NCBI GenBank assembly: GCA_045633405.1
Contig: JAZQYD010000058.1
Coordinates: 11,086-75,085 of the forward strand
DNA from: Eubacteriales bacterium
Lineage (GTDB): Bacteria > Bacillota > Clostridia > Oscillospirales > CAG-272
Reading direction: 5' to 3'
Length of the DNA stretch: 64,000 bases
Shown here: one piece after another, positions 1 to 64,000 of the stretch
Position numbering within the stretch: position 1 is the first letter of the stretch
How the letters are laid out: each line of letters starts with the position of its first letter
The notes under the pieces: model-generated
Databases searched by the model: none
What the model was told of the DNA's origin: nothing
What the model saw: only the letters and a program-made list of their open reading frames with translations
Translations under genes and position numbers: made by a program

Positions 1-388
1 CACGGTACACGGAAGCAAAACGGATGTAGGATACGATATCGATCTCCTTGAGCCTCGAGAGAACAAGCTCTCCGATATCAACGGAGGATATCTCGGAAAC
101 AAGGGAGTTCTGAAGCTCGGTCTCGATCTCCTTAGCGATCTCGGCAGGATCGACAGGACGCTTCTGACACGCTCTCTCAACTCCGAGCTTAAGCTTATGA
201 CTGTCAAAGAATTCGCGTCTGCCATCTTTTTTGACAACCGCGATCGGTACACTATCTATAACCTCGTAGGTGGTGAATCGCTTACCGCAGGAGGGACACT
301 CTCTCCTACGCTTGATGCTGCTGCCATCGCCTGCGGGGCGTGAATCGAGAACTCTCGAGTCGGTTTTGTTACATACGGGACATTTCAT
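1..388 (-). CDS. nrdR: Transcriptional repressor NrdR, N-terminal 129 codons (C-terminus lies beyond window start)
   Basis: Not in ORF track because truncated. Minus-strand translation from ATG (cat at 386-388): MKCPVCNKTDSRVLDSRPAGDGSSIKRRRECPSCGKRFTTYEVIDSVPIAVVKKDGRREFFDSHKL... This is a CxxC...CxxC zinc ribbon followed by the start of an ATP-cone, the NrdR signature. Confidence 0.85.
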   Translation of the reverse strand, partial: MKCPVCNKTDSRVLDSRPAGDGSSIKRRRECPSCGKRFTTYEVIDSVPIAVVKKDGRREFFDSHKLKLGVERACQKRPVDPAEIAKEIETELQNSLVSEISSVDIGELVLSRLKEIDIVSYIRFASVYR

Positions 389-485
389 TATACGTTATAC
401 GCCTCACATTAAAATAAATTATTTAATATTATAGCACACAAAATAAAAAAAGTAAATAGATTAAAAATATTTTTACAAATAATTT

Positions 486-512
486 GCCCGACGGGCTTAC
501 GTCCCGTCGGGC
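486..512 (-). terminator. 10-bp GC-rich hairpin downstream of the PAP2 gene
   Basis: GCCCGACGGG (486-495) pairs with CCCGTCGGGC (503-512), 7-nt loop. The U-tract on the minus strand is weak (AAATTATTTG), so terminator function is uncertain. Confidence 0.4.
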
Positions 513-582
513 TTAAAGGCATACACCGCACTCAAAAATGTAAGCAGTTGTTTACTATTTGTGTGTTTAGGTGGTATGCGTG

Positions 583-1545
583 TTAATTTTTCTTGAATTT
601 TGAAAGCACTTTCTCGGTCAGGCTGTCGAGCCATTTCACACGCCATTTCGAATAATATTTAAAGGTCACAGGATAGAGTGCACCGGCAAATCCGACAATG
701 AGGAAGTATCTTATAACCCTTGCAACGTACTCATTCGGGATGATCGCTCCGAGCACGGGCTTAAGTCCCGACTTCAAAAGGAAGACTATCGAGAGCCCCA
801 CAGCCAGCTTCACAAGCTGGGAATACCATCTTCCCTCGACCTTAAAATCAATGATGCGAGAGTCAATGGGATAGACGAGAATAAGTCCAAAAAGGCATCC
901 GAGAAGTGTCGCACTGTTCTTTCTCGCACTCTCGAGGTTTGCTGCATCAACCGTTATATCATTCGTCATAAAGGTGTAGATAACGAGTGCTACCGACATT
1001 ATCGCCGAGATAGCTATGATCCTAGGCATCGACCTTTTAAATCTATCATCATCCGAAAACACAGGGCGAAGAAGAGTTATCAGGAACACCGCAAGACAGA
1101 GTGACATAAAGACGTCCTCGGGAGTATGAACGCCGAGATACATACGGGAGAAAGACACAAGAATGATAACCGCAAGGCATATAACCTTCACCCTTCTTTT
1201 CTTCGAAAACATTCCGACAGCTCCGAAGGTGCCCGCTACATTCTGCGTATGTCCCGAGGGGAATGAATATCCCGTTGCCTCGGGAATAGCACTCTCGACA
1301 GGCTTAAAGAGCGGGTCACGCACCCACGGACGGTCGATCCTGCACGCCAGCTTCAGCCCCTGATTGATTACAGTACCGAGAAGTCCCGTAATAAGTATAT
1401 AGTACCCCTCCCTCTTGTTAACGCACCAGAAGAAAAATATAGCTATTGCAAGGAAGAGGGTCTCTTCACCGATATGAGTAATGAGCGAAAAGAAGGAATC
1501 AAAAAACGGATTTCTTATTTTCTCAAGAAAATATAAAAGCTCCAT
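583..1545 (-). CDS. PAP2-superfamily phosphatase (membrane, with extra C-terminal TM region)
   Basis: 320-aa ORF. PAP2 motifs are KxxxxxxRP-like (CRIDRPW), SFPSGHT and SRMYLGVHTPEDV. Multiple hydrophobic helices. Confidence 0.8.
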   Translation of the reverse strand: MELLYFLEKIRNPFFDSFFSLITHIGEETLFLAIAIFFFWCVNKREGYYILITGLLGTVINQGLKLACRIDRPWVRDPLFKPVESAIPEATGYSFPSGHTQNVAGTFGAVGMFSKKRRVKVICLAVIILVSFSRMYLGVHTPEDVFMSLCLAVFLITLLRPVFSDDDRFKRSMPRIIAISAIMSVALVIYTFMTNDITVDAANLESARKNSATLLGCLFGLILVYPIDSRIIDFKVEGRWYSQLVKLAVGLSIVFLLKSGLKPVLGAIIPNEYVARVIRYFLIVGFAGALYPVTFKYYSKWRVKWLDSLTEKVLSKFKKN

Positions 1546-1563
1546 AAAAATGTCTCCTGTATA

Positions 1564-2259
1564 TCAAACGTATATTGTCCCAAAAACTCCGATCCACTGA
1601 ACGACAGCTCCCGCAAGAACGAAGAAGTGCCATATGAAATGTGCTACCTTCTTTTTTAGTACAAAGGGAATAATACCGAGGGAGTAAATTATACCTCCAC
1701 CGAGAATATATGCAAGGAATTCGTAGTCCCCCGCCCTTATCATATCGGGAATAAATACAAGTCCGCACCATCCGAGGATAACGTAGAGGGGTATGTGAAT
1801 AAATCTGAGTCTTGTCGGGCCGAACACACAAACAAGAGTGATGCCCGTAGCTATAACCGCCCATTGAAGAATAAGATAAACGATACCGACAGTACCGCCG
1901 ATATACGAAAGAAGAATGGGGGCAAAGGTCGCACCTATAAGGAGATATATCGACGAATAATCGAAGCGTCTGAAGAGCCTTTTCACAGCACTGCCGTAAG
2001 GAAATGCGTGATATAGACAGCTTGCCGTAAACATCACGAAAAGACCCACGAAATAGATGGTAGCACCGACTACCTCAAGAGCTCCTCCTGCAAACACACA
2101 CATCAGTATGAAGGCCACAATGCTGAATGCCGAGCCCGCAAGATGGGTGACGGAATTGCCGATCTCCTCAAGTAATGCACGCTTCGGAGGGTTGATCACT
2201 GCCCTGCCACCGTCGGCGACCAGTGCCGCATCAAGATCGACGTGCAATTGATCCCTCAT
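1564..2259 (-). CDS. Hemolysin III / PAQR family membrane protein (start trimmed to Met47 of the track ORF)
   Basis: Seven hydrophobic segments and HlyIII-type motifs (NSVTHLAG..., YSSIYLLIGATFAPILL, HFIWHFFVLAGAVVQW). The track ORF extends to 2397, but that extension covers a terminator hairpin (2359-2393). ATG at 2257-2259 (MRDQLH...) therefore gives a more plausible 231-aa product. Start uncertain. Confidence 0.7.
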   Translation of the reverse strand: MRDQLHVDLDAALVADGGRAVINPPKRALLEEIGNSVTHLAGSAFSIVAFILMCVFAGGALEVVGATIYFVGLFVMFTASCLYHAFPYGSAVKRLFRRFDYSSIYLLIGATFAPILLSYIGGTVGIVYLILQWAVIATGITLVCVFGPTRLRFIHIPLYVILGWCGLVFIPDMIRAGDYEFLAYILGGGIIYSLGIIPFVLKKKVAHFIWHFFVLAGAVVQWIGVFGTIYV

Positions 2260-2351
2260 CTCACCCTTATCACGTCGGTAGCCTCTGCGAAGCTCCTTTT
2301 TCCTTGTTTTGTATTCCTTTTTTATCTCTTTTCTTTCCAAAGCAATTACCT

Positions 2352-2393
2352 CGCAAAAGCGTCGACCTCTCCGAAAAACTGAAGGGTCGACGC
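2352..2393 (-). terminator. Rho-independent terminator after the RpiB-like gene
   Basis: On the minus strand, GCGTCGACC...GGTCGACGC (9 bp plus about 4 inner pairs) is followed by TTTTGCG. It lies just downstream of the stop at 2421. Confidence 0.6.
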
Positions 2394-2420
2394 TCAAAAA
2401 ACCGAATATTAACCTATTAA

Positions 2421-3059
2421 TCAGCCGAGAAGCTTCTCAACGCAAGCCTTGATTCTGTCGCACTTGCAGTTAGCGTAGAAGTACTCCTTGAACTTAGCAC
2501 CGCCAAGAGCACCGAGAACGAGCTCTCTGTCAAGGTTCTCGAGAATGTAAACGATATCGTTATGGGTAACCTTCTTTACCTCATCGAGGATCTTCTTGTT
2601 TCTCTGCTCGGGAACAGCTCTCTCACGGGGATAGCCAAGACCCCACTCGGAAACGAAGAGCTTCTCAAATACGTACTGAAGGTTGGGCTCACAGCCCCAG
2701 CCCCAGCCCTTAGCGAAAGGCATAGCGATAGCGTTACCGTTGTTTACCTGAGTGAACTGGTAAGCGTCGGTGGGATCAACAACGTGACCGCAAAGAACGC
2801 CGGGGAAGGAGTTACAAGCGAGCATAGCACCCTCGCCGGTACCGCAACCGGTGATAACGAGATCACAAGCACCGGAGTTAAGAAGAACTGCGGAGAGAAT
2901 ACCGATCTGAACGTAGGTAAGCTGCTCCTTGTCCTCTGCGGAATACATACCGTAGTTAAATACCTCGTGGCCGAGGGGCTCAACTACCTTCTTAAGAGTG
3001 TCGCAGATAAGTGCGTTTTTAGCCGCCTGGCTGTTTTCGTTGATAAGTGCAATTTTCAT
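2421..3059 (-). CDS. RpiB/LacA/LacB-family sugar-phosphate isomerase (long ~210-aa form)
   Basis: 212 aa. MKIALINENSQ..., DLVITGCGTGEGAMLACNSFPGV..., and NAIAMPF aligns by eye to the RpiB core (ICGTGIGMSIAANK...). Confidence 0.6.
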   Translation of the reverse strand: MKIALINENSQAAKNALICDTLKKVVEPLGHEVFNYGMYSAEDKEQLTYVQIGILSAVLLNSGACDLVITGCGTGEGAMLACNSFPGVLCGHVVDPTDAYQFTQVNNGNAIAMPFAKGWGWGCEPNLQYVFEKLFVSEWGLGYPRERAVPEQRNKKILDEVKKVTHNDIVYILENLDRELVLGALGGAKFKEYFYANCKCDRIKACVEKLLG

Positions 3060-3096
3060 TTTTCTATTCCTTTTCTTAATTTAATAATCAAAATAA

Positions 3097-4383
3097 TTAC
3101 GGAGTGAGTCTGTTAGGACCTCTGAAGAGGAACTGTGTCTCCTTGATGGACGTGCCAAGGAAGAGCATCGTAAGACGGTCGATACCGATTCCGAAGCCGC
3201 CGTGGGGAGGACATCCGTACTTGAAGAACTCAAGATAGAACTTAACGTCATCCGCAAGTCCCTTCTCCTCTGCCTGAGCCTTAAGAACGTCGTATCTGTG
3301 CTCACGCTGAGCACCCGTGGTGATCTCAACGCCTCTCCAGATAAGGTCATAGCCCTGAGGAACGCCGTTCTCATCACGCATATGGTAGAATGCTCTGTCA
3401 GCGGCACTGTAATCGGTAACGAAGAGGAACTCGTGTCCGAACATATCCTGTGCAAGCTGCTTGGTCATTCTCTCAGCATCAGTGGTAAGGTCACCCTTAA
3501 CCTCATCTGCAACCTTGTAGCCGTATCTAGCCTCAAGCTCGGCATATACGTCGGCAAGCTTCATTCTCGGGAAAGGAAGCTTGGGAACTGTAATATCAAG
3601 ATCAAAGAGAGCCTTAAGCTCCTCACCGTGAGCCTCCTTTACCTTAGCAAGTGCATAGGCAAGAAGCTCCTCCTCCATCTTCATAACGTCCTCGTAGGAG
3701 TCGATATAGGAGAACTCGAGGTCGAAGCCGGTGAACTCGGTAGCGTGCTTATTGGTATAAGACTTCTCTGCTCTGAATACGGGGCCGGTCTCGAAGATTC
3801 TCTCAAGGCCGGAGGCCATAGCCATCTGCTTATAGAACTGAGGAGACTGTGCAAGATAAGCCTTAGTATCGAAGTATTTTACCTCAAATACGTCGGATCC
3901 CGACTCGCTGGCAGCTGCAATAAGCTTAGGAGTGTGGATCTCAACAAAGTTTCTCTCAACAAGAAACTCTCTCATAGCCGCAGTGAGAGTTGTCTGAAGC
4001 TTAAGCATCAGATGATTCTTCTCACGGCGAAGGTCGATCCATCTGTAATCCATACGTACGTCGATATCCGAATCCTCCTTGATAGGAAGGGCCTCGGCGA
4101 TAGACTCGATCTTCATCGAGGTGGGATACATCTCACGTCCGCCAAGCTTAACGTACTCACTGTTAACCACCTCGCCCTCGAAGGAAACGACGGAGTTAAT
4201 GGTAAGTGTGTCGAGCATCTCATTCATCTCGGGATGCTCCTCCTTGATAACGGTAACCTGAAGCTTGCCTGTCACGTCACGAACAACGATGAAGGCCATA
4301 TTCTTCTTGTTGCGGAAATTCTCAACGAATCCCTGCACCTTGCGTATTCCGGGTGTAATGTCCTTTATATAGGTTCTTTCCAT
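3097..4383 (-). CDS. aspS: Aspartate--tRNA ligase, archaeal/type-2 form (possibly non-discriminating)
   Basis: 428 aa. Class IIb motifs are FRAEKSYTNKHATEF, GAQREHRYDVL, FYLEFFKYGCPPHGGFGIGIDRL and a C-terminal LFRGPNRLTP. These match the archaeal-type AspRS pattern (GGQREHRHD / PPHGGFGLG / FPRDxxRLTP) better than AsnRS. Confidence 0.85.
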   Translation of the reverse strand: MERTYIKDITPGIRKVQGFVENFRNKKNMAFIVVRDVTGKLQVTVIKEEHPEMNEMLDTLTINSVVSFEGEVVNSEYVKLGGREMYPTSMKIESIAEALPIKEDSDIDVRMDYRWIDLRREKNHLMLKLQTTLTAAMREFLVERNFVEIHTPKLIAAASESGSDVFEVKYFDTKAYLAQSPQFYKQMAMASGLERIFETGPVFRAEKSYTNKHATEFTGFDLEFSYIDSYEDVMKMEEELLAYALAKVKEAHGEELKALFDLDITVPKLPFPRMKLADVYAELEARYGYKVADEVKGDLTTDAERMTKQLAQDMFGHEFLFVTDYSAADRAFYHMRDENGVPQGYDLIWRGVEITTGAQREHRYDVLKAQAEEKGLADDVKFYLEFFKYGCPPHGGFGIGIDRLTMLFLGTSIKETQFLFRGPNRLTP

Positions 4384-4422
4384 TTTTAAAAATCCTTTTC
4401 AAAGTATAGCTTTACTTATAAT

Positions 4423-4451
4423 ATTATACTTTAACGTTTGACAAAAGTCAA
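4423..4451 (-). promoter_or_regulatory. Sigma-A-type promoter for aspS
   Basis: Minus strand: TTGACT (4451-4446), 17 nt, TATAAT (4428-4423), about 40 nt upstream of the aspS ATG. Confidence 0.7.
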
Positions 4452-4473
4452 GCACAATGGCAAAATAAACCAA

Positions 4474-4563
4474 AATAACCGCCCGAGATGAAAAAGGGTC
4501 GGTTATTGGCGACCGCAGATCTCAAATAAGGAATAGAAAAACCGCCTCGTAATCCGAGGCGGT
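4474..4563 (-). terminator. Two tandem rho-independent terminators
   Basis: Minus strand: ACCGCCTCG-gatta-CGAGGCGGT followed by TTTTT (4563-4535). Then AACCGaCCC...GGGCGGTT followed by ATTTTGGTTTATTTT (4505-4474). They close the small-ORF transcription unit upstream of aspS. Confidence 0.7.
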
Positions 4564-4646
4564 CACGGGTATATAAAACGAGCGTTTTGTTTGTTATCTA
4601 CAAGAAAGTGACCGTAATCGACCCGTTAATGTTTGTTTTTTCTTTT

Positions 4647-4868
4647 TTAAAGAATGTTGTCGGGCCCGAGGTAAAGGTCTCTCTTCTCCTCCTCGGTGAG
4701 CTCCTCAATGTCCTTGCCCTCTATCATAGCCGTCCACGCTCTGTTAGGCACGGGAGGGTTGAATGCGGGGGGTACAATACCGGGAGAATTGATTCCCGCC
4801 TTACCGCCGGGTGCTCCGGGTCTGTCTGTTAAAATAGGAAGTTCCTTGCTCTTCTTACTCTTATCCAT
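4647..4868 (-). CDS. Small Pro/Gly-rich hypothetical protein (73 aa)
   Basis: The internal Met of the 99-aa track ORF is preceded by AAAGGA (ctccacgaaaggattatttgatATG). Product: MDKSKKSKELPILTDRPGAPGGKAGINSPGIVPPAFNPPVPNRAWTAMIEGKDIEELTEEEKRDLYLGPDNIL. No family recognised. Confidence 0.35.
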   Translation of the reverse strand: MDKSKKSKELPILTDRPGAPGGKAGINSPGIVPPAFNPPVPNRAWTAMIEGKDIEELTEEEKRDLYLGPDNIL

Positions 4869-5072
4869 ATCAAATAATCCTTTCGTGGAGATTCCACGGT
4901 GATAGTTTCTGCAATGATGAGTTAAATTATTCGGGGCAGAAGGCAATAGAAAAACAAAAATCGAGAAAAAGGCAGGTTTCTAACCTCGATAGAAACAAGT
5001 TTTATATATTTAAAGAGAGGCACTCATAAAGAGCACCTCTCTTTTCGGGTTATAAAGAAAGACGATAGTCCA

Positions 5073-8000
5073 TTATTTGAAATACTTAACCATTGACTTA
5101 AACATCTTAATGTCGTAATCGCCGATCACGTTTCTGTAAAGACCGCGGTCAATACGCTCCGAGTGACCCATCTTACCGAAGACGCGTCCGTCGGGAGAGG
5201 TTATACCCTCAATCGCAAGGGTGGAACCGTTCGGGTTATAGTCGATACCGTAGGTAGCCTCACCTGCAAGATCAACGTACTGAGTTGCAATCTGTCCGTT
5301 CCTTATAAGCTCACGCACGGTCTCGTCGGATGCCAAGAACTTACCCTCACCGTGGGAGATCGGAACGTTATAGACCTCACCGACCTCGCAAAGAGAAAGC
5401 CAAGGAGACATATTCGATGCAATACGGGTCCTTACTATCTTCGACTGGTGGCGAGCGATGTTATTAAAGGTAAGGGTGGGACAGCTCTCATCGGTATCCA
5501 TGATCTTACCGAAGGGAACGAGTCCAAGCTTAACGAGTGCCTGGAAGCCGTTACAAATACCGCACATAAGACCGTCACGGCGGTCAAGAAGCTCACCTAC
5601 CGCCTCCTTAACGTCTGCACCGCGGAAGAATGCCGTAATAAACTTACCCGATCCGTCAGGCTCGTCACCGCCCGAGAATCCGCCGGGAACGAAGATCGCC
5701 TGCGACTCCCCTATCTTCTTAACGAAGGTCTCAGAGGAGCGTCTGATACCGTCACGGGTGAGGTTGTTGATAACGAAGATATCAGCATCAGCACCTGCAT
5801 CGGTAACCGCCTTAGCGGAATCGTATTCACAGTTCGTGCCGGGGAATACGGGGATAAGCACCTTAGGACGTGCAACCTTAACCGAGGGTGCCTTACGTGT
5901 CTTAGCCTCAAAGCTTACCGTCTCGACGGGAGCATCGGGGCTCTTGATATTGCAGGAGTATACACTCTCAAGCTTTCCTTCATAAGCCTCGGAAAGCTTG
6001 CAAAGCTCAACAGAAGCACCGTTATAGGAGATTGCGGGAGCGTCAGTAACCTCACCGATAACACGGCCAAGATCAACGTCAGAGGTCACCTCGAGGATGA
6101 ACGAGCCGTACTGATAGCCGAAGATATCGGAAAGAGTCATAGACTTATCAAATGCGAAGCCGAGACCGTTACCCATTGCCATCTTTGCGACAGCCTCTGC
6201 GACACCGCCAATGGTGGGTGTGTATGCGGAAAGAACCTTGCCCTCTCTCATAAGAGCAGTTACCTTATCGAAGGTCGCGATAAGAGACTCTCTCACGGGA
6301 AGACCCGACTCGGTATACTCGGGAGCTACAAGGATAACACGGCTTCCCGCCTTCTTAAGCTCGGGGGAAATTACGTTATTTATATTATCGGTAGTAACTG
6401 CGAAGGAGATAAGAGTGGGAGGAACGTCAAGCTTCTCAAAGCTTCCGCTCATCGAATCCTTACCGCCGATAGCGGCAACACCGAAGTCCATCTGTGCTGT
6501 AAATGCACCGAGAAGTGCCGAGAGAGGCTTGCCCCATCTCTTGGGATCCTTCATAGGCTTCTCAAAATACTCCTGGAAGGTAAGGTAGGTATCCTTAAAA
6601 TCAGCACCCGTGGCGATAAGCTTGGAGATAGACTCAACTACCGCAAGATATGCACCGTGATAGGGGCTCTTCTCGGAGATATAGGGGTTATAGCCCCATG
6701 ACATAAGAGAAACGGTGTCGGTATGTCCCTTCTCAACCGAGATCTTATGTACCATAGCCTGAATGGGAGTTCTCTGATATTTTCCGCCGAAGGGCATAAG
6801 TACCGTGCCCGCACCGATGGTGCTGTCGAATCTCTCGGAGAGTCCACGCTTAGAACAGCAGTTAAGGTCGCTGACTACTGCGGTAAGACCGTCCTCGAAG
6901 CTCTCGGGAATAGCCTTCTCAAAGCTCTCGCGGGACTTAGCCTCGATCTCGATATGCTTCTCTGCACCGTTGGAGTTAAGGAAGTCACGGCTGATATCAC
7001 AGATAACCTTGCCGTTCCATCTCATCGTGAGGCGTTCCTCACTCTTAACACGTGCGACAACGGTAGCCTCGAGGTTCTCGCTGTCTGCAAGCTCTAAGAA
7101 TCTGTCCTTATCAGAAGCCTCAACTACAACCGCCATTCTCTCCTGCGACTCACTGATCGCAAGCTCGGTGCCGTCAAGTCCGTCATACTTCTTGGGAACT
7201 GCATTGAGGTCGATATCGAGACCGTCAGCAAGCTCTCCGATAGCAACGGAGACTCCGCCCGCACCGAAATCGTTACAACGCTTGATCATCGAGGAGACCT
7301 CGGGATTTCTGAAGAGTCTCTGGATCTTTCTCTCCTCGGGAGCGTTACCCTTCTGCACCTCTGCACCGCAATTCTCGAGCGACTTGAGAGTATGCGACTT
7401 GGATGATCCGGTAGCACCGCCGCATCCGTCACGTCCCGTTCTGCCTCCGAGAAGGATAACGAGATCGCCGTCCTCGGGGCACTCTCTTCTTACGTTCTTA
7501 GCAGGAGCGGCGGCAATAACAGCACCGACCTCCATATGCTTAGCGGCATAGCCGTCGTGATAGATCTCATCAACAATACCCGTAGCAAGACCGATCTGGT
7601 TACCGTAGGAGGAATAGCCGGCCGCCGCAGTGGTGACGATCTTTCTCTGAGGAAGCTTGCCCTCAAGGGTCTCGTCAAGAGGACGGAGAGGATCTGCCGC
7701 ACCGGTAAGACGCATAGCACCGTAGACGTAGGAGCGACCCGAGAGAGGGTCTCTTATAGCTCCGCCGATACAGGTTGCCGCACCTCCGAAGGGCTCGATC
7801 TCTGTGGGGTGGTTGTGTGTTTCATTCTTGAAGAGGAGAAGCCAGGGCTCTTCCTTTCCGTCAACGTTCACGGTGATCTTAACCGTGCAGGCGTTGATCT
7901 CCTCGCTCTCGTCAAGCTTATCAAGCTTACCGAGCTTCTTCAAGCACTTGGCCGCAATCGTGCCTATGTCCATGAGGTTCTGAGGCTTGGTTCTGCCTAT

Positions 8001-8762
8001 CGACTCTCTTGCGGCAAGATATTCATTATACGCCTCCTCGATCTCCTTATCAAGGAAGGTAACCTTATCAATAGTGGTAAGGAAGGTGGTATGACGGCAG
8101 TGATCCGACCAATAGGTGTCGATCATTCTGATCTCGGTGATGGTGGGGTCACGGTTCTCCTTCACGAAGTAGTCCTGACAGAACTTGACGTCATCGATAT
8201 CCATAGCGAGTCCAAGCTCTGCAAGGAAGCTCTCAAGTCCCTCTCTGTCAAGCTTGGTAAAGCCGTCAAGCACACGCACCTCACTGGGAACCGTATACTC
8301 CTGCTTGATGGTGTCCTTAAGCTCGAGCGAAGCCTCACGTGCCTCAACGGGGTTGATAACGTGCTTCTTGATCTTCGCTATCTCTCCCTCGGTAAGCTTG
8401 CCGTAGAGCATATAGACTCTCGCACTTCTTACGTCGGGCTTCTCGCCCTGAGAGATGAGCTGAATACACTGAGCCGCAGAATCCGCACGCTGGTCAAACT
8501 GACCGGGAAGATACTCGGTGGCGAATACGTACGCACCGTCCGAGTCGAGCTCGGAATAGGTATTATCAAGCTGGGGCTCGGAGAATACCGCAGAGGTTGC
8601 GTAATCGAACAGCTCACGTGAGAGATTCTCCGCATCATATCTGTTTAATATTCTGACCTTCTCGACAGAGGAAATACCGAGGAAGGTCTCTATCTCGGAC
8701 CTGAGGGCTCTCGCCTCGTTATCAAGTCCTATCTTTTTCTCAACAAAAATACGGTAAACCAT
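5073..8762 (-). CDS. purL: Phosphoribosylformylglycinamidine (FGAM) synthase, single-chain large form
   Basis: 1229 aa. It has an N-terminal PurS-like region, duplicated AIR-synthase-like domains (NETHNHPTEIEPFGGAATCIGG) and a C-terminal glutaminase (GICNGFQAL, PISHGEGKF). Confidence 0.92.
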   Translation of the reverse strand: MVYRIFVEKKIGLDNEARALRSEIETFLGISSVEKVRILNRYDAENLSRELFDYATSAVFSEPQLDNTYSELDSDGAYVFATEYLPGQFDQRADSAAQCIQLISQGEKPDVRSARVYMLYGKLTEGEIAKIKKHVINPVEAREASLELKDTIKQEYTVPSEVRVLDGFTKLDREGLESFLAELGLAMDIDDVKFCQDYFVKENRDPTITEIRMIDTYWSDHCRHTTFLTTIDKVTFLDKEIEEAYNEYLAARESIGRTKPQNLMDIGTIAAKCLKKLGKLDKLDESEEINACTVKITVNVDGKEEPWLLLFKNETHNHPTEIEPFGGAATCIGGAIRDPLSGRSYVYGAMRLTGAADPLRPLDETLEGKLPQRKIVTTAAAGYSSYGNQIGLATGIVDEIYHDGYAAKHMEVGAVIAAAPAKNVRRECPEDGDLVILLGGRTGRDGCGGATGSSKSHTLKSLENCGAEVQKGNAPEERKIQRLFRNPEVSSMIKRCNDFGAGGVSVAIGELADGLDIDLNAVPKKYDGLDGTELAISESQERMAVVVEASDKDRFLELADSENLEATVVARVKSEERLTMRWNGKVICDISRDFLNSNGAEKHIEIEAKSRESFEKAIPESFEDGLTAVVSDLNCCSKRGLSERFDSTIGAGTVLMPFGGKYQRTPIQAMVHKISVEKGHTDTVSLMSWGYNPYISEKSPYHGAYLAVVESISKLIATGADFKDTYLTFQEYFEKPMKDPKRWGKPLSALLGAFTAQMDFGVAAIGGKDSMSGSFEKLDVPPTLISFAVTTDNINNVISPELKKAGSRVILVAPEYTESGLPVRESLIATFDKVTALMREGKVLSAYTPTIGGVAEAVAKMAMGNGLGFAFDKSMTLSDIFGYQYGSFILEVTSDVDLGRVIGEVTDAPAISYNGASVELCKLSEAYEGKLESVYSCNIKSPDAPVETVSFEAKTRKAPSVKVARPKVLIPVFPGTNCEYDSAKAVTDAGADADIFVINNLTRDGIRRSSETFVKKIGESQAIFVPGGFSGGDEPDGSGKFITAFFRGADVKEAVGELLDRRDGLMCGICNGFQALVKLGLVPFGKIMDTDESCPTLTFNNIARHQSKIVRTRIASNMSPWLSLCEVGEVYNVPISHGEGKFLASDETVRELIRNGQIATQYVDLAGEATYGIDYNPNGSTLAIEGITSPDGRVFGKMGHSERIDRGLYRNVIGDYDIKMFKSMVKYFK

Positions 8763-8765
8763 CAG

Positions 8766-10034
8766 TTATCCTTTCTTCGCCATAAGGGCACGTCTGCCGA
8801 TATCGTTTCTGAAGTAAGCGTTATCAAAGCTTACCCCTTCTACCTTTTTGTAGGCAAGAGCGATAGCATTCTCAAGTGTCGCATCCACAGCGGTTACACC
8901 GAGCACACGTCCGCCTGCAGTAAGAAGCTTATCTCCGTCAAGCTTAGCACCCGCTACGTACACGGAGGGCTTGACGCTCTCGTCGATATTGATCTCATAT
9001 CCGCTCCTATATGCCTCGGGATAGCCGTCAGATGCCATTATTACACAGCACGCACTCTTCTCAGAGAACTTAACCTCGCACTCAGAGAGACGTCCCTCTG
9101 TGCACGCACGCATTATATCAAAAAGATCGCTCTCAAGAAGAGGAAGGACTACCTGAGTCTCGGGGTCGCCGAAGCGGCAATTGTACTCAATAACCTTGGG
9201 GCCGTCCTTAGTAAGCATAAGTCCGAAGTAAAGACATCCGCGGAACTCCCTGCCCTCAGCCTTCATTGCATTGATGGTAGGAAGGAATATCGTCTTCATA
9301 CATTCATCGGCAATAGCATCGGTGTAATAGGGGTTGGGAGCGACCGTGCCCATACCGCCCGTATTAAGTCCCTCATCGTTATCCTTCGCACGCTTATGAT
9401 CCATAGAGGAGATCATGGGCTTCACGGTAGTGCCGTCTGTAAATGCAAGAACGGAAACCTCAGGTCCCTCGAGGAACTCCTCGACTACGATGCGGCTGCC
9501 GCTCGCACCGAATTTACCGTCCTCCATCATACTCTTGACGGCAGAAAGAGCATCCTCACGGCACTCAGCAATGATTACACCCTTACCGAGTGCGAGTCCG
9601 TCCGCCTTAACAACAGTGGGGATGGGTGCGGTTTCGAGATATTTGTAGGCATCCTCGGCTCTCTCGAACACCTCGTAGCGAGCAGTGGGAATACCGTACT
9701 TTTTCATAAGATTCTTCGAGAATACCTTACTACCCTCGATGATAGCGGCACACGCACGGGGGCCGAAGCAAGGAATGCCGATCTCCTCCAAGCGGTCAAC
9801 GCATCCGAGAACAAGGGGATCGTCGGGTGCGACAACAGCATAGTCTATCTTCTCCTTTGCCGCGAACTCCGAGATCTTATCAAGATCCTTAGCACCGATG
9901 GGCACGAGAGTCGCTTCATCCTTCATTCCGCCGTTACCGGGGAGGGCGAAGATCTCGTCTATTTCTTTGTTTTCTCTAAGCTTTTTAATGATGGCGTGCT
10001 CTCTTCCGCCGCCACCTACAACCATTACCTTCAT
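8766..10034 (-). CDS. purD: Phosphoribosylamine--glycine ligase
   Basis: 422 aa. MKVMVVGGGGREHAI..., ATP-grasp core and GPKVIEYNCRFGDPETQ. Confidence 0.92.
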   Translation of the reverse strand: MKVMVVGGGGREHAIIKKLRENKEIDEIFALPGNGGMKDEATLVPIGAKDLDKISEFAAKEKIDYAVVAPDDPLVLGCVDRLEEIGIPCFGPRACAAIIEGSKVFSKNLMKKYGIPTARYEVFERAEDAYKYLETAPIPTVVKADGLALGKGVIIAECREDALSAVKSMMEDGKFGASGSRIVVEEFLEGPEVSVLAFTDGTTVKPMISSMDHKRAKDNDEGLNTGGMGTVAPNPYYTDAIADECMKTIFLPTINAMKAEGREFRGCLYFGLMLTKDGPKVIEYNCRFGDPETQVVLPLLESDLFDIMRACTEGRLSECEVKFSEKSACCVIMASDGYPEAYRSGYEINIDESVKPSVYVAGAKLDGDKLLTAGGRVLGVTAVDATLENAIALAYKKVEGVSFDNAYFRNDIGRRALMAKKG

Positions 10035-10049
10035 CGAATCCCTCCGATA

Positions 10050-11234
10050 TCAGTGATGGAAAAGACGCATACCGGTGAACGCCATAACCATTCCGTACTT
10101 GTTACAGGTATCGATAACCACGTCGTCACGGACCGATCCGCCGGGCTCAGCGATATAGGATACACCGCTCCTCTTCGCTCTCTCGATGTTGTCACCGAAG
10201 GGGAAGAACGCATCAGAGCCGAGAGAAACACCGCTTATCGTATCGAGGTAGGCTCTTGCCTCCTCATCAGTGAGGGGCTCGGGACGCTCGGTGAAATACT
10301 TCTGCCAGTTGCCCTCAGCACAAACGTCCTCCTCGTTCTTGTTGATGTAACCGTCGATGACGTTATCTCTGTCAGGACGGGAGATGGTGGGGAGGAAAGG
10401 AAGGTCAAGGACCTTCTTGTACTGACGGAGATGCCAGGTGTCAGCCTTAGTGCCCGCAAGTCTTGTACAGTGGATTCTGGACTGCTGTCCTGCACCGACA
10501 CCGATAGCCTGTCCCTTGTATGCGTAGCATACGGAGTTCGACTGAGTGTACTTAAGAGTAATAAGGGCGATGATGAGGTCGCGTCTTGCCTCATCGGTGA
10601 GCTCCTTATTCTCGGTTACGATATTGGCGAAGAGCTCGTTCGAGATCTCGAAGTTGTTTCTTCCCTGCTCGAAGGTAATGCCATAGACCTGCTTCGACTC
10701 GATGGGAGCGGGAACGTAATCGGGATCGATCCTTACAATGTTATAGTTGCCCTTCTTCTTGGTCTTAAGAACCTCGAGAGCCTCGTCGGTATAGCCGGGA
10801 GCGATGATACCGTCGGAAATCTCTCTCTTAATAAGAAGAGCGGTGGTGAGGTCACATACGTCGGAGAGAGCGATCCAATCTCCGAAGGAGGACATTCTGT
10901 CAGTACCTCTTGCTCTTGCGTATGCACAAGCGAGAGGGGATTCGTCAAGTCCCTCGATATCGTCTACGAAGCAGGCACGCTTAAGCTCGGGTGAGAGCGG
11001 AACGCCTACTGCTGCGGAGGTGGGGCTGACGTGCTTGAAGGAGGTAGCCGAGGGGAGACCTGTCGCCTCCTTCAGCTCCTTGACAAGCTGCCAGGAGTTG
11101 AATGCATCGAGGAAATTGATATATCCGGGTCTGCCCGAAAGGATCTCAATAGGAAGATCAGTGCCGTCCTGCATATATATTTTGGAAGGCTTCTGATTGG
11201 GGTTACAGCCGTATTTAAGCTCAAACTCTTTCAT
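10050..11234 (-). CDS. purH: AICAR formyltransferase (PurH transformylase domain only, no MGS-like IMPCH domain)
   Basis: 394 aa. MKEFELKYGCNPNQ..., SFKHVSPTSAAVG, and a C-terminal AEPGGSVRDDVVIDTCNKYGMVMAFTGMRLFHH typical of AICARFT. Confidence 0.85.
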   Translation of the reverse strand: MKEFELKYGCNPNQKPSKIYMQDGTDLPIEILSGRPGYINFLDAFNSWQLVKELKEATGLPSATSFKHVSPTSAAVGVPLSPELKRACFVDDIEGLDESPLACAYARARGTDRMSSFGDWIALSDVCDLTTALLIKREISDGIIAPGYTDEALEVLKTKKKGNYNIVRIDPDYVPAPIESKQVYGITFEQGRNNFEISNELFANIVTENKELTDEARRDLIIALITLKYTQSNSVCYAYKGQAIGVGAGQQSRIHCTRLAGTKADTWHLRQYKKVLDLPFLPTISRPDRDNVIDGYINKNEEDVCAEGNWQKYFTERPEPLTDEEARAYLDTISGVSLGSDAFFPFGDNIERAKRSGVSYIAEPGGSVRDDVVIDTCNKYGMVMAFTGMRLFHH

Positions 11235-11244
11235 TTTCTATACC

Positions 11245-11961
11245 TCACACGTTCTTATTAATGATTCTGGTGTCTGCCTCGCCTGTCTTAAGATCGATAT
11301 ATCTTACGAAGAGCGAGACCTTATTGTCCTCGTTAAGGTTTACCCAGATATGCTCTGCAAGAGAGTCTATATCCGTATCGGGGAGAATGAGAGTCTTGGG
11401 CTCTCCCTCGAAGGAAGGAAGCGGATCTCCCTCGGAATTGTAGGTGTGAATGAACTTGGCACGTCCGGGGATGGGATTCGAATATGCATAGGTGAATCTC
11501 TCGCAGGACGAATCGTCTCCCTCTGCACTCTTGAGAATGGAGAGAGCAAAGTTCATATCGCCACACTCACGGCGGATAATACCCGAAATTCTGGGGGTGA
11601 AGTTGGGCTTATCGTCCTCGAACTCTCTTGTTCTCAGTGCCTGCTCGAAGGTCATCTGCTTGTCCATAAGATCGTAGATGGTATCGGTCTGGTCGCCGTT
11701 TGTAACGATGGTCTTGTTACCGAGAACTCTTACGGGGTAGTAAATAATAAGATGAGGGTCTACCATTTTCGACTCATCAAATGCCTTGGTACGCATATTC
11801 TCGCCCTCAGCGACAAACACACGGTTACGGCTGTTTACGCTTCTGCCCATAATGAAATAAGCAGTTACCGCATATCTTGCGTCGGCACTCTTACCGATAA
11901 TTATTCCTCTGCCGTGGTAGGCGAGAGAATTAAGCTCTGACTCAATAGTTGTGACCTTCAT
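11245..11961 (-). CDS. IMP cyclohydrolase, PurO-like (stand-alone)
   Basis: 238 aa. Its position between purN and the AICARFT-only purH, and its length and sequence style (AYHGRGIIIGKSADARYAVTAYFIMGRSVNSRNRVF), fit the stand-alone IMP cyclohydrolase family seen next to split purH in Clostridia. Assigned from memory, not by a search. Confidence 0.65.
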   Translation of the reverse strand: MKVTTIESELNSLAYHGRGIIIGKSADARYAVTAYFIMGRSVNSRNRVFVAEGENMRTKAFDESKMVDPHLIIYYPVRVLGNKTIVTNGDQTDTIYDLMDKQMTFEQALRTREFEDDKPNFTPRISGIIRRECGDMNFALSILKSAEGDDSSCERFTYAYSNPIPGRAKFIHTYNSEGDPLPSFEGEPKTLILPDTDIDSLAEHIWVNLNEDNKVSLFVRYIDLKTGEADTRIINKNV

Positions 11962-11962
11962 T

Positions 11963-12601
11963 TTATTCTCCTTTTATATGTACTCTGTTGTTTTCGACCG
12001 AGATTTTTCCGTCACAGAAGAGCTTAACTGCAAGGGGGAGTATCTTCCACTCAGCCTCCTCCATAATTCTCCTCTGGAGAGTCTCGGGGGTGTCATCCTC
12101 ACGTACGTCTACCGCACGCTGAAGAACGATGGGACCCGCATCACATTCGGGGGTGACAATATGCACGGTTGCACCCGATACCTTAACTCCCTTCTCAAGT
12201 GCCGCCTCATGGACAGCGAGACCGTAATAGCCCTTGCCTGAGAACGAGGGGATAAGAGCGGGATGAACGTTCAGTATTCTGTTAGGATATGCGTTATAGA
12301 CCTGCTCGTCGATGATAGTAAGGAAGCCTGCAAGAACAACGAGGTCTATCTCATTTTCACGAAGCCTTTCGACAAGTGCGAGAGAGTAATCTCTGATATC
12401 GGGATATTCCTTTCTCGGTATAACAACCGAGGGAATCGAATGGTTTTTCGCACGCTCGAGTGCATACACGCCCGCCTTAGAGGATATGACAAGCTCAATT
12501 TTTCCGCATCCGAGCTCGCCTCTCTCACCCGCATCGATCAGGGCCTGAAGATTAGTGCCGCCGCCCGATACGAGAACGGCTATTCTGCAAGTTCTCTCCA
12601 T
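11963..12601 (-). CDS. purN: Phosphoribosylglycinamide formyltransferase
   Basis: 212 aa. IAVLVSGGGTNLQALIDA, ILNVHPALIPSF and TVHIVTPECDAGPIV. Confidence 0.9.
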   Translation of the reverse strand: MERTCRIAVLVSGGGTNLQALIDAGERGELGCGKIELVISSKAGVYALERAKNHSIPSVVIPRKEYPDIRDYSLALVERLRENEIDLVVLAGFLTIIDEQVYNAYPNRILNVHPALIPSFSGKGYYGLAVHEAALEKGVKVSGATVHIVTPECDAGPIVLQRAVDVREDDTPETLQRRIMEEAEWKILPLAVKLFCDGKISVENNRVHIKGE

Positions 12602-13647
12602 CAGCCGAGCACCACACCCTCGTCGCCTTTGACGATCTCACCGATAACGTACGCCTCCTCGCCCGAAGCGGTAAGGATCTCAAGTGCGGTATCGACGTCC
12701 TCACGGGACACAACGATGCTCATTCCGACACCCATATTGTAGGTGTTATACATATCCCTCTCGGGAATGTTGCCCACTTTGGCGATAAGATCGAAGATAG
12801 GAAGCACACGAACGCTTGCCTTATCTATCTTAGCCATAAGACCCTTGGGAATGGATCTCGGGATATTCTCGTAGAAGCCGCCGCCTGTGATATGGCTGAT
12901 TCCCTTCACCTTCACGGACTCGAGGAGCTTAAGAACGCTCTTAACGTAGATCTTGGTGGGGGTAAGGAGAGTCTCGGCAACGGACTTGCCGCCAAGAGCA
13001 CCGCAGGGGATATAAAGTGTATCGGGGTTATGATCAATGTCGAACACACGGCGGACGAGCGAGAAGCCGTTGGAGTGAACTCCCGAGGATGCGAGAGCTA
13101 TAACGACGTCCCCCTCCTTCATGGTCGAGTTGTCAATCATCTTCTTTTTATCAACAATACCTACCGCAAAGCCTGCGAGGTCATAGTCCTCGAGGGGCAT
13201 AAGACCGGGATGCTCCGCAGTCTCGCCTCCGATAAGTGCCGCACCCGACTGAACACAGCCCTCTGCAACACCGCCTACGATGGAGGCGATCTTCTCGGGG
13301 TAGTTCTTACCGCATGCAATATAGTCAAGGAAGAAGAGAGGGCGTGCACCGCAACAAATAATATCGTTAACGCACATAGCAACTGCGTCAATACCGATAG
13401 TATCGTGCTTGTCCATCAGAATTGCCATCTTTACCTTAGTACCGCATCCGTCAGTGCCCGAAACAAGCACAGGCTCCTCGATGCCCGCAAGGTCGAGACC
13501 GAAGCATCCTCCGAAGCCGCCGATGTCCTGATCGGCACCCTTTGTAACAGTTCTTGCGATGTGAGCCTTCATAAGCTCAACAGCCTTATAGCCCGCAGTA
13601 ATATCAACGCCGGCTGCCGCATAGCTTTCAGATTTCGAATTTTTCAC
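12601..13647 (-). CDS. purM: Phosphoribosylformylglycinamidine cyclo-ligase (AIR synthetase)
   Basis: 348 aa. YAAAGVDI, GGFGGCFGLD, VSGTDGCGTKV. Stop/start overlaps with both purF and purN. Confidence 0.92.
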   Translation of the reverse strand: MKNSKSESYAAAGVDITAGYKAVELMKAHIARTVTKGADQDIGGFGGCFGLDLAGIEEPVLVSGTDGCGTKVKMAILMDKHDTIGIDAVAMCVNDIICCGARPLFFLDYIACGKNYPEKIASIVGGVAEGCVQSGAALIGGETAEHPGLMPLEDYDLAGFAVGIVDKKKMIDNSTMKEGDVVIALASSGVHSNGFSLVRRVFDIDHNPDTLYIPCGALGGKSVAETLLTPTKIYVKSVLKLLESVKVKGISHITGGGFYENIPRSIPKGLMAKIDKASVRVLPIFDLIAKVGNIPERDMYNTYNMGVGMSIVVSREDVDTALEILTASGEEAYVIGEIVKGDEGVVLG

Positions 13648-15059
13648 TTGACACTCTCACTTTCCGATATTTTTCTATCAAATTTATTATCAATCTTTTC
13701 GGGAATCTCGGTCGGATATTTACCGTTGAAGCAGGCGGCACAGTAGCCCTTGCACTTGCCCGACTCACCGAGACGGAACACGTCCTCGAGGCGGAGGTAT
13801 GCGAGCGAATCCGCACCGACTATCCTGCCGATCTCCTCGACAGTGTGATGGTTGGCGATAAGAGCCTCCTTCGAGTCGATATCCGTGCCGTAATAGCAGG
13901 GATTGAGGAAGGGTGGAGCGGATGAGCGGAGATGCACCTCGGTGGCACCTGCACTTCTGAGAAGCCTTACTATTCTCGCCGAGGTAGTACCTCTGACGAT
14001 GGAGTCATCGACGAGCACCACTCTCTTGCCCTTAACCGCACTGATTATGGGGTTGAGCTTTATCTTGACCTTATCCTCACGGACGTCCTGACCGGGAGCG
14101 ATGAAGGTTCTGCCTATGTATTTATTCTTTATGAGTCCTATGGCATAGGGGATGCCCGATGCCTCGGCATATCCGAGAGCGGCATCGAGTCCCGAATCGG
14201 GAACGCCTACCACAACGTCGGCGTCAACGGGGTGAGCCTTCGAGAGGAGTGCACCCGCACGCTTTCTCGCCTCCTGCACGGAGCAATCGCATATATACGA
14301 GTCGGGGCGGGCGGTGTATACGTACTCGAAGACACAGAGTGCCTCGGGCTTCTTACCGCAGTGGTCGCGGATAGACTTTATTCCGTCCTCGGAGAACACG
14401 AGGATCTCGCCCGGATCAAGCTCACGGATGAAGGTAGCTCCTACCGTATCAAGAGCACAGGTCTCGGTCGCTACAACGTACTGACCGTTATCTCTCTTAC
14501 CGTAGCAAAGAGGATGCATTCCCATCTCGTCTCTTGCCGCAATAAGCTTTCTCGGCGACATGAGCAAGAGGTTGAAGCCTCCGGAGAGCGAGTTCATGGC
14601 TCTGTTGACCGCCTCCTCGATCGAGGGTGCGGAAAGTCTCTCGCTTGTGATAACGTAGGAGATAAGCTCGGCATCCGAGGTGGTGTGGAATATCATTCCG
14701 CGAAGCTCGAGTGCATGGCGAAGCTTATCTGCATTGACGAGTCTGCCGTCGGTAGCAAGTGCCAGCCTACCCTTTATGTGGTTAACTACTATCGGCTCGG
14801 CGTTAGCTCTGCCCTTAGTACCGAGTGTACCGTAGCGGCAGTGACCGATGGCCATTGTTCCCTCACCGAGGTCCTTGAGAGTCTCTCTTGAGAAAACGTC
14901 GTTTACAAGTCCCGAATCCTTATGGCTGGTAAAGAGTCCGTCATCGCCTACAACAATTCCCGCACTCTCCTGACCTCTGTGCTGAAGAGCATAAAGACCG
15001 TAGTACACGCTCGAGGCAACGTTTCCTCTTTCATCTCCAATAATTCCAAATATACCCAT
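13644..15059 (-). CDS. purF: Amidophosphoribosyltransferase homologue lacking the N-terminal catalytic Cys
   Basis: 471 aa. Collinear with PurF (LQHRGQESAGIV, VGVPDSGLDAALGYA, VVLVDDSIVRGTTS, Fe-S Cys in ALCVFEY/NPCYYG/CKGYCAAC). It begins MGIFGIIG instead of (M)CGIFGI, and HNGNLVN reads TDGRLVN. See findings. Confidence 0.85.
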   Translation of the reverse strand: MGIFGIIGDERGNVASSVYYGLYALQHRGQESAGIVVGDDGLFTSHKDSGLVNDVFSRETLKDLGEGTMAIGHCRYGTLGTKGRANAEPIVVNHIKGRLALATDGRLVNADKLRHALELRGMIFHTTSDAELISYVITSERLSAPSIEEAVNRAMNSLSGGFNLLLMSPRKLIAARDEMGMHPLCYGKRDNGQYVVATETCALDTVGATFIRELDPGEILVFSEDGIKSIRDHCGKKPEALCVFEYVYTARPDSYICDCSVQEARKRAGALLSKAHPVDADVVVGVPDSGLDAALGYAEASGIPYAIGLIKNKYIGRTFIAPGQDVREDKVKIKLNPIISAVKGKRVVLVDDSIVRGTTSARIVRLLRSAGATEVHLRSSAPPFLNPCYYGTDIDSKEALIANHHTVEEIGRIVGADSLAYLRLEDVFRLGESGKCKGYCAACFNGKYPTEIPEKIDNKFDRKISESESVK

Positions 15060-15074
15060 TGTTTATTCTCCGTT

Positions 15075-15569
15075 TTATACGTTGAACTTTTCTTCGACTG
15101 CCTTATTCTTCTCGAGCACCTTATCGCATCCTGCCTTGCGTGCCGCTTTAAGAGCCGCATTGAGCGAGGGCTCGGAGAGGGCTAAGATCTCGATAGCGAG
15201 CATAGCGGCATTAGCCGCACCGTCAATAGCAACGGTAGCTACGGGAATGCCGGAGGGCATCTGAACCGTGGCAAGAAGTGCATCCATTCCTCCCGTATTC
15301 TTACAGGAGATCGGGATACCTATGACGGGAAGGACCGTATTTGCGGCAACCGCACCCGCTAAGTGTGCCGCCATACCTGCTGCGGCAATAATTACTCCAA
15401 AGCCGTTATCCTCCGCACTCTTCACAAACTCCGCACACTCGACGGGAGTTCTGTGTGCAGAATAAACGTGCACCTCAAAGGGAACTCCGTATTCCCTCAA
15501 AACACCTATTCCCTTCTCCACGATGGGAAGATCGCTGTCGCTACCCATAAGAACGGCTACCTTTTTCAT
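15075..15569 (-). CDS. purE: N5-carboxyaminoimidazole ribonucleotide mutase (class I PurE)
   Basis: 164 aa. VLMGSDSDLP, SAHRTP, AAAGMAAHLAG, VIGIP. Confidence 0.9.
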   Translation of the reverse strand: MKKVAVLMGSDSDLPIVEKGIGVLREYGVPFEVHVYSAHRTPVECAEFVKSAEDNGFGVIIAAAGMAAHLAGAVAANTVLPVIGIPISCKNTGGMDALLATVQMPSGIPVATVAIDGAANAAMLAIEILALSEPSLNAALKAARKAGCDKVLEKNKAVEEKFNV

Positions 15570-15582
15570 CCTTGTCCTCCAT

Positions 15583-15698
15583 TAAAAATAAAATAAGGGC
15601 GAACTTACCCCATAAAGGTAAGTGAGCCCAGACGGTCGACTATAACACGTTTTTGCTCCCATGCGGTCACGTCCGCTTATCCGTCAGTTGCAAAAACC
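15583..15698 (-). promoter_or_regulatory. ZTP (pfl-motif) riboswitch with intrinsic-terminator expression platform
   Basis: Minus strand: P1 GUUUUUGC / GCAAAAAC; core ACUGACGGAUAAG-CGGacgugaCCG-CAUGGGAGC; 3' element CGACCGUCUGGGC. Consensus is ACUGGCGG...CCGCCUGGGC, and here a compensatory G>A / C>U pair is kept in the pseudoknot. The GGGC then takes part in the terminator GGGC-tc-ACTTACC...GGTAAGT-tc-GCCC followed by TTATTTTATTTTT (15630-15583). Confidence 0.8.
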
Positions 15699-15710
15699 TT
15701 TACCGCAACT

Positions 15711-15739
15711 ATTTTAACATATATTAGAATTATTGTCAA
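15711..15739 (-). promoter_or_regulatory. Sigma-A-type promoter of the pur operon
   Basis: Minus strand: TTGACA (15739-15734), 17 nt, TAAAAT (15716-15711), immediately upstream of the riboswitch. Confidence 0.75.
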
Positions 15740-15743
15740 TAGA

Positions 15744-15777
15744 CAAAATAAAACGCGGCGAAAAACTTTCACCGCGT
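15744..15777 (-). terminator. Rho-independent terminator after the GH-A-like gene
   Basis: Minus strand: ACGCGGTG-aaagttttt-CGCCGCGT followed by TTTTATTTT. Confidence 0.7.
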
Positions 15778-15810
15778 ATGTGTGTATTTTTTTAGTGTTT
15801 TTCAACAATA

Positions 15811-17148
15811 TCAGGGTCTCAGCGTGAGAACGTAGACCTCGTTTTTGCCCACCCTCAGCTTTATCGACCTTCCGAATGGCACGTCCTTGGCACCCGTAGT
15901 AAAGCCGCGGCCTCTCTCACCGCCTCCGAGTATGCCCTCGATATCGTAGTGTCCGAAGCTATGCCCCGACGGATTGATCTCAAGGATACCCTCATAGTCA
16001 CGGGTGGCTATGATCACACGTCCGTCATTTTCGGTAACTGCCGAAAGGCTGTAAATCTCTCTTCTGTAATCCTCAGTCGCATCCACAAGGAAAGCTCCCT
16101 TTGCAAGCTGACCGAATGCTCTCATAACGTTGTAGGGTGCGTATCTGTGGAGTGTACGTCTGTCATCAAGCGAGTATAGGGCATTTCTTGGAGAAAGGGG
16201 GTGGGTGTCGCTGTAAAACATCATAGAAATGTCCGATTTCGCAGCACCTATGAGACATGCGGCCAAAAGAGCGGGATAACGCTTATCCTGATATTCGGAA
16301 TATTTTTCTCCCACCGTCGGCAAAAAAGCAGAGACAATACTCTCGGTCTTCTTAAAGCCGTAATGGTTAAGATACGAGCGTGCATAGCTCGAGTGAAGGA
16401 TCAGCTCCTCAGGCGACTCGGGACCGCATTTCCAGCTGAGGAAATCGAGGGGAGGCCGGGGATCGCTTTTCATTATGTATGAGAGGAAGCTCTCAAGATA
16501 GCTGACGTAATTCTTCTCCTTCTCGGAGAGTCCGAAATGATTAAGCGATGCGAAGCCTCCCGCAGAGTAAGCTCCGACCTTGATTCTCGGGAAATATTTC
16601 TTTATTTCGAGAGAAACCGTCTTATAAAGCTCAAAATATTCCTCGGGCGAAGAGAAGAAGCCGTACGAGTCATCGGGCGACTGCCATATCTCTACCCTTT
16701 TTATACCGAGCTTGAAGCCTCCTGCAAAGCCCTGGTTGCAATGGGCAATCACACGTGAAAGGATATATGCCATACGCTCATAAGGCATGGGTGTGCGAAG
16801 ATAATGTCTCTTGCCAATCGGAAGAGGAGACTCGCCGAGTCTGAGAACGATTTCCGCACCGATCGATTTCATATCGGACAGAGCACGGTCGAGCTCTTCA
16901 AAATTATATGAGCCGACAAACCTCTCATCGAGCGAAGGATCGGGGAAAATCTCATGTAGGTCGAGGGGGATGGTTCCCTCCCCGTCACGCGAGGAGAAAA
17001 GCACGGCCGGAGCAGACAGCTCTCCGTACACGTCGGTTAGTGAGAACGAAACGCACGGATCATAGACGGGCATGCCCAGCATGCCGTTTACAGGCTTTAT
17101 TTTGCCGCATTTGTGAGAAAAGTCAATATCAATTCTGCGAGTTATCAA
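15811..17148 (-). CDS. Clan GH-A (GH39-like) TIM-barrel protein, putative; probable TTG start
   Basis: The track ORF runs to 17202, but AAAGGAGAG followed by TTG (caa at 17146-17148) is a better start. The sequence pattern IKPVNGM...LDLHEIFPD...YNFEELD...GAEIVLRLGES...RVEIWQSPDD...YFELYK...KVGAYSAGG resembles GH39-like leaderless hydrolases. The usual NEP acid/base motif reads QSP. Confidence 0.45.
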   Translation of the reverse strand: MITRRIDIDFSHKCGKIKPVNGMLGMPVYDPCVSFSLTDVYGELSAPAVLFSSRDGEGTIPLDLHEIFPDPSLDERFVGSYNFEELDRALSDMKSIGAEIVLRLGESPLPIGKRHYLRTPMPYERMAYILSRVIAHCNQGFAGGFKLGIKRVEIWQSPDDSYGFFSSPEEYFELYKTVSLEIKKYFPRIKVGAYSAGGFASLNHFGLSEKEKNYVSYLESFLSYIMKSDPRPPLDFLSWKCGPESPEELILHSSYARSYLNHYGFKKTESIVSAFLPTVGEKYSEYQDKRYPALLAACLIGAAKSDISMMFYSDTHPLSPRNALYSLDDRRTLHRYAPYNVMRAFGQLAKGAFLVDATEDYRREIYSLSAVTENDGRVIIATRDYEGILEINPSGHSFGHYDIEGILGGGERGRGFTTGAKDVPFGRSIKLRVGKNEVYVLTLRP

Positions 17149-18118
17149 GAGTCTCTCCTTTCTCGGGGATAGGAGCGGGAGACGCATATGACCATCCCTC
17201 ACCGTTTATCTCATGTGCACGGTGCACGGTAACGAATGCCCTCTTATCAACAGCTGCTACAATAGCGGTAAACTCGGCATACTGTGATACAGAGAAGGTT
17301 GTCATCAAAAGCTGCTTATCATCGCCCGAATATCCGCCCTTGCAGGGGATGATGGTCGCCGTACGGTCGAGCCTCGAAATAATGGATTCGTTAATATCGT
17401 CACACCTATCGGATATAACGTAGGCGGTAAGTGCCATGGACTCACCGATGAACAGCTTATCGATGGCCAAGGCGGCAATGAAAGCAGACAGAATACCGAG
17501 AAGCGAGACAATGAGATCGCCAATGGCAAACATACCTAATACAATAACGAGGGAATCGCACAAAAACATAGATGCAGAGCTCTTCATCGACTTGAAATAC
17601 TTAGAAATAATGAGAGCCAGAACGTCGATACCTCCGGTCGAGCCGCCGCCAATGAAGGTAATAGCACAGCCCGCACCGATCATAGCACCGCCGAATACTG
17701 CCGCAATAATAACGGGGAGCTCGCCATATGAGGAATACAGCTCGGAATGAAAATTGAAGAAGCCGCCAAAAGCACTTCCCTCAGACAGTGACACCGCAAG
17801 TGCGAGTGCAAGAGGATAAACGAGGGTCGAGACGAGCGTATTCGCCGCAAAAGACTTACCGAGGAGGATGAAGCCTAAAACAAAGAGCATCCAGTTAAAT
17901 ACCGACGCATAAAAGGTGGCACTGAAAAGGGACAGAAAAGGAATGAATGAAAAAGCCTTCTCTGCTATAATACCAAGACCCGAAACGCCTCCGTTAACCA
18001 AGTCAAACGGGATGATAAAAAGACCTGTTCCAAATGCAAGAACAAACGTACCTACAACAACAAGCACCGTATTTCTTACGTGATCGATGATCTTGCCTGA
18101 TCCAAGCTTTATTTTCAT
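17129..18118 (-). CDS. YitT-family membrane protein (DUF161 x2 + DUF2179-like C-terminal domain)
   Basis: Start trimmed to MKIKLGSGKIIDH..., preceded by GGAGGGAAG. FIIPFDLVNGGVSGLGII, a second GGSTGGIDVLALII repeat, and a soluble C-terminal domain (TVHRAHEINGEG). Confidence 0.8.
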   Translation of the reverse strand: MKIKLGSGKIIDHVRNTVLVVVGTFVLAFGTGLFIIPFDLVNGGVSGLGIIAEKAFSFIPFLSLFSATFYASVFNWMLFVLGFILLGKSFAANTLVSTLVYPLALALAVSLSEGSAFGGFFNFHSELYSSYGELPVIIAAVFGGAMIGAGCAITFIGGGSTGGIDVLALIISKYFKSMKSSASMFLCDSLVIVLGMFAIGDLIVSLLGILSAFIAALAIDKLFIGESMALTAYVISDRCDDINESIISRLDRTATIIPCKGGYSGDDKQLLMTTFSVSQYAEFTAIVAAVDKRAFVTVHRAHEINGEGWSYASPAPIPEKGETLDNSQN

Positions 18119-18355
18119 ATTCTTCCCTCCTATCGTGCATATTCCTTGAATTTTATCAGCAGTATATATTCTAATATAAATTTTAATCAAAGTCAAGATG
18201 GCAGCTTCTCAAACCTAGAGAATTTTTTTGCGTCCAAAGCATTTATATGTAAACAGTTATTTGCATTATACCCTCTTCCCCACAAGTTATTCTTCACACG
18301 GGTAGGCACATAAGACTATTTTTCGTTTTTCGTCAAAACATATCAAAATTTACAG

Positions 18356-18384
18356 TTGACTTTTTGTCGCCCATGTGGTAAAAT
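18356..18384 (+). promoter_or_regulatory. Strong sigma-A-type promoter (extended -10) upstream of the leader RNA and tRNA-Arg
   Basis: TTGACT (18356-18361), 17 nt ending in TGG, TAAAAT (18379-18384). Confidence 0.75.
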
Positions 18385-18393
18385 AGTAAGGCT

Positions 18394-18623
18394 GAAGCAA
18401 GCGAAGCAATAACGCCTTTTCTATGCAACGGCTGCGGAATATAATCCCCCTCTCCTAAGGGGTAGCTCTCGCCTCATCTCATCCGAGCAAACGCGAGAAA
18501 AAGCGAGGAAAGCCTCGATTTCGCGACCCTGCCCCGACGCCACGGGAAATTTGGCACCCTATTTGGTGCCATGTGACACCCTTTGCGAGATTTATAAGGG
18601 ATAGGCGTGCTTCAAGCATCTTC
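18394..18623 (+). ncRNA. Candidate structured non-coding RNA / tRNA leader (~230 nt), class unknown
   Basis: No ORF of 60 aa or more. The 5' and 3' ends form an interrupted 16-bp closing helix: GAAG 18394-97:CTTC 18620-23; GC 18401-02:GC 18616-17; GAAGC 18403-07:GCTTC 18609-13; ACGCC 18412-16:GGCGT 18604-08. Internal hairpins include CGAGG-aaag-CCTCG nested in CGCGAGA...TTTCGCG, and GGCACC-ctattt-GGTGCC. Confidence 0.3.
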
Positions 18624-18640
18624 TGTAAATTTAATAATTT

Positions 18641-18715
18641 GCCTCCGTAGTAAAGTGGATATTACAAGTCCCTCCTAAGGATTAGTCGTGGGTTCGATTC
18701 CCGCCGGGGGTGCCA
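18641..18715 (+). tRNA. tRNA-Arg (anticodon CCT), CCA encoded
   Basis: Manual cloverleaf. Acceptor GCCTCCG / CGGGGGT (two G-U pairs), D-arm GTAA-agtggata-TTAC, anticodon arm AGTCC-CT CCT AA-GGATT, T-arm GTGGG-TTCGATT-CCCGC, discriminator G, CCA. Confidence 0.85.
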
Positions 18716-18716
18716 A

Positions 18717-18752
18717 AAAGCCGACAGCATACGCTGCCGGCTTTTCGTTTTT
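18717..18752 (+). terminator. Rho-independent terminator after tRNA-Arg
   Basis: AAAGCCGACAGC-atac-GCTGCCGGCTTT followed by TCGTTTTT. Confidence 0.8.
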
Positions 18753-19031
18753 AGCATTTTGGTAAATCATTTGATGAGACAATTTTCAAGAAAGCAACCA
18801 GAGTGGCTCGCCATCTAAATTTTCGTTCGAATAGTCTAATTCGTTTTGACTGATCGGTAATTGCCATCCATTCGAAATCATTGTTTCAGGAACCCCCCTT
18901 TTTTTTTAACCTTTTTTCACAAAAAGCTACAATCTATGCCAAAAAAATCCCTTTTATGCCAAAGTTAACAACTTTGTACATATATTTGCTAGTATATTAT
19001 CAGTAAATATTTTTTGAAAGGATATTACAAA

Positions 19032-22000
19032 ATGAGAAAAAACTTTCTAATCATTTTCCTAACACTTGCTCTTTTGGCCGGTCTTTTTGCCGCTATCGGC
19101 TTCTCCGGCATTAATGCAAGTGCTGAGGAAACAGAGCCCGCAGATTCTACTCATACACACTGCGTCTGCGGAGTAGAGCATAAAAGTGTAGGTGACCACA
19201 CACTGTTGGAAGCCGTCACCTTCTCTCCCTGGAACGGTACGGATGAAATAATCTATACCGACAACGTGGCTTACCTTTATCTTACGAATGACGTAAAGTT
19301 AACTCAAACACTTGTCGTAGACAACGGTAATACGCTTTATTTATGCTTAAACGGATATAAGCTATCTACTACCAAATTCTCGATCGGTATCAACAAGTAC
19401 ACAATCTACGCTGACGTCGGCAACATTACCATTACCGATTGCGGCAATACCGAGCGTGTCGGTTATATCGATACCGATGCTACTTATAGCCGTTGGGTTG
19501 AAGGAACACCCACCGATGCAACGGACATTGCTTATACACTGAGTGGCGGTCTTATCGGAAACGGCAACGAAGTTGATATTATCCGCGGTTTCCAAGCTGA
19601 AATTAAATTATACGCAGGAAACATCGCGGGCTCTGCGGGCGGCATCGACGCAGGCCAGTCAACCGTCCATATGTATGGCGGACACATAGTTGGTAACGCA
19701 AGCAAATCCAGCGGTGTAGGCATGAATTTATCCTCTCCGGTTCTGGTAAATATATGCGGCGGTACTATTGCATACAATACTGCTGCTCTCTCCAGCAGCT
19801 CTGATACAGCAGGCGGTGCCGGCATATATATTGATGACTTCCAGGGAGACGTTAACATCTCAAACGTCACTATTGAAAACAACAAGGTTAAAAAAGCACA
19901 GGGTGGCGGTATCTTTATTTACAGAGGCGTCAACGGCGACGTCACCATCAATAACGTAACCCTCAGAAATAATTCAGCTGTCTCGGGCGGCGGCATCACC
20001 ATAAAATCGATTGGTGCGACCGCCAAATCCGGTGTCACAGTTACAAAAGACGTTGCTATCAAGATTAACAATTCTCTATTTACCGGTAACACCGCAAGCG
20101 ACTCCGGAGGAGGCTTGAGAATAGAAAGCTGTACAAACTACTCTACTATCACGCTTAGCGGTACGCAGATCGTAGGCAACACCGCGACAAAAGACGGCGG
20201 CGGTATCTATTTAAAGCAAAACTACTCCTATTGTGCCATAAAGCTTGAATCAGCAGTAATAACAAACAACCATGCAGGCACCACCGGTGGTGGCGTTGGC
20301 AGCTATTCATCCAACGACCTTCATTTAGGCGAGGGCGTGATCCTCATCCAGGATAACACAGGAGGAGCCGATAACATAGCCTCAAACCTCTATCTCTCCA
20401 ACATAGTTTTTAAGAGAGACTGTGATCTTGCCTTAGGCACAAGAATAGGACTGTCGATAAAGGATACCACAACCTACGAAATTTCGACTGTCGAGACGTT
20501 ATCCGAGTCCCTTGAGCCTCAATTACACGCCTTTTTCAGCGATGATCCTAACTACCACGTCGGTATTTATAAAACCACCTCTGCAAAAAAGGTGAGCGTA
20601 ATAAGAAATGACGCTCATATTCATTGCCTTTGCGGAAATGAAGACGCAGCTATCTGCCCGAACACGGGTGGAAATCACTTAAGTTATAACTTTGGAAAAC
20701 CCATTACAACACTTGAAGAGTTTCTTAATGCTTGTCAGGTGGGCGGAAACTATCATCTCGCGGAGGATATTGAGGTTCCCGATATGAGTGACCAAACTAA
20801 CTTCCAATACGGAGTCGAGGTCAATCAGACCCTGCACCTCTGCCTTAATGACCACGTTATGTCAAGAGGCGACCGTATGTATTCTGACGATGCATCGTTT
20901 ACACTCACCGACTGCGGCTCGACTCGCCGTTACTATGACGTGAATGATGACGGCACTTGGACTATGAAGGATTCCGGCACCCTGACTATGAGAGCATCCG
21001 ATACGTCGATATACTATACCGATGGCGGTGTAATGTATTACATTGGATCGGATATAGACACAGGCTTTTCAGTTGCAAAAAAAGCTCCATTTACTATGTA
21101 CGGGGGCAATATCGTTGGATTCACTAACTCCGGTGTTGAATTGAAGTCATCCGGTACATGGGGCGGATTTACAATGTATGGCGGTGCAATTAAAGGCAAC
21201 ACTAATAAAGGCAATCCTACACAAGAGAAGGATCCCTCCACAGGCTACACTGTTTACGGCGGCGGAGGCGGAATTTATTCCAATAATTCGTACGTCACCA
21301 TAAACGGTGGTGAGATCTCCTACAATACAGCCAAGAACGGCGGCGGAGTATATCTTTACAATTCAGGCAATACCTTTACAATGAATGGCGGAGTAATTGC
21401 AAACAACCATGCAACATCCAGCGGTGAGGGAATCTCCGGCGGTATTGCAAGCTACAACTATACCACCACAATTGGCGAGGATGCAGTTATTACGAACAAC
21501 ACCTCAGGTTCTAAGTACGACGTTACCGTAACAGCACCCGAAAACGGCACGGTATCTGTTTCTCACAGCACTGCCGCTGAGGGAGCGACCGTAATAATCA
21601 CACCTACCCCGAACAAAGACTATGAGGTTGGTGTTGTCACAGTTACGTATTCGGACGGTTCTTGTGAGGTTACAAGCCTTTCCGACGGCACGTTCAGCTT
21701 CGTAATGCCGAACACAGCGGTTTCTATCAGTGCAACGTTCACGGAAGTCACAATCTATCCCGTATACATTGGTGGCGTCCAGTTCACGAAGGACAATCCC
21801 GTTATCAACGGTGACACAGGTACTGCAACGTATGACCACGCAACCAAAACACTGACTCTCGATAACTTCTCGATCTCAGGAGATATGCCGGAAATCTACG
21901 GTTTCTCCGGCGTCATTTTTGCAGAGGGCGATCTTAATATTGTACTTATCGGCGATAATACCCTCATCAATACGTCAGAGGTCGACACACTATTCACCGC

Positions 22001-23792
22001 CGGTATATTTACAATGGGGCAGCTCAGCATTACCGGAGATGAAGATGCAACTCTTAACGTCCGGGCCTACAGCATGGGAATATATGGAGGTAATGAAGTT
22101 AGCATTGATGGCATTACACTCGACGTAATGACAACTGCACGCCAAAGCAAAGGAATATGCGGTGATGTAATTGATATCAGCAATGCAACCGTCACTGTTG
22201 ACAGTGACGCTCAAAAAACCATTGGAATCAGTGCAAGAGCACTCGCAATTGATAACTCCTCCGTTGAGATAGTCAATCAGGATGAAGGTATTGCCTGCAT
22301 AGATGAGATCACTATAACCGACTCGGTGATCAAAGCAGAGGGTGCTTTGCACGCAATATCAACAGACGGTGACATTGTTATCGAAAACAGTACCGTTAAT
22401 GCAAGCATTATAGCAGGTGTGCCTTACCTTGAGACGTCAGCTATTTCCACAGCAGCCAACGTTACCGTAACGAACAGCACCCTTAACGCTACCGCAAGCT
22501 ACGGAACACAATCCTACGGTATCAACGCAGGCACGCTTACCATTGATGCGTCCGGCGTTTCCATAGAGAGCACCTCAGGTGCCTGCAAGCCTACTACCGC
22601 GGTCATTGTCAAGAGTGCAGACGTATTTGCAGGTGGCAGTGAGGTTGAAAATCCCGATGACTCCGTATATCACGGCACCTCCTTCAATACCACCCCTGCC
22701 CGTGCGGTTACCTATAACTACGGTGTTGCCGAGAGCGTAACGGTAACGGTCAAGGACGGAACCATTCTTTCCGTCGAGGATCCTAACGTTTCCGGCTATC
22801 TCTTCATGGGCTGGTACACGGATAATACGTTCACCGTTCCCTTCGATTTCACACAGCCTATCACCTCTGATACTACTATTTACGCTAAGTTTGTTGCAGT
22901 AGTAGCGAAGATCACGTCCGTTGTTGTGGGCGACAAGACAGTTTACACCATCACCTACACCGACGGAACCTCGGAAAGCTTTGTGATCAAGGACGGTGCC
23001 GACGGTCAGGACGGCAAGGACGGTAATACTCCTAAGCTCCGTATCAATCCCACGACCAATTACTGGGAGGTATCCTACGATAACGGTGTAACCTGGACCT
23101 CTCTCGACGTAAAGGCAACCGGTAACAACGGCCAGGACGGTGAAGACGGTGCGGCAGGTCAAGACGGTGTATCGGTTACCAAGGCTGAAATAAACGCAAA
23201 CGGTGAGCTTGTATTCACCTTCTCGAACGGTCAGACTGTTAACCTCGGCAAGATCGTAGGCGAGGACGGAAAGAACGGCGAGAACGGTAATGACGGTGCG
23301 GCAGGTCAGGACGGTGTATCGGTTACCAAGGCTGAAATAAACGCAGACGGCGAGCTTATATTCACCTTCTCGAACGGTCAGACTGTTAACCTCGGCAAGA
23401 TCGTAGGCGAGGACGGAAAGAACGGCGAGAACGGTAATGACGGTGCGGCAGGTCAGGACGGAATATCCGTTACCAATGCCGAGATAAACGCAAACGGCGA
23501 GCTTGTATTCACCTTCTCGAACGGTCAGACTGTCAACCTCGGCAAGATCGTAGGCACTGACGGTAAGGACGGTGCCGACGGTAAGGATGGCGTCAACGGC
23601 AAGGACGGTGCCGACGGTAAGGACGGTGCTGACGGCAAAGACGGCGTCAACGGCAAGGACGGCGTCAACGGCAAGGACGGTGCTGACGGTAAGGATGGAA
23701 AAGCAGGTGTTTCCATCATCCTCAGCGTAACCGCTATGGTTACTAACCTTGCTCTTTTAGGCTTCTTGTTCTTCAAGAAAAAATTATTCTGA
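19032..23792 (+). CDS. Giant cell-surface protein. Contains a signal peptide, two beta-helix modules, InlB-B-type repeats, collagen-like Gly-X-Y tracts and a C-terminal TM anchor.
   Basis: ATG at 19032 (MRKNFLIIFLTLALLAGLFAAIGFSGINASAEE). GG-rich parallel-beta-helix-type repeats (GGGIxI, NNxAxxGGG). A divergent InlB B-repeat (YDVTVTAPENGTVSV...ATF). A Listeria-Bacteroides repeat (YLFMGWYTDNTFTVPFDF...IYAKF). GxDGxDG collagen-like runs. The C-terminus is VSIILSVTAMVTNLALLGFLFFKKKLF, with no LPXTG. Confidence 0.8.
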   Translation: MRKNFLIIFLTLALLAGLFAAIGFSGINASAEETEPADSTHTHCVCGVEHKSVGDHTLLEAVTFSPWNGTDEIIYTDNVAYLYLTNDVKLTQTLVVDNGNTLYLCLNGYKLSTTKFSIGINKYTIYADVGNITITDCGNTERVGYIDTDATYSRWVEGTPTDATDIAYTLSGGLIGNGNEVDIIRGFQAEIKLYAGNIAGSAGGIDAGQSTVHMYGGHIVGNASKSSGVGMNLSSPVLVNICGGTIAYNTAALSSSSDTAGGAGIYIDDFQGDVNISNVTIENNKVKKAQGGGIFIYRGVNGDVTINNVTLRNNSAVSGGGITIKSIGATAKSGVTVTKDVAIKINNSLFTGNTASDSGGGLRIESCTNYSTITLSGTQIVGNTATKDGGGIYLKQNYSYCAIKLESAVITNNHAGTTGGGVGSYSSNDLHLGEGVILIQDNTGGADNIASNLYLSNIVFKRDCDLALGTRIGLSIKDTTTYEISTVETLSESLEPQLHAFFSDDPNYHVGIYKTTSAKKVSVIRNDAHIHCLCGNEDAAICPNTGGNHLSYNFGKPITTLEEFLNACQVGGNYHLAEDIEVPDMSDQTNFQYGVEVNQTLHLCLNDHVMSRGDRMYSDDASFTLTDCGSTRRYYDVNDDGTWTMKDSGTLTMRASDTSIYYTDGGVMYYIGSDIDTGFSVAKKAPFTMYGGNIVGFTNSGVELKSSGTWGGFTMYGGAIKGNTNKGNPTQEKDPSTGYTVYGGGGGIYSNNSYVTINGGEISYNTAKNGGGVYLYNSGNTFTMNGGVIANNHATSSGEGISGGIASYNYTTTIGEDAVITNNTSGSKYDVTVTAPENGTVSVSHSTAAEGATVIITPTPNKDYEVGVVTVTYSDGSCEVTSLSDGTFSFVMPNTAVSISATFTEVTIYPVYIGGVQFTKDNPVINGDTGTATYDHATKTLTLDNFSISGDMPEIYGFSGVIFAEGDLNIVLIGDNTLINTSEVDTLFTAGIFTMGQLSITGDEDATLNVRAYSMGIYGGNEVSIDGITLDVMTTARQSKGICGDVIDISNATVTVDSDAQKTIGISARALAIDNSSVEIVNQDEGIACIDEITITDSVIKAEGALHAISTDGDIVIENSTVNASIIAGVPYLETSAISTAANVTVTNSTLNATASYGTQSYGINAGTLTIDASGVSIESTSGACKPTTAVIVKSADVFAGGSEVENPDDSVYHGTSFNTTPARAVTYNYGVAESVTVTVKDGTILSVEDPNVSGYLFMGWYTDNTFTVPFDFTQPITSDTTIYAKFVAVVAKITSVVVGDKTVYTITYTDGTSESFVIKDGADGQDGKDGNTPKLRINPTTNYWEVSYDNGVTWTSLDVKATGNNGQDGEDGAAGQDGVSVTKAEINANGELVFTFSNGQTVNLGKIVGEDGKNGENGNDGAAGQDGVSVTKAEINADGELIFTFSNGQTVNLGKIVGEDGKNGENGNDGAAGQDGISVTNAEINANGELVFTFSNGQTVNLGKIVGTDGKDGADGKDGVNGKDGADGKDGADGKDGVNGKDGVNGKDGADGKDGKAGVSIILSVTAMVTNLALLGFLFFKKKLF
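23145..23585 (+). repeat. In-frame tandem repeat, 147 nt (49 aa) x ~3
   Basis: Units start at 23145, 23292 and 23439 (gacggtgcggcaggtca[a/g]gacgg...). Each encodes GAAGQDG[VI]SVT[KN]AEINA[ND]GEL[VI]FTFSNGQTVNLGKIVGEDGKNGENGND. The copies differ at only a few positions. Confidence 0.9.
23562..23699 (+). repeat. 18-nt microsatellite-like coding repeat (GKDGAD / GKDGVN) x ~7.5
   Basis: ggtaaggacggtgccgac / ggcaaggacggcgtcaac units run head to tail and encode a collagen-like Gly-X-Y tract just before the TM anchor. Confidence 0.9.
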
Positions 23793-23842
23793 TCTTAAGT
23801 CTCGCGAAAAGACGTAAGTAAACACTTTAAGCAAAACCTAAA

Positions 23843-23882
23843 AAAACGGCAGGAGCATTGCTAAAAACGGTGCTTCTGCCGT
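23843..23882 (+). repeat. 40-nt hairpin element, copy 1 (identical to 25819-25858), no U-tract
   Basis: aaaacggcaggagcattgctaaaaacggtgcttctgccgt. A 12-bp stem (ACGGCAGGAGCA / TGCTTCTGCCGT) with a 13-nt loop. Here it is followed by ACTACTAT rather than a T-run. Confidence 0.8.
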
Positions 23883-23927
23883 ACTACTATCTTATAAGTA
23901 ATATTTATACTTTTTTTCTGTGAAAAG

Positions 23928-23956
23928 TTGCATTACATTTTCCTATATGATATAAT
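23928..23956 (+). promoter_or_regulatory. Sigma-A-type promoter of the MORN-repeat gene
   Basis: TTGCAT (23928-33), 17 nt, TATAAT (23951-56). GGAGG RBS lies before the ATG at 23987. Confidence 0.7.
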
Positions 23957-23986
23957 CTAGTCAATCAATCTTTTTTGGAGGTTACG

Positions 23987-25765
23987 ATGGCACATTTAAG
24001 CTATAGCAACGGATACTATGACGGCGACGTGAACTACAATGACGAGGAGCACGGATACGGCACGTTTGTTTGGTCTGACGGAAACAAGTACATCGGACAG
24101 TGGAGAAACGGACAAATGCACGGACGCGGTAAATACGTCTGGAAGGACGGCTCTTATTATGACGGTGACTGGTACAACGGCGAAATGCACGGCCACTGCG
24201 TTAAAAGGATGTATACCTCCGGTTCTTACTACACCGGTGATTTCGTCCATGATAAAAAGTCAGGACACGGCAAGTACGTATGGGCCTCCAACAATTACTA
24301 CGAGGGTGAGTTCAAAGACGATGACTTCAACGGCTACGGAATAAGAGTATATGAGAGCGGATACCGTTATGAGGGTGAGTGGCGTAATGACCAAAAGCAC
24401 GGACGCGGAAAGCAGACGTATAGCTGGGGCTTCTATGACGGTTACTGGAAGAATGACGATTGGGGAGGCGGGGATGGTACCGAGTCTCACACTAACAGCG
24501 ACGGAGCAATTTACGAGGGTCATTTCATCGATCACTCTAATGCTACAAACGTTACCGAAACCCTAAACGGCATAAAAAGGCACGGCAAAATAGTAAACGG
24601 CAACTTCGAGCCCGACGTTTTAAACGGATATAACCGTGAAGAGTATAACAACGGATACTATGAGGGCAACTTTGTAAACGGTAAGCGTCACGGACGCGGT
24701 AAATACGTTTGGAAGGACGGTACGTATTATGACGGTGACTGGGATAACGGTAACAAGCACGGTCACTGCGTAAAAAAGACCTTCAGTGACGGCTCGTATT
24801 TCGAAGGCGAGTACGCAAACGACCGAATTAACGGACACGGAAAGTACGTATGGTCTGCGAATAGTTACTACGAGGGCGAATTCTTAAACAATAACTTCCA
24901 CGGCTACGGAATAAGAGTATATGAGAGCGGATACCGATACGAGGGCGAGTGGCGTGATGACAAGAGACACGGCTTCGGAAGACAGACCTACGAATGGGGC
25001 TACTACGAGGGTCAGTGGCAGGATGACAATTGGGGAGGCGGTCACGGAATCGAGTCTCACACAAACAGTGACGGTGTCATTTTCGAGGGTTACTTTATCG
25101 ATAACTCCAATGCTACAAACGTTACCGAAACCAAAAACGGAAAAAAAAGACACGGTGCAATTGTAAACGGCAGATTTGAGCCCGATCCTATTAACGGCTA
25201 TCAGAAGGAAACTTACGGCAACGGTAGCTATGAGGGTGATTTTGTAAACGGCAAACGCCACGGCAACGGAAAATACACCTGGAATGACGGTACCTATTAC
25301 GACGGTGAGTGGTTTGAGGATGATATGCACGGTCACTGCTACAAGCATACCTACCCCTCGGGTGCATACTATACAGGAGATTTTGTGCACGATAAAAAAC
25401 ACGGTCACGGCAAGATGATATGGTCACAGGATTATTACTATGCAGGTGAGTTCAAGGACGATCAGCTCTCCGGTCAGGGTGTAATGCACTACTCTGACGG
25501 CACGTATTATGACGGAGAATGGGAGAATGATAAAAAGAACGGCTTTGGTAAGCAGACCTATGAGTGGGGATATTACGAGGGCCAGTGGCGAGATGGCAAA
25601 TGGGGAGGCGGTCACGGAATCGAGTCTCACGAAAACAGTGACGGTATCATTTTCGAGGGCAACTTCACAGACAATCACAACGCAACCGACGTAACCATGA
25701 CCAATGGTGATGAGGTGTATCACGGAAAAATCATCGACGGAAACTTTGAAGAAGATCCTTCCTAA
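23987..25765 (+). CDS. MORN-repeat protein, internally triplicated, no signal peptide or TM
   Basis: 592 aa from MAHLSYSNGYYDGD. About 20 copies of the Y-x-G-[DEQ]-[WF]-x-x-[GD]-x-x-H-G-x-G pattern. Each third ends ESHTNSDG.IFEG.F.D.SNATNVTET.NG.KRHG.IVNG.FEPD. Confidence 0.8.
   Translation: MAHLSYSNGYYDGDVNYNDEEHGYGTFVWSDGNKYIGQWRNGQMHGRGKYVWKDGSYYDGDWYNGEMHGHCVKRMYTSGSYYTGDFVHDKKSGHGKYVWASNNYYEGEFKDDDFNGYGIRVYESGYRYEGEWRNDQKHGRGKQTYSWGFYDGYWKNDDWGGGDGTESHTNSDGAIYEGHFIDHSNATNVTETLNGIKRHGKIVNGNFEPDVLNGYNREEYNNGYYEGNFVNGKRHGRGKYVWKDGTYYDGDWDNGNKHGHCVKKTFSDGSYFEGEYANDRINGHGKYVWSANSYYEGEFLNNNFHGYGIRVYESGYRYEGEWRDDKRHGFGRQTYEWGYYEGQWQDDNWGGGHGIESHTNSDGVIFEGYFIDNSNATNVTETKNGKKRHGAIVNGRFEPDPINGYQKETYGNGSYEGDFVNGKRHGNGKYTWNDGTYYDGEWFEDDMHGHCYKHTYPSGAYYTGDFVHDKKHGHGKMIWSQDYYYAGEFKDDQLSGQGVMHYSDGTYYDGEWENDKKNGFGKQTYEWGYYEGQWRDGKWGGGHGIESHENSDGIIFEGNFTDNHNATDVTMTNGDEVYHGKIIDGNFEEDPS
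24000..25765 (+). repeat. Coding tandem triplication, period 570 nt (190 aa)
   Basis: ggctacggaataagagtatatgagagcggataccg occurs at 24331 and again at 24901. Units 1 and 2 are clearly alignable at DNA level. Unit 3 is more diverged. Confidence 0.8.
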
Positions 25766-25818
25766 AGCTAACAAAAATATATACATTTTAAGGATCATCC
25801 GCATCGAGGCGGAGTCCG

Positions 25819-25866
25819 AAAACGGCAGGAGCATTGCTAAAAACGGTGCTTCTGCCGTTTTTTTAT
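25819..25866 (+). terminator. Rho-independent terminator (40-nt hairpin element, copy 2) after the MORN gene
   Basis: Same 40-nt sequence as 23843-23882, here followed by TTTTTTTAT. Confidence 0.8.
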
Positions 25867-26086
25867 CATTAACGAAAAGGTGGGGCTTCCCTGCCTTTTC
25901 TTCATTTTACCCGTGCTTTCTCCTATCAGAAACCAAAAAGTTTCTTTTTCTAACATTTCAGAAACAAAACTTAAGCAAAAATGAAAAAACAGGCTAGTAG
26001 AATATAGACACCGGGTGGGGAGTGACGGACGAAGACAGAAATCCCCTTCCCGATTCAAAAAATACTGAGATAAAGTGAGGAAAAAG

Positions 26087-26146
26087 ATGAACGGGAACGA
26101 TAAGCAACTGATTGTAGAGATAAACAAGGAGAAGGTAAGGATATGA
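26087..26146 (+). CDS. Possible 19-aa upstream/leader ORF (speculative)
   Basis: GAGGAAAAAG followed by ATG at 26087. Product MNGNDKQLIVEINKEKVRI. Its TGA overlaps the next ATG (ATGA at 26143-26146). No other support. Confidence 0.2.
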   Translation: MNGNDKQLIVEINKEKVRI

Positions 26147-26448
26147 GTTTATTAACGTTTTTAAAGAAAGCATTTGGCGATATGAAAAAGAGTGCACAGT
26201 CACAGCACGAGGCCGACAAGGCGAACCTCAGAGCAGTCAAGGCAGAGTCGAGAGCGAGCTTTGAAGAAAACAGAGGCAGAAATACCCTCAAAAGAGCCAA
26301 GGCTGAGGCCAAACGAAGCTGGAATGACGCTCATTTGAGTCCCTCCGAAAGAGAGGCTAAGATGGAAGAAGCACGTAGGCTTCAGATAGCGGAAGCGGAA
26401 GCCAGGATCAAGGTGGCCGATGAACGCTATGAGGCGGCTAAAAAATAA
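26143..26448 (+). CDS. Small Lys/Glu/Ala-rich predicted coiled-coil protein with N-terminal amphipathic helix, unknown function
   Basis: 101 aa. AAGGAGAAGG RBS. MSLLTFLKKAFGDMKK..., then a charged helical sequence. First gene of the ABC cluster. Confidence 0.5.
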   Translation: MSLLTFLKKAFGDMKKSAQSQHEADKANLRAVKAESRASFEENRGRNTLKRAKAEAKRSWNDAHLSPSEREAKMEEARRLQIAEAEARIKVADERYEAAKK

Positions 26449-26506
26449 TGAAAAAGCGAGGTACAATCCGTGCCTCGCTAAAGCTGTATATGGAAAGGAG
26501 AATCTT

Positions 26507-27415
26507 ATGAATGCCATCGAAATTAAGGGGCTTTCAAAAAGCTTCCGGGGTATGTATGCGGTAGATCATCTGAACATGACGGTGCCGGAGGGGGCTATCT
26601 ACGGCTTCATCGGCGAAAACGGCTCGGGAAAATCAACCACAGAGAAGCTGATCTGCGGTCACCTTGTTCCCGACTGCGGAGAAATAAAGCTGTTCGGCAG
26701 AGATTACCGAGACCCCGGCGTACGTATAAAAATCGGAGCTCTGATAGAGAATGCAGGATGCTTCCCCGGCTCCTCGGTTTATCAGAATTTAAAAATGCAA
26801 TGTCTCAATCTGGGAATTGAAAATGCAGAGGATGAGATAGACCGTGTTCTTCGTATAGTGCGTATGGAGGAGCACCGTGAATTAAGGTTCAAGAGCTGCT
26901 CTCTCGGTATGAAGCAGCGTATCGGCATTGCAATGGCTCTGCTCGGCGACCCTGCCCTTCTGATTTTAGACGAGCCTATCAACGGACTTGACACTGACGG
27001 TATGAGGATTATGCGTGAGATCCTACTCGATATTACGAAAAACTACGGATGCACGGTGCTTATATCCTCCCATCTTTTAGGGGAGCTTGAAAAAATAGCT
27101 ACACACTACGGCATAATCCGTCAAGGAAGATTGATAAAAGAAATGTCAGCCTCGGAGATGGATGCAAGAGCTCAGGTCTTCACAAGCTTAAGGGCGGCGG
27201 ATATGAATGCCGTCTATAATATATTGAAGGAAAAATACAATGACGTAAGGCTCGAGGGGGATAGCATCCGAGTATATGACGTGGATGACACCGAAGGTAT
27301 TGTATCTTACCTTATGGAAAAAGGCCATGCGGTAAGTGAGATCAAGAAAAGCAAGATAGGTCTCGAGGAATACTATATTGAGCTTATGTCAAAGCAAGGA
27401 GGACAGGAATTATGA
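26507..27415 (+). CDS. ABC transporter ATP-binding protein (bacitracin/lantibiotic-protection type), copy 1
   Basis: Start trimmed to MNAIEIKGLSKSF after GGAAAGGAG. GENGSGKST (Walker A), SLGMKQRIGIAMAL (signature), LLILDEPINGLD (Walker B). Confidence 0.85.
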   Translation: MNAIEIKGLSKSFRGMYAVDHLNMTVPEGAIYGFIGENGSGKSTTEKLICGHLVPDCGEIKLFGRDYRDPGVRIKIGALIENAGCFPGSSVYQNLKMQCLNLGIENAEDEIDRVLRIVRMEEHRELRFKSCSLGMKQRIGIAMALLGDPALLILDEPINGLDTDGMRIMREILLDITKNYGCTVLISSHLLGELEKIATHYGIIRQGRLIKEMSASEMDARAQVFTSLRAADMNAVYNILKEKYNDVRLEGDSIRVYDVDDTEGIVSYLMEKGHAVSEIKKSKIGLEEYYIELMSKQGGQEL

Positions 27416-28245
27416 CTGAAAGCATGAGATTTGACTCACCCTGCTTCACCGAGAGGATAAAAAGAATGCTCGGTGTCGACCTATACCGTCTCTTCCACAC
27501 ACCGTTATTTTACATATTCCTTGCAATTTCTGCAATCATTCCTGCAATGGTATCGGGAATGACCACCATGACAGACCAGAACGGTGAAGTCATACAGCTC
27601 TACACCAACGTATGGCAGATAATCGCGGCAGAGGACTCACTTTACGTTGTAAACGGAATAGCCGACTATGCAAACATGAATATGGTGTTTATCTTCGGCG
27701 GAATTATGGTGTCCATTTTTATCGGTCACGATTACAAGAGCGGATACGTCAAGCAGCTCTTCACTGCTCACTCAAAAAAAGAGGACTACATCATATCCAA
27801 AGCTATTACGTGTGCGTTAGCAATGGCGTGTATGTGTATCACCTATCTCCTTGGCGGCATAGCGGGCGGATTGTTCGCTGGCTACGAATGGAAGGTAAGC
27901 ATTTTCTCACTTCTTATAGCCATCATCGGTAAAATAATCATGTCACTCGGATGGGCAAGCCTCTTTACCTTCTTGAACGTAATATTCAGAAAGAATTTCA
28001 GCTTATCTATTGCATCATCCTTCTTCTTCGGTACAGGTATACTTATCATAGGTGCGGCAACCGCAATCGAGGCACTTGAGCTTCCTACGTACTGCCTCAA
28101 CCTCTTCCTTTACGGATCCTCCGTAAATGCTTGTCTCGAAAGTCACATGGGTACTCTCGCTATATGCATTTTGGTTTCTGTGATGTGGACGCTCATTTAC
28201 ACTCTTCTCGGTACTCTTGTCCTGAACAAGAGCGACGTTTATTAA
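27412..28245 (+). CDS. ABC-2-type permease, copy 1
   Basis: 277 aa, about 6 TM. ATGA overlap with the upstream ATPase. An extracytoplasmic loop follows TM1. Confidence 0.7.
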   Translation: MTESMRFDSPCFTERIKRMLGVDLYRLFHTPLFYIFLAISAIIPAMVSGMTTMTDQNGEVIQLYTNVWQIIAAEDSLYVVNGIADYANMNMVFIFGGIMVSIFIGHDYKSGYVKQLFTAHSKKEDYIISKAITCALAMACMCITYLLGGIAGGLFAGYEWKVSIFSLLIAIIGKIIMSLGWASLFTFLNVIFRKNFSLSIASSFFFGTGILIIGAATAIEALELPTYCLNLFLYGSSVNACLESHMGTLAICILVSVMWTLIYTLLGTLVLNKSDVY

Positions 28246-28258
28246 GGAGGCCTCGGAT

Positions 28259-29167
28259 ATGAACGCAATAGAAATAAATAATTTAAGAAAGGTCTTCGGT
28301 TCAAAAGAAGCCCTCGCAGGTTTAAGCATGACGGTTCCCGAGGGTGCGATATATGGATTTATAGGCGAAAACGGCTCGGGAAAATCCACAACGGAAAAGA
28401 TCATATGCGGACTCATACACGAAAGCGGAGGCAGCGTAAGACTTTACGGGAAGCCGCATACCGATGCGGACGTCCGCTCTCAGATGGGCGTGCTGATCGA
28501 GGCTCCCGGATGCTTTCCCAATCTGTCCGTTTGGAGCAATATGATGATCCAAGCGGCAAATCTCTCTATTAAAAACCCGAAGGAAGAGATAATAAAGGTA
28601 TTAAAAACCGTGCGAATGGAGGGAGCGGCAGGAAACAAATACAAGAACTGCTCGCTCGGAATGAAGCAACGTATAGGTATCGCAATGGCTCTTCTCGGTA
28701 GCCCGAGACTGTTAATACTCGATGAGCCGATAAACGGGCTTGATGCTGACGGAATGAGAATTATGCGTGAGGTGCTGACTGACCTTGCACACTCGGGTAC
28801 AACCGTGGTTATATCCTCTCACGTTCTCGGCGAGCTCGAGAAGATAGCTACTCATTACGGAATTATCAAGGGCGGCAGAATGATAGCGGAGATGACAGCC
28901 GAGGAGCTCGAAAGGAGCTGTCGGACGTTTATCAAGCTTCGTGCCGGGGATATGAACCGTGCGGCAGTACTTCTCAGGGCGGAATTCTCATGCGTTGAAG
29001 ATGACCGTGAGGGCGGTTATATCCGCATTTATGATAATATAAGATGCGAGGATGCGGTGGAATATTTATATAAAAACGGCATCGCTGTAAGTGAAATTCT
29101 GAAGGACCGTATCAGCCTCGAGGAATACTACATCGATCTTATGAGGGAGGTTAAGAAAAATGACTGA
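28259..29167 (+). CDS. ABC transporter ATP-binding protein, copy 2 (paralogue of 26507-27415)
   Basis: 302 aa. Same motifs as copy 1 and roughly 60% identical to it by eye. Confidence 0.85.
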   Translation: MNAIEINNLRKVFGSKEALAGLSMTVPEGAIYGFIGENGSGKSTTEKIICGLIHESGGSVRLYGKPHTDADVRSQMGVLIEAPGCFPNLSVWSNMMIQAANLSIKNPKEEIIKVLKTVRMEGAAGNKYKNCSLGMKQRIGIAMALLGSPRLLILDEPINGLDADGMRIMREVLTDLAHSGTTVVISSHVLGELEKIATHYGIIKGGRMIAEMTAEELERSCRTFIKLRAGDMNRAAVLLRAEFSCVEDDREGGYIRIYDNIRCEDAVEYLYKNGIAVSEILKDRISLEEYYIDLMREVKKND

Positions 29168-29987
29168 TACAGCCTGTAAATATAATTTCAAAAAACGCTT
29201 TTGCAGTATGATGAGGGTGGATTTAAAAAGGCTTTTCCTCTCGCGTGTCTTCTATATTATGCTTGTCATTTGTCTTGCTTCACCCATTCTTATACTTGTC
29301 ATGACCACGATGATGGACGGATCGGTTTCCGTAAATGCACAGACGGGAGAGGAAACCGTCATAGAGGGCTTTGATAACGTCTGGCAGATAATAGGATCGG
29401 TAAGCGACAAAAGCACAGCCTCAGAGGGCGAAGGGGCCGAGGCTATGGAAATGAATATAACCTCAATGTGCAATATCAATATGCTGTATTTTGGAATTAT
29501 TGCTCTTATATCCGTCTTTGTGTCAGAGGATTTCAGGAGCGGCTACTCAAAAAATCTTTTCACGGTAAGAGCGAAAAAGAGTGATTACGTAGCTTCAAAG
29601 ACGGTAATTCTGTGCTTCGGCTCTGCCATTATGATATTCGCTTTCTTCATAGGCTCGCTCATCGGCGGTGCTCTAACAGGTCAGCCGTTTGATATGATCG
29701 GCTTCAACGGGCTTAACCTTTTGATGTGTATATTATCCAAAACAGCTTTAGTGGGGGTATTCGTACCGATTTATCTCGTTATGAGCACGGTGGCAAAGGA
29801 AAAGGTGTGGATGTCCGCGATTCTCTCTATGACCGTAGGAATGTTCCTCTTTATGATGATCCCCATGCTTACTCCGCTCGATGCGACACTATGGCACTTG
29901 CTCCTCATTCTGATAGGAGGCGTGGGAATGAGCGTAGGCATCGGTAGAGTCAGCACACGGGTGCTTGAGAAAATCAGTCTCGTATAA
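29160..29987 (+). CDS. ABC-2-type permease, copy 2 (paralogue of 27412-28245)
   Basis: 275 aa. Same topology. Shared motifs are VDL.RLF and NVWQIIG. Confidence 0.7.
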   Translation: MTDTACKYNFKKRFCSMMRVDLKRLFLSRVFYIMLVICLASPILILVMTTMMDGSVSVNAQTGEETVIEGFDNVWQIIGSVSDKSTASEGEGAEAMEMNITSMCNINMLYFGIIALISVFVSEDFRSGYSKNLFTVRAKKSDYVASKTVILCFGSAIMIFAFFIGSLIGGALTGQPFDMIGFNGLNLLMCILSKTALVGVFVPIYLVMSTVAKEKVWMSAILSMTVGMFLFMMIPMLTPLDATLWHLLLILIGGVGMSVGIGRVSTRVLEKISLV

Positions 29988-29997
29988 TTAACAGCTT

Positions 29998-30035
29998 GAG
30001 AAAATCAGGGCCCCGCCTTGGTTTTCTCTTTTTTC
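29998..30035 (+). terminator. Rho-independent terminator after the ABC genes
   Basis: GAGAAAATCAGGG-ccccg-CCTTGGTTTTCTC followed by TTTTTT. Confidence 0.8.
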
Positions 30036-30156
30036 ACATATGCCCCGATTATTCAATTCTAAATAAGAAAAATGAAGCTTAGAAACATTTCTTTAACAAT
30101 TACATGCTATTATAAAAGCAGCATTTAAAGGCTACGCCCTTTTGGAGGATCATAAT

Positions 30157-30828
30157 ATGTTTAAAATTTTAGTATTAGAGGATGACAGAGATCTCAACCG
30201 CTCGGTATGCACCTTTCTCAATAGCACTGGGTACGAGGCCGTCGGCTGTCTTAATGCAGCGAGTGCATATGACGAGATGTATAAGACCACATTCGATCTT
30301 ATCGTATCCGATATTATGATGCCCGATATTGACGGGTTCGAGTTTGTGAAGACGGTTCGCTCACTGAATAACGATATTCCCATTTTGTTTGTCAGTGCAA
30401 GGGATGATTTCGCATCGAAGCAAAGGGGATTCCGCATAGGCATAGACGATTATATGACGAAGCCCGTGGATCTTGATGAGATGTTTCTGCGTATCGGTGC
30501 TCTGCTCAGAAGATCGAAGATAGCATCCAGCAGAAGACTCGAGGTCGGTACGCTGGTGATGGACGTGGATGAGCGTTCCTGCACTCTTAACGGAGATGAG
30601 ATCGCACTAACCGTGAGAGAATTCGACCTTCTCTACAAGCTCCTCTCGTACCCCAAAAAGACCTTCACGAGAACACAGCTGATGGATGAGTTCTGGGATG
30701 CCGATACAGAGACCGGCACAAGGACTGTCGACGTGTATATAACCAAGCTTCGCTCAAAGCTTGCGGAATGCGACTCGTTCGAGATACAGACAGTACACGG
30801 TCTCGGTTACAAGGCGGTGATAAAATGA
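30157..30828 (+). CDS. OmpR-family response regulator
   Basis: GGAGG followed by ATG at 30157. MFKILVLEDD..., phospho-acceptor context DLIVSDIMMPDIDG, and a winged-helix C-terminus (VDVYITKLRSKL...GLGYK). Confidence 0.9.
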   Translation: MFKILVLEDDRDLNRSVCTFLNSTGYEAVGCLNAASAYDEMYKTTFDLIVSDIMMPDIDGFEFVKTVRSLNNDIPILFVSARDDFASKQRGFRIGIDDYMTKPVDLDEMFLRIGALLRRSKIASSRRLEVGTLVMDVDERSCTLNGDEIALTVREFDLLYKLLSYPKKTFTRTQLMDEFWDADTETGTRTVDVYITKLRSKLAECDSFEIQTVHGLGYKAVIK

Positions 30829-31910
30829 AGAAGAGTAATATCTCGCGGGGTGTCATCGGCACCTTCAGTACGTTTTTTACATTCTTCTTACTTGCAGCAT
30901 TCGTTACAACGTGTTGTATAATGCTGTTCGTTACTACCCTGCAAAATTCTATTATGCACAGCTTCACGGAGGAAGAGATCACCTTTGCGGCCAAAGCGAC
31001 AATGCTGAACGTGATTACGCTAAGCTTAGGTATGGCGGCTATCGACTACTTAAGACGTAAGCACACGGTCGAGAAGCCCGTAAAAAGGATCACCGAAGCG
31101 ACAGAGAGGATGATCGAGGGTGATTTCTCGGTTCGCATTGAGCACGTATCGAAGTTTGCGACCGGTGAACACTTCAACGATATTATTGAATGCATCAATA
31201 AAATGGCAGAGGAGCTCTCGGGTCTTGAGACTCTGCGAACTGATTTTATCGCCAACGTTTCTCACGAAATGAAGACACCCCTCGCAGTAATACACAATTA
31301 CGGCATGCTTCTATCATCCGAGGACCTCTCTTCGGATAAGAGGATCGAGTATGCGGGTATCATAATCGACTCGTCGAAAAAGCTATCGGATATGATGACG
31401 AACATATTGAAGCTGACAAGGCTTGAAAACCAGAGTATATACCCTGAAGCTAAAAAATTCGACCTTGGAGAGCAGCTCTGCGAATGTCTCATACTCTATG
31501 AGAGCGAATGGGAGAGAAAGAATATAACCATCAGGACCGATATAGACGAGGACGTCACAGTATGTGCTGACAGAGAGCTTCTCACCCTTGTATGGAACAA
31601 CCTCTTTTCCAACGCCTTTAAATTCACCGAAGGCGGCGGCGAGGTCACTCTCGACGTAAAGCGTGACGGCGAATACGCCACCGTCAGAATAAGCGATACA
31701 GGATGCGGTATGAGTGCAGAGGTAGGTGCTCATATATTTGAAAAATTCTATCAGGCCGACCCTTCTCGGTCTACTGCGGGAAACGGTCTCGGACTTGCCC
31801 TTGTGAAGAGAGTAATCGATATTGTCGAGGCGGAGATATCGGTTGAGAGCACGGTGGGAGTCGGAACTACGGTAACGGTAAAGGTAAAGAGGGGCGAGGA
31901 TGGATTATAA
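30825..31910 (+). CDS. Sensor histidine kinase (2 TM with a short ~20-aa outer loop, HAMP, HisKA, HATPase)
   Basis: ATGA overlap with the RR stop. H-box SHEMKTPL, N-box LVWNNLFSNAFKF, G-boxes DTGCGM and GNGLGLAL. The very short loop between TM1 and TM2 suggests intramembrane sensing. Confidence 0.85.
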   Translation: MKKSNISRGVIGTFSTFFTFFLLAAFVTTCCIMLFVTTLQNSIMHSFTEEEITFAAKATMLNVITLSLGMAAIDYLRRKHTVEKPVKRITEATERMIEGDFSVRIEHVSKFATGEHFNDIIECINKMAEELSGLETLRTDFIANVSHEMKTPLAVIHNYGMLLSSEDLSSDKRIEYAGIIIDSSKKLSDMMTNILKLTRLENQSIYPEAKKFDLGEQLCECLILYESEWERKNITIRTDIDEDVTVCADRELLTLVWNNLFSNAFKFTEGGGEVTLDVKRDGEYATVRISDTGCGMSAEVGAHIFEKFYQADPSRSTAGNGLGLALVKRVIDIVEAEISVESTVGVGTTVTVKVKRGEDGL

Positions 31911-32793
31911 AAGACTCGCACACGTGCTTCTCTATCCGCCCGTTATTCTAATCTGCCTGCTTGCTCCGATATCGGCTGTATTTCTTATATTATGTATGGT
32001 CTTCTTAGGCTCAGAGTCGCCTATCAGCATTGCATCCTACGTGCTCTCTGCATATATCCTTACAGTCATATGCGTCAGGATGCCGGAAATAATACGCTGC
32101 ACGCGTACCTTCGTAAAAGAAAACAGACTCATAAAAATATGGAGAAGCAACCCTCGCTTAAGAGTAAACACGCAGCTCTATACATCGCTTAGCTGTAATA
32201 TTCTCTTCGCTGCATTCCAGCTGGCACTCGGTATATATCATAAAACCTTCTGGTACTGCTCATTAGGTGCATATTACATATGCCTTGTATTCATGCGTTC
32301 ATTCCTGGTGCTGTATACAACACGCCACGTGGGCGGTGAAAGAATAAAAACCGAGCTGATAAAATACCGTATCTGCGGTATCGCTTTTCTCATATTGAAC
32401 CAGGCACTCGGTGTTATCATATTCTTTATGCTCTATTTCGAGAGAAGCTTCGAGCATCACATGATAACGGCAATCGCAATGGCGGTCTACACCTTTACGG
32501 CATTCACGGTGGCAAGCGTTAACATTATAAGATTCAAGAAATATAAAAGCCCCGTCTACTCTGCATCCAAGGCGATCAGCTTAGCGGCGGCTTGCGTATC
32601 AATGCTGACGCTGACGTCTACCATGCTGACAACCTTCTCCGACGGCTCGATCACTCCTAAAATGCAGAGATTTATGCTCGGAGCAGTAGGCGTAGCGGTC
32701 ATATTCGTGGTACTCGGAATGGCTATTTATATGATAGTCAACGGCACAAAAAGACTCAATCTATTAAAAAGAGAAGAAGAAAAGGAACAGTAA
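31900..32793 (+). CDS. Polytopic membrane protein (~8 TM), unknown family
   Basis: 297 aa. Overlaps the HK stop by 11 nt. Highly hydrophobic. No motif recognised. Confidence 0.55.
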   Translation: MDYKRLAHVLLYPPVILICLLAPISAVFLILCMVFLGSESPISIASYVLSAYILTVICVRMPEIIRCTRTFVKENRLIKIWRSNPRLRVNTQLYTSLSCNILFAAFQLALGIYHKTFWYCSLGAYYICLVFMRSFLVLYTTRHVGGERIKTELIKYRICGIAFLILNQALGVIIFFMLYFERSFEHHMITAIAMAVYTFTAFTVASVNIIRFKKYKSPVYSASKAISLAAACVSMLTLTSTMLTTFSDGSITPKMQRFMLGAVGVAVIFVVLGMAIYMIVNGTKRLNLLKREEEKEQ

Positions 32794-33191
32794 TGGAAAA
32801 AAACAAAGAATTCAAATACACCTATTCCGCACGTGAGCAGGCGGAGATAAGACACATTCGTGAAAAATACACGAAGCCCCCCTGTGACGAGGACAAGTTG
32901 GCGAGGCTCAGGCGTCTTGATGCAAGCGTTACCGGAAGGGCTCAGGCGGTATCGCTCATATTCGGCGTGGTAGGCATGCTCATTCTCGGTCTTGGTATGA
33001 GTCTCGTTATGACCGATTTCGGAGAGATCGTAGGAGGCGGAGTTGTCGCTATGCTGGTCGGCGTTACCGTTGGTATCGTGGGCGGCGTTTTTGCAAGCCT
33101 TGCATACCCGATATACGCAAGAATTGTCTCATCGAGAAAAAGAAAGCTCGCCCCTGAGATCCTACGCCTCACAGACGAGCTGATGAAATGA
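32793..33191 (+). CDS. Small membrane protein (cytoplasmic N-domain + 2 TM), unknown family
   Basis: 132 aa. TAATG overlap with the upstream gene. MEKNKEFKYTYSAREQAEIRHIREKY..., then two Gly-rich TM helices. Confidence 0.5.
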   Translation: MEKNKEFKYTYSAREQAEIRHIREKYTKPPCDEDKLARLRRLDASVTGRAQAVSLIFGVVGMLILGLGMSLVMTDFGEIVGGGVVAMLVGVTVGIVGGVFASLAYPIYARIVSSRKRKLAPEILRLTDELMK

Positions 33192-33254
33192 CCTACAACC
33201 TGTATGCGTAATACAGTGAGTACTCATTTTTCCTTACAAAATGGTTTAATTCGC

Positions 33255-33283
33255 TTGACTTATCCCACGCATAATGATAAAAT
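33255..33283 (+). promoter_or_regulatory. Sigma-A-type promoter of the GH42-like gene
   Basis: TTGACT (33255-60), 17 nt, TAAAAT (33278-83). A GTGACACC-gcga-GGTGTCAC hairpin sits just before the RBS. Confidence 0.65.
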
Positions 33284-33340
33284 TTAGTAAAATGAATTTA
33301 TTTTATCAAGTGACACCGCGAGGTGTCACGGGGAGGCAAA

Positions 33341-35392
33341 ATGAGAGTAACTCTCAGGGATTTTGGCGACAGAAAGCACATTTATGCTGATGAAAAACCG
33401 ATAGATTTCTTAGCCTTTAAGAGCTTCCGTCCTACGAAAAATAACGTAAGCGATTTTTACAAGGCGGGAGTGCGTATATTCCACGTATACTGCTCGGGTC
33501 TTCGCTCTGCTATCAAGATGCCCTACTCTCTTTACGGAGAAAGCTGGCTCGGAGATGGAAGGTATTGCTTCGACAACGTAGACGAGCAGATAGATTTCTT
33601 CCTCGGATGTGCTCCTGATGCACTGCTTTTCATAAATATACATCTTGACGTACGTGAGTGGTGGCAGGAGATGCACCCCGGCACCCCCAGCTCGTTCTAT
33701 AATCTCTCACAGATCGCAGGGGATGAAAAGTGGAGGCGTGACACGGCGGACTTTCTCCGTGCTCTTATGCGTCACGTAGAGGCGAAATACAATAAAAACG
33801 TGCTCTGCTACTGGCTTCTCGGAGGCTACACCACGGAATGGTTCAGCCACGATGACTACGAGGAGAGCCACCCCATAAAGCTCGAGGCGTACAGAAAATA
33901 CATGAACGACTCCACGATCGTTATCCCCTCGAAGGAGAGACTCGAGCGTGCGAAGGAGGAGATATTCCTTGATCCCGTGCTCGACAGGGATATTATCGAC
34001 TACCGCAGATTCCATTCCGAGCTTATTACGGACACGATTCTGTATTTCGCCAAGGAGGCGTGTGAGGAGATAGGTCACTCGAAGCTCATCGGAGTGTCCT
34101 CGGGCTACGTTATGGAGCTCGTCGGAGGCACCGTATGGGATTTCGGTCAGCTCGGCTTCGACAGACTCAACGAGAGCGAATATATCGATATAATCGGCAC
34201 CCCCTCGTCCTATAAGCTCCGCACGTATGACGATTGCGGAGGATACATGCTTCTCACCGACTCGGTGATGAACAATGGCAAATTATATATTTCCTCATTC
34301 GATAATCAGACCTACATATCAAGAAGTGCGTTCTCAAATCCGAGAAGGCTCTGCAACGATGAGGAAACGGTCGAGGCATATAAGAGGCTGACGGGCGGAT
34401 ATTATCAAAGAAACGATGACCTCAAGACCTTCGACCAGACTCTCCACGCCATGAAGCGTGAGATGATGCACCGCCTTACCAAGCGTGCGGGCACGTGGTG
34501 GTTCGATATGCTCGAGGGCTGGTACTATGACGATGCCCTTATGGATGCGGTAAAATCCCTCGTTGACGTATCGGCGAAATTTAACACGGTACCCTCCCAC
34601 TCAACGTCGGAGATAGCCGTCTTCGTCTCGGGCGAATCACTCTACCGTGCTAACAAGCATTCTGCAATCTCGGACGAGCTTCTCGTATATCAGAGGAGTG
34701 CTCTCGGACATATAGGAGCACCGTACGATCTGTACTCCATCCGTGATCTTGCAAAAATAGATATTGACAAGTATAAGCTCTATATTTTTCCTAACGAGTA
34801 CTATCTCTCGGAGGATGAGAGAAAAATCATAAACGAGAGAGTCAAGGGAGGAGGCCGCTCGCTTCTGTTCGTCGGTGCACCCGACTACACGGCAGACGAC
34901 GGATTATCCATCGAGAGAGTCTCACGGATGCTTGAGATGAACGTATCCATCCTTGACAGAAGCGAAATGAAAATAGGTGCATACGGCTCATCCTACGGAT
35001 ATACCGAGCCTAAGAATCCCACGTTCTTCGTGAATGATGAAAATGCGGTCACACTCGGACGCTTCTATGAATCGAGAAGTGCGGGACTCGCACGAATAGA
35101 CAAGAATGGGTATTCCGTCTACTTCTCTTCCCTCGGCCGTATAAGCAGTGAGGTGCTCGCAAGCATAGCTAAGGAGGCAGGGGTTCATCTCTATTCGGAT
35201 GAGAACGTGCCCGTCTTCGTCAACAGTATTTTCATAGGCGTATACAACCCCAAGGCGGAGTTTACCAAGGTGACTCTTCCCGAGGACGGGATATTTGAGG
35301 ACATCTTCTCGGGCAAGGAATATAGGAGTGAAGGAAAAGCTCTTATCCTTCCTACGGGAGAGTCTCCCGCACAGATGCTCTACCGAAAATAA
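33341..35392 (+). CDS. Putative GH42-like glycoside hydrolase (TIM barrel + trimerisation-like alpha/beta domain), leaderless
   Basis: 683 aa from MRVTLRDFGD (GGGGAGG RBS). The middle region IAVFVSGESLY...YDLYSIRDL...YKLYIFPNEYYLSEDERKIINERVKGGGRSLLFVG resembles the GH42 trimerisation domain pattern. Weak, by eye only. Confidence 0.4.
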   Translation: MRVTLRDFGDRKHIYADEKPIDFLAFKSFRPTKNNVSDFYKAGVRIFHVYCSGLRSAIKMPYSLYGESWLGDGRYCFDNVDEQIDFFLGCAPDALLFINIHLDVREWWQEMHPGTPSSFYNLSQIAGDEKWRRDTADFLRALMRHVEAKYNKNVLCYWLLGGYTTEWFSHDDYEESHPIKLEAYRKYMNDSTIVIPSKERLERAKEEIFLDPVLDRDIIDYRRFHSELITDTILYFAKEACEEIGHSKLIGVSSGYVMELVGGTVWDFGQLGFDRLNESEYIDIIGTPSSYKLRTYDDCGGYMLLTDSVMNNGKLYISSFDNQTYISRSAFSNPRRLCNDEETVEAYKRLTGGYYQRNDDLKTFDQTLHAMKREMMHRLTKRAGTWWFDMLEGWYYDDALMDAVKSLVDVSAKFNTVPSHSTSEIAVFVSGESLYRANKHSAISDELLVYQRSALGHIGAPYDLYSIRDLAKIDIDKYKLYIFPNEYYLSEDERKIINERVKGGGRSLLFVGAPDYTADDGLSIERVSRMLEMNVSILDRSEMKIGAYGSSYGYTEPKNPTFFVNDENAVTLGRFYESRSAGLARIDKNGYSVYFSSLGRISSEVLASIAKEAGVHLYSDENVPVFVNSIFIGVYNPKAEFTKVTLPEDGIFEDIFSGKEYRSEGKALILPTGESPAQMLYRK

Positions 35393-35414
35393 ACCCTGGG
35401 TAAGTATTTATATA

Positions 35415-35445
35415 AAAATGACTCGAGGAAATCTCGAGCCATTTT
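35415..35445. terminator. Bidirectional terminator between convergent genes
   Basis: AAAATGACTCGAG-gaaat-CTCGAGCCATTTT, with A/T runs on both sides. Confidence 0.7.
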
Positions 35446-35447
35446 TA

Positions 35448-36263
35448 TTATTTGAGCAGTGAATAAACTGAATAATACCTCTCACCGAGGATATTAAGAG
35501 AATTACGCGAGAAATGGTAATCGTCACCGTTCTCGAGAATCTCATTGTTGGTGAGGAGCCCCTCGGCATTTACAAGACCGCAGTGAGGAAGGTCGCAGGC
35601 AAGCGTACGCATAGCCGACATAATGACCTCCATTTTCGGAAGAGTTCTTCGGAGCACGTCGTTGAAGCCGCCCATTATGAATGGAACCTCGCCAAATTTT
35701 GCCCTGAAGCCTCGGATAACGTCACCGAGCTCAGATACGTGGGTCGCCTCACGGACAGAATCCTCGAGGTCGGGTCTGAAGATCGCATCGTGCTCGCCCT
35801 GATGCCAGACTACCGCCACTACCCTATTGTCAGGGTGCATCGAGAGAGCGGTCTCGGTCATCTCGAGCATTCTCTCATAGAGGACGTCGCCAACTGCCCA
35901 ATGATGCTTCGCAAAGCCCGTAGCACCGACGGCGGTGTGAATAATAAGTACTCTGCGACCCTCGGGCAGATCGTTTTCTCTGTACTTTCTTGCAAACGAG
36001 AGGGCTAAGCACCCAATCTTACCCGACGTATTCTGCCTCTCCTCGGTAATACCGATAAGGTAGTCACGGGGCATAGTGATATTAAAGGTCCCTCTCGACT
36101 TCTCATCTACAACGTATCCGTAGTTGTCGGTATCACGCATCGAGAGAATATCGGGAGTGGGCTTATAGGGCTCATCGCATGGGCCGAGTCCGTAGCCCTC
36201 ACCGTTAGACTGTCCTGCAAGGACTATTATATCAACAGGTTCTGTAATTTTATTTAAAAGCAT
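35448..36263 (-). CDS. SASA-family (sialate O-acetylesterase-like) SGNH carbohydrate esterase, leaderless
   Basis: 271 aa. IIVLAGQSNGEGYG (GQSN nucleophile block) and VVWHQGEHD. Confidence 0.7.
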   Translation of the reverse strand: MLLNKITEPVDIIVLAGQSNGEGYGLGPCDEPYKPTPDILSMRDTDNYGYVVDEKSRGTFNITMPRDYLIGITEERQNTSGKIGCLALSFARKYRENDLPEGRRVLIIHTAVGATGFAKHHWAVGDVLYERMLEMTETALSMHPDNRVVAVVWHQGEHDAIFRPDLEDSVREATHVSELGDVIRGFRAKFGEVPFIMGGFNDVLRRTLPKMEVIMSAMRTLACDLPHCGLVNAEGLLTNNEILENGDDYHFSRNSLNILGERYYSVYSLLK

Positions 36264-36283
36264 AATACAATCCTCCTCAGTAG

Positions 36284-36312
36284 ATTATAGCACCTATACG
36301 GAAAAGTGTCAA
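36284..36312 (-). promoter_or_regulatory. Sigma-A-type promoter of the esterase gene
   Basis: Minus strand: TTGACA (36312-07), 17 nt, TATAAT (36289-84). Confidence 0.75.
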
Positions 36313-36340
36313 CGGGATGGGAGCAATTCGTCGAAAAAAC

Positions 36341-36369
36341 TTGACATACGGGGAAATTTATTGCATAAT
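36341..36369 (+). promoter_or_regulatory. Sigma-A-type promoter of the oxidoreductase gene (divergent)
   Basis: TTGACA (36341-46), 17 nt, CATAAT (36364-69). Confidence 0.7.
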
Positions 36370-36396
36370 ATTCGTAGTAACTGAAAGGTGAAGGAA

Positions 36397-37656
36397 ATGG
36401 ATAAGAAAATATTCACCGTTGCCATACTCGGTGCAGGTGCCAGAGGTGCAAGAGCATACGGAAGACTGATTAACGAAAGAAAAGAAAAGTTTAATATTGT
36501 ATCCTTATGTGACGTAAGCCGAGAGAGCCTCCTTGCCTACGGAGAGGAGTTCGGGGTAAGCGAGGATGCACGCTTTACGGATGAAGAGGAATTCTTCGAA
36601 AAAAAGCGTGCCGACCTACTTATAATCGCAACTCAGGACCTCGATCACGTAAGACACGCCGAGCGTGCATTCTCACTCGGATATGACGTCCTTCTTGAGA
36701 AGCCTATATCTGCCGACCGCGGCGAATGCGAAAGACTCGTCAGCTTAGCGAGGGAATGCGGCTCGAGGGTCATAATATGCTATATTCTCCGCTACGCTCC
36801 CATATATGCGAAGGTCAAGGAGATGATAGACGGAGGCGAGATAGGAGGACTCACTCACATAGACTGGGTCGAGCCCGTGGGATACGAGCATTATACCCAC
36901 AGCTTCGTCAGAGGAAACTGGCGTAACACGGACGTGGCACACCCTATGATACTCGCAAAGTGCTCGCACGATCTCGACTACATAAAATGGTGTGCGGGGG
37001 ACGACTGTCTCTCGGTATCGTCAAGAGGTGACCTCTCATACTTCAAGAGCGAAAACAAGCCCGAGGAGTCCCCCGGAAGATGCTCCTTATGTCCGAGACA
37101 GACGTACTGTGACTTCAGTGCATACTCGACCTACCTCGGGGGCTGGAAAAGAGACGGCTCGCCCGAGGATAAGAAGCCCTATAACGTGCTCACCCCAGCC
37201 CCCGTCACCGAGGAGGGGCTCGTTGATGCCATAGAAAACGGCCCGTACGGCCGATGCGTCTTCGCCTGCGATAACAACGTGGTCGACCGCCAGACGGTGG
37301 ATATGGAGTTTAAAAACAGCGTCAGAGCCTCACTCAGGATGACCGCATTTGAGTCGGGTGACCGATTCGGTATATTCACGGGTGATGAGGGTACTATCCG
37401 CCTCGAGAACGACGTGATAACGCTAAAGGGGCGTGACGGTGCTGTGAGGATCATCAAGGAATCCGATATATGCGACACCCACGGCTACGCACACGGCGGA
37501 GGCGACTACTTCCTCATAGAGTCGCTCTACGGCGTACTCACAGGCGACACTGCTCCGACGTCATCCCTTGAGGAATCGGTAGAGAGCCACCTTATAGGAA
37601 TAGCGGCTGAGGAATCACGTGCTAAAGGCGGCGAATGGGTATTTGTTCATAAGTAA
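36397..37656 (+). CDS. Gfo/Idh/MocA-family NAD(P)-dependent oxidoreductase
   Basis: Rossmann start FTVAILGAGARGARAY, EKPIS motif (VLLEKPISAD). 419 aa from the ATG at 36397 (GTG at 36388 is also possible). Confidence 0.8.
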   Translation: MDKKIFTVAILGAGARGARAYGRLINERKEKFNIVSLCDVSRESLLAYGEEFGVSEDARFTDEEEFFEKKRADLLIIATQDLDHVRHAERAFSLGYDVLLEKPISADRGECERLVSLARECGSRVIICYILRYAPIYAKVKEMIDGGEIGGLTHIDWVEPVGYEHYTHSFVRGNWRNTDVAHPMILAKCSHDLDYIKWCAGDDCLSVSSRGDLSYFKSENKPEESPGRCSLCPRQTYCDFSAYSTYLGGWKRDGSPEDKKPYNVLTPAPVTEEGLVDAIENGPYGRCVFACDNNVVDRQTVDMEFKNSVRASLRMTAFESGDRFGIFTGDEGTIRLENDVITLKGRDGAVRIIKESDICDTHGYAHGGGDYFLIESLYGVLTGDTAPTSSLEESVESHLIGIAAEESRAKGGEWVFVHK

Positions 37657-37660
37657 ATAA

Positions 37661-37716
37661 AACAAAAAGAGCGAAGAAACCGTTGTTTTTTACGGAATCC
37701 TCGCTCTTTTTGTTTT
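37661..37716. terminator. Bidirectional terminator between convergent genes
   Basis: AAAAAGAGCGA...TCGCTCTTTTT (11 bp) enclosing a smaller CCGT/ACGG hairpin. Confidence 0.65.
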
Positions 37717-37717
37717 A

Positions 37718-39799
37718 TTACACCTCGATTTCGAAGAAACGAGCCATATACTCCTCGTGGAATTTAACCGTCAGCTTATTGCCGTCAACCGTGAAGTCGG
37801 TATTAAGCATAGCGGGATATCCGACCTTGCAGGATTTGATCTCTCTGTCGAGGGGAATCTCAAGAGTGCCGTCACTGCCGATATTCCATACCGCAAGATA
37901 AATCTTCTTATCGTCCACGATATAACCGCTGGCAAGTGCCTTGTCCTCGTAATTCGAGAAGCCGAGGGGGAGATAAGGCAGACCACGCTTCTTACCGGGG
38001 GTAAGGTAATCGTAATACTCGACACCGAGTCTCACCATCTCAAGCTTGTCGGGAGAGAGTCTCTCAAGGTGGCTCGCAAGATGCATTCTTCCTAGGAAGG
38101 AGTTGATCATATTGAGTGCGATGATCTCATCAGTGACCTCGGGACCCTCTACGGGGATATAGGAGAAGCCCGAAACGCAGGATACGGGATAGCTCCATAC
38201 AGCTGCCTGCTCGGGAAGGACGCCCGAGAGGACGTTGGAAGCGATGAAAGGATACTTCTTATAATTAGTCTGGTCGGAGGTGGATACGAGCGAGAAGTGG
38301 CTGAGTGACTCATAGTCCATTCTCATTCCTCCCGAGGAGCAGGTCTCGAAGATAACGTCGGGGAATCTCTCACGAAGCTCGTCTATCCAAGAGAGGTACG
38401 CACGGGTTATCTGCTCAAGTCCCTCTCCGAGGCTGTCGGAATCCTTATCCGTGCCTACTCCGAGGTCCTGGTTATAGTCCATCTTGATATAATCGGCACC
38501 GTAGTCCTCTATCATACGGCGGATGGTCTCGGTCATATATGCCCTGACCTTCTCATTTCTGTAATCGAGGAAATATCTTCTGTGATTGGCAACCTTCCTG
38601 CCGAAGCGGGGGATGAAGCAGTCCTCATCGTAGTAGTCGAGCATTTCCTCGCAGAGATATCCGACGATCTCGGGCTCTATCCACAGACCCGCCTTCATGC
38701 CGAGCGAGCGGAGGTAATCTGTGGTGGCTCTGACACCCTTCGGGAATCTCGCCTTACTCTCCTTCCACTGACCTACGTAAGGATATACCTTGTTTCCGTC
38801 CTCCTCGTTATGCCATCCGCAGTCGATAACGTAATACTTGACGCCCGTCTTGGCAACAGCGGGTGCATACATAGCGGTGGTCTCGGCGGTGGGATTATCC
38901 CAGGATACGTGCATATATTCATTATATATTGCAGGCAGGTCACGGTCAGCCTCGCACTTACCCATGATATGACGGCGGTACTTGGTCATCTCACCGAGCA
39001 CACCGTTAAGAGTATCGGAAATAGCAACGGCAACGTTCAAGGTGGTGTAGGTCTCGCCGGGGATAAGCTCCTTCGCCCACGAGGTGTTAGAGAGGTTTCC
39101 GCCGCCGAGGTAGAGATAGTATTCACCGCTCGTGTCGGTAAGCTCGTAATACCACGCATTGTTGCTCTCGATCTGGAACATCAGGAAGTAGCCCTCCTCG
39201 ACGTCCTCTATGATACCCTGGGGAAGCTGCTCCTTTGTCGACCAGGTTCCTACGTTAGCAAAGGATATTCTCTTCTGTCCCTCGGTTACCGCGGGGAACA
39301 TACCGTAGTCGAAGAAGCTCTTACGCCTCGGCTGACACTCGTTGTACTGACTCGAGGTGAAGGTGTAGAAATAGAGCTTATCGTAGCTGAGGACACCCTT
39401 CTCGCCGAAGCCCGTCATCTTAAACGCCGAGCAGTCCTCGAGGACGATGGGCTCATCGGTAATATTCGTATACTCGCTGTGCACTCTTACCGTGCTTGTA
39501 TCATCGTAGTATGTAAACACCGTCTTCACTTCAAGACACTTCGATCTCTGGGTGACGGTGAGGACGTTGCCGTCTATCTCGTGAGAGACGTATTTCATGC
39601 TCCTGATCTCGGATGAGGATGCGAGCTTGATACCCATATGGGTCTCCTTCATCTCTCCTGCGACCTGAGCCTCTGCGAAGCTGTAAAGGAACATCTTGTC
39701 CTTATTCATTCCCGCCTTGACCTTGCCAAAGCCGGTAAGATATATTCCCTCCTCATAAAGGGTAAATTCGAGATTTTTAAATTTGATTGTGCTTTCCAT
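37718..39799 (-). CDS. GH36-family glycosidase (divergent alpha-galactosidase / alpha-GalNAc-ase-like), leaderless
   Basis: 693 aa. KYYVIDCGWH, GLWIEPE, YIKMDYNQD (nucleophile context), ETCSSGGMRMDY, STSDQTNY. Confidence 0.7.
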   Translation of the reverse strand: MESTIKFKNLEFTLYEEGIYLTGFGKVKAGMNKDKMFLYSFAEAQVAGEMKETHMGIKLASSSEIRSMKYVSHEIDGNVLTVTQRSKCLEVKTVFTYYDDTSTVRVHSEYTNITDEPIVLEDCSAFKMTGFGEKGVLSYDKLYFYTFTSSQYNECQPRRKSFFDYGMFPAVTEGQKRISFANVGTWSTKEQLPQGIIEDVEEGYFLMFQIESNNAWYYELTDTSGEYYLYLGGGNLSNTSWAKELIPGETYTTLNVAVAISDTLNGVLGEMTKYRRHIMGKCEADRDLPAIYNEYMHVSWDNPTAETTAMYAPAVAKTGVKYYVIDCGWHNEEDGNKVYPYVGQWKESKARFPKGVRATTDYLRSLGMKAGLWIEPEIVGYLCEEMLDYYDEDCFIPRFGRKVANHRRYFLDYRNEKVRAYMTETIRRMIEDYGADYIKMDYNQDLGVGTDKDSDSLGEGLEQITRAYLSWIDELRERFPDVIFETCSSGGMRMDYESLSHFSLVSTSDQTNYKKYPFIASNVLSGVLPEQAAVWSYPVSCVSGFSYIPVEGPEVTDEIIALNMINSFLGRMHLASHLERLSPDKLEMVRLGVEYYDYLTPGKKRGLPYLPLGFSNYEDKALASGYIVDDKKIYLAVWNIGSDGTLEIPLDREIKSCKVGYPAMLNTDFTVDGNKLTVKFHEEYMARFFEIEV

Positions 39800-39904
39800 A
39801 ATAACCTCCTTTGGGTACTACTTTAATTATAAACTATTTCTCATCTTTAACAATGCAAAATACGGACATTTTACAGGTTTTGCTTCCTGATTTTACAATA
39901 CCTA

Positions 39905-39933
39905 TTGACTTTAATACAAGTATAGTACATAAT
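39905..39933 (+). promoter_or_regulatory. Sigma-A-type promoter of the AraC-family gene
   Basis: TTGACT (39905-10), 17 nt, CATAAT (39928-33). Confidence 0.65.
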
Positions 39934-39945
39934 ATAGGTGAGGTG

Positions 39946-40809
39946 ATGAAAATGAACAATGCGATAATCGTCAGGGCGGAGCTCGGCGATATGAGAGTGC
40001 GTGCGAGCATTGACGGCAGAGGACACGAGGAGATAGACTCTCCGAAGCTTCTCTTTGATGCGGAGCTACACTATCACACTCTCTCCGAGATGTTCTTCTC
40101 GCATACGGGAGAGCTCGAGATAACCGACGAGGACGGTAAGCACAGATACTCGGGCGAGGCTGTGTGCGTGCCTCCCTTCCACAGACACGCGGCGACGGTC
40201 GACCCCGTGAGATTCAGGATACTCTTTGAGATATCGAGGATCGAGAAAAAGGGCGAGTGCGGAGTATATGACAGAATGTCGGAGCTACTCTCGGGAGGTA
40301 TTTCCTCCTTCAGGCTGAGTGAGGTCTCGGGCAGATACGTTGATGAGATCAAGGCACTTGTCAGACACCCGGGAAGGTTTCTCAGGGACGAGCTCTCCTC
40401 CCTCTTGAAGCTCTTATTTATAAATCTCTACAAGGAGCAGGCGGAGGCGGAGGCAGACAGAGTCATCGGTATCGAAAACTACCTCATCGTCATAGACGAG
40501 TGCATTAACGAGGGACTTGTTGAGGAGGTCGACATCGCATATATTGCCAAGAGACTGCATCTGTCATACAGACAAACAGCAAGGATAATCAAGGCAAGCT
40601 ACAAGGAGCCTCTATACAAGATAATCAACGATAAGAGGCTCGAGAAGGCGAAAAGGATGCTCTCCCACAGCGATAAATCAATATCCGAGATAGCCCTATC
40701 TCTCGGCTTCAGAACAGAAAGCTACTTCTACCGTCTCTTCAAGGCGAAATACGGGGTCACTCCGAAGAAATACAGAATCACAGCATTTGAAAATAAGACA
40801 TCCAAATAA
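39946..40809 (+). CDS. AraC-family transcriptional regulator (cupin-like N-domain + HTH_18)
   Basis: AGGTGAGGTG followed by ATG at 39946. The C-terminus is ISEIALSLGFRTESYFYRLFKAKYGVTPKKYR. Confidence 0.85.
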   Translation: MKMNNAIIVRAELGDMRVRASIDGRGHEEIDSPKLLFDAELHYHTLSEMFFSHTGELEITDEDGKHRYSGEAVCVPPFHRHAATVDPVRFRILFEISRIEKKGECGVYDRMSELLSGGISSFRLSEVSGRYVDEIKALVRHPGRFLRDELSSLLKLLFINLYKEQAEAEADRVIGIENYLIVIDECINEGLVEEVDIAYIAKRLHLSYRQTARIIKASYKEPLYKIINDKRLEKAKRMLSHSDKSISEIALSLGFRTESYFYRLFKAKYGVTPKKYRITAFENKTSK

Positions 40810-40888
40810 AAAACATGGCTTGATTTTCTATTTACAAAATAGCTTTTTGACTGTACAATTAGAATGATAAAATATTTAGGAGATTACT

Positions 40889-43075
40889 ATGGCTATTTAC
40901 TTTGACAAAAGCACAAAAACCTTCTATCTCGAGGGTAAAACGTGCACCTACGCCTTCTTTATAAACGCAAGAGGCTATCTTGAGCATCTTTACTTCGGTA
41001 AGAGAATAGCGAGAGATTTCATCCTCTACACACGTGCATTCGGCGGACACAGCTGTGAGGCACACATCCCCGGTGAGGAGAAGCCCGGACTCAACTGCTA
41101 TAACGTATTCGGCTCCGAGCTTACCACACACGGTCTCGGTGATTTCCGTGAGCCCACTCTCCAGATTGAGAATATCGAGGGAGACAGACTCACAGAGCTC
41201 CTCTACGTATCGCACGAGATACTTGACGAGAAGCCGAGGCTCGAGGGAATGCCCTCCATGAGAAATGGCGGTAAGACTCTCGTTGTACACCTTTACGATG
41301 AATACAAGAGCTTCGCTGCCGACCTCTACTATACTGTCTACGATGACACCGACGTAGTAGCGAGAAGAGCGGTATACAGAAACGAGAGAGATGCACGTGT
41401 CCTTCTTCGCCGTGCGTACTCCTTCAATTTCACCCTTCCCTCTCAGAACTACGATTGCATAACCCTCTTCGGTGCGTGGGCGAAGGAGAGGCAGATCGAC
41501 AGAACACCCGTACACCACGGTGTATTCAGCGTTGATTCAAAGAGAACAACCTCCTCTGCTACCATCAACCCCTTCTTAGCACTCGTTGACAAGAGCACCA
41601 CCGAGACTCAGGGCTCGGCATACGGCGTCAGCCTTATATATTCCTCCTCCTTCGTGCTTAAGGCAGAGGGAGTCAATGACGGACGCACCAACGTTACGGG
41701 AGGAATCAACGACTTCGACTTCAAGTGGATACTTGAGTCCGGAGAGAGCTTCGCTACCCCCGAGGTCATCCTCGCATATTCGGACGAGGGTATCGGAGGC
41801 ATGAGCCGTACTCTTCACGATGCGATGAGAGATCACCTCATCAACCCGAGATTCGTTAAGAAATCCCGTCCCATCGTTATCAACAACTGGGAGGGTACCT
41901 ATTTCGACTTCAATCAGGATAAGCTCAAGGCTATCGCCTCCGCCGTTGCAGGCACGGGAATCGACACCTTCGTCCTTGACGACGGCTGGTTCGGTCTTCG
42001 TAACAACGATAAGGCAGGTCTTGGCGACTGGGTAGTAAACGAGGATAAGCTCGTCGGAGGTCTCACCCCCGTTATAGATCACGTTCACTCGCTCGGTATG
42101 AACTTCGGTCTGTGGTTCGAGCCCGAGATGGTCAACCCCGACTCGGATCTTTACAGAGCACATCCCGACTATGCGATAGGCTCGCCCGAGCGTCCTCACT
42201 GCTCTACGAGAAATCAGTACGTTCTCGACCTCACACGCACTGACGTACGCGACTACATTGTTGAATCTATCAACAAGATCCTCGACAATCACAAGATCGA
42301 GTACGTTAAATGGGATTATAACAGAAACATCACCGAGTCCTACTCGGTAGGCCGTGAGAGCGAGAGACAGGGAGAGTTCGCTCACAGATACGCTCTTGGC
42401 TTCTACGATCTGTGCGAGAGAATTGTCGAGGCACATCCCGACATACTCTTCGAGGGCTGTGCAGGAGGCGGTGCGAGATTCGATGCAGGTATTCTCTACT
42501 ACTTCCCCCAGATCTGGACCTCCGACGACTCCGACGCCGAGGAGAGAACCAAGATCCAGTACGGTACGTCTGTCGCATATCCCCTCTCTGCGATGAGCTG
42601 TCACATCTCCGTGGTACCCAACCACCAGACGGGCAGAATTACTGAGATGAAGACTAGAGCGGACATCGCTCACCTCGGTGCTACGGGCTATGAGCTCGAC
42701 ACCTCGAGCTTCACCGATGACGATAGGGCTATGGCAACAGAGCAGGTCAAGGAATATAAGGAGATGGAGGACCTCGTTCTCACGGGTGACCTCTACCGTC
42801 TTGATAATCCCCTCTCTTCCAATTTCTTCGCATTCATGCTCGTATCTAAGGACAAGACTCACGCTGAGGTAACCTATTACAGACGCATGAGCGGTGTCGG
42901 ACAGAGTAACGAGATCAAATATACGTCCCTCGCAGGACTCGATCCTGAGAAGAGATACTATTGCCGTGAGCTCGGCCTCATCCTCGCAGGCTCAACTCTC
43001 ATGTCGGTAGGCATTCCTCTCAAGTTTGAGCAGAAGGACTTCACTACCCTGAAGCTTCACTTCGAGGAGAAGTAA
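40889..43075 (+). CDS. Alpha-galactosidase, canonical GH36 (AgaA/MelA-type, ~730 aa)
   Basis: 728 aa. FVLDDGWFGLRNNDKAGLGDW, GLWFEPEMV, YVKWDYNRN, FEGCAGGGARFD, IWTSDDSDA. Confidence 0.88.
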   Translation: MAIYFDKSTKTFYLEGKTCTYAFFINARGYLEHLYFGKRIARDFILYTRAFGGHSCEAHIPGEEKPGLNCYNVFGSELTTHGLGDFREPTLQIENIEGDRLTELLYVSHEILDEKPRLEGMPSMRNGGKTLVVHLYDEYKSFAADLYYTVYDDTDVVARRAVYRNERDARVLLRRAYSFNFTLPSQNYDCITLFGAWAKERQIDRTPVHHGVFSVDSKRTTSSATINPFLALVDKSTTETQGSAYGVSLIYSSSFVLKAEGVNDGRTNVTGGINDFDFKWILESGESFATPEVILAYSDEGIGGMSRTLHDAMRDHLINPRFVKKSRPIVINNWEGTYFDFNQDKLKAIASAVAGTGIDTFVLDDGWFGLRNNDKAGLGDWVVNEDKLVGGLTPVIDHVHSLGMNFGLWFEPEMVNPDSDLYRAHPDYAIGSPERPHCSTRNQYVLDLTRTDVRDYIVESINKILDNHKIEYVKWDYNRNITESYSVGRESERQGEFAHRYALGFYDLCERIVEAHPDILFEGCAGGGARFDAGILYYFPQIWTSDDSDAEERTKIQYGTSVAYPLSAMSCHISVVPNHQTGRITEMKTRADIAHLGATGYELDTSSFTDDDRAMATEQVKEYKEMEDLVLTGDLYRLDNPLSSNFFAFMLVSKDKTHAEVTYYRRMSGVGQSNEIKYTSLAGLDPEKRYYCRELGLILAGSTLMSVGIPLKFEQKDFTTLKLHFEEK

Positions 43076-43093
43076 TCACATTTTATACGAAAA

Positions 43094-43141
43094 AGAGAGA
43101 ACAAATCGGTCCATTCACGGCCGAGCTGCTCTCTCTTTTTT
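43094..43141 (+). terminator. Rho-independent terminator after the GH36 gene
   Basis: AGAGAGA...TCTCTCT outer stem with an inner TCGGTC/GGCCGA stem, followed by TTTTTT. Confidence 0.7.
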
Positions 43142-43224
43142 CATTCGCGGAGGGAGGATTTTTTCAGATATATCGAGGTTAGATTTTACCGCAAAAAAAT
43201 AATTATCTTTTTTCACAAAACGTA

Positions 43225-43253
43225 TTGCAAAATATTTTTAGGTGTGCTATTAT
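43225..43253 (+). promoter_or_regulatory. Sigma-A-type promoter of the ABC exporter / DUF1854 pair
   Basis: TTGCAA (43225-30), 17 nt, TATTAT (43248-53). About 90-nt 5' UTR. Confidence 0.65.
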
Positions 43254-43342
43254 GGGATTAACCACGAGATACAGGGAAAAGGTCCCTGCTATCCACTCCA
43301 GGAATACCCCTCCCCCGGACGGAGAAAGGTAAGGTGTTTATT

Positions 43343-45649
43343 ATGGATAACGGTTTTATACTCAAGAACAAGGATCTGACCGAAAACGTAGAGCAGCTTG
43401 TCAAACGATTAGGGAGCGAATCGCAGAAGGTTCTCTTCGTTATTTCCGGCGACCTCTCGCTAAATGGAAAATATGCCGAATCAGCGCTTATTTTCACCGA
43501 GAATTCCGTTGTATGCTATGACGGAGTGCCCGGTGAGGAGAGGCGTTATTTTTATCGGGATATGGAGAACGTAGTTTCCAAGCGTATGTATGGAAACGCA
43601 ACACTGTCCGCAAGGATGCAGGACGGAAAGCGAGTGATATTCTTCAGATACACGTACGCAATAGCAGCCCTCTGCGATGCCGCGGCTCTCTTCATAAACC
43701 ACACCAATGACGGTGCGAGCATGCAAGAGGAGCTTGCCATCATGGCAATAGTATTCGAGAGAGCTCTGAGCGTGTGCCCTAAGTGCGGAAGAACACTCTT
43801 GCACCCCGGTGCTGAGTGTATTATGTGCCGATCCAAGCTTAAGATAGTAAAGCAGCTATCAAAATATATCTCTCCCCAGATGAAAACGATAGTATTCTGT
43901 ATATTTCTATCGCTATTCACTACCGTCGTGGCACTGATACCGCCGACCATCACCGGCTTCATAGTAGACGTAGTATTTAACGGAAAGGGCTCATCGATCC
44001 CCCTGTTATACAACATCGCTACGCTCTTCGGCGAGAGCACGACTCGGATGCTGCTGACGCTGATAGCGTGCCTCTTATTCACGTACATATTGCAATACGG
44101 TGTCGGAATAATACGCTCGTATCTTATGCGTACAGCGGGAGACCGTGCGATAGCAGCACTTAGGACGGACATATACAAGAAGGCACAGTATCTGCCTATG
44201 AAATTCTATGACAAGACCTCTACGGGCTCGGTTATAAACAGAATCTCGGGAGATGCTATGACGCTGAAGAACTTCATGCTGAGAATCACGCAGGAGGCAG
44301 TTGTTCATGCCTTCCAGCTGGTTGGCATCATCGTCATTATGCTTGCTCTCAATCCGATGCTGACGCTCTACTCGCTGATCCCCGTTCTGTTTATCGTCAT
44401 CGCAACAAGGATTTTTTCAAAGAAGATACGTCCTTATTACAGAAGGCTGTGGCGTAGATCCACGGCAGTCTTCTCCACTCTCTCGGATACCATTCCGTGC
44501 ATCAAGGTGGTCAAATCCTTCACGGGTGAGGACAGACAGTCGGAAATATTCGAGAAACGTAATAATGACTGGCTCGAAATGGATCTCAAGATAGGAAAGC
44601 TCGCAACAGCCTTTCCGCAGATCATAGCTTTTCTTGTCACCTGCGGCTCTCTCATCATATGGGGCGTAGGCGGCTCCAAGGTTATTAACGGCGAGGCGGG
44701 ATATTCAGCGGGTCTTATCGTCGCATTCATTTCCTACGCATCTATGTTTTACAATCCTGTCACCTTCTTCGCCAATCTCTCGGATTCCTTCCAGGGTGCA
44801 CTGGCATCGACTGAGAAGATACTCGATATATTAGAGGCTGAGCCCGAGCATCAGGCAGTATCGCATACAACCCCTGACAAGCTGGATGGAAAGATCGAAT
44901 TTCTTCACGTAGGCTTCTCCTTCGACAGAACAAAGAAGGTTCTCGACGACGTCACTCTGACAATCAATCCCGGTGAGATCGTCGGAATAGTAGGTACAAC
45001 CGGCTCGGGTAAATCAACTCTCGTCAATCTCCTTATGAGATTCTATGACGGATATTCGGGTGAAATACTTGTAGACGGACACAACATAAAGAACTTCGAC
45101 CTCTCTGCATACCGAGCACAAATAGGATATGTGCAGCAAGAGCCCATGATGTTCAGCGATACGATATTCAATAATATCGCATACAGCAACCCGAATGCCA
45201 GTGTAGAGGATGTAATTCACGCAGCAGACGTGGCGAATGCACACGGATTCATCGCACGTCAGCCCGACGGATACGATACAATGCTCGGAGAGAGGGGCGT
45301 CGGTGTATCCGGCGGAGAAAAGCAAAGGATCTCAATTGCCAGAGCGGTGCTTAAGTCCCCCTCCTTCCTTATCTTCGATGAGGCGACTGCGGCAGTCGAC
45401 TCAGAGACAGAGCATCTGATACAAGAGGCAATAGACAGACTCATCGAGGGTAAAACTACACTTATGATAGCACACAGACTCTCGACACTAAAGCGTGCTA
45501 ACAGAATAATAGTCGTCGACAACGGCAAAATCATAGAGAATGGCTCACCCGAGGAGCTGATGGCTATGAAGGGTAAATATTACAAGCTTGTACAAATACA
45601 GTCGATGGCACAGGATGCAGAAAAAATGCGTAAGGAGGAAAGACTGTGA
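43343..45649 (+). CDS. ABC exporter (fused TMD-NBD) with ~190-aa N-terminal cytoplasmic extension containing a Cys4 zinc ribbon
   Basis: 768 aa from the ATG at 43343. The extension ends in CPKCGRTLLHPGAECIMC. It is followed by a 6-TM type-I exporter domain, GTTGSGKST, VSGGEKQRISIARA and LIFDEATAAVD. Confidence 0.85.
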   Translation: MDNGFILKNKDLTENVEQLVKRLGSESQKVLFVISGDLSLNGKYAESALIFTENSVVCYDGVPGEERRYFYRDMENVVSKRMYGNATLSARMQDGKRVIFFRYTYAIAALCDAAALFINHTNDGASMQEELAIMAIVFERALSVCPKCGRTLLHPGAECIMCRSKLKIVKQLSKYISPQMKTIVFCIFLSLFTTVVALIPPTITGFIVDVVFNGKGSSIPLLYNIATLFGESTTRMLLTLIACLLFTYILQYGVGIIRSYLMRTAGDRAIAALRTDIYKKAQYLPMKFYDKTSTGSVINRISGDAMTLKNFMLRITQEAVVHAFQLVGIIVIMLALNPMLTLYSLIPVLFIVIATRIFSKKIRPYYRRLWRRSTAVFSTLSDTIPCIKVVKSFTGEDRQSEIFEKRNNDWLEMDLKIGKLATAFPQIIAFLVTCGSLIIWGVGGSKVINGEAGYSAGLIVAFISYASMFYNPVTFFANLSDSFQGALASTEKILDILEAEPEHQAVSHTTPDKLDGKIEFLHVGFSFDRTKKVLDDVTLTINPGEIVGIVGTTGSGKSTLVNLLMRFYDGYSGEILVDGHNIKNFDLSAYRAQIGYVQQEPMMFSDTIFNNIAYSNPNASVEDVIHAADVANAHGFIARQPDGYDTMLGERGVGVSGGEKQRISIARAVLKSPSFLIFDEATAAVDSETEHLIQEAIDRLIEGKTTLMIAHRLSTLKRANRIIVVDNGKIIENGSPEELMAMKGKYYKLVQIQSMAQDAEKMRKEERL

Positions 45650-46128
45650 GAATATACGTAAGTGCCTCTGATATGATCACGGCAAACGAAAACAATTTAG
45701 TGAACCTCACCGCCTCCGACGGTACGTGCTACGAGGCTCTCGAGCCAAGACGGCTTTTCCCCGTCAGCCGTTCATGCTCCTACATAACCCTCTTAGACTC
45801 CGAAGGCAACGAGGTAGCGATAATCAAAGAGCTGAGCGATCTGAATGCAGAATCTCTGAAGGTGATAACAAGAAGCCTCAACGATTATTATCTTATTCCC
45901 CGCATTACGAAAATATTCTCTGCAAGTGACAAGAACGGTACTACTCACTGGTGTGTTGAAACGGACAGAGGATATAAGGAATTTGACATCAGGGTCAGGA
46001 GCCAAGATATCAGGGTTCGCCCCGATGGCAGAATAAGAGTCCGTGATTCGGACGACAACAGATACATCATCGACGATTACAGAGCTCTCGACAAGCATAG
46101 CAGGGCTCAGCTGATAGGTGATATATAA
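45646..46128 (+). CDS. DUF1854-family protein (ABC-exporter partner)
   Basis: GTG start in a GTGA overlap with the exporter stop, after AAGGAGGAAAG. LEPRRLFPVS...ITLLDSEGNEVAIIKELSDLNAESLKVITRSLNDYYLIPRITKI...HWCVETDRGYKEFDI...RVRDSDDNRYIIDDYRALDKHSRAQL matches my recollection of the DUF1854 pattern. Confidence 0.65.
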   Translation: MRIYVSASDMITANENNLVNLTASDGTCYEALEPRRLFPVSRSCSYITLLDSEGNEVAIIKELSDLNAESLKVITRSLNDYYLIPRITKIFSASDKNGTTHWCVETDRGYKEFDIRVRSQDIRVRPDGRIRVRDSDDNRYIIDDYRALDKHSRAQLIGDI

Positions 46129-46135
46129 TTTTTCA

Positions 46136-46170
46136 GGGCAGACACGACCGTGTCTGCCCTTTTTGTTTTT
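46136..46170 (+). terminator. Rho-independent terminator (plus strand; the hairpin is shared with the convergent GH20-like gene)
   Basis: GGGCAGACAC-gacc-GTGTCTGCCC followed by TTTTTGTTTTTT. Confidence 0.85.
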
Positions 46171-48338
46171 TATCTTAAGAATCTGAATTTCTCGCTCATT
46201 GCGTAATCAAGCTGAGAGAGCTCAAGGCGAGGTCTTCTGCCTGTGAGAGTCTCACGCTCAAGGTATGCACGAAGGTCAACGAGATACTGTCTGAAGAGTG
46301 ACATATTACGAAGATATACGTAGGACTGAGCACGCATCTTAGCACACTCTGCGAACGCCATAAGTTTCTCCCTCTCGTTTATGAGTCTGTCGAGGGTCTC
46401 GATGACACCTATGGGACTGCCTCCGTTGTTATAGTCCAAAGCCGCATTAAGAAGCGAGAGATACTCGTCCGCTATGCGATTGTAATGACGGCAGGTGAGC
46501 AGCCAGGTATCGTTAAGCTTATCATATCTTCCCGAATTCTCGAAGAATGCTATCGCAAGGTCGGAATTCTTCTTGACAAGCTCAAGGAATGCGACCTCTA
46601 CCCTATCAGAGCGGATGAGCCTATCGAAGGATTCACCGGGGAAATTCTTAATGGTGAAGGTACGGTTACCGCACTCGTCAAGGAGCTCGTTGCCCGCCTC
46701 GTCCTTCTTAACTACTCTGTAAGAGAAGTTATAATATTCAAGCCATCTGTTGAATCTGTTCTGGAAGTGGTTATGAGCCTCATCGATCATTATATCACGC
46801 ATTGCTCTGAATGCAGTGAGAGCCTTGCCCGTGTTCTTGGGGTAATACTTGCTCGCATAGCGGCGGTCGAAGCCGTCTTGGTTATCGATCTCACCGACGT
46901 TCCAGGAAAGGTCTGCTATAACGTAGAAATTCTTATCAAAGGAATAGTCGAAGGTACCGTATGCATCAGTGCCCTCGAAGCCGTGCTCGATAGCAACCTT
47001 CATCATACCTCTTACGTTCTCGTGGGTATCCTGAGCGGCGGTCCAGTTCTGGTAGGAGGAATAAGGCTTGATACGGCTTCTGAGAATTTTTCTCACCTTA
47101 TCTCGCTTGCCGAAGAAGAGACCTGCCGTGGGATCCTCGTAGCACCACCAGTCGAGTACGGCTACGTCATCGACACCGGCATCCACAAATCTCTGCTTGT
47201 TACCGTCAGTAACGGCGTCAAGCTCGAGGAACATATCGTGGCAGAGGAAGACCGACTTCATTCCCCTCTTCTTCGAATATTTAATAACTTCGATAGCGAA
47301 GTCGAGGAAGATATCCGTACGTGACTTATCCTTACACTTGGGGCACTCGCACTTGAAGGCAGGCCCTACCTCGTCGAGACCGAAGTGTATCTCGTCGTTG
47401 CCGAAGGGTGCTATATACTCGTCTATCATGTAGTCGGTCCACTTGTAGATGAGCTCCATTGTCGCAGGGTTAGCCGTGCAATAGCCCATCTTCTTCGGTG
47501 TACCGTCGGGGTGCTTCGCAGAGATCTCGGGGATATATCTCGGAATGAGTCTGTTGTGACCGAGGGTGTTGATCTGAGGAATAATTACTATATTTCTCTT
47601 CTTCGCATATGCGATGACCTCGGGGAGGAACTTCTCCTTGAAGATAGTGGGAATAAGATCGCATCTGTTGATCCATCTTCCCTCTCTTACGGAATAATAC
47701 TTGATCCTCTTAGGCGACTTGATCTCGGGGTGACCGGGAACGGGCATATAGAGAAACTCAGCGGGATCGCTATCGTACTGCCAGCCCCAGCAATCGTAGA
47801 GGGTGAGGCAGAGTCTGTTGATCTTCATAGATGCAAGGTAGTCAACGATCTCGAGGTAGTCCTCCTTGGTGAGAAACTCCGTGCCGTAGCGGGACTCAAA
47901 GGTATGTCCTCTGAACTTGAAATCGGGGTAGTCGAGGATGAATACGTCGGGGATAAGCACGTCGTCCTCTGCGAGCTCGAGAGTCTCGGCGAAGGTAACG
48001 GCAGCATAGAAGGCTCCTGCGGGGCTCTTACCGACGAGAAGAGTCTCTCTCTTAGCAGTCCTTACGTAATACGCCTCATCGCTCTCTATTCCCTCGAAGA
48101 GGGCATCTGCGGGATCGACCTTGATATTTAATTTGTAGTCGCCCCTCACTCCGTCACCCGTGACGCAGGCGATGCCTGCGAGCTTTTTCTCGAGCACCTC
48201 ACGTGCCGAGCGTGTAAGGTCGCACTTCTCGGAAAGGCGGATAGCGACCTTGCCTCCAAAGGAGGCGATTTTTATTATATTTCCGTTTTCCTCTATCCTC
48301 TTAGGCAAAGGAATAAGATATTCGGATGGCTTACGCAT
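46170..48338 (-). CDS. GH20-like glycoside hydrolase (beta-N-acetylhexosaminidase family) with helical C-terminal extension, leaderless
   Basis: 722 aa. ILDYPDFKFRGHTFESRY (GH20 domain-boundary pattern), IIPQINTLGHN, EIHFGLDEV (D-E catalytic pair context). Separated from paralogue 1 by only 40 nt, with its own AAAGGAGAA RBS. Confidence 0.6.
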   Translation of the reverse strand: MRKPSEYLIPLPKRIEENGNIIKIASFGGKVAIRLSEKCDLTRSAREVLEKKLAGIACVTGDGVRGDYKLNIKVDPADALFEGIESDEAYYVRTAKRETLLVGKSPAGAFYAAVTFAETLELAEDDVLIPDVFILDYPDFKFRGHTFESRYGTEFLTKEDYLEIVDYLASMKINRLCLTLYDCWGWQYDSDPAEFLYMPVPGHPEIKSPKRIKYYSVREGRWINRCDLIPTIFKEKFLPEVIAYAKKRNIVIIPQINTLGHNRLIPRYIPEISAKHPDGTPKKMGYCTANPATMELIYKWTDYMIDEYIAPFGNDEIHFGLDEVGPAFKCECPKCKDKSRTDIFLDFAIEVIKYSKKRGMKSVFLCHDMFLELDAVTDGNKQRFVDAGVDDVAVLDWWCYEDPTAGLFFGKRDKVRKILRSRIKPYSSYQNWTAAQDTHENVRGMMKVAIEHGFEGTDAYGTFDYSFDKNFYVIADLSWNVGEIDNQDGFDRRYASKYYPKNTGKALTAFRAMRDIMIDEAHNHFQNRFNRWLEYYNFSYRVVKKDEAGNELLDECGNRTFTIKNFPGESFDRLIRSDRVEVAFLELVKKNSDLAIAFFENSGRYDKLNDTWLLTCRHYNRIADEYLSLLNAALDYNNGGSPIGVIETLDRLINEREKLMAFAECAKMRAQSYVYLRNMSLFRQYLVDLRAYLERETLTGRRPRLELSQLDYAMSEKFRFLR

Positions 48339-48378
48339 AGCGTTCTCCTTTTATGATACGTATAATTTTAAAATGATT

Positions 48379-50214
48379 TTACTCGATTGTGACAACCGAG
48401 GTGTATTCCTCTGCCGTGGCGGTGAGGGTGATCCTATATAGGTTGTCGACTCCCCACGTGCTCTTCACGTTGATGTCCTCGAAGTCCTTGGTGTTCTCGA
48501 TCGCTGTGATCTCGAGGGCGAGATCCTTGTTGTAAGAGAGGGTACGTCCGTCCGCAACCAGAAGCTTACCCTCCGAGATGATCTCGGGCTTCGCATAGCT
48601 TGTGAAGTGGAAGGCGATTTCACCCTCCCTCTCGAGCTTTACGGTATCGGTGACGGTAATTCTGCCCTCTGTAAGCGAGCACTCCCTCACGAGGCTTAAA
48701 ATGCCCGCCTCGGCAGGATATGCACCTGCGATATTCATTCTGACGGTGCGTCCGTCCACGTCGCAGGTTTCGTCCGAGGATGTCCTCGCCTTTCCGTCCA
48801 CCTGATCTATACCGTTCACGGTAGGACAGCTGTGGTAGGATGCATTCGTATACCATCTCTGGTATCTTGTCTTACCGAAATATTCATTATTGTAGCTTCC
48901 GATGCCGGGGTCGACTATGACGGGGCTCGCATTCGAGAAGATGACGAGGCAACCGACGTCGTTGTGGTTGCCGGGCTCACCGTTAGTTCCGCCCTTAGTC
49001 GCAAGGAATAGTCCCTTCGAGGTATCGGTACACTCACGGAATACCGCAATTTTATGTCCGTCGAGCCAGGTCGAGAGCCTTCCTTCAACTCTTGAAGCCT
49101 CCTTCACGGTAGGGGTGAACGCATCCTTCGTCACTCTGTATACCATACCGAAGAAGTAGTAATACTTATTCTGCATAAGATATGAGGCGTACTCACCGAA
49201 GGTGGAGAGGGTGCGTGAGCCGAGCTTGTCGCCCATTCTCTTTATCATATCTCCGTAGAGGTGGAGGGTGTTGTTACCGTCCTCAAAGTTTACGGCACGT
49301 CTGCCGTCGATGGACATGGTGGCGATAAACTCGCACATATTCCTTATGATAGGCTCGTGGTAGACGTTGATCTTACCTCCCGAGATATCCTCGAGTATCT
49401 CAAGACAGTCGAAGAGACATCCTGCCGCACCGTCCCAATAGAAGGGGCCCTCGGCACAGCATCCGTCCTCGGGATACTTGGATACGAAGAAATCGAGAAG
49501 CTGCATAGCCCTTGAGAGCACCCTCTGACGGAGGTGCATCTCCTCAACACAGGTCGCCATAGCAACAAGAACGTTCATCGTAATGCTGGGAAGCCAATTG
49601 CAGGAGCTGTGCATCCACCAGAAGTCACCCTGCACGAAGGGGCGGATGACACGGAGATAGACGAGGTGATCAATTCGTCTGCAGATGAAGGGGGTGATCC
49701 CGTCAAGCTTATCCCCGAGAAAATATCTCACGTATCCGAGGAGTGCTCCGCAGATGCCTCCGTAGAGGTCGAGACCGGGGAGGTCTGCCTCGGCATAGGC
49801 CTCGGGCACCTCGGTCGCAGGGTCCATAAGGGAGTTTGCCTGATGAGCGGGGATAACCCAGCTGACCTCCTCCATTATAGCCCAGGCTACGTCTGCGATC
49901 TTCTCGACGAACCTGCCCTTATTCTCATACATCTCGGCAAGGGTCATATAGAAGAGCATATCTCTTCTTCTATGGTGTACCCTCTCGTAGTTCGAGCGGC
50001 TGCCGCTTATGAATTTATCCCTGAAGAGGGAGAGGGAGATGACGGTGAGGGGCTCCTCCAGGAACCCTTCTGCCTTCTCCATAATTACCTTAGCCTTCTC
50101 GGGATCGATCCTTTGTTCCTTGACGTCCGAGAAAAATTTAAATTCGGATCTCGGCAAAAAGTTGCCCGCACTGCCGATGCCGTTTTTTGAAAATACTCTG
50201 ATTCCGCTTTCCAT
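48379..50214 (-). CDS. Heparinase II/III-like family protein, paralogue 1 of 6 (subtype A, GNHNDVG), leaderless
   Basis: 611 aa. HHRRRDMLFYM, SWVIPAHQ, PEDGCCAEGPFYWDGAAG, FLATKGGTNGEPGNHNDVGCLVIF, VDPGIGSYNNEYF. Family assigned from the NHNDVG / toroid-plus-sandwich pattern by memory. Confidence 0.55.
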   Translation of the reverse strand: MESGIRVFSKNGIGSAGNFLPRSEFKFFSDVKEQRIDPEKAKVIMEKAEGFLEEPLTVISLSLFRDKFISGSRSNYERVHHRRRDMLFYMTLAEMYENKGRFVEKIADVAWAIMEEVSWVIPAHQANSLMDPATEVPEAYAEADLPGLDLYGGICGALLGYVRYFLGDKLDGITPFICRRIDHLVYLRVIRPFVQGDFWWMHSSCNWLPSITMNVLVAMATCVEEMHLRQRVLSRAMQLLDFFVSKYPEDGCCAEGPFYWDGAAGCLFDCLEILEDISGGKINVYHEPIIRNMCEFIATMSIDGRRAVNFEDGNNTLHLYGDMIKRMGDKLGSRTLSTFGEYASYLMQNKYYYFFGMVYRVTKDAFTPTVKEASRVEGRLSTWLDGHKIAVFRECTDTSKGLFLATKGGTNGEPGNHNDVGCLVIFSNASPVIVDPGIGSYNNEYFGKTRYQRWYTNASYHSCPTVNGIDQVDGKARTSSDETCDVDGRTVRMNIAGAYPAEAGILSLVRECSLTEGRITVTDTVKLEREGEIAFHFTSYAKPEIISEGKLLVADGRTLSYNKDLALEITAIENTKDFEDINVKSTWGVDNLYRITLTATAEEYTSVVTIE

Positions 50215-50225
50215 TTATACTCCAA

Positions 50226-52091
50226 TCAGTAAATAGCGATCTCACTCGTTGCCTTATCAGCTCTCGCTCTCAGGGTAATACGCCACAGACACTCTCTTCT
50301 CCACGTTCCCTTGAAGTTGAGATCATCGTAAGGAAGGTAGGTATTTTCAACCTTCTCGATCACAAGACCGAGGCTCTTGTCATAGGCGAATACTCTTCCC
50401 TCTGCAATTGCGAGCTTGCCGTCCTCTATGACCTTTGGCTCGTCGATAGTCAGGTAGTTGAACTGGATATCTCCGACCTCGCTGAGAGTGACCTCGTCCT
50501 TCACACGTGCGACGCCGCCGTCAAGGTGGCAGGTACGTCTCATAGACTCGATGATCTCAGTTGGGAATGCTCCCTTCAGCTCCATGGAGACGGTCATATT
50601 CGCTTCGTCAAACACCTCGTCCGAGGATGCGAACTGTCCGCCTGCCTTCTGCTCAATACCGTTAACTGTTGGGATGGAGTGATAGGACGACTTCATGAAC
50701 CATCTGTCGTATCTCGTCGGGCCGAAGAAGCCGTTATCGTACGAGCCGTGGCTGGGGTCGATTATGACGGGCTCACCGTTATAGTATACAACAAGACAGC
50801 CTACGTCGTTGTGGTTATGCATTTCATTATTGGTTCCGCCCTTGGTAGCGAGGAACATTCCCTTAGAGGTGTCCTCAGACTCGCGGAATATGGCAACCTT
50901 ACCGCCCTCGTACCATACGGTGCGAGCCGCCTTGGTAACGTCCGCCTCGGTGATCTCGGGTATATACGCATTCTTGAGAACACTGAAGCACATACCGAAG
51001 AAATAATATCTGTCTACGGGGTTGTCTGCGGCAACCATCATACCGAATCTCTCGAGCTCCTCCGACTTGCACTTCTTACCGTATCTGATAAGGAGCTTAC
51101 CGTCGTGGTTAAGTCTCGGATGTGCATCGGCGAAGTTGAGGTAGTATCTGCCGTTGATATTGAATTTTACTATATACTCTCCGATCTTTCTGACAAGGGG
51201 ATCTCCGTACACGTCGATCTTACCGCCGGAGAGATCCTCCAAGAGCTCAAGACAATCGAAGTAGTTTCCGCCTGCACCGCCCCAATAACCGGGACCCTCG
51301 TCGCAGAAGCCATCCTCGGGGTAGAATGCAGTGAAGTTATCGAGCAAGAGCATAGCCTTCTCAACCACCCTCTTACGCTTCTCCATATCGGAAACGCAGA
51401 TAGCGGTAGCGAAAAGAATGCTGGAGGTGATATTGGTGAGCCAGTTATTCACTGCATTTCCGCCAAGACCCATCCAGCCGTAGCTGCCCGTGATGAAGGG
51501 ACGCACGCCGCGAAGATAGACGAGGTGGTCTATTCTCTTACAGATGATGGGGCTGATCTCATCAAGCTTATCCTGATGAAGATACTTCGCAAGTGCGAGG
51601 GTCGCACAGCAGTTTCCTGCATAGAGGTCAAGACCGGGGATGATGTCCTCTCTGTATGCCTCGGGCACGTCCGTGCCGGGAGCTGTGGGAGAGGTGTGAG
51701 TGTGAGCGGGGATGACCCAGCCGGTCTCGTCCATTATTGCCCAAGCGAGGTCGGCTATTCTCTCTATAAATCTGCCCTTCTTCTCAAACTCCTCAGCGAG
51801 CGAGAGGGTGAAGAGCATCGTCCTTCTCTTATGGTGGAAGCTCTCAAAGCGAGAGCGGATCTTGGTTTTCTTCATCTCGCGGAATAGCGAGAGGGTCAGC
51901 ATGGGGATGGGCTCAGCGAGATACTCCTCGGCATTTTTTACCATCTGCTCGCCGAAGGCCTTGTCCATCTTCAATTCATCACCCAAGTCTCTGTACATCT
52001 TAAACTCGGATACAGGAAGGATGTTTCCCTTATCTGTAACGCTTCCCGAGAGATACCCTTTTCTACTAAAAACTCTTATATTGCTTCTCAT
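50226..52091 (-). CDS. Heparinase II/III-like family protein, paralogue 2 of 6 (subtype B, HNHNDVG), leaderless
   Basis: 621 aa. HHKRRTMLF, GWVIPAHTHTSPTAP, PEDGFCDEGPGYWGGAGG, FLATKGGTNNEMHNHNDVGCLVVY, IDPSHGSYDNGFFGPTRYDRWFMKSSYHS. Confidence 0.55.
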   Translation of the reverse strand: MRSNIRVFSRKGYLSGSVTDKGNILPVSEFKMYRDLGDELKMDKAFGEQMVKNAEEYLAEPIPMLTLSLFREMKKTKIRSRFESFHHKRRTMLFTLSLAEEFEKKGRFIERIADLAWAIMDETGWVIPAHTHTSPTAPGTDVPEAYREDIIPGLDLYAGNCCATLALAKYLHQDKLDEISPIICKRIDHLVYLRGVRPFITGSYGWMGLGGNAVNNWLTNITSSILFATAICVSDMEKRKRVVEKAMLLLDNFTAFYPEDGFCDEGPGYWGGAGGNYFDCLELLEDLSGGKIDVYGDPLVRKIGEYIVKFNINGRYYLNFADAHPRLNHDGKLLIRYGKKCKSEELERFGMMVAADNPVDRYYFFGMCFSVLKNAYIPEITEADVTKAARTVWYEGGKVAIFRESEDTSKGMFLATKGGTNNEMHNHNDVGCLVVYYNGEPVIIDPSHGSYDNGFFGPTRYDRWFMKSSYHSIPTVNGIEQKAGGQFASSDEVFDEANMTVSMELKGAFPTEIIESMRRTCHLDGGVARVKDEVTLSEVGDIQFNYLTIDEPKVIEDGKLAIAEGRVFAYDKSLGLVIEKVENTYLPYDDLNFKGTWRRECLWRITLRARADKATSEIAIY

Positions 52092-52117
52092 ATTTTCTCC
52101 TTTTCAAATGACACCGA

Positions 52118-53974
52118 TCAAAATACCGTTATCTCACTGACCGCAGACTCTGCGTGCTTTGTGAGCGTGATTCTCCAAAGACACTCTCTATCCCACATGC
52201 CGAAATTGAGGTCCTCATAGGGGAGCTTCTTGTTCTCAATTTTTTCAATTGTGAGATCGAGGCTTGTATCGTAGGTGAAGGTTCTGCCCTCCGCCAAGGA
52301 AAGCTTACCCTCCTCTATCATCTTGGGCTCGTCGACGGTTACGTAGTGGAAGGCGATGTCTCCCACGTGGTCGATCTTCACCTCGTCCTTAACACGGACA
52401 ACACCTCCGTCAAGCTGACAGGTACGTCTCATCGACTCGATGCCCGCACTCTCGGGAAATGCTCCCTTCAGCTCCATAGAGACGGTCATATTCTCACCGT
52501 CAAACACCTCGTCCGAGGATGCGAAGGCAAGTCCGTCCTTCTCTTCTACCCCGTCAACGGTGGGCACTGAATGATAGCCGGAATTGTAGAACCATTTCTC
52601 GTATCTGAAATTACCGTAATCGTACGAGCCGTGGCTGGGGTCGACAATAACGGGCTTGCCGCCGTAGTATACAACGAGGCATCCGACGTCGTTATGATTG
52701 TGCAATTCTCCGTTGGTGCCTCCCTTGGTCGCAAGGTACATACCCAAAGAGGTGTCATCGGACTCGCGGAATATAGCAACCTTTCCGCTATCGTACCAGA
52801 CTGTACGCTCGGCCTTGGTGGTCTCGGCATCGGTTATCTCGGGAATGTAAGAATTCTTAAGAGTCCTGAATGCCATACCGAAGAAGTAATATCTTCTTAC
52901 GGGGTTATCGCGTGCCACCATTTTACCGAATCTCGTAAGAGACTCCGAGCCGCACTTCTCTCCGTAGCGGATTATGACCTTACCGTCGTGCTCGACTCTC
53001 GGTCTTGCATCGGCAAAGCAGAGGTAATAATTTTTATCAATATTGAATTTGACGATATACTCACCCATCTTCCTTAAGAGCGGATGACCGTACACGTTTA
53101 TTCTTCCGCCCGTGATATCGTCGATAAGCTCGAGGCAGTCGAAGTAGTTTCCTGCAGCACCGCCCCAATAACCGGGGCCCTCGTCGCAGAAGCCATCCTC
53201 GGGATAGGAGGAGGTGAAGTTATCGAGTATTCTCATAGCCTTCTCGACTACCCTCTTACGGATAGCGGTATTTGACACCGTGACCGCGGTAGCGAAGAGG
53301 ATGCTCGACGTGACGTTGGTCGACCAGTTGTTGATATTATTTCCCTCAAAGCCCATCCACCTGAACGAGCAGGTTATATAGGGACGGATACCGCGAAGGT
53401 ATATAAGGTGATCGATCTTCTTACAGATCACGGGGCTGATAGCGTCAAGCTTATCCTTATGCAGATATTTTACAAGTGCGAGGGTCGCACAGCAGTTAGC
53501 TGAATATAATTCAAGTGCCGGGATGACATCCTCCCTTATCGTCTCGGGGACGTCTGTATTCGATGCCGTGGGAGAATGGTAGGTATGAGCGGGGATGACC
53601 CAGCTCGTCTCATCCATTATAGCCCAGGCGACGTCTGCCATCTTCTCAACGAATCTACCCTTATTCTCATACGCCTCTGCAAAGGCGAGGTCGAAGAGCA
53701 TTTTTCTTCTTCTGTGATGGGAGTTCTCGAAGTTCGAGCGGATTCCCGTCTTTTTCTTCTCCCTGTAAAGTGAAAGAGGGAGGAACGGTATGGGCTCGTC
53801 GAGTATCTTCTCGGCAAGCTCCACCATATAATCACCGAAATCGGGGTTTATGGTCCTCTCTCCCGTAAGATCACGGAAGAGCTTGAAATCGGAAAAGGGC
53901 AGAATCTTCCCTTCCTCGATAACGCTGCCCTTTAAATATCCCGACTCGTAAAAAACCTTTATATTGCTTCTCAT
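52118..53974 (-). CDS. Heparinase II/III-like family protein, paralogue 3 of 6 (subtype B), leaderless
   Basis: 618 aa. Same motif set as paralogue 2 (YLATKGGTNGELHNHNDVGCLVVY, VDPSHGSYDYGNFRYEKWF). Confidence 0.55.
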   Translation of the reverse strand: MRSNIKVFYESGYLKGSVIEEGKILPFSDFKLFRDLTGERTINPDFGDYMVELAEKILDEPIPFLPLSLYREKKKTGIRSNFENSHHRRRKMLFDLAFAEAYENKGRFVEKMADVAWAIMDETSWVIPAHTYHSPTASNTDVPETIREDVIPALELYSANCCATLALVKYLHKDKLDAISPVICKKIDHLIYLRGIRPYITCSFRWMGFEGNNINNWSTNVTSSILFATAVTVSNTAIRKRVVEKAMRILDNFTSSYPEDGFCDEGPGYWGGAAGNYFDCLELIDDITGGRINVYGHPLLRKMGEYIVKFNIDKNYYLCFADARPRVEHDGKVIIRYGEKCGSESLTRFGKMVARDNPVRRYYFFGMAFRTLKNSYIPEITDAETTKAERTVWYDSGKVAIFRESDDTSLGMYLATKGGTNGELHNHNDVGCLVVYYGGKPVIVDPSHGSYDYGNFRYEKWFYNSGYHSVPTVDGVEEKDGLAFASSDEVFDGENMTVSMELKGAFPESAGIESMRRTCQLDGGVVRVKDEVKIDHVGDIAFHYVTVDEPKMIEEGKLSLAEGRTFTYDTSLDLTIEKIENKKLPYEDLNFGMWDRECLWRITLTKHAESAVSEITVF

Positions 53975-53997
53975 TTTTCTGCTCCTTCGTAAAATAA

Positions 53998-54052
53998 GGC
54001 TGTCCCGAAAAGACGCTTTTATTTCACGAGGCTGTCTTTTCGGGACAGCCTC
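53998..54052 (-). terminator. Terminator / attenuator-like element between paralogues 4 and 3 (two mutually exclusive hairpins)
   Basis: Minus strand: hairpin A is GAGGCTGTC-ccgaaaa-GACAGCCTC (54052-54028). Hairpin B is GGCTGTCCCGAAAAGAC (54050-54034) pairing with GTCTTTTCGGGACAGCC (54014-53998), followed by TTATTTTA. B uses both arms of A. Confidence 0.55.
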
Positions 54053-54062
54053 GATTTTACTT

Positions 54063-55928
54063 TTAAGCTATGGTAATTTCGCTCGTAGCGGAGGTTCCGT
54101 GGCTTCTGAGGGTTATACGCCAGAGACAATCTCTGTCCCAAGAGCCTCTGAAGCTCAGGTCATCGTAGGGGAGGTAGGTATTCTCTACCTTCTCGATAAC
54201 GAGTGCTAGCGACGTATCGTAGGTGAAGGTTCTGCCATCGGCAATACCGAGCTTACCGTCCTCGATAACGGTGGGCTCATCGACTGTGACGAAGTTGAAC
54301 TGAATATCGCCCTCATGGTCGAGCTTTACCTCATCCTTAACGCGGATAACGCTCTCGTCAAGCTGACAGGTACGTCTCATAGACTCGATGCCTGCATCAG
54401 CGGGGAATGCACCCTTGAGCTCCATCGAGACCGTCATATTGTCGACGTCGCACCACTCGTCGGAGGATGCGTACTCTCCGCCCGCCAGCTGCTCCTTACC
54501 GTCAACGAGGGGTACGGAGTGATAGGAGGACTTCATAAACCATCTGTCGTATCTTGTCGGGCCGAAGAAGCCGTTATCATACGAGCCGTGGCTGGGGTCA
54601 ACGAAGACGGGCTTACCGTTAGAGTATACCACGAGGCATCCTACGTCGTTGTGGTTGTGCATCTCGTTGTTCGTTCCGCCCTTGGTAGCGAGGTACAGAC
54701 CCTTAGAGGTATCCGTAAACTCACGGAAGATAGCGATCTTATAAGCATCGTACCACACCGTGCGGTAGCCCTGAACGGCGGGAGCGTTTTTGCAGGGAGG
54801 AGTGTAGAGATCCTTAAGCACACGGTAGGACATACCGAAGAAGTAGTATCTGTTAGGATTATTGTTGGACGCTACCATCTTACCGAAGCTCTCAAGCTCG
54901 GGAAGCTCACACTTAGAGCCGTAGCGGATGATGAGCTTACCGTCCTGCTCGAGTCTAGGACGTGCATCGGCAAAGTTGAGGTAATACTTGCCGTCGATGT
55001 TGAATTTAGCAATGTACTCACCCATTCTCTTGATGAGAGGATGAGAGTAAACGCTGATCGCACCGCCTGAGATATCCTCGAGGGTCTCAAGGCAGTCAAG
55101 AAGAGAGCCGCCTGCTCCGCCCCAGTATCCGGGTCCCTCGTCACAGCAGCCGTCCTCGGGATAGTATGCGGTGAAGTTATCGAGAATGTGCATAGCGTAC
55201 TCGACAACTCTGCATCTCGTGCTCTGCTCCTTGGTGGTGAGAGCCATAGCGAGGAGGATGTTGGAGGTAATGTTGGTGAGCCAGTTATCAATGAAGCCGG
55301 GAATGTCACCCGACCAGCAGTACTTAGCGGTGATGAAGGGGCGAACGCCTCTCAGGTATATCTGACGGTCGATACGCTTGCCGATGAACTCGGAGATGGA
55401 GTCAAGCTCGTCACCGACAAGGTACTTGATAACTGCGAGGAGTGCACAGCAGTTAGCACTGTAAAGATCGAGACCGGGAACAACGTCCTCGGTAAAGTTC
55501 TCGGGAACGGTGGAGGTGGGAGCTGTGGGCGAGTGGTAGGTGTGTGCGGGGATGATCCAGGTGGTCTCCTCGAGGATGGCCCAAACTACGTCTGCGAGCT
55601 TGGTAACGAATCTGCCCTCTCTCTCAATGCTCTCGGCAATAGCGAGGTAGAACGCCATATTACGTCTGCTGTGGTGCTTCGCCTCGAATCTCGAGCGAAC
55701 ACCGGTAAGGTATTTATCTCTGTAAAGCGAAAGAGGGAGGAAGGGGATGGGCTCCTCAAGATACTTCTCCGCCTCGGCGATGATGACCTTAGCCATTTCC
55801 TCGTCAACCGTCTTCTCCTTCAGGTCATAGAAGAGCTTGAACTTATCATAGGTGAGGACGTTCTCTGATGCACGTCCGACGAAGCCCGACTCCTTAAATA
55901 CTCTTATTCCGCTTCTCTTTGTACTCAT
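54063..55928 (-). CDS. Heparinase II/III-like family protein, paralogue 4 of 6 (subtype B), leaderless
   Basis: 621 aa. YLATKGGTNNEMHNHNDVGCLVVY, VDPSHGSYDNGFFGPTRYDRWFMKSSYHS. 15 nt after paralogue 5, with an AAGGAG RBS. Confidence 0.55.
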   Translation of the reverse strand: MSTKRSGIRVFKESGFVGRASENVLTYDKFKLFYDLKEKTVDEEMAKVIIAEAEKYLEEPIPFLPLSLYRDKYLTGVRSRFEAKHHSRRNMAFYLAIAESIEREGRFVTKLADVVWAILEETTWIIPAHTYHSPTAPTSTVPENFTEDVVPGLDLYSANCCALLAVIKYLVGDELDSISEFIGKRIDRQIYLRGVRPFITAKYCWSGDIPGFIDNWLTNITSNILLAMALTTKEQSTRCRVVEYAMHILDNFTAYYPEDGCCDEGPGYWGGAGGSLLDCLETLEDISGGAISVYSHPLIKRMGEYIAKFNIDGKYYLNFADARPRLEQDGKLIIRYGSKCELPELESFGKMVASNNNPNRYYFFGMSYRVLKDLYTPPCKNAPAVQGYRTVWYDAYKIAIFREFTDTSKGLYLATKGGTNNEMHNHNDVGCLVVYSNGKPVFVDPSHGSYDNGFFGPTRYDRWFMKSSYHSVPLVDGKEQLAGGEYASSDEWCDVDNMTVSMELKGAFPADAGIESMRRTCQLDESVIRVKDEVKLDHEGDIQFNFVTVDEPTVIEDGKLGIADGRTFTYDTSLALVIEKVENTYLPYDDLSFRGSWDRDCLWRITLRSHGTSATSEITIA

Positions 55929-55943
55929 TTTTAAATCTCCTTA

Positions 55944-57782
55944 TTAACGAATGGTCACGGTGAAGGTGTTATCCTTGGCAGCGGCTGTGAGCTTGAGATC
56001 CCAGAGGCACTCTACACCCCACCAGTGCTGTATATTGAGGTCATCGTAAGGAAGGCACTTGTTCTCTACTCTGTCGTAGGATACCGTGAAGACCTCGGGG
56101 TCATATGAGAGAACTCTTCCCTCTCCGATCTCAACCTTGCCGTCCTCTCTGATTTGAGGCTCGTTGACGAGGTTGAGGTGGAAGATATACTCGCCCTCCT
56201 CCGAGAGCTTAAGTGCATCGCTGACAGTGATAAGTCCGTCCTCAAGGTGGCAGGTACGTACAAGACTCTCGATGCCCGCCTCGGGTTTATAAAGCTTACC
56301 GATCTCCATCGAGACGGTACGTGCATCTACGTCACACACCTCGTCAGAGGATGAGCCTCCCGTCTTCTGCTGATAGCCGTTGATCTCGGGACAGCTGTGA
56401 GCGTTGGAATTAGTAAACCAACGAAGATATCTGTAATCGCTCTCGAAATATTTGTTGTTATAGCTTCCTATACCGGGGTCGACTGCTATGGGCTTACCGT
56501 CCGAGAAGATGATAAGTGCACCGACGTCATTATGGTTGCCGGGCTCGCTGTTAGTACCGCCCTTGGTAGCAAGGAACAGACCCTTCGAGGTGTCGGTCGA
56601 CTCACGGAATACTGCGATCTTGTGTCCGTCCATCCATACCGACTTCTTCGCAACAACGGGATCGACCTTGTGCACGGTGGGAGTGAATACGTTTCTCACA
56701 ACGGTGTAAGGAGCACCGAAGAAGTAGTATATATTTGCACGCTCAAGAGACATCGTGTGTCCGAAGGAGAGAAGCTCATCGGAGCGAAGCATCTTACCCA
56801 TGATCTCGATGAGGTCTCCGTCGGGAGAAACCTTACCGTGGCAGTCGGCGAAGTTTACGAAATACTTATCATGAATATTAACCTTGCTGATAAACTCGCA
56901 AAGGTTACGCACCATAACGTCATCGTATACGTTTATCTTACCTGCGGAGAGGTCGTCAAGAAGGAGCATAGCGTTGAAGAATCCGCCGGCTCCCGCACCC
57001 CAATATCCGGGGCCCTCGTCACAGGTACCGTCCTCGGGCATACCCGCAGAGAAGTTATCGAGCATCCACATAGCCTTCTCAACCACTCTCTCACGGATCT
57101 CCATATCCGAGACGGTAGCCGCTGTCGCTACAAGGACGTTCATCGAAATGCCGGTAGGCCAGTTATGAGCGGAATAAGACCACCAATAGGTACCCACTAT
57201 GTAGGGACGCACGGTACGGAGGTAAACGAGGTGATCTATTCTCTCGCAGATATAGGGGCTGATAGCATCAAGCTTATCCTTGAGGTAATACTTCGTCACA
57301 GCGAGAACGGCACCGCAGTTAGCCGAGTAAAGGTCAAGGCCGGGCACGTCCTCCTCTCTGTATATCTCAGGCACGTCACTGTTAGGTCTCATATGAGAGT
57401 TAGCCTGGTGAGCGGGAATAACCCAGCTCGACTCCTCCATTATCGCCCAGAGGACGTCTGCAATCTTCTCAACGAAGCGTCCCTTGTCCTCATACATCTC
57501 GGCGATAAGCATATAGCAGAGCATGTCACGTCTGTGGTGATGGACGCTCTCGTAATTTGTTCTAGAGCCCGTGAGGAACTTGTCTCTGTAAAGCGAAAGA
57601 GGGATCGGAACGATCTCTTCCACAAGAAACTCCTCGGCACGCTTCATAATGACCTCGCACTTCTCGGGATCCATCTTAGTGAGGTCAAAATTCCTATGAT
57701 ATTTGAACTCCTCAATAGGCAAAAGAAGACCCTTTGCACTCTTGAAATTATTCCTTGCAAATACACGAATACCGCTCTTCAT
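55944..57782 (-). CDS. Heparinase II/III-like family protein, paralogue 5 of 6 (subtype A), leaderless
   Basis: 612 aa. FLATKGGTNSEPGNHNDVGALIIFSDGKPIAVDPGIGSYNNKYFESDYRYLRWFTNSNAHSCPEINGYQQ. Has its own promoter. Confidence 0.55.
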   Translation of the reverse strand: MKSGIRVFARNNFKSAKGLLLPIEEFKYHRNFDLTKMDPEKCEVIMKRAEEFLVEEIVPIPLSLYRDKFLTGSRTNYESVHHHRRDMLCYMLIAEMYEDKGRFVEKIADVLWAIMEESSWVIPAHQANSHMRPNSDVPEIYREEDVPGLDLYSANCGAVLAVTKYYLKDKLDAISPYICERIDHLVYLRTVRPYIVGTYWWSYSAHNWPTGISMNVLVATAATVSDMEIRERVVEKAMWMLDNFSAGMPEDGTCDEGPGYWGAGAGGFFNAMLLLDDLSAGKINVYDDVMVRNLCEFISKVNIHDKYFVNFADCHGKVSPDGDLIEIMGKMLRSDELLSFGHTMSLERANIYYFFGAPYTVVRNVFTPTVHKVDPVVAKKSVWMDGHKIAVFRESTDTSKGLFLATKGGTNSEPGNHNDVGALIIFSDGKPIAVDPGIGSYNNKYFESDYRYLRWFTNSNAHSCPEINGYQQKTGGSSSDEVCDVDARTVSMEIGKLYKPEAGIESLVRTCHLEDGLITVSDALKLSEEGEYIFHLNLVNEPQIREDGKVEIGEGRVLSYDPEVFTVSYDRVENKCLPYDDLNIQHWWGVECLWDLKLTAAAKDNTFTVTIR

Positions 57783-57819
57783 CAGCGATACCTCCTTAAA
57801 TATTTTACTTTACAAGGTT

Positions 57820-57848
57820 ATTATACCGAAATTCCTTTACAGCGTCAA
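57820..57848 (-). promoter_or_regulatory. Sigma-A-type promoter of paralogue 5
   Basis: Minus strand: TTGACG (57848-43), 17 nt, TATAAT (57825-20). Confidence 0.75.
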
Positions 57849-57909
57849 GAGAATTCGCCAATTTAGGAGTAAAACTTTTTTGGGCAACATTACCAAAGAT
57901 TTGGTTAAT

Positions 57910-57956
57910 ATATACAAAGAAGCACGACTACCGCAGATGTTTCTTGGTAGTCGTGC
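57910..57956 (-). terminator. Rho-independent terminator after paralogue 6
   Basis: Minus strand: GCACGACTACC-13 nt-GGTAGTCGTGC followed by TTCTTTGT. Confidence 0.7.
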
Positions 57957-57982
57957 ATAATGCGTTTTTATAGAATTTACTG

Positions 57983-59827
57983 TCAGGTAATAGAGATCGA
58001 GCAGGTGATTTTTTCGCCCCTCGAGGTAAGCTTAAGATCAAAGAGGCATTCTACCTCCCACCATCTCTCTATGTTCAGGTCATCGTAAGGAAGGTTGGTA
58101 TTCTCAACTCTCGAATAGGTAGCGGAAAATGCATCCGCATCGTAAGAAAGCACTCTTCCCTCTCCTATCTCTACTCTGCCGCCGTCAAGTATTTTAGGCT
58201 CGTTGACAAGGTTCAGGTGGAAGATATATTCACCCTCCGCCTTAAGGCTCAGCGAATCGCTGACGGTAATAAGACCGTCCTCTAGGTGACAGGTACGCAC
58301 AAGGCTCTCGATGCCTGCCGAGGGGGGATATGCGTCACCGATATTCATAGATACGGTACGGGAGTCTATATCGCACTCCTCGTCCTTTGACGCCATATTC
58401 ACTCCCGGTATCTGCTGATAGCCGTTGATCTCGGGACAGCTGTGAGCGTTGGAGTTAGTGAACCAACGAAGATATCTGTAATTGCTCTCGAAATATTTGT
58501 TGTTATAGCTTCCTATACCGGGGTCAACTGCGATGGGCTTACCGTCCGAGAATATGATGAGTGCACCGACGTCATTATGGTTGCCGGGCTCGGCATTGGT
58601 ACCGCCCTTCGTAGCAAGGAAGAGTCCCTTCGAGGTATCGGTGGACTCACGGAATACGGCAATCTGGCTACCGAACATCCATACGGACTTCTTGGCTACA
58701 ACGGGGGTCGCCTCCTTGACGGGAGCGGTATAAGCCGTTCTCACAGCACTGTAAGAGGATGCGAAGTAGAAGTATCTCGACCCGGATGCCTTCGCCATGG
58801 CACGGCCGAAGGAGATGAGCTCCTCGGAATCGAGCATCTTACCCATAAGCTCGACGACGTCGCCGTTAGGTCTCATTCTTCCATCGCAGTCGGCGAAGTT
58901 AAGGAAATAGTTATCGTGAATATTTACCTTACTGATGTACTCGCAGAGGCTACGTGCGTACTCGTCATTATAAACGTTGATCTTACCTCCCGAGAGGTCG
59001 TCAAGAAGGAGCATAGCCTCGAAGAGGCCTCCTGCACCCGCACCCCAATAACCGGGGCCCTCGTCACAGCTACCGTCGGCAGGCATGCCGGAGGTGAAAT
59101 TATCGAGCACCCCCAGGGCCTTCTCTACCACTCTCTCGCGAATCTCCATATCCGATACGGTTGCGGCAGTGGCGGTAAGAATGTTCATGGTAATACCCGT
59201 GGGCCAGTTGTGAGCGGCGTGCATCCACCAAAAATCACCTACTATGTAGGGACGGATACCGCGAAGGTAGACGAGGTGGTCGATACGCTCGCATATGTAG
59301 GGGCTGATAGCATCAAGCTTATCCTTAAGATAGTATTTTACAGTGGCGAGAAGTGCCGAGCAGTTAGCGGCGTAGAGATCGAGACCGGGAACACCGCTCT
59401 GTTCATAAACCTCGGGCACGTCACTGCCGGGCCTCATAAGAGAGTTACTCTGGTGTGCAGGAATTACCCAGCTGGACTCCTCCATAATAGCCCAGAGGAA
59501 ATCGGCTATTTTCTCTACAAATCTGCCCTTATCCTCATACAGCTCAGCGAGGAGCATATAAAGAAGAAGTGCACGTCTCTCATGATGGACAGCCTCGTAA
59601 CGGCTTCTGTTACCCGTCAGGTACTTATCTCTGAAGAGCGAGAGAGGAATCGTGGTAATCTCATAGTCAAGATTCTCCTCGGCACGTGCAAGAATGACCT
59701 TGGCATGCTCGGGAGCGATCTCTTTAATATCGAAATTTCTGTGGAAACGGAATTCCTCGGGTGAGAGGAGCAAGCCCTTCACGCTCTTGTAATTATTCCT
59801 TGCAAAAAGACGTATACCGCTTTTCAT
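57983..59827 (-). CDS. Heparinase II/III-like family protein, paralogue 6 of 6 (subtype A), leaderless
   Basis: Start trimmed to MKSGIRLFARNNYKS (cat at 59825-27, GGAGGA RBS). The 21 extra codons in the track ORF cover the promoter, and the track start TTG is the -35 box. 614 aa. About 75-80% identical to paralogue 5 in the blocks compared by eye. Confidence 0.55.
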   Translation of the reverse strand: MKSGIRLFARNNYKSVKGLLLSPEEFRFHRNFDIKEIAPEHAKVILARAEENLDYEITTIPLSLFRDKYLTGNRSRYEAVHHERRALLLYMLLAELYEDKGRFVEKIADFLWAIMEESSWVIPAHQSNSLMRPGSDVPEVYEQSGVPGLDLYAANCSALLATVKYYLKDKLDAISPYICERIDHLVYLRGIRPYIVGDFWWMHAAHNWPTGITMNILTATAATVSDMEIRERVVEKALGVLDNFTSGMPADGSCDEGPGYWGAGAGGLFEAMLLLDDLSGGKINVYNDEYARSLCEYISKVNIHDNYFLNFADCDGRMRPNGDVVELMGKMLDSEELISFGRAMAKASGSRYFYFASSYSAVRTAYTAPVKEATPVVAKKSVWMFGSQIAVFRESTDTSKGLFLATKGGTNAEPGNHNDVGALIIFSDGKPIAVDPGIGSYNNKYFESNYRYLRWFTNSNAHSCPEINGYQQIPGVNMASKDEECDIDSRTVSMNIGDAYPPSAGIESLVRTCHLEDGLITVSDSLSLKAEGEYIFHLNLVNEPKILDGGRVEIGEGRVLSYDADAFSATYSRVENTNLPYDDLNIERWWEVECLFDLKLTSRGEKITCSISIT

Positions 59828-59861
59828 TTTATATCCTCCGAATAATTTGTTATCTAAGGCT

Positions 59862-59890
59862 ATTATACCCGAATTATAAGACACCGTCAA
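59862..59890 (-). promoter_or_regulatory. Sigma-A-type promoter of paralogue 6
   Basis: Minus strand: TTGACG (59890-85), 17 nt, TATAAT (59867-62). The flanks resemble the paralogue-5 promoter (cTTGACGnTGT...AATTnCGGnTATAATAnCCTT). Confidence 0.75.
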
Positions 59891-59931
59891 GATAATATGA
59901 TAATTTAATTTGATTATTTTACTGACGTGAA

Positions 59932-59970
59932 TGGAAAAAAAGTGCGGCCGTCTTTAAGGGACAGCCGCAC
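59932..59970 (-). terminator. Rho-independent terminator after the 1020-aa secreted protein gene
   Basis: Minus strand: GTGCGGC-tGTC-ccttaaa-GAC-g-GCCGCAC followed by TTTTTTT. Confidence 0.8.
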
Positions 59971-59991
59971 GGAAATATTAAGATTTAAAGA

Positions 59992-62900
59992 TTAACGAAG
60001 CTCTGCATCTACGGGAGGAGTATGATCGAAGTAAGGAGGAAGAACTCCGCCGTTGTAGGTTACGAACGCCTCGTAGCAGTATGCGAAGAGAGAATCGAGA
60101 AGAAGCGTGAGAGCCTCATCCTTGTTCTCCATAGCGTTTACGTAGGACATAAGGCTGTATTCGCCGCTGATAGCAGTGCCATCCTCAGCAGTACCGGTGA
60201 TCGAGATAACGTCCATGTAGAATTCAAGAGCACCGAGGGAGATCTCGATGTAGGTGCACTCGCCAACCTTTCCGTCAACTACGGAATAGGAGGTGCCGAG
60301 AACGTTGATATCACCCGTGAAGCCCTCTTTTATATTAAGTCTGAGAGCGAGATCACTGGAGAGATAAAGCTGAGCACCTCTGAAGGCAACAGCGATATTT
60401 CCTCTGTCAACGTCATCACGGTCGATAACGTCCTTGCCGGGACGAACGTTAAGAAGGTAGTCCTCGGATGCAAGAAGCTCACGAGCCTTAATGCTGAGCA
60501 CGCTGGAGGTGTACTCATATCCTGCCTTTACGTAAGTAAGAGCAGCAGCACCGAGCTTACGTACAAGGGGATCGTCATCACTCAGAAGATCTCTGAAGTA
60601 ATCAACGAGGTCATAATCAATGTTCATCGCAAAGACGTTGCCCTCAGCATCCTTAAATCCGATCTTGACAGAGATAACGTCAAGTGCGTTCGAAACGGAG
60701 ATACCGTCAACCGAGCCAACGTAATACTCGACACCGTCAATGGTAGTCTTAGCAAGGTCAGCTACGTCAACTCTTCCGAGGTAGGACTCGAAGTAAGCTA
60801 CGTCCTCGGTGGTGGGAACGTAGAAGTTAGCGGTGAAGCCTACGGTAAGCTTAAGGTTAAACTTGAACGCAAGGTCGTTCTCAGCAACAGTGTAAGAGAA
60901 GATGGGATGGTCAACCGCAAGCACGTGCATGCCCTCGGGTAACACAACCTCACCGCTCGATACGGTAGGAATAGCATCAAGGTAACAGCCCTCGCCGATA
61001 GTGTAGGTACCCTCAAGAGAGGTCTTACCGTTGGAGCGGGCGGGAACCTCGAACACCTCACGTGTCTTAGCACCCGAATTCTCCATTGTGAAGGTCATCC
61101 TCGAGCCCTCGGTAATGTTGTCGGCAACCGTTCCGTAGAGTGCGAAGAGGCTGTCTGCACCGACGTACTCACAATCCTTGATATTGAGAGTCATCTCGTG
61201 AGCACCTGCTCCGGGAAGGTAGGTTGCAAGAGCACCTGCCGCATTTACGGTAGTCTCGGTGAAGTTAACAGTAGCTGCTCCACCCTCACCCGTGTAAAGA
61301 ATAGCGGGTACGTAATTGTCTGTTGTTCTGTGCTCAACGGTAGCACCGTTAAAGTTTACAGTACCCTTATTGATCTTAATAAGAGCCGCTGTATCATAGA
61401 GAACAACTGTATCCTTGCCTACGTTAAGAATACCTGTTCCATCTATAACAGCGAGGCTGGTACGGGAGGAGGATACGGTACCGTTAATAATAGTGAACTC
61501 AACTCCGTCGAGAATCTCAAGAGCTGCGGACTCGTGCGAGAAGACAAGATCCTTATAGAAGGTGTATCCGCCGAGGTCAAGAGTCAGGCTCTTGCCGATA
61601 ACGATCTTCTCATCTGTATCGTAGTGGATATCCTTGTAGAAACGGATATAGGAATTCTCGCCGAATTCATTAAAGGTATTCTTGGTTATTGTATCACCGA
61701 TGATACCGCCGATGATATTTTCATCAGACATATCGGACGAGGAATACTCAACGATAGCAACCTCACCCTTAGAGAATACTGCGTAGTAGGTGACCTCCTT
61801 ATCGGTAACGGTCACGGTGTGCTCCCAATCAGAGCCGTCCTCGTTCTTGGACCAGCCGTCATGGATATCAAGGTAAACCTTGCCGTCCTCGCTGTAATAG
61901 CCTGCAGCCTCAGCGGGATAACGGATCTTAAGACCGTCTGCATAGCCCTCAACGCGAGTCTCAACTCCGTTTATGTTCCAGGTAACGTTGCAGAGGTACT
62001 GGCAGAGCTGATGAGGATACTCGGGATCGCCCGAATTACCCCAGATGAGCTCAGGATTATCCGGATCCTGCTCACCGCTTGTAAGAAGCTGAACCTCGTT
62101 ACCGAACTTAACAAAGTTCTTGTTATCGCCGTAAACCTCAATGGAGTCATAGTAGTTGACCGAGAAGGTGGTAGCATTAACGGGAATGTTCTGCTCCTTA
62201 AATCTCGCACCCTTGGAAATGTTTACGCTGGCAACGCACTCAGGGTTATCTATAACAAGGAAGGTATCGTCCAAGAAGTTAAAGCCCGAACCGTTTGCAA
62301 AGCTGATGTTAAGAACGTCGTAGGCCGAAGACTTTGCGTATATAAACTTATGGGTGTGAGCGGTGCTGTTATCGATATAGTAGGAATCCTCGAAGATTAC
62401 GTTACGCTCATAGTCGGGCATAGTGCCGTCTTCTTCCTTAGGCTTAAGCTTATCAGCATCCTTAGCAGTGTATGCCGCAGAAAGGCTGAGAATAGCTATA
62501 CCGGAGCACTCGGGTGCAACCTCGAAGGTGGTATTCTTGAAGTGAATGATACGAACGCCTGCGTCGTATATAAAGTTACCGCTCTTCGACTTTTCAATAA
62601 TGTGAAGGTTCTCAAAATAGATTTCACTGTTAGGACGGGGCTGGATGAACTGGCTCGAGATGTGCTCGATAGTACCGTTCTTAATAGTGAGCGATGCTCT
62701 GTCAAGCCAGCTGGGAGCAGACGAGCCGTTAACGATTATCTTCGACGAGGCGGTCATCTTGTGGCCGTTTAAGTTAATGATAATGTTCTGACGTCTGTCA
62801 AGCTGAACCTGAGAGGAAACCAATACGTCACTGTAACAGAGAACGTAGCCTCTGCCGGTAAGCTTATCGGTGGTAAGAGCCGCAGTCTCATATTTAGCAA

Positions 62901-63054
62901 CGGGCTTGTTGGGGTTAGCGAGGTAATCAGCCTCACTGTTCCAGACCGCATATCCCACCTCATCGGTCGAAGCGGCCGATGAGGGTACTGCGAGAAGTGC
63001 AAATGTAACAGATAAAATCAATATTGGTAAGAGAAAGGCTAATATCTTTTTCAT
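59992..63054 (-). CDS. Large secreted protein (signal peptide, beta-rich repeats, conserved ~290-aa C-terminal domain), unknown function
   Basis: 1020 aa. MKKILAFLLPILILSVTFALLAVPSSAAS. Motifs of the type NIIINLNGHKMTAS...LTIKNGTI and LTLDLGGYTF...FTIINGTV. The C-terminal domain is shared with the next ORF. Confidence 0.7.
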   Translation of the reverse strand: MKKILAFLLPILILSVTFALLAVPSSAASTDEVGYAVWNSEADYLANPNKPVAKYETAALTTDKLTGRGYVLCYSDVLVSSQVQLDRRQNIIINLNGHKMTASSKIIVNGSSAPSWLDRASLTIKNGTIEHISSQFIQPRPNSEIYFENLHIIEKSKSGNFIYDAGVRIIHFKNTTFEVAPECSGIAILSLSAAYTAKDADKLKPKEEDGTMPDYERNVIFEDSYYIDNSTAHTHKFIYAKSSAYDVLNISFANGSGFNFLDDTFLVIDNPECVASVNISKGARFKEQNIPVNATTFSVNYYDSIEVYGDNKNFVKFGNEVQLLTSGEQDPDNPELIWGNSGDPEYPHQLCQYLCNVTWNINGVETRVEGYADGLKIRYPAEAAGYYSEDGKVYLDIHDGWSKNEDGSDWEHTVTVTDKEVTYYAVFSKGEVAIVEYSSSDMSDENIIGGIIGDTITKNTFNEFGENSYIRFYKDIHYDTDEKIVIGKSLTLDLGGYTFYKDLVFSHESAALEILDGVEFTIINGTVSSSRTSLAVIDGTGILNVGKDTVVLYDTAALIKINKGTVNFNGATVEHRTTDNYVPAILYTGEGGAATVNFTETTVNAAGALATYLPGAGAHEMTLNIKDCEYVGADSLFALYGTVADNITEGSRMTFTMENSGAKTREVFEVPARSNGKTSLEGTYTIGEGCYLDAIPTVSSGEVVLPEGMHVLAVDHPIFSYTVAENDLAFKFNLKLTVGFTANFYVPTTEDVAYFESYLGRVDVADLAKTTIDGVEYYVGSVDGISVSNALDVISVKIGFKDAEGNVFAMNIDYDLVDYFRDLLSDDDPLVRKLGAAALTYVKAGYEYTSSVLSIKARELLASEDYLLNVRPGKDVIDRDDVDRGNIAVAFRGAQLYLSSDLALRLNIKEGFTGDINVLGTSYSVVDGKVGECTYIEISLGALEFYMDVISITGTAEDGTAISGEYSLMSYVNAMENKDEALTLLLDSLFAYCYEAFVTYNGGVLPPYFDHTPPVDAELR

Positions 63055-63074
63055 GTGTTTATTCTCCTTCCAAA

Positions 63075-64000
63075 TTAATTATTCACGACGCTATAATAAA
63101 CGTTAGCGTACTTGGTGTAGGTGTAGAACGCACTGACAAGTGCCTTAGCAAGATCGGTAGCACCGTCATTGTTCATCGTGTTGTAGGTGTATTTTGCGAG
63201 GCTGTACGTACCGGTAGCACCGCCAACTGTAACCTCGATTACAGTATTGTACATCTCGTATGCCGCAAGCTCAAGATCGATATAGGTAAGCTCGCCTACC
63301 TTACCGCTAACTACCTCGTAGGTAGTGCCGCCGAGAGAGACGGTACCCGAGAAGGCTTCATTGAGATTGAAGCGGATTCTGTTGGTAGCTCCGAGGTCGA
63401 GTGCCGCACCCTTAAATGCAGACTCAACAGCCGACATGGAGGTGTCGTCATCCTCTGCAGTTGCATTCTCCTTAAGATTAGCGAGGTAGGTAACGCTCTG
63501 TCTGAGGGCGTCAAGCTCTATATTTGTCTTAGCGGAGTACTGATAGGATGCTGCGATATACTCGGTAGCAGCTACAAGCATTTCCTTAACGTAGAAGCTG
63601 ATATCGGAGGAAAGGACTGTCTTAACATAATCGAGAACCGAGTAGCCCGAAGCAAGAGTGTTCACAAGCTCGCCCTCAGTGTATACGATCACGATGTCGA
63701 TAACCTCTGCCGCATTCGAGGGAAGAATGTCCTCAACGGTAACGAGAAGGTACTCTACGCCGTCGTAAACTACGGTATTGGTAAGCTCGGATACGTTGTA
63801 GGTAACGCCGCCGATGGTGATTGAAGTGATGGTGGTATCCTTGGGAATGAAGAACTGGATACCGAATACGCTCTCAAGAGTGATGTTAGCCTTAATTACG
63901 GCACCGAGAGTCTTGATTGCGATGGGAAGATCTGCACCCTCAACCATCATAAGCTTCTGGCCTCTCGGAATTACAAGAGAGCCTGCTGCGGTAGGAACGG
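63075..64000 (-). CDS. Paralogue of the 1020-aa secreted protein, C-terminal 308 codons (N-terminus beyond window end)
   Basis: The frame stays open upstream of the track Met to position 64000 (..VPTAAGSLVIPRGQKLMMVEGADL..). The C-terminal region aligns with 59992-63054: FKGAALDLGATNRIRFNL..GTTYEVVSGKVGELTYIDLEL against FRGAQLYLSSDLALRLNI..GTSYSVVDGKVGECTYIEISL. Confidence 0.7.
   Translation of the reverse strand, partial: VPTAAGSLVIPRGQKLMMVEGADLPIAIKTLGAVIKANITLESVFGIQFFIPKDTTITSITIGGVTYNVSELTNTVVYDGVEYLLVTVEDILPSNAAEVIDIVIVYTEGELVNTLASGYSVLDYVKTVLSSDISFYVKEMLVAATEYIAASYQYSAKTNIELDALRQSVTYLANLKENATAEDDDTSMSAVESAFKGAALDLGATNRIRFNLNEAFSGTVSLGGTTYEVVSGKVGELTYIDLELAAYEMYNTVIEVTVGGATGTYSLAKYTYNTMNNDGATDLAKALVSAFYTYTKYANVYYSVVNN

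Follow-up and report, generated by a model that had tools for sequence, protein, structure and literature searches.

Introduction

PurF, the textbook example of a class II glutamine amidotransferase, carries out the committed step of purine synthesis. Its N-terminal cysteine, Cys1, is to our knowledge regarded as invariant and has been used in validating gene calls. Replacements of Cys1 in Escherichia coli PurF abolished the use of glutamine and retained the use of NH3, according to the summary of that work given in PMC3261824. A natural Cys-less PurF homologue, PurF', was described among the purine genes of Crenarchaeota, with the hypothesis that it acts as an ammonia-dependent PRPP aminotransferase (Brown et al. 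2011, PMC3261824). It forms a separate paralogous cluster, and a canonical PurF is always encoded nearby (PMC3261824). No description of an orthologous Cys-less PurF in bacteria was found in the literature searched, the coverage of which was limited.

Here, we analyse a Cys-less PurF encoded in a 64-kb stretch of bacterial DNA (64,000 nucleotides; hereafter, the window), for which a sequence-only reading had proposed a naturally glutaminase-dead enzyme.

Results

The window PurF and its N-terminus

The coordinates of the features are given in Table 1. The window protein matched TIGR01134 with 474.9 bits (cut-off 350), with profile positions 2-432 of 432 aligned to residues 2-449; this full-length match above the curated cut-off assigns it to the PurF family. 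Matches to PF13537 and PF13522 identified the Ntn fold of the glutamine domain (approximately residues 1-236), which is followed by the PRTase domain (approximately residues 237-455). The AlphaFold model (pLDDT 87.3) was compared with Bacillus subtilis PurF (1AO0) in Foldseek, giving TM-scores of 0.86/0.89 and 47% identity in the structural alignment. The model also matched the glutaminase domain of GlmS (1XFF; TMt 0.85).

Read from 15059 downwards on the minus strand, purF begins ATG GGT ATA TTT GGA (MGIFGI). In the alignment to 1AO0 (E = 2.5e-132), Gly2 of B. subtilis falls on Gly2 of the window protein; Met1 therefore holds the Cys1 position, with no spare residue, and the N-terminal Cys nucleophile of PurF and of class II (Ntn) enzymes is absent. 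The ATG is preceded by ACA and, before that, by TAA, and this stop two codons upstream rules out a longer N-terminus with a Cys. A longer N-terminus or alternative start was also rejected more generally, as the window and most relatives have stops a short way upstream. No usable upstream Cys was found among the window and the 80 related loci inspected; at one of these (L063), a TGT lies immediately 5' of the ATG and is itself preceded by TAG. A GGAG-like element is present at a similar distance upstream of the ATG in most of the 80 loci. The exact window PurF sequence had no record in the contig index.

The sequence-only reading had described this ORF as collinear with amidophosphoribosyltransferase, as starting MGIFGI without a Cys codon, and as preceded by an in-frame TAA at 15063-15065. 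The collinearity holds over nearly the whole TIGR01134 profile, the start was borne out by the codons and by both the TIGR01134 and 1AO0 alignments, which run from residue 2, and the TAA is present. Alignment to the PurF family model (TIGR01134), which it had proposed as a check, placed Met1 in the Cys1 position with no residue left over. The PRTase motif (VVLVDDSIVRGTTS) and Fe-S cysteine motifs (ALCVFEY, NPCYYG and CKGYCAAC) that it had listed as intact were all found.

Table 1. Features of the purF gene and the surrounding pur operon in the window.
Feature	Position	Strand	Basis
ZMP/ZTP riboswitch aptamer, 5' of purE, pur operon leader	15619..15701	(-)	Rfam RF01750, 58.3 bits vs gathering 39
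purE (N5-CAIR mutase), operon's first gene	15075..15569	(-)	TIGR01162, 183.6 bits
Shine-Dalgarno GGAG, 8 nt before purF ATG	15068..15071	(-)	Read from sequence
In-frame TAA, two codons 5' of purF ATG	15063..15065	(-)	Read from sequence
Cys1-less PurF, 471 aa	13644..15059	(-)	TIGR01134, 1AO0 alignment, AlphaFold/Foldseek
PurF N-terminus MGIFG	15045..15059	(-)	Met1 in Cys1 column, Gly2 on Gly2
Glu88, clade-fixed Gln-to-Glu in N-x-Q-P motif, glutamine domain	14796..14798	(-)	Column counts
ATDGRLVN replacing AHNGNLVN oxyanion motif, Asp104 for oxyanion Asn	14733..14756	(-)	Alignment
Span with the four [4Fe-4S] ligand cysteines C242, C388, C440, C443	13731..14336	(-)	1AO0 alignment
PRPP-binding loop VVLVDDSIVRGTTS	13980..14021	(-)	Motif read; column conservation
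purM	12601..13647	(-)	TIGR00878, 426 bits
purN	11963..12601	(-)	TIGR00639, 196.6 bits
PurO-like IMP cyclohydrolase, weak assignment	11245..11961	(-)	NF003167, 51 bits, below cut-off 150
purH, AICAR formyltransferase-only form	10050..11234	(-)	NF005492, 684.8 bits
purD	8766..10034	(-)	TIGR00877, 512.5 bits
purL, single-chain FGAM synthase	5073..8762	(-)	TIGR01857, 1859.9 bits

A monophyletic clade of Cys-less PurFs

Close homologues comprised 120 database proteins (76-94% identity) and the products of 80 genome loci (68-85% identity), giving 195 distinct sequences. The 80 loci are from GTDB species representatives, all of which are uncultured MAGs. The survey of MG[IV]FG-type PurF in related Clostridia that the earlier reading had suggested returned a Cys-less start in every homologue, as all 195 begin M-[G/S/A]-[VILF]-F-G. 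The nearest outgroup proteins have a Cys at the Cys1 position in 116 of 119 cases. With the diagnostic columns removed, the Cys-less clade was monophyletic in 100/100 bootstraps; it has a single origin, with the loss fixed across at least 80 genomes at species level. Most of the related genomes came from ruminant or other herbivore gut samples, in keeping with the gut or rumen niche that had been envisaged. A few are named Ca. Scatosoma, the named species epithets of which point to chicken faeces.

The sister group is made up of canonical clostridial PurFs that have a propeptide and Cys and share up to 67.8% identity with the window protein. One sister operon, represented by two assemblies, carries its canonical purF between purE and purM; purC precedes this gene and a divergent purF-like gene follows. 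Upstream of the clade purF, the sequence and the Shine-Dalgarno are similar to those of the sister, which fits the loss of GCA GGT CTG AGA GAA GAG TGC. The founding event would have been an in-frame deletion of approximately seven codons, covering the propeptide plus Cys1, which would have joined the old ATG and Shine-Dalgarno straight to Gly2. A search of 50%-identity representatives gave no full-length clade representative; the nearest hit was a 63% fragment with HNGN, its own relatives being ordinary canonical PurFs.

Conservation of the glutamine site

The conservation of alignment columns was compared between the clade (n = 195 distinct sequences) and canonical comparators (n = 112). The Cys1 column is M in 195/195 clade sequences (all 112 comparators having been selected for possessing Cys1), and position 2 is G in 134, S in 35 and A in 26. 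The B. subtilis segment ALAHNGNLVN aligns to LATDGRLVN (window residues 101-109, 14733-14759), confirming the altered HNGN motif (ATDGRLVN) noted in the sequence-only reading. The oxyanion Asn-Gly pair is thus Asp104-Gly105 in the window. The Gly is kept in 193/195 clade sequences; the Asn column, which is N in 99% of canonical PurFs, holds D in 71, N in 29, A in 28, S in 24, E in 16 and C in 12 of the 195. This refines the earlier description, in that the column is relaxed and shows no switch to one particular residue. The position of Glu88 is E in all 195 clade sequences and Q in 110 of the 112 comparators.

Across approximately 75 reference columns, each conserved in at least 90% of canonical PurF, the clade departs only at C1, G2, Q85E, N102, S193, F243T and, mildly, L180 (B. 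subtilis numbering). Constraint is gone at Cys1, Gly2, the oxyanion Asn, the NGN Asn and one invariant Ser, and the fixed differences from canonical PurF are Gln85 to Glu, Arg178 to His and Phe243 to Thr. In window numbering, E88 and T249 are fixed and N104 is relaxed across the clade. Relative to the near sister, 20 of the 28 relaxed or switched sites fall in the glutamine domain. R26, G27, R72, Y73 and D127 (B. subtilis numbering) are conserved at 97-100% in the clade; in window numbering, the glutamine pocket retains R28, R75 and Y76 in 195/195 sequences and D129 in 189/195.

Three cysteine positions were considered as a substitute nucleophile and rejected: Cys74 (HCRY) is not conserved in the clade, Cys234 is common to the canonical sister and so unlinked to the loss, and position 163 is Cys in only 146/201 sequences and Asn in the window.

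The PRPP site, Fe-S ligands and selection

The PRPP loop residues D351, D352, S353, V355, R356, G357 and T359 are each present in 195/195 sequences. Together with R327 and K334 of the flexible loop, also in 195/195, this loop (VDDSIVRGTT) identifies a type I PRTase. The ligand cysteines C242, C388, C440 and C443 correspond to B. subtilis C236, C382, C437 and C440 and occur in 195/195 clade sequences; over the DDSIVRGTT loop and these four cysteines as a whole, conservation in the clade is 97-100%. Median dN/dS values over 38 pairs were 0.065 (glutamine domain) and 0.054 (PRTase domain), which places both under strong purifying selection. The ratio of glutamine-domain to PRTase-domain divergence was 1.40 within the clade, compared with 0.94 for the sister.

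The pur operon

The order purE-purF-purM-purN-(purO-purH)-purD-purL was observed in 78/81 loci, as far as the contigs reach, and in the remaining 3/81 purC directly precedes purF. In the window, the purE stop lies 15 nt upstream of purF, and the stop of purF (TGA) and the start of purM (GTG) overlap as GTGA. The gene thus has the de novo purine operon position of a PurF, as the sequence-only reading had stated. The ZTP riboswitch also precedes purE in 4/6 related loci tested. At the sister locus, the gene at the equivalent operon position to the PurO-like gene (matched by position only) carries PF07826. PurL keeps the class I glutaminase nucleophile motif GICNGFQ (residues 1068-1074); since this second enzyme of the same operon has an intact glutaminase Cys motif, the loss is specific to PurF. 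No additional glutaminase gene was found in the pur operon.

Search for a second purF and a divergent clostridial paralogue

A tblastn search of the window and the 80 loci gave exactly one purF match each, and no second purF was found in the 64-kb window or within 10 kb either side of the gene in the 80 loci, the flanks being searched as far as each contig allowed.

The divergent gene of the sister operon encodes a Cys-less PurF paralogue of 474 aa with an MGGFFG start, which adjoins the canonical purF (for example, L081:4210-5634). This paralogue is at least 80% identical within its own family and approximately 31% identical to the window PurF, and scored 166 bits against TIGR01134 (cut-off 350). 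It lacks QHRGQ, RY and NG, keeps VDDSIVRGT, and has cysteines near the Fe-S ligand positions (equivalence judged by eye). With 31% identity and with QHRGQ and RY retained, the window PurF is not a member of this family, and the 474-aa paralogue was absent from the window and the related loci. A 463-aa ORF at 15811-17202 was considered as a homologue of the 474-aa gene and found to be unrelated (BLASTP E = 0.74). The paralogue is annotated by NCBI as 'amidophosphoribosyltransferase'.

Discussion

We consider it probable that the window gene is, by descent, an ortholog of the housekeeping clostridial purF, placed beside canonical PurFs and in the same operon slot, and that its product, no longer capable of the glutaminase half-reaction, is an ammonia-dependent phosphoribosylamine (PRA) synthase (PRPP + NH3 -> PRA + PPi). 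The proposal of a naturally glutaminase-dead PurF is supported, in that the loss is clade-wide, constraint is released at catalytic positions, and the PRPP and Fe-S sites are kept. Glutamine-dependent PRA synthesis is predicted to be absent because the nucleophile is missing, and the known Ntn mechanism of a glutamine amidotransferase is not available to the protein. By analogy with the E. coli mutants, dependence of the clade enzymes on NH3 is most likely.

Met1 would probably be cleaved off, given the Gly, Ser or Ala at the second position, and the resulting N-terminus, without a thiol, would allow no glutamyl-thioester. Rumen and hindgut contents are rich in free NH3, which would reach PRPP via the vacant glutamine pocket and the interdomain channel; canonical PurF has been proposed to use this route in its NH3-dependent activity. 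Retention of the glutamine domain would be explained by the Fe-S ligand, the part of the channel and the interdomain coupling residues that it carries, and the bypass of glutamine would save the ATP of glutamine synthetase for each PRA. Counting against this explanation, the glutamine-binding Arg, Tyr and Asp and Arg26 are approximately 100% conserved, and the glutamine-domain dN/dS is 0.065. This constraint would seem to exceed the need of a merely structural remnant, and the pocket may thus still bind a ligand. The divergent Cys-less paralogue beside canonical purF in related Clostridia also counts against it, since PurF-like proteins of this group can evidently take roles beyond present understanding. 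We regard as rather unlikely the further proposal that the gene encodes the lineage's only PRA-forming enzyme, with purine synthesis obligately dependent on free ammonia and the glutamine pocket possibly repurposed, for example as a site where NH3/NH4+ enters the channel or where glutamine or nitrogen status is sensed. The intact pocket Arg, Tyr and Asp, the fixed Gln-to-Glu change and the low dN/dS make such repurposing possible.

An accessory or regulatory PurF-like subunit, acting beside a canonical, glutamine-dependent PurF from another locus of the genome, would have parallels in Crenarchaeota, where Cys-less PurF paralogues occur alongside canonical PurF (PMC3261824), and in the sister clostridial operon, which also holds a Cys-less paralogue; the clade genomes, moreover, are incomplete MAGs searched at the locus only. 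However, the gene occupies the orthologous purF slot, is 67% identical to its canonical neighbours compared with approximately 31% for the paralogue, and keeps every conserved PRTase and Fe-S residue with a dN/dS of approximately 0.05. Searches of the window and of the flanks of up to 10 kb at the 80 loci revealed no second purF-like gene, and the sister operon's divergent paralogue is missing from these loci; we therefore consider this role improbable. Continued use of glutamine or another amide donor, either through an unconventional nucleophile such as an N-terminal Ser or through a separate glutaminase partner delivering NH3 to the retained pocket and channel, appears very improbable. The Ser that follows Met in 35/195 members is one of three residues found there (G134, S35, A26), so that no nucleophile is conserved, and position 2 aligns to Gly2, one register off Cys1. 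The oxyanion Asn is relaxed, the operon has no extra glutaminase gene, and the E. coli C1S and C1A mutants were inactive with glutamine, as PMC3261824 reports them. What speaks for an amide donor is the conservation of Arg75, Tyr76, Asp129 and Arg28 in 97-100% of the clade and the strong purifying selection on the glutamine domain.

Pseudoenzymes have typically lost a catalytic residue, and the protein could be catalytically inactive or have shifted away from PRA synthesis. We give this little credence, as the PRPP-site residues and Fe-S ligands are all invariant, the PRTase-domain dN/dS is 0.054, the gene lies between purE and purM in 78/81 loci (directly after purC in the other three), a leading ZTP riboswitch is found in the window operon and in 4/6 related loci tested, and the operon would have no first-step enzyme without purF. 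We consider it of negligible probability that a TGT/TGC codon was lost through an error of sequencing, assembly or start-site assignment. A single 3-nt loss would suffice to give a Cys-less start, and mis-called purF starts are known in archaea (PMC3261824), but the start recurs in 195 independent sequences from many studies and assemblers, a replication that refutes sequencing error as the cause. The 80 genome loci checked have an ATG start with, in most, a Shine-Dalgarno and an upstream stop, and there are correlated changes elsewhere in the protein (E88 and T249 fixed; N104 relaxed).

A whole herbivore-gut lineage has deleted Cys1 from the orthologous operon gene and held the rest under strong selection. 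If the ammonia-dependent reading is correct, purine synthesis in these bacteria would be tied directly to luminal ammonia, with a bearing on nitrogen use in the rumen and hindgut, and the clade would offer a natural glutaminase-free PurF for studying ammonia entry, channel formation and interdomain signalling. If the pocket has been repurposed, the channel and allosteric roles of a class II amidotransferase domain would here be naturally uncoupled from its chemistry. The automatic name 'amidophosphoribosyltransferase', with its implied glutamine reaction (EC 2.4.2.14), is probably wrong for the clade and for the 474-aa paralogue family.

Comparison with known systems

The window PurF resembles the canonical [4Fe-4S] PurF of B. 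subtilis and Clostridia (TIGR01134; 1AO0, 1GPH) in its two-domain fold, PRPP loop, Fe-S cysteines, glutamine-pocket Arg, Tyr and Asp, and operon slot; it differs in lacking the propeptide and Cys1 and in the relaxation of the oxyanion Asn and several neighbouring invariant residues. It shares the missing N-terminal thiol with the E. coli Cys1 mutants, which by analogy are its functional model (Mei and Zalkin 1989, as cited in PMC3261824). Those mutants are laboratory changes in an Fe-S-free enzyme, whereas the loss in the clade is natural, is fixed in at least 80 species and is accompanied by further changes at the glutamine site.

The closest precedent for the clade PurF is the predicted crenarchaeal PurF' paralogue, which likewise lacks the N-terminal Cys. 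Unlike PurF', the window PurF is bacterial, nests beside canonical clostridial PurFs and fills the purF slot itself, with no canonical copy found nearby (64-kb window; flanks of up to 10 kb at 80 loci). The 474-aa clostridial paralogue is similar in being Cys-less and in occurring in the pur operons of gut Clostridia, and differs in adjoining a canonical purF and in its approximately 31% identity to the window PurF. AsnA and the single-domain NH3-dependent NadE are ammonia-dependent counterparts of other amidotransferases, in which glutamine is bypassed for free NH3. These enzymes are without any glutaminase domain or have unrelated folds, whereas the clade PurF keeps its whole glutamine domain under strong purifying selection.

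Start, motifs and fold of the window PurF

Against TIGR01134, the PurF equivalog model with a cut-off of 350 bits, the window protein scored 474.9 bits, with profile positions 2-432 matched to residues 2-449. Alignment to the B. subtilis PurF structure 1AO0 (E = 2.5e-132) placed Gly2 of the window protein on Gly2 of the mature enzyme; Met1 therefore occupies the position of the Cys1 nucleophile exactly. LALATDGRLVN was the counterpart of B. subtilis LALAHNGNLVN, the oxyanion Asn being absent. The PRPP loop VVLVDDSIVRGTTS was found, and C242, C388, C440 and C443 aligned with the four [4Fe-4S] ligands. Every sequence feature that the sequence-only reading had stated of this gene (the MGIFG start, the upstream TAA, ATDGRLVN, the PRPP loop and the Fe-S cysteines) was confirmed. 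The AlphaFold model had a mean pLDDT of 87.3 and superposed on 1AO0 with TM scores of 0.86/0.89. Its sole very low-confidence stretch was residues 314-329, which we take to be the mobile PRTase loop.

Coordinates of the purF gene and of other features (window positions unless a locus is named)
Feature	Position	Strand	Remarks
purF ORF	13644-15059	minus	471 residues, N-terminus MGIFGIIG
purF start ATG	15059-15057	minus	read from sequence
In-frame TAA	15063-15065	minus	two codons upstream of purF start (ACA, TAA)
GGAG	15068-15071	minus	upstream of purF start
ZMP/ZTP riboswitch, RF01750	15619-15701	minus	58.3 bits, upstream of purE; heads purE-purF-purM-purN-purO-purH-purD-purL operon
PurH and PurO-like genes	10050-11961	minus	
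463-aa ORF	15811-17202	minus	no confident family; weak GH39 match, E = 0.006
YitT-family membrane protein gene	17129-18196		
tRNA gene, RF00005	18641-18712	plus	single; 57.4 bits; between YitT-like and 1592-aa repeat protein genes
1592-aa repeat protein	19014-23792	plus	InlB B-repeat/Flg_new, DUF4988, C-terminal collagen triple-helix repeats
596-aa protein	23975-25765	plus	12 MORN repeats; follows 1592-aa protein gene
GH20 hexosaminidase-like gene	46170-48338		flanks six-ORF array
Six tandem paralogous ORFs	48379-59890	minus	611-635 aa
1020-aa ORF	59992-63054		no family match; flanks six-ORF array
TGT before purF start	L063, just upstream of 1155		TAG TGT ATG GCN; Cys codon abuts start, after stop
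474-aa Cys-less PurF paralogue	L081:4210-5634; also L082:4150-5574	plus (L081)	very divergent; between purF and purM in canonical sister lineage

Distribution and origin of the Cys-less start

All 120 best database homologues (76-94% identity) began M-[G/S/A]-[VILF]-F-G. When GTDB was scanned with one genome for each species, 534 relatives came up; the best 80 of these (68-85% identity) were kept. All 80 were MAGs, most of them from gut samples of roe deer, water deer, goat, sheep or yak, and were labelled Clostridia, Eubacteriales or Oscillospiraceae bacterium, 'uncultured Ruminococcus' or Candidatus Scatosoma; the named species epithets of Scatosoma point to chicken faeces. In every one of these loci the gene had an ATG start with Gly, Ser or Ala as the second residue and was preceded by a GGAG-like Shine-Dalgarno sequence, with an in-frame stop close upstream in most. 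No usable Cys was present at or upstream of the purF start in the 80 loci. The TGT preceding the start in one Ca. Scatosoma locus (L063) may be left over from the ancestral Cys1 codon or may be there by chance.

A single clade of the neighbour-joining tree held all 74 Cys-less sequences, with support of 100/100 bootstraps when the diagnostic columns were removed. The missing Cys1 is a fixed trait of a clade, not an artefact.

The closest outgroup comprised ordinary PurFs of Clostridia that carry Cys behind a short propeptide (e.g., MAGLREEC|GVFG). Their identity to the window protein reached 67.8%, equal to that of the most distant Cys-less members. Within the reach of each contig, 78 of the 81 loci (window and relatives) carried purE-purF-purM-purN-(purO-purH)-purD-purL; in the remaining three, purC lay immediately 5' of purF. 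The sister operon with canonical purF read purE-purC-purF-[474 aa]-purM-purN-purO-purB-purH-purD-purL. The window purF is an ortholog of clostridial purF and not a paralogue. The sister start region (aacggagaaatat ATG GCA GGT CTG AGA GAA GAG TGC GGT GTT TTC) and that of the window (aacggagaataaaca ATG GGT ATA TTT) have similar 5' sequence; an in-frame deletion of propeptide and Cys1 would thus be the simplest origin. The founding event would have removed seven codons.

Site constraint and selection

We set 195 distinct clade sequences against 112 canonical PurFs picked for Cys1; approximately 75 columns were at least 90% conserved in the canonical set. In B. subtilis numbering, the clade departed from these with C1 to M (100%) and G2 to G/S/A, as well as fixed switches of Q85 to E and F243 to T (100% each). 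The N102 column was relaxed (D71 N29 A28 S24 E16 C12 among the 195 sequences), as was S193 and, mildly, L180. The glutamine-domain residues R26, G27, R72, Y73 and D127 were 97-100% conserved across the clade, as were the DDSIVRGTT loop, the flexible-loop Arg and Lys, and the four Fe-S cysteines.

In the comparison with the near sister group, 28 sites were relaxed or switched, and 20 of them lay in the glutamine domain (window residues 1-3, 80, 84, 88, 104, 106, 114, 130, 132, 133, 135, 161-164, 182 and 198). The glutamine/PRTase divergence ratio was 1.40 in the clade versus 0.94 in the sister group. Over 38 pairs (dS 0.05-1.2), the glutamine domain had a median dN/dS of 0.065 and the PRTase domain one of 0.054; both are under strong purifying selection. 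Taken together, the site pattern, divergence ratio and low dN/dS indicate that the glutaminase catalytic apparatus has been freed from selection while the domain as a whole is still constrained. Unlike the catalytic apparatus, the residues with which canonical PurF binds glutamine are still under selection in the clade.

Operon context and neighbouring genes

RF01750 was also found upstream of purE in four of six relatives tested (L004, L022, L043, L064); it was not found at gathering score in L034, L073 or the sister locus L081. The purF stop and purM start overlap as GTGA. PurL of the same operon retains the class I glutaminase motif GICNGFQ, and glutamine has therefore not been given up as a nitrogen donor in general. 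The purC and purB genes of the sister operon are absent from the window operon; purC is divergent upstream in some relatives.

IMP formation is divided between two genes in the window, encoding an AICAR-formyltransferase-only PurH (NF005492) and a PurO-like IMP cyclohydrolase (51 bits, under the family cut-off). In approximately 27 of 81 related loci the 463-aa ORF was conserved on the same strand upstream of purE, often accompanied by the YitT-family gene. Further along the window, the 1592-aa protein is probably surface-located, judging from its domains. Three of the six tandem ORFs had weak matches to the heparinase II/III C-terminal domain, and the array looks like an expanded glycan-lyase array.

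Proposed function and rival explanations

The Ntn mechanism cannot dispense with the Cys1 thiol and its free alpha-amino group. Replacement of Cys1 in E. coli PurF abolished glutamine use and left NH3-dependent PRA synthesis, as recounted in a passage of PMC3261824 citing Mei and Zalkin 1989. Ambient NH3 is a known substrate of canonical PPAT. On these grounds, the window protein is probably a functional, glutaminase-dead, ammonia-dependent PRA synthase. The sequence-only reading had likewise proposed a naturally glutaminase-dead, probably NH3-dependent PurF, and the clade-wide Cys1 loss, relaxed catalytic sites and conserved PRTase lend this support. NH3 would enter by the vacant glutamine pocket and pass along the channel to PRPP; the glutamine domain would be kept to bind the Fe-S cluster, form the channel and couple the two domains. 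Met1 would be removed, given the second-position Gly, Ser or Ala, which favours methionine aminopeptidase. Saving ATP could be the rationale for bypassing glutamine, with a possible tie to ammonia-rich gut contents.

The sole serious rival to ammonia dependence is an accessory subunit acting beside a canonical PurF encoded elsewhere, which we consider unlikely; the 64-kb window and the 80 loci, searched up to 10 kb on each side of the gene, yielded no second purF-like sequence. An NH3-only model does not fully account for E88 being fixed, or for the unexpected strictness with which R28, R75, Y76 and D129 are conserved, and both leave room for a retained ligand-binding role. Residual use of an amide donor, via an unconventional nucleophile or a partner glutaminase, is improbable. 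We give slightly less credence still to a pseudoenzyme or new function, and practically none to an artefact.

Comparison with known systems

The window protein is a PurF by descent, fold and PRTase features, but it lacks Cys1 and the oxyanion Asn, two defining features of glutamine amidotransferases, and the number EC 2.4.2.14, taken as glutamine-dependent, therefore does not suit it. Besides the clade, at least eight of 150 PurF cluster representatives (50% identity clusters) lacked Cys1 (P0129, P0187, P0222, P0240, P0242, P0178, P0147 and P0175; 38-50% identity), with starts M-S-G-, ..DE-S-G-, ..EE-G-G- and MFG-. The oxyanion Asn position was Asp in P0129, P0187, P0222 and P0147, the four whose stretch the motif search caught, and Asn was kept in P0178 and P0175. 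These representatives suggest that natural loss of the PurF nucleophile recurs.

The 474-aa paralogue starts MGGFFG, lacks QHRGQ, RY and NG, and keeps VDDSIVRGT, with cysteines near the Fe-S ligand positions as judged by eye. It scored 166 bits on TIGR01134, against the cut-off of 350. Its best 120 database matches, named 'amidophosphoribosyltransferase' by NCBI, were 80-100% identical and nearly all exactly 474 aa; it is highly conserved and widespread in Clostridia. We came across no account of this paralogue, a bacterial analogue of crenarchaeal PurF' with which the window protein shares only 31% identity.

Within the limited library of literature searched, no bacterial Cys-less PurF ortholog was described. 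An amidotransferase specialist would find such a natural ortholog surprising, and it can be tested directly; the ammonia chemistry implied is already familiar from mutants. PurF' is a separate paralogue, always beside a canonical PurF, and has been hypothesised to be NH3-dependent (PMC3261824). Cys-less like the window protein, it is the nearest described natural case.

Follow-up and report, generated by a model that had tools for sequence, protein, structure and literature searches.

We found that six tandem genes in this clostridial DNA encode predicted relatives of polysaccharide lyase family 33 (PL33), and that these paralogues belong to two lineages, one of which (subtype A) carries a glycine in our alignments at the position published as the invariant PL33 histidine, His444. 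Subtype B retains this histidine. Subtype A proteins either use a modified mechanism or have lost most of their activity, and we regard the question as evenly balanced when it comes to the full account that we favor, in which subtype A would be a functional, mechanistically altered lyase that works beside subtype B.

The array and its family

The array lies at positions 48379-59827 of the window, the 64,000-nucleotide stretch of DNA that was analyzed, and consists of six tandem minus-strand open reading frames encoding proteins of 611-621 amino acids (aa). In the direction of transcription, the subtypes follow the order A-A-B-B-B-A:

57983-59827, minus strand: W6, subtype A, 614 aa from the ATG at 59827; Gly415 codon GGC at 58583-58585
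55944-57782, minus strand: W5, subtype A, 612 aa; Gly415 codon GGC at 56538-56540; catalytic Tyr260 at 57003-57005
54063-55928, minus strand: W4, subtype B, 621 aa; His424 codon CAC at 54657-54659
52118-53974, minus strand: W3, subtype B, 618 aa; His425 codon CAC at 52700-52702
50226-52091, minus strand: W2, subtype B, 621 aa; His425 codon CAT at 50817-50819
48379-50214, minus strand: W1, subtype A, 611 aa; Gly415 codon GGC at 48970-48972

For W6, the program-called reading frame opens at a TTG at 59890; a GGAGG lies 8 nt ahead of the ATG at 59827, a start that fits the N-termini of the paralogues. W6 and W5 are 73% identical and W2 and W3 70% identical, and W1 falls in another A sub-clade than W5 and W6. 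Both subtypes are under purifying selection, with dN/dS values of 0.17 (W5/W6) and 0.16 (W2/W3). No signal peptide was apparent in any of the six paralogues, and they are therefore probably cytoplasmic.

The six translations bear out the motif split and gene order given in a preliminary description of this DNA. W1, W5, and W6 carry EPGNHNDVG, DPGIGSYNN, and WVIPAHQ[AS]NS, and W2, W3, and W4 carry E[ML]HNHNDVGCLVVY and DPSHGSYD, such that the first motif reads E-P-G-NHNDVG in subtype A versus E-[ML]-H-NHNDVG in subtype B. The third block described for subtype B holds in general, except that the third residue after the histidine is T instead of H in W2, which reads WVIPAHTHTSPTA, and that the block of W4 starts with WIIPAH rather than WVIPAH. 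The break that had been marked within the gene order lies between W4 and W3, where an 88-bp gap contains a hairpin. Across the family, the I (A) versus H (B) difference in DPxxGSY applies to about 91% and 74% of sequences, respectively, and the block following WVIPAH is mostly specific to the window paralogues.

Sequence searches against the PDB matched residues about 32-607 to 8r73, 8r75, 8r6z, and 8r70 (E-values of 5.8e-71 to 3e-68), the best match of W3 being 8r73 (BcPL33HA, E 5.8e-71), and identity to BtPL33HA and BcPL33HA was 27-30% over the full length. The PL33 reference structures are those of BtPL33HA/BT4410 and BcPL33HA (PDB 8R6Z, 8R70-8R73, and 8R75; Loiodice et al. 2025, PMC11848413). 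AlphaFold2 models had a pLDDT of 96.1 for W5 (A) and 95.6 for W4 (B). In a Foldseek search with the W5 model, the subtype A protein being the one searched, the top ten matches were all PL33 (TM-scores of 0.81-0.84), with BcPL33HA and BtPL33HA at E-values of about 1e-42 and a TM-score of 0.84. The models, together with this search, gave an (α/α)6 toroid N-terminal domain and a two-sheet antiparallel β C-terminal domain. Profile searches yielded a weak Pfam match to Hepar_II_III_C (18.7-32.7 bits) and no NCBIfam match for the paralogues. The preliminary description had compared the proteins with heparinase II-type enzymes; they are instead PL33-like in sequence and predicted fold. Heparinase II gave no sequence match in the PDB search and stood far down the Foldseek list (2fut and 2fuq; TM-score of 0.54, 13% identity), and heparinase II, Alg17c, and PL15 were rejected as closest relatives because PL33 is far closer in both searches.

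At the −1 subsite position, which is Trp242 in PL33_1 and Val in PL33_2, the paralogues have Asn (W2-W4), Gly (W5 and W6), or Ser (W1), and members of the wider family mostly have Asn, Gly, or Ser. Because neither subfamily marker is matched, the sequences suggest that this group lies outside PL33_1 and PL33_2. A literature search for tandem PL33 arrays in Clostridia gave nothing usable.

The position that separates the subtypes

We rebuilt the BtPL33HA (Bt) numbering, which recovers R103, H154, L174, W224, N238, W239, W242, Y291, H444, Y470, and F475, and found that the variable first histidine of HNHND aligns with H444. It also aligns with His401 of the PL35 enzyme GAGase II, the W3 motif being aligned to H401/H403/D405/D421 of 8khv. 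In BtPL33HA, H444 lies about 3 Å from the catalytic tyrosine, is called invariant across PL33 by the authors, and, when replaced by alanine (H444A), costs the enzyme about 17,000-fold in specific activity (PMC11848413). In GAGase II, the triad consists of Tyr246/His401/Asn192, alanine mutants of which are inactive, and the metal is bound by His403, Asp405, Asp421, and His457 (PMC12088678). All six paralogues keep the matching residues, of which two lie in HNHND (the second His and the Asp), one in VDP (the Asp), and one in YHS (the His). For PL33, a conserved Zn2+ site is described in the β5-β6 loop region. The preliminary description had proposed that the His/Asp-rich segment contributes metal ligands and that loss of its first histidine would have mechanistic weight. 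The segment does hold predicted metal ligands, but both alignments reject the first histidine as one of them and place it at the catalytic position, which gives its loss the weight supposed. Because the variable histidine aligns with a catalytic one and the predicted metal ligands are kept in both subtypes, the predicted difference between A and B is one of catalysis rather than metal content, and metal is expected in both. Catalytic roles are also assigned to His406 of heparinase II and His555 of exoHep (PMC7904915), and we infer that these two residues equal the first histidine from the Tyr/His catalytic sets tabulated in PMC12088678, a table-based rather than alignment-based correspondence. 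A literature search for the zinc ligands of Alg17c gave nothing usable.

The PL33 catalytic set Asn238/Tyr291/His444 is complete in W2-W4, and W1, W5, and W6 have the Asn and the Tyr with Gly at His444. We extended the comparison to a tree and alignment of 119 homologues with W3 and the Bt and Bc PL33 enzymes, in which 44 glycine-bearing (A) and 68 B sequences were scored. All 44 glycine-bearing sequences were monophyletic without exception, and their clade was recovered in 110/117 bootstraps (94%) after removal of all three motif blocks. The two subtypes are thus real lineages kept side by side, as had been proposed, and the split is not an artifact of the motif blocks. Of all columns, only H444 discriminated perfectly between A and B. 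R103, H154, N238, W239, Y291, Y470, D448, D464, and H490 were 100% conserved in A and in B, and H446 was His in 43/44 A sequences. The lid residues, both invariant in the six paralogues, were Tyr470 in 44/44 A and 68/68 B and Phe475 in 43/44 A and 67/68 B sequences.

Histidine predominates beyond this set. Among 148 representatives of the wider family at 50% identity, it was found in 145, the other three having gone unscored as one fragment and two sequences missed by the motif pattern; of these three, P0259 has His when read by eye, and P0178 stayed unscored. In GTDB species-representative genomes, all 80 loci among the matches listed carried His, with no A-type among these. As candidates for an A-specific compensating residue, we checked Lys68, Trp200, His387, Tyr445, and Cys464 (W5 numbering), none of which was invariant; His387 was the best candidate substitute (86% of A sequences), but it is missing in W6. 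Compensation for the lost histidine can therefore not be claimed.

Gene neighborhood and the role of subtype A

The array is flanked by the following features:

46170-48338, minus strand: GH20-type β-N-acetylhexosaminidase-like gene, 40 bp downstream of W1 (Pfam Glyco_hydro_20 and Glyco_hydro_20b; no signal peptide)
59992-63054, minus strand: gene for a secreted protein of 1020 aa, directly upstream of the array, with an N-terminal signal-like segment in its translation
59970-59942, minus strand: strong terminator-like hairpin separating the 1020-aa gene from W6
59862-59890, minus strand: promoter-like TTGACG-17-TATAAT upstream of W6 (11/12 consensus matches)
57820-57848, minus strand: promoter-like TTGACG-17-TATAAT, conserved with the W6 site; it lies in the 200 bp between W6 and W5, ahead of W5 and after a hairpin

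The 1020-aa protein had no Pfam or PDB match, and its homologues lie directly upstream of the arrays in loci L084 (46% identity) and L083 (39%). No GH88 or GH105 gene was found in the window, nor an obvious sugar importer beside the array. In L084, from another organism, the arrangement A-A-B-B-B(-B)-A recurs, and the genes are orthologous position by position (62-72%): genes 1 and 2 correspond to W6 (66-68%), gene 3 to W4 (72%), and gene 7 to W1 (67%). This array is truncated by the end of the locus and comprises three A genes, four complete B genes, and a truncated, unclassified eighth gene. The L001/L002 array has 12 genes with A and B interleaved (6:6) and, in L002, ends with two GH20 genes, and L083 holds a minimal A+B pair (1:1). 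Co-occurrence of the subtypes, which the preliminary description had raised, thus extends to other genomes but does not apply to every A gene: P0048 is alone in L085, and in L086 the basal A member P0060 stands without an adjacent B gene next to a GH88 unsaturated glucuronyl hydrolase, an enzyme that consumes lyase products. An obligate A+B partnership is weakened by these A members. Together, the conservation of these multi-copy arrays, their association with GH20 genes, and the apparently cytoplasmic location of their products point to an uncharacterized glycan-degradation pathway in animal-gut Clostridia.

PL33 enzymes cleave GlcA-containing glycans (HA, CS, heparosan, and gellan) by β-elimination. 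Given its complete PL33 catalytic set, subtype B is most likely a β-eliminating lyase, presumably acting on a glucuronate-containing glycan. In Bt numbering, Asn238 would serve as charge neutralizer, Tyr291 as base and acid, and His444 as activator of the tyrosine, with Arg103 and His154 at the +1 uronate, Tyr470/Phe475 as a lid, and a structural metal site. Subtype A belongs to a single old clade, in which Gly has taken the place of His444 and Pro that of the residue before it. Elimination may proceed here without the histidine, the protons being transferred by Tyr291 alone or by Tyr291 with Tyr470, a mechanism like that proposed for PL17 (Tyr258/Tyr450). There, the Y470 orthologue is the base and the Y291 orthologue the acid (PMC11848413). 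The substrate, or the configuration of the uronate, would then not be the same for A as for B, and one family of HexNAc/uronate oligosaccharides would be broken down by both sets acting with the downstream GH20 hexosaminidase. More tentatively, and as a possibility that we consider clearly less likely than the account above, the Gly-for-His clade may be an active His-less PL33-like branch with a Tyr-only or Tyr/Tyr relay, in which the space vacated by the imidazole would admit another uronate epimer or a substituted uronate, the conserved A/B arrays of gut Clostridia then being a two-mechanism system for complete intracellular depolymerization of a mixed-uronate glycan.

The main rival to an altered lyase is that subtype A is weakly active or binding-only. 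In all relatives studied (PL33, PL35, PL15, PL21, and PL12), full activity depends on the equivalent histidine, such that an enzyme without it may have almost no activity left; loss of this histidine costs BtPL33HA the 17,000-fold noted above and the PL35 GAGases all measurable activity, and no invariant residue that could compensate was found in subtype A. A dead or very weak pseudo-lyase could retain the binding cleft and act as a glycan-binding, sequestering, or regulatory partner of B, possibly in a heterodimer, which would be the pairing of catalytic with non-catalytic partners that had been suggested. In favor of this, A genes sit next to B genes with gaps of 11-15 bp in the window, L083, and L084, and PL33_1 enzymes are dimers. 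However, the PL33_2 enzymes of Bacillota-type lineages are monomers, the A:B ratio varies (3:3, 1:1, 6:6, and three A to four complete B genes in L084), and A occurs alone in L085 and in L086, in the latter beside GH88. Moreover, the purely catalytic Tyr291 and Asn238 are conserved in 44/44 A sequences, and the dN/dS of A equals that of B. We consider the pseudo-lyase reading rather unlikely on this balance.

Another reaction on the same scaffold in place of β-elimination, such as uronate C5 epimerization as in the related DS-epi1 or hydrolysis, appears highly improbable. The fold and catalytic apparatus are common to mammalian GAG epimerases (PMC11848413), and DS-epi1 is among the Foldseek matches (6hzn, E 3e-15), but subtype A is far nearer to PL33 lyases than to any epimerase in the PDB sequence matches and Foldseek. 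Epimerization needs two proton-transfer groups, such that losing one would be of no help, and DS-epi1 keeps the equivalent histidine, which also counts against this reading. That the A/B difference is trivial, a surface polymorphism or an artifact of blocks read by eye, has next to no probability: the block after WVIPAH is indeed largely window-specific, but the variable residue lies in the active site beside the catalytic tyrosine, in the only perfectly separating column, and the monophyletic clade is recovered without the motif blocks, which together refute this reading.

To our knowledge, the Tyr-His-Asn centre is treated as universal among the (α/α)n-toroid and β-sandwich lyases (PL12, 15, 17, 21, 33, 35, and 39) and the related GAG epimerases. 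A sizeable clade under purifying selection that swaps only this histidine and freezes the rest is thus a natural experiment on its role, which would yield either a His-free mechanism or a conserved lyase-derived binding protein. If such an active His-less branch exists, it would overturn the invariance that has been stated for the Tyr-His dyad of the superfamily.

Comparison with known lyases

Heparinase II (PL21), Alg17c (PL17), and PL15 have in common with the window proteins the superfold, a Tyr/His/Asn-type centre, and a structural metal in the β domain. These enzymes are nevertheless distant (Foldseek TM-scores of 0.54-0.68, 12-16% identity), and the window proteins are not members of their families. 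Heparinase II and Alg17c use His202 and Tyr450, respectively, as additional or different bases; His202 presumably adjoins the charge neutralizer, and we assume that the matching position here would be Trp (N-W). The PL35 GAGases (GAGase II, 8KHV; GAGase VII, 8KHW; PMC12088678) share the fold and the same H-x-H-x-D...D...H layout, in which catalysis involves the leading His (His401) and Mn2+ is bound by the later His, Asp, Asp, and His, but they form a separate family of remote similarity (E-value of about 1e-7, 15% identity in structural alignment). The closest known system is PL33, with which both subtypes keep Arg103, His154, Leu174, Trp224, Asn238, Trp239, Tyr291, Tyr470, Phe475, and the metal-site residues. 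Relative to PL33, the window genes and their kin are arranged in tandem, with copy numbers per array from 2 to 12 or more, and their products have no apparent signal peptide, most B members have an extra histidine three residues ahead of the lid tyrosine (DPSHGSY), and His444 is retained in subtype B, whereas subtype A has Gly there.

Six tandem PL33-like genes of two subtypes

The array consists of six minus-strand genes of 611-621 codons each, separated by intergenic gaps of 11-200 bp and numbered by plus-strand coordinate from W1 (48379) to W6 (57983). It is flanked as follows.

46170-48338: GH20-type hexosaminidase gene, 40 bp downstream of the array
48379-59827, minus strand: the six paralogues
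59992-63054, minus strand: secreted 1020-aa protein, family unassigned, upstream of the array

Pfam matches of the six proteins to Hepar_II_III_C were weak, some falling under the gathering threshold, and NCBIfam gave no match for them. Far ahead of all other solved structures came the characterised PL33 lyases BcPL33HA (8r73) and BtPL33HA (8r6z, 8r70-72, 8r75), matched across almost the whole length at E-values from 6e-71 to 3e-68; PL35 enzymes came next, at about 1e-7. AF2 models reached a pLDDT of 96.1 for W5 and 95.6 for W4. A Foldseek search with the W5 model returned PL33 structures in all top ten places (TM 0.81-0.84), followed by PL35, PL15, PL17, PL12, PL21 and human DS-epimerase 1. 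Heparinase II, the preliminary description's reference family, is only a distant fold relative (Foldseek TM 0.54); PL33 is far closer and is the family of these proteins rather than heparinase II.

Alignment of the six proteins placed EPGNHNDVG and DPGIGSYNN in W1, W5 and W6 (subtype A), and E[ML]HNHNDVG and DPSHGSYD in W2, W3 and W4 (subtype B), just as the preliminary description had assigned them. A third block was also present as described, apart from slight misquotation for W2 (HTHTSPTA) and W4 (WIIPAH), and the order along the transcript is indeed A-A-B-B-B-A. The variable residue is encoded by GGC in W1, W5 and W6 and by either CAT or CAC in W2, W3 and W4. W5 and W6 are 73% identical, W1 belongs to another A sub-clade, and W4 and the W2/W3 pair form separate B sub-clades. 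Because of these separate sub-clades, an A-to-B identity within the window of 47-51% and a dN/dS of about 0.16-0.17 in both subtypes, the six genes are old, maintained paralogues.

The regions upstream of W5 (57783-57982) and W6 (59828-59991) have in common a promoter-like element, CTTGACGxTGT...GGTATAATAxCCTT, each preceded by a terminator-like hairpin; the W5/W6 duplication therefore copied the regulatory region too, and W6 may form a separate transcription unit. A further hairpin with a 12-bp stem (54027-54053) lies in the 88-bp W4/W3 gap, where a break in the gene order had been marked. Since no T-run follows it on the minus strand, it may act in attenuation or RNA processing rather than in termination.

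The variable residue and the reality of the split

According to Loiodice et al. 2025 (PMC11848413), N238 of BtPL33HA is the charge neutraliser and Y291 the base/acid, which is activated by H444; activity falls about 17,000-fold in the H444A mutant and is abolished in Y291A/H444A. The +1 GlcA is bound by R103 and H154, while W224, W239, L174 and W242 form the platform, and Y470 and F475 the lid; N238, Y291 and H444 are stated there to be invariant throughout PL33. We rebuilt the BtPL33HA sequence using the HMMER alignment, and its numbering reproduces every one of these residues. H444 is the first His in E-S-H-N-H-N-D-V-G. When the C-terminal part of W3 was aligned to the PL35 enzyme GAGase II (8khv), HnHnD...D matched SEQRES positions H379, H381, D383 and D399, which with an offset of +22 are H401, H403, D405 and D421. 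The catalytic triad of GAGase II, whose Ala mutants are inactive, includes His401, and Mn2+ is surrounded by His403, Asp405, Asp421 and His457 (PMC12088678). From these two alignments, the catalytic role within HNHND is assigned to the first His, and metal binding to the second His and the Asp. The earlier proposal that this segment supplies metal ligands thus stands, but the variable position is itself neither a metal ligand nor a surface residue: the A/B difference bears on mechanism through loss of the catalytic His, not through metal binding.

A search of 5.8 billion proteins yielded 1210 homologues, the best 120 of which we analysed. A neighbour-joining tree with Bt/Bc PL33 as root placed the 44 Gly sequences, without exception, in a single clade of their own; all 76 others carried His. 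Deleting the three motif blocks left the Gly clade intact in 110 of 117 bootstraps. The two subtypes are therefore real classes, as proposed, and not an artefact of a few blocks read by eye. The H444 column was the only perfect discriminator (Gly in 44/44 A; His in 68/68 B and 8/8 outgroup sequences), whereas R103, H154, N238, W239, Y291, Y470, D448, D464 and H490 were 100% conserved in both A and B. Softer differences were Pro before the Gly (95% of A), Y328F (91% of A), Tyr at the T474 position in A, a W224-N238 loop four residues shorter in A of this window, an extra His gained three residues ahead of the lid Tyr (74% of B) and Y528F in B. Across 148 wider-family representatives at 50% identity, His occupied the H444 position in 145; of the three unscored, one was a fragment and two escaped the motif pattern (P0178 and P0259, the latter having His when read by eye).

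Related loci and neighbouring genes

Those relatives that carry a name are from gut MAGs of uncultured Clostridia or Oscillospiraceae. An ENA metagenome contig (L084) carries a homologue of the 1020-aa protein (46% identity), then A-A-B-B-B-B-A and an eighth Hepar_II_III_C gene truncated by the locus end; its A and B genes are orthologous to those of the window position by position (62-72%). A 59.6-kb scaffold (ENA ERZ28633380 scaffold_112; L001/L002) holds 12 tandem PL33-like paralogues, A B A B A A B A A B B B, followed by a pair of GH20 genes. An A-A-B segment of roughly 5.7 kb occurs there in two copies whose motif strings and N-terminal sequences are identical; the repetition reflects either segmental duplication in the very recent past or an artefact of assembly. 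In an NCBI assembly (L083), a 1026-aa homologue of the 1020-aa protein (39% identity) precedes a single A+B pair. A is not always adjacent to B: P0048, of a second A lineage, stands alone (L085), as does P0060, the basal A member (L086 10001-11872) adjoining a GH88 unsaturated glucuronyl hydrolase gene. P0060 reads E-I-G-N-N-N-D-I-G, lacking both the catalytic and the second, metal-binding His; it is divergent to the GH88 gene, with ceramidase-like and acyltransferase genes close by.

The 1020-aa protein, whose homologues lie directly upstream of the arrays in L084 and L083, has a signal-peptide-like N-terminus and no Pfam or PDB match; it could be the extracellular component of the pathway. 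A partial minus-strand gene (63075-63950) is paralogous to the C-terminal part of the 1020-aa protein. On the other side, 35448-43075 is a glycan-utilisation neighbourhood encoding a SASA-type acetylesterase, a GFO/IDH/MocA oxidoreductase, two GH36/melibiase-like proteins and an AraC regulator. As GH36 and SASA genes also lie near the A+B pair in L083, they and the lyases are suggested to form one conserved pathway. At 43334-46128 (plus strand), a fused ABC exporter-type gene (ABC_membrane and ABC_tran), unusual in being extended at its N-terminus by about 180 aa, is followed by an overlapping DUF1854 gene, convergent with the GH20/lyase operon. At 19014-25765 (plus strand), a 1592-aa protein with Listeria-Bacteroides repeat/InlB B-repeat domains and a C-terminal collagen triple-helix repeat, and the 596-aa MORN-repeat protein that follows it, are unrelated to the lyases.

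Proposed activities and relation to PL33

Subtype B proteins are predicted PL33-like lyases. They have all that a PL33 lyase needs and, judged by their residues, should be beta-eliminating, with glucuronate in the +1 subsite. All six window proteins lack an N-terminal hydrophobic signal segment and begin about where mature BtPL33HA begins, from which we infer that they would act on imported oligosaccharides; neither an importer nor a GH88 gene was found beside the array in this window.

For subtype A, the reading we favour, about as likely as not, is a functional enzyme of different substrate preference, in which the proton relay would be rewired without the His and the rest of the site kept. 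This reading draws on the strict invariance of the catalytic Tyr and Asn, on selection as strong as that on B, on the occurrence of A alone, once beside GH88, and on the precedent in the superfamily for a Tyr/Tyr mechanism, PL17 (PMC11848413). The main rival, which we regard as rather unlikely, casts A as a binding or partner protein with almost no activity; it is supported by the large effects of His mutants and by our finding no invariant compensating residue.

A literature search of incomplete coverage returned no description of a His-less PL33 clade or of such arrays. Compared with PL33_1 and PL33_2, subtype B carries neither described subfamily marker at the -1 subsite. Subtype A agrees with PL33 in sequence, fold and lid and keeps the residues equivalent to the PL35 metal ligands, but it lacks the His444 reported as invariant; for want of this one defining feature, we do not class it as an ordinary PL33 member.
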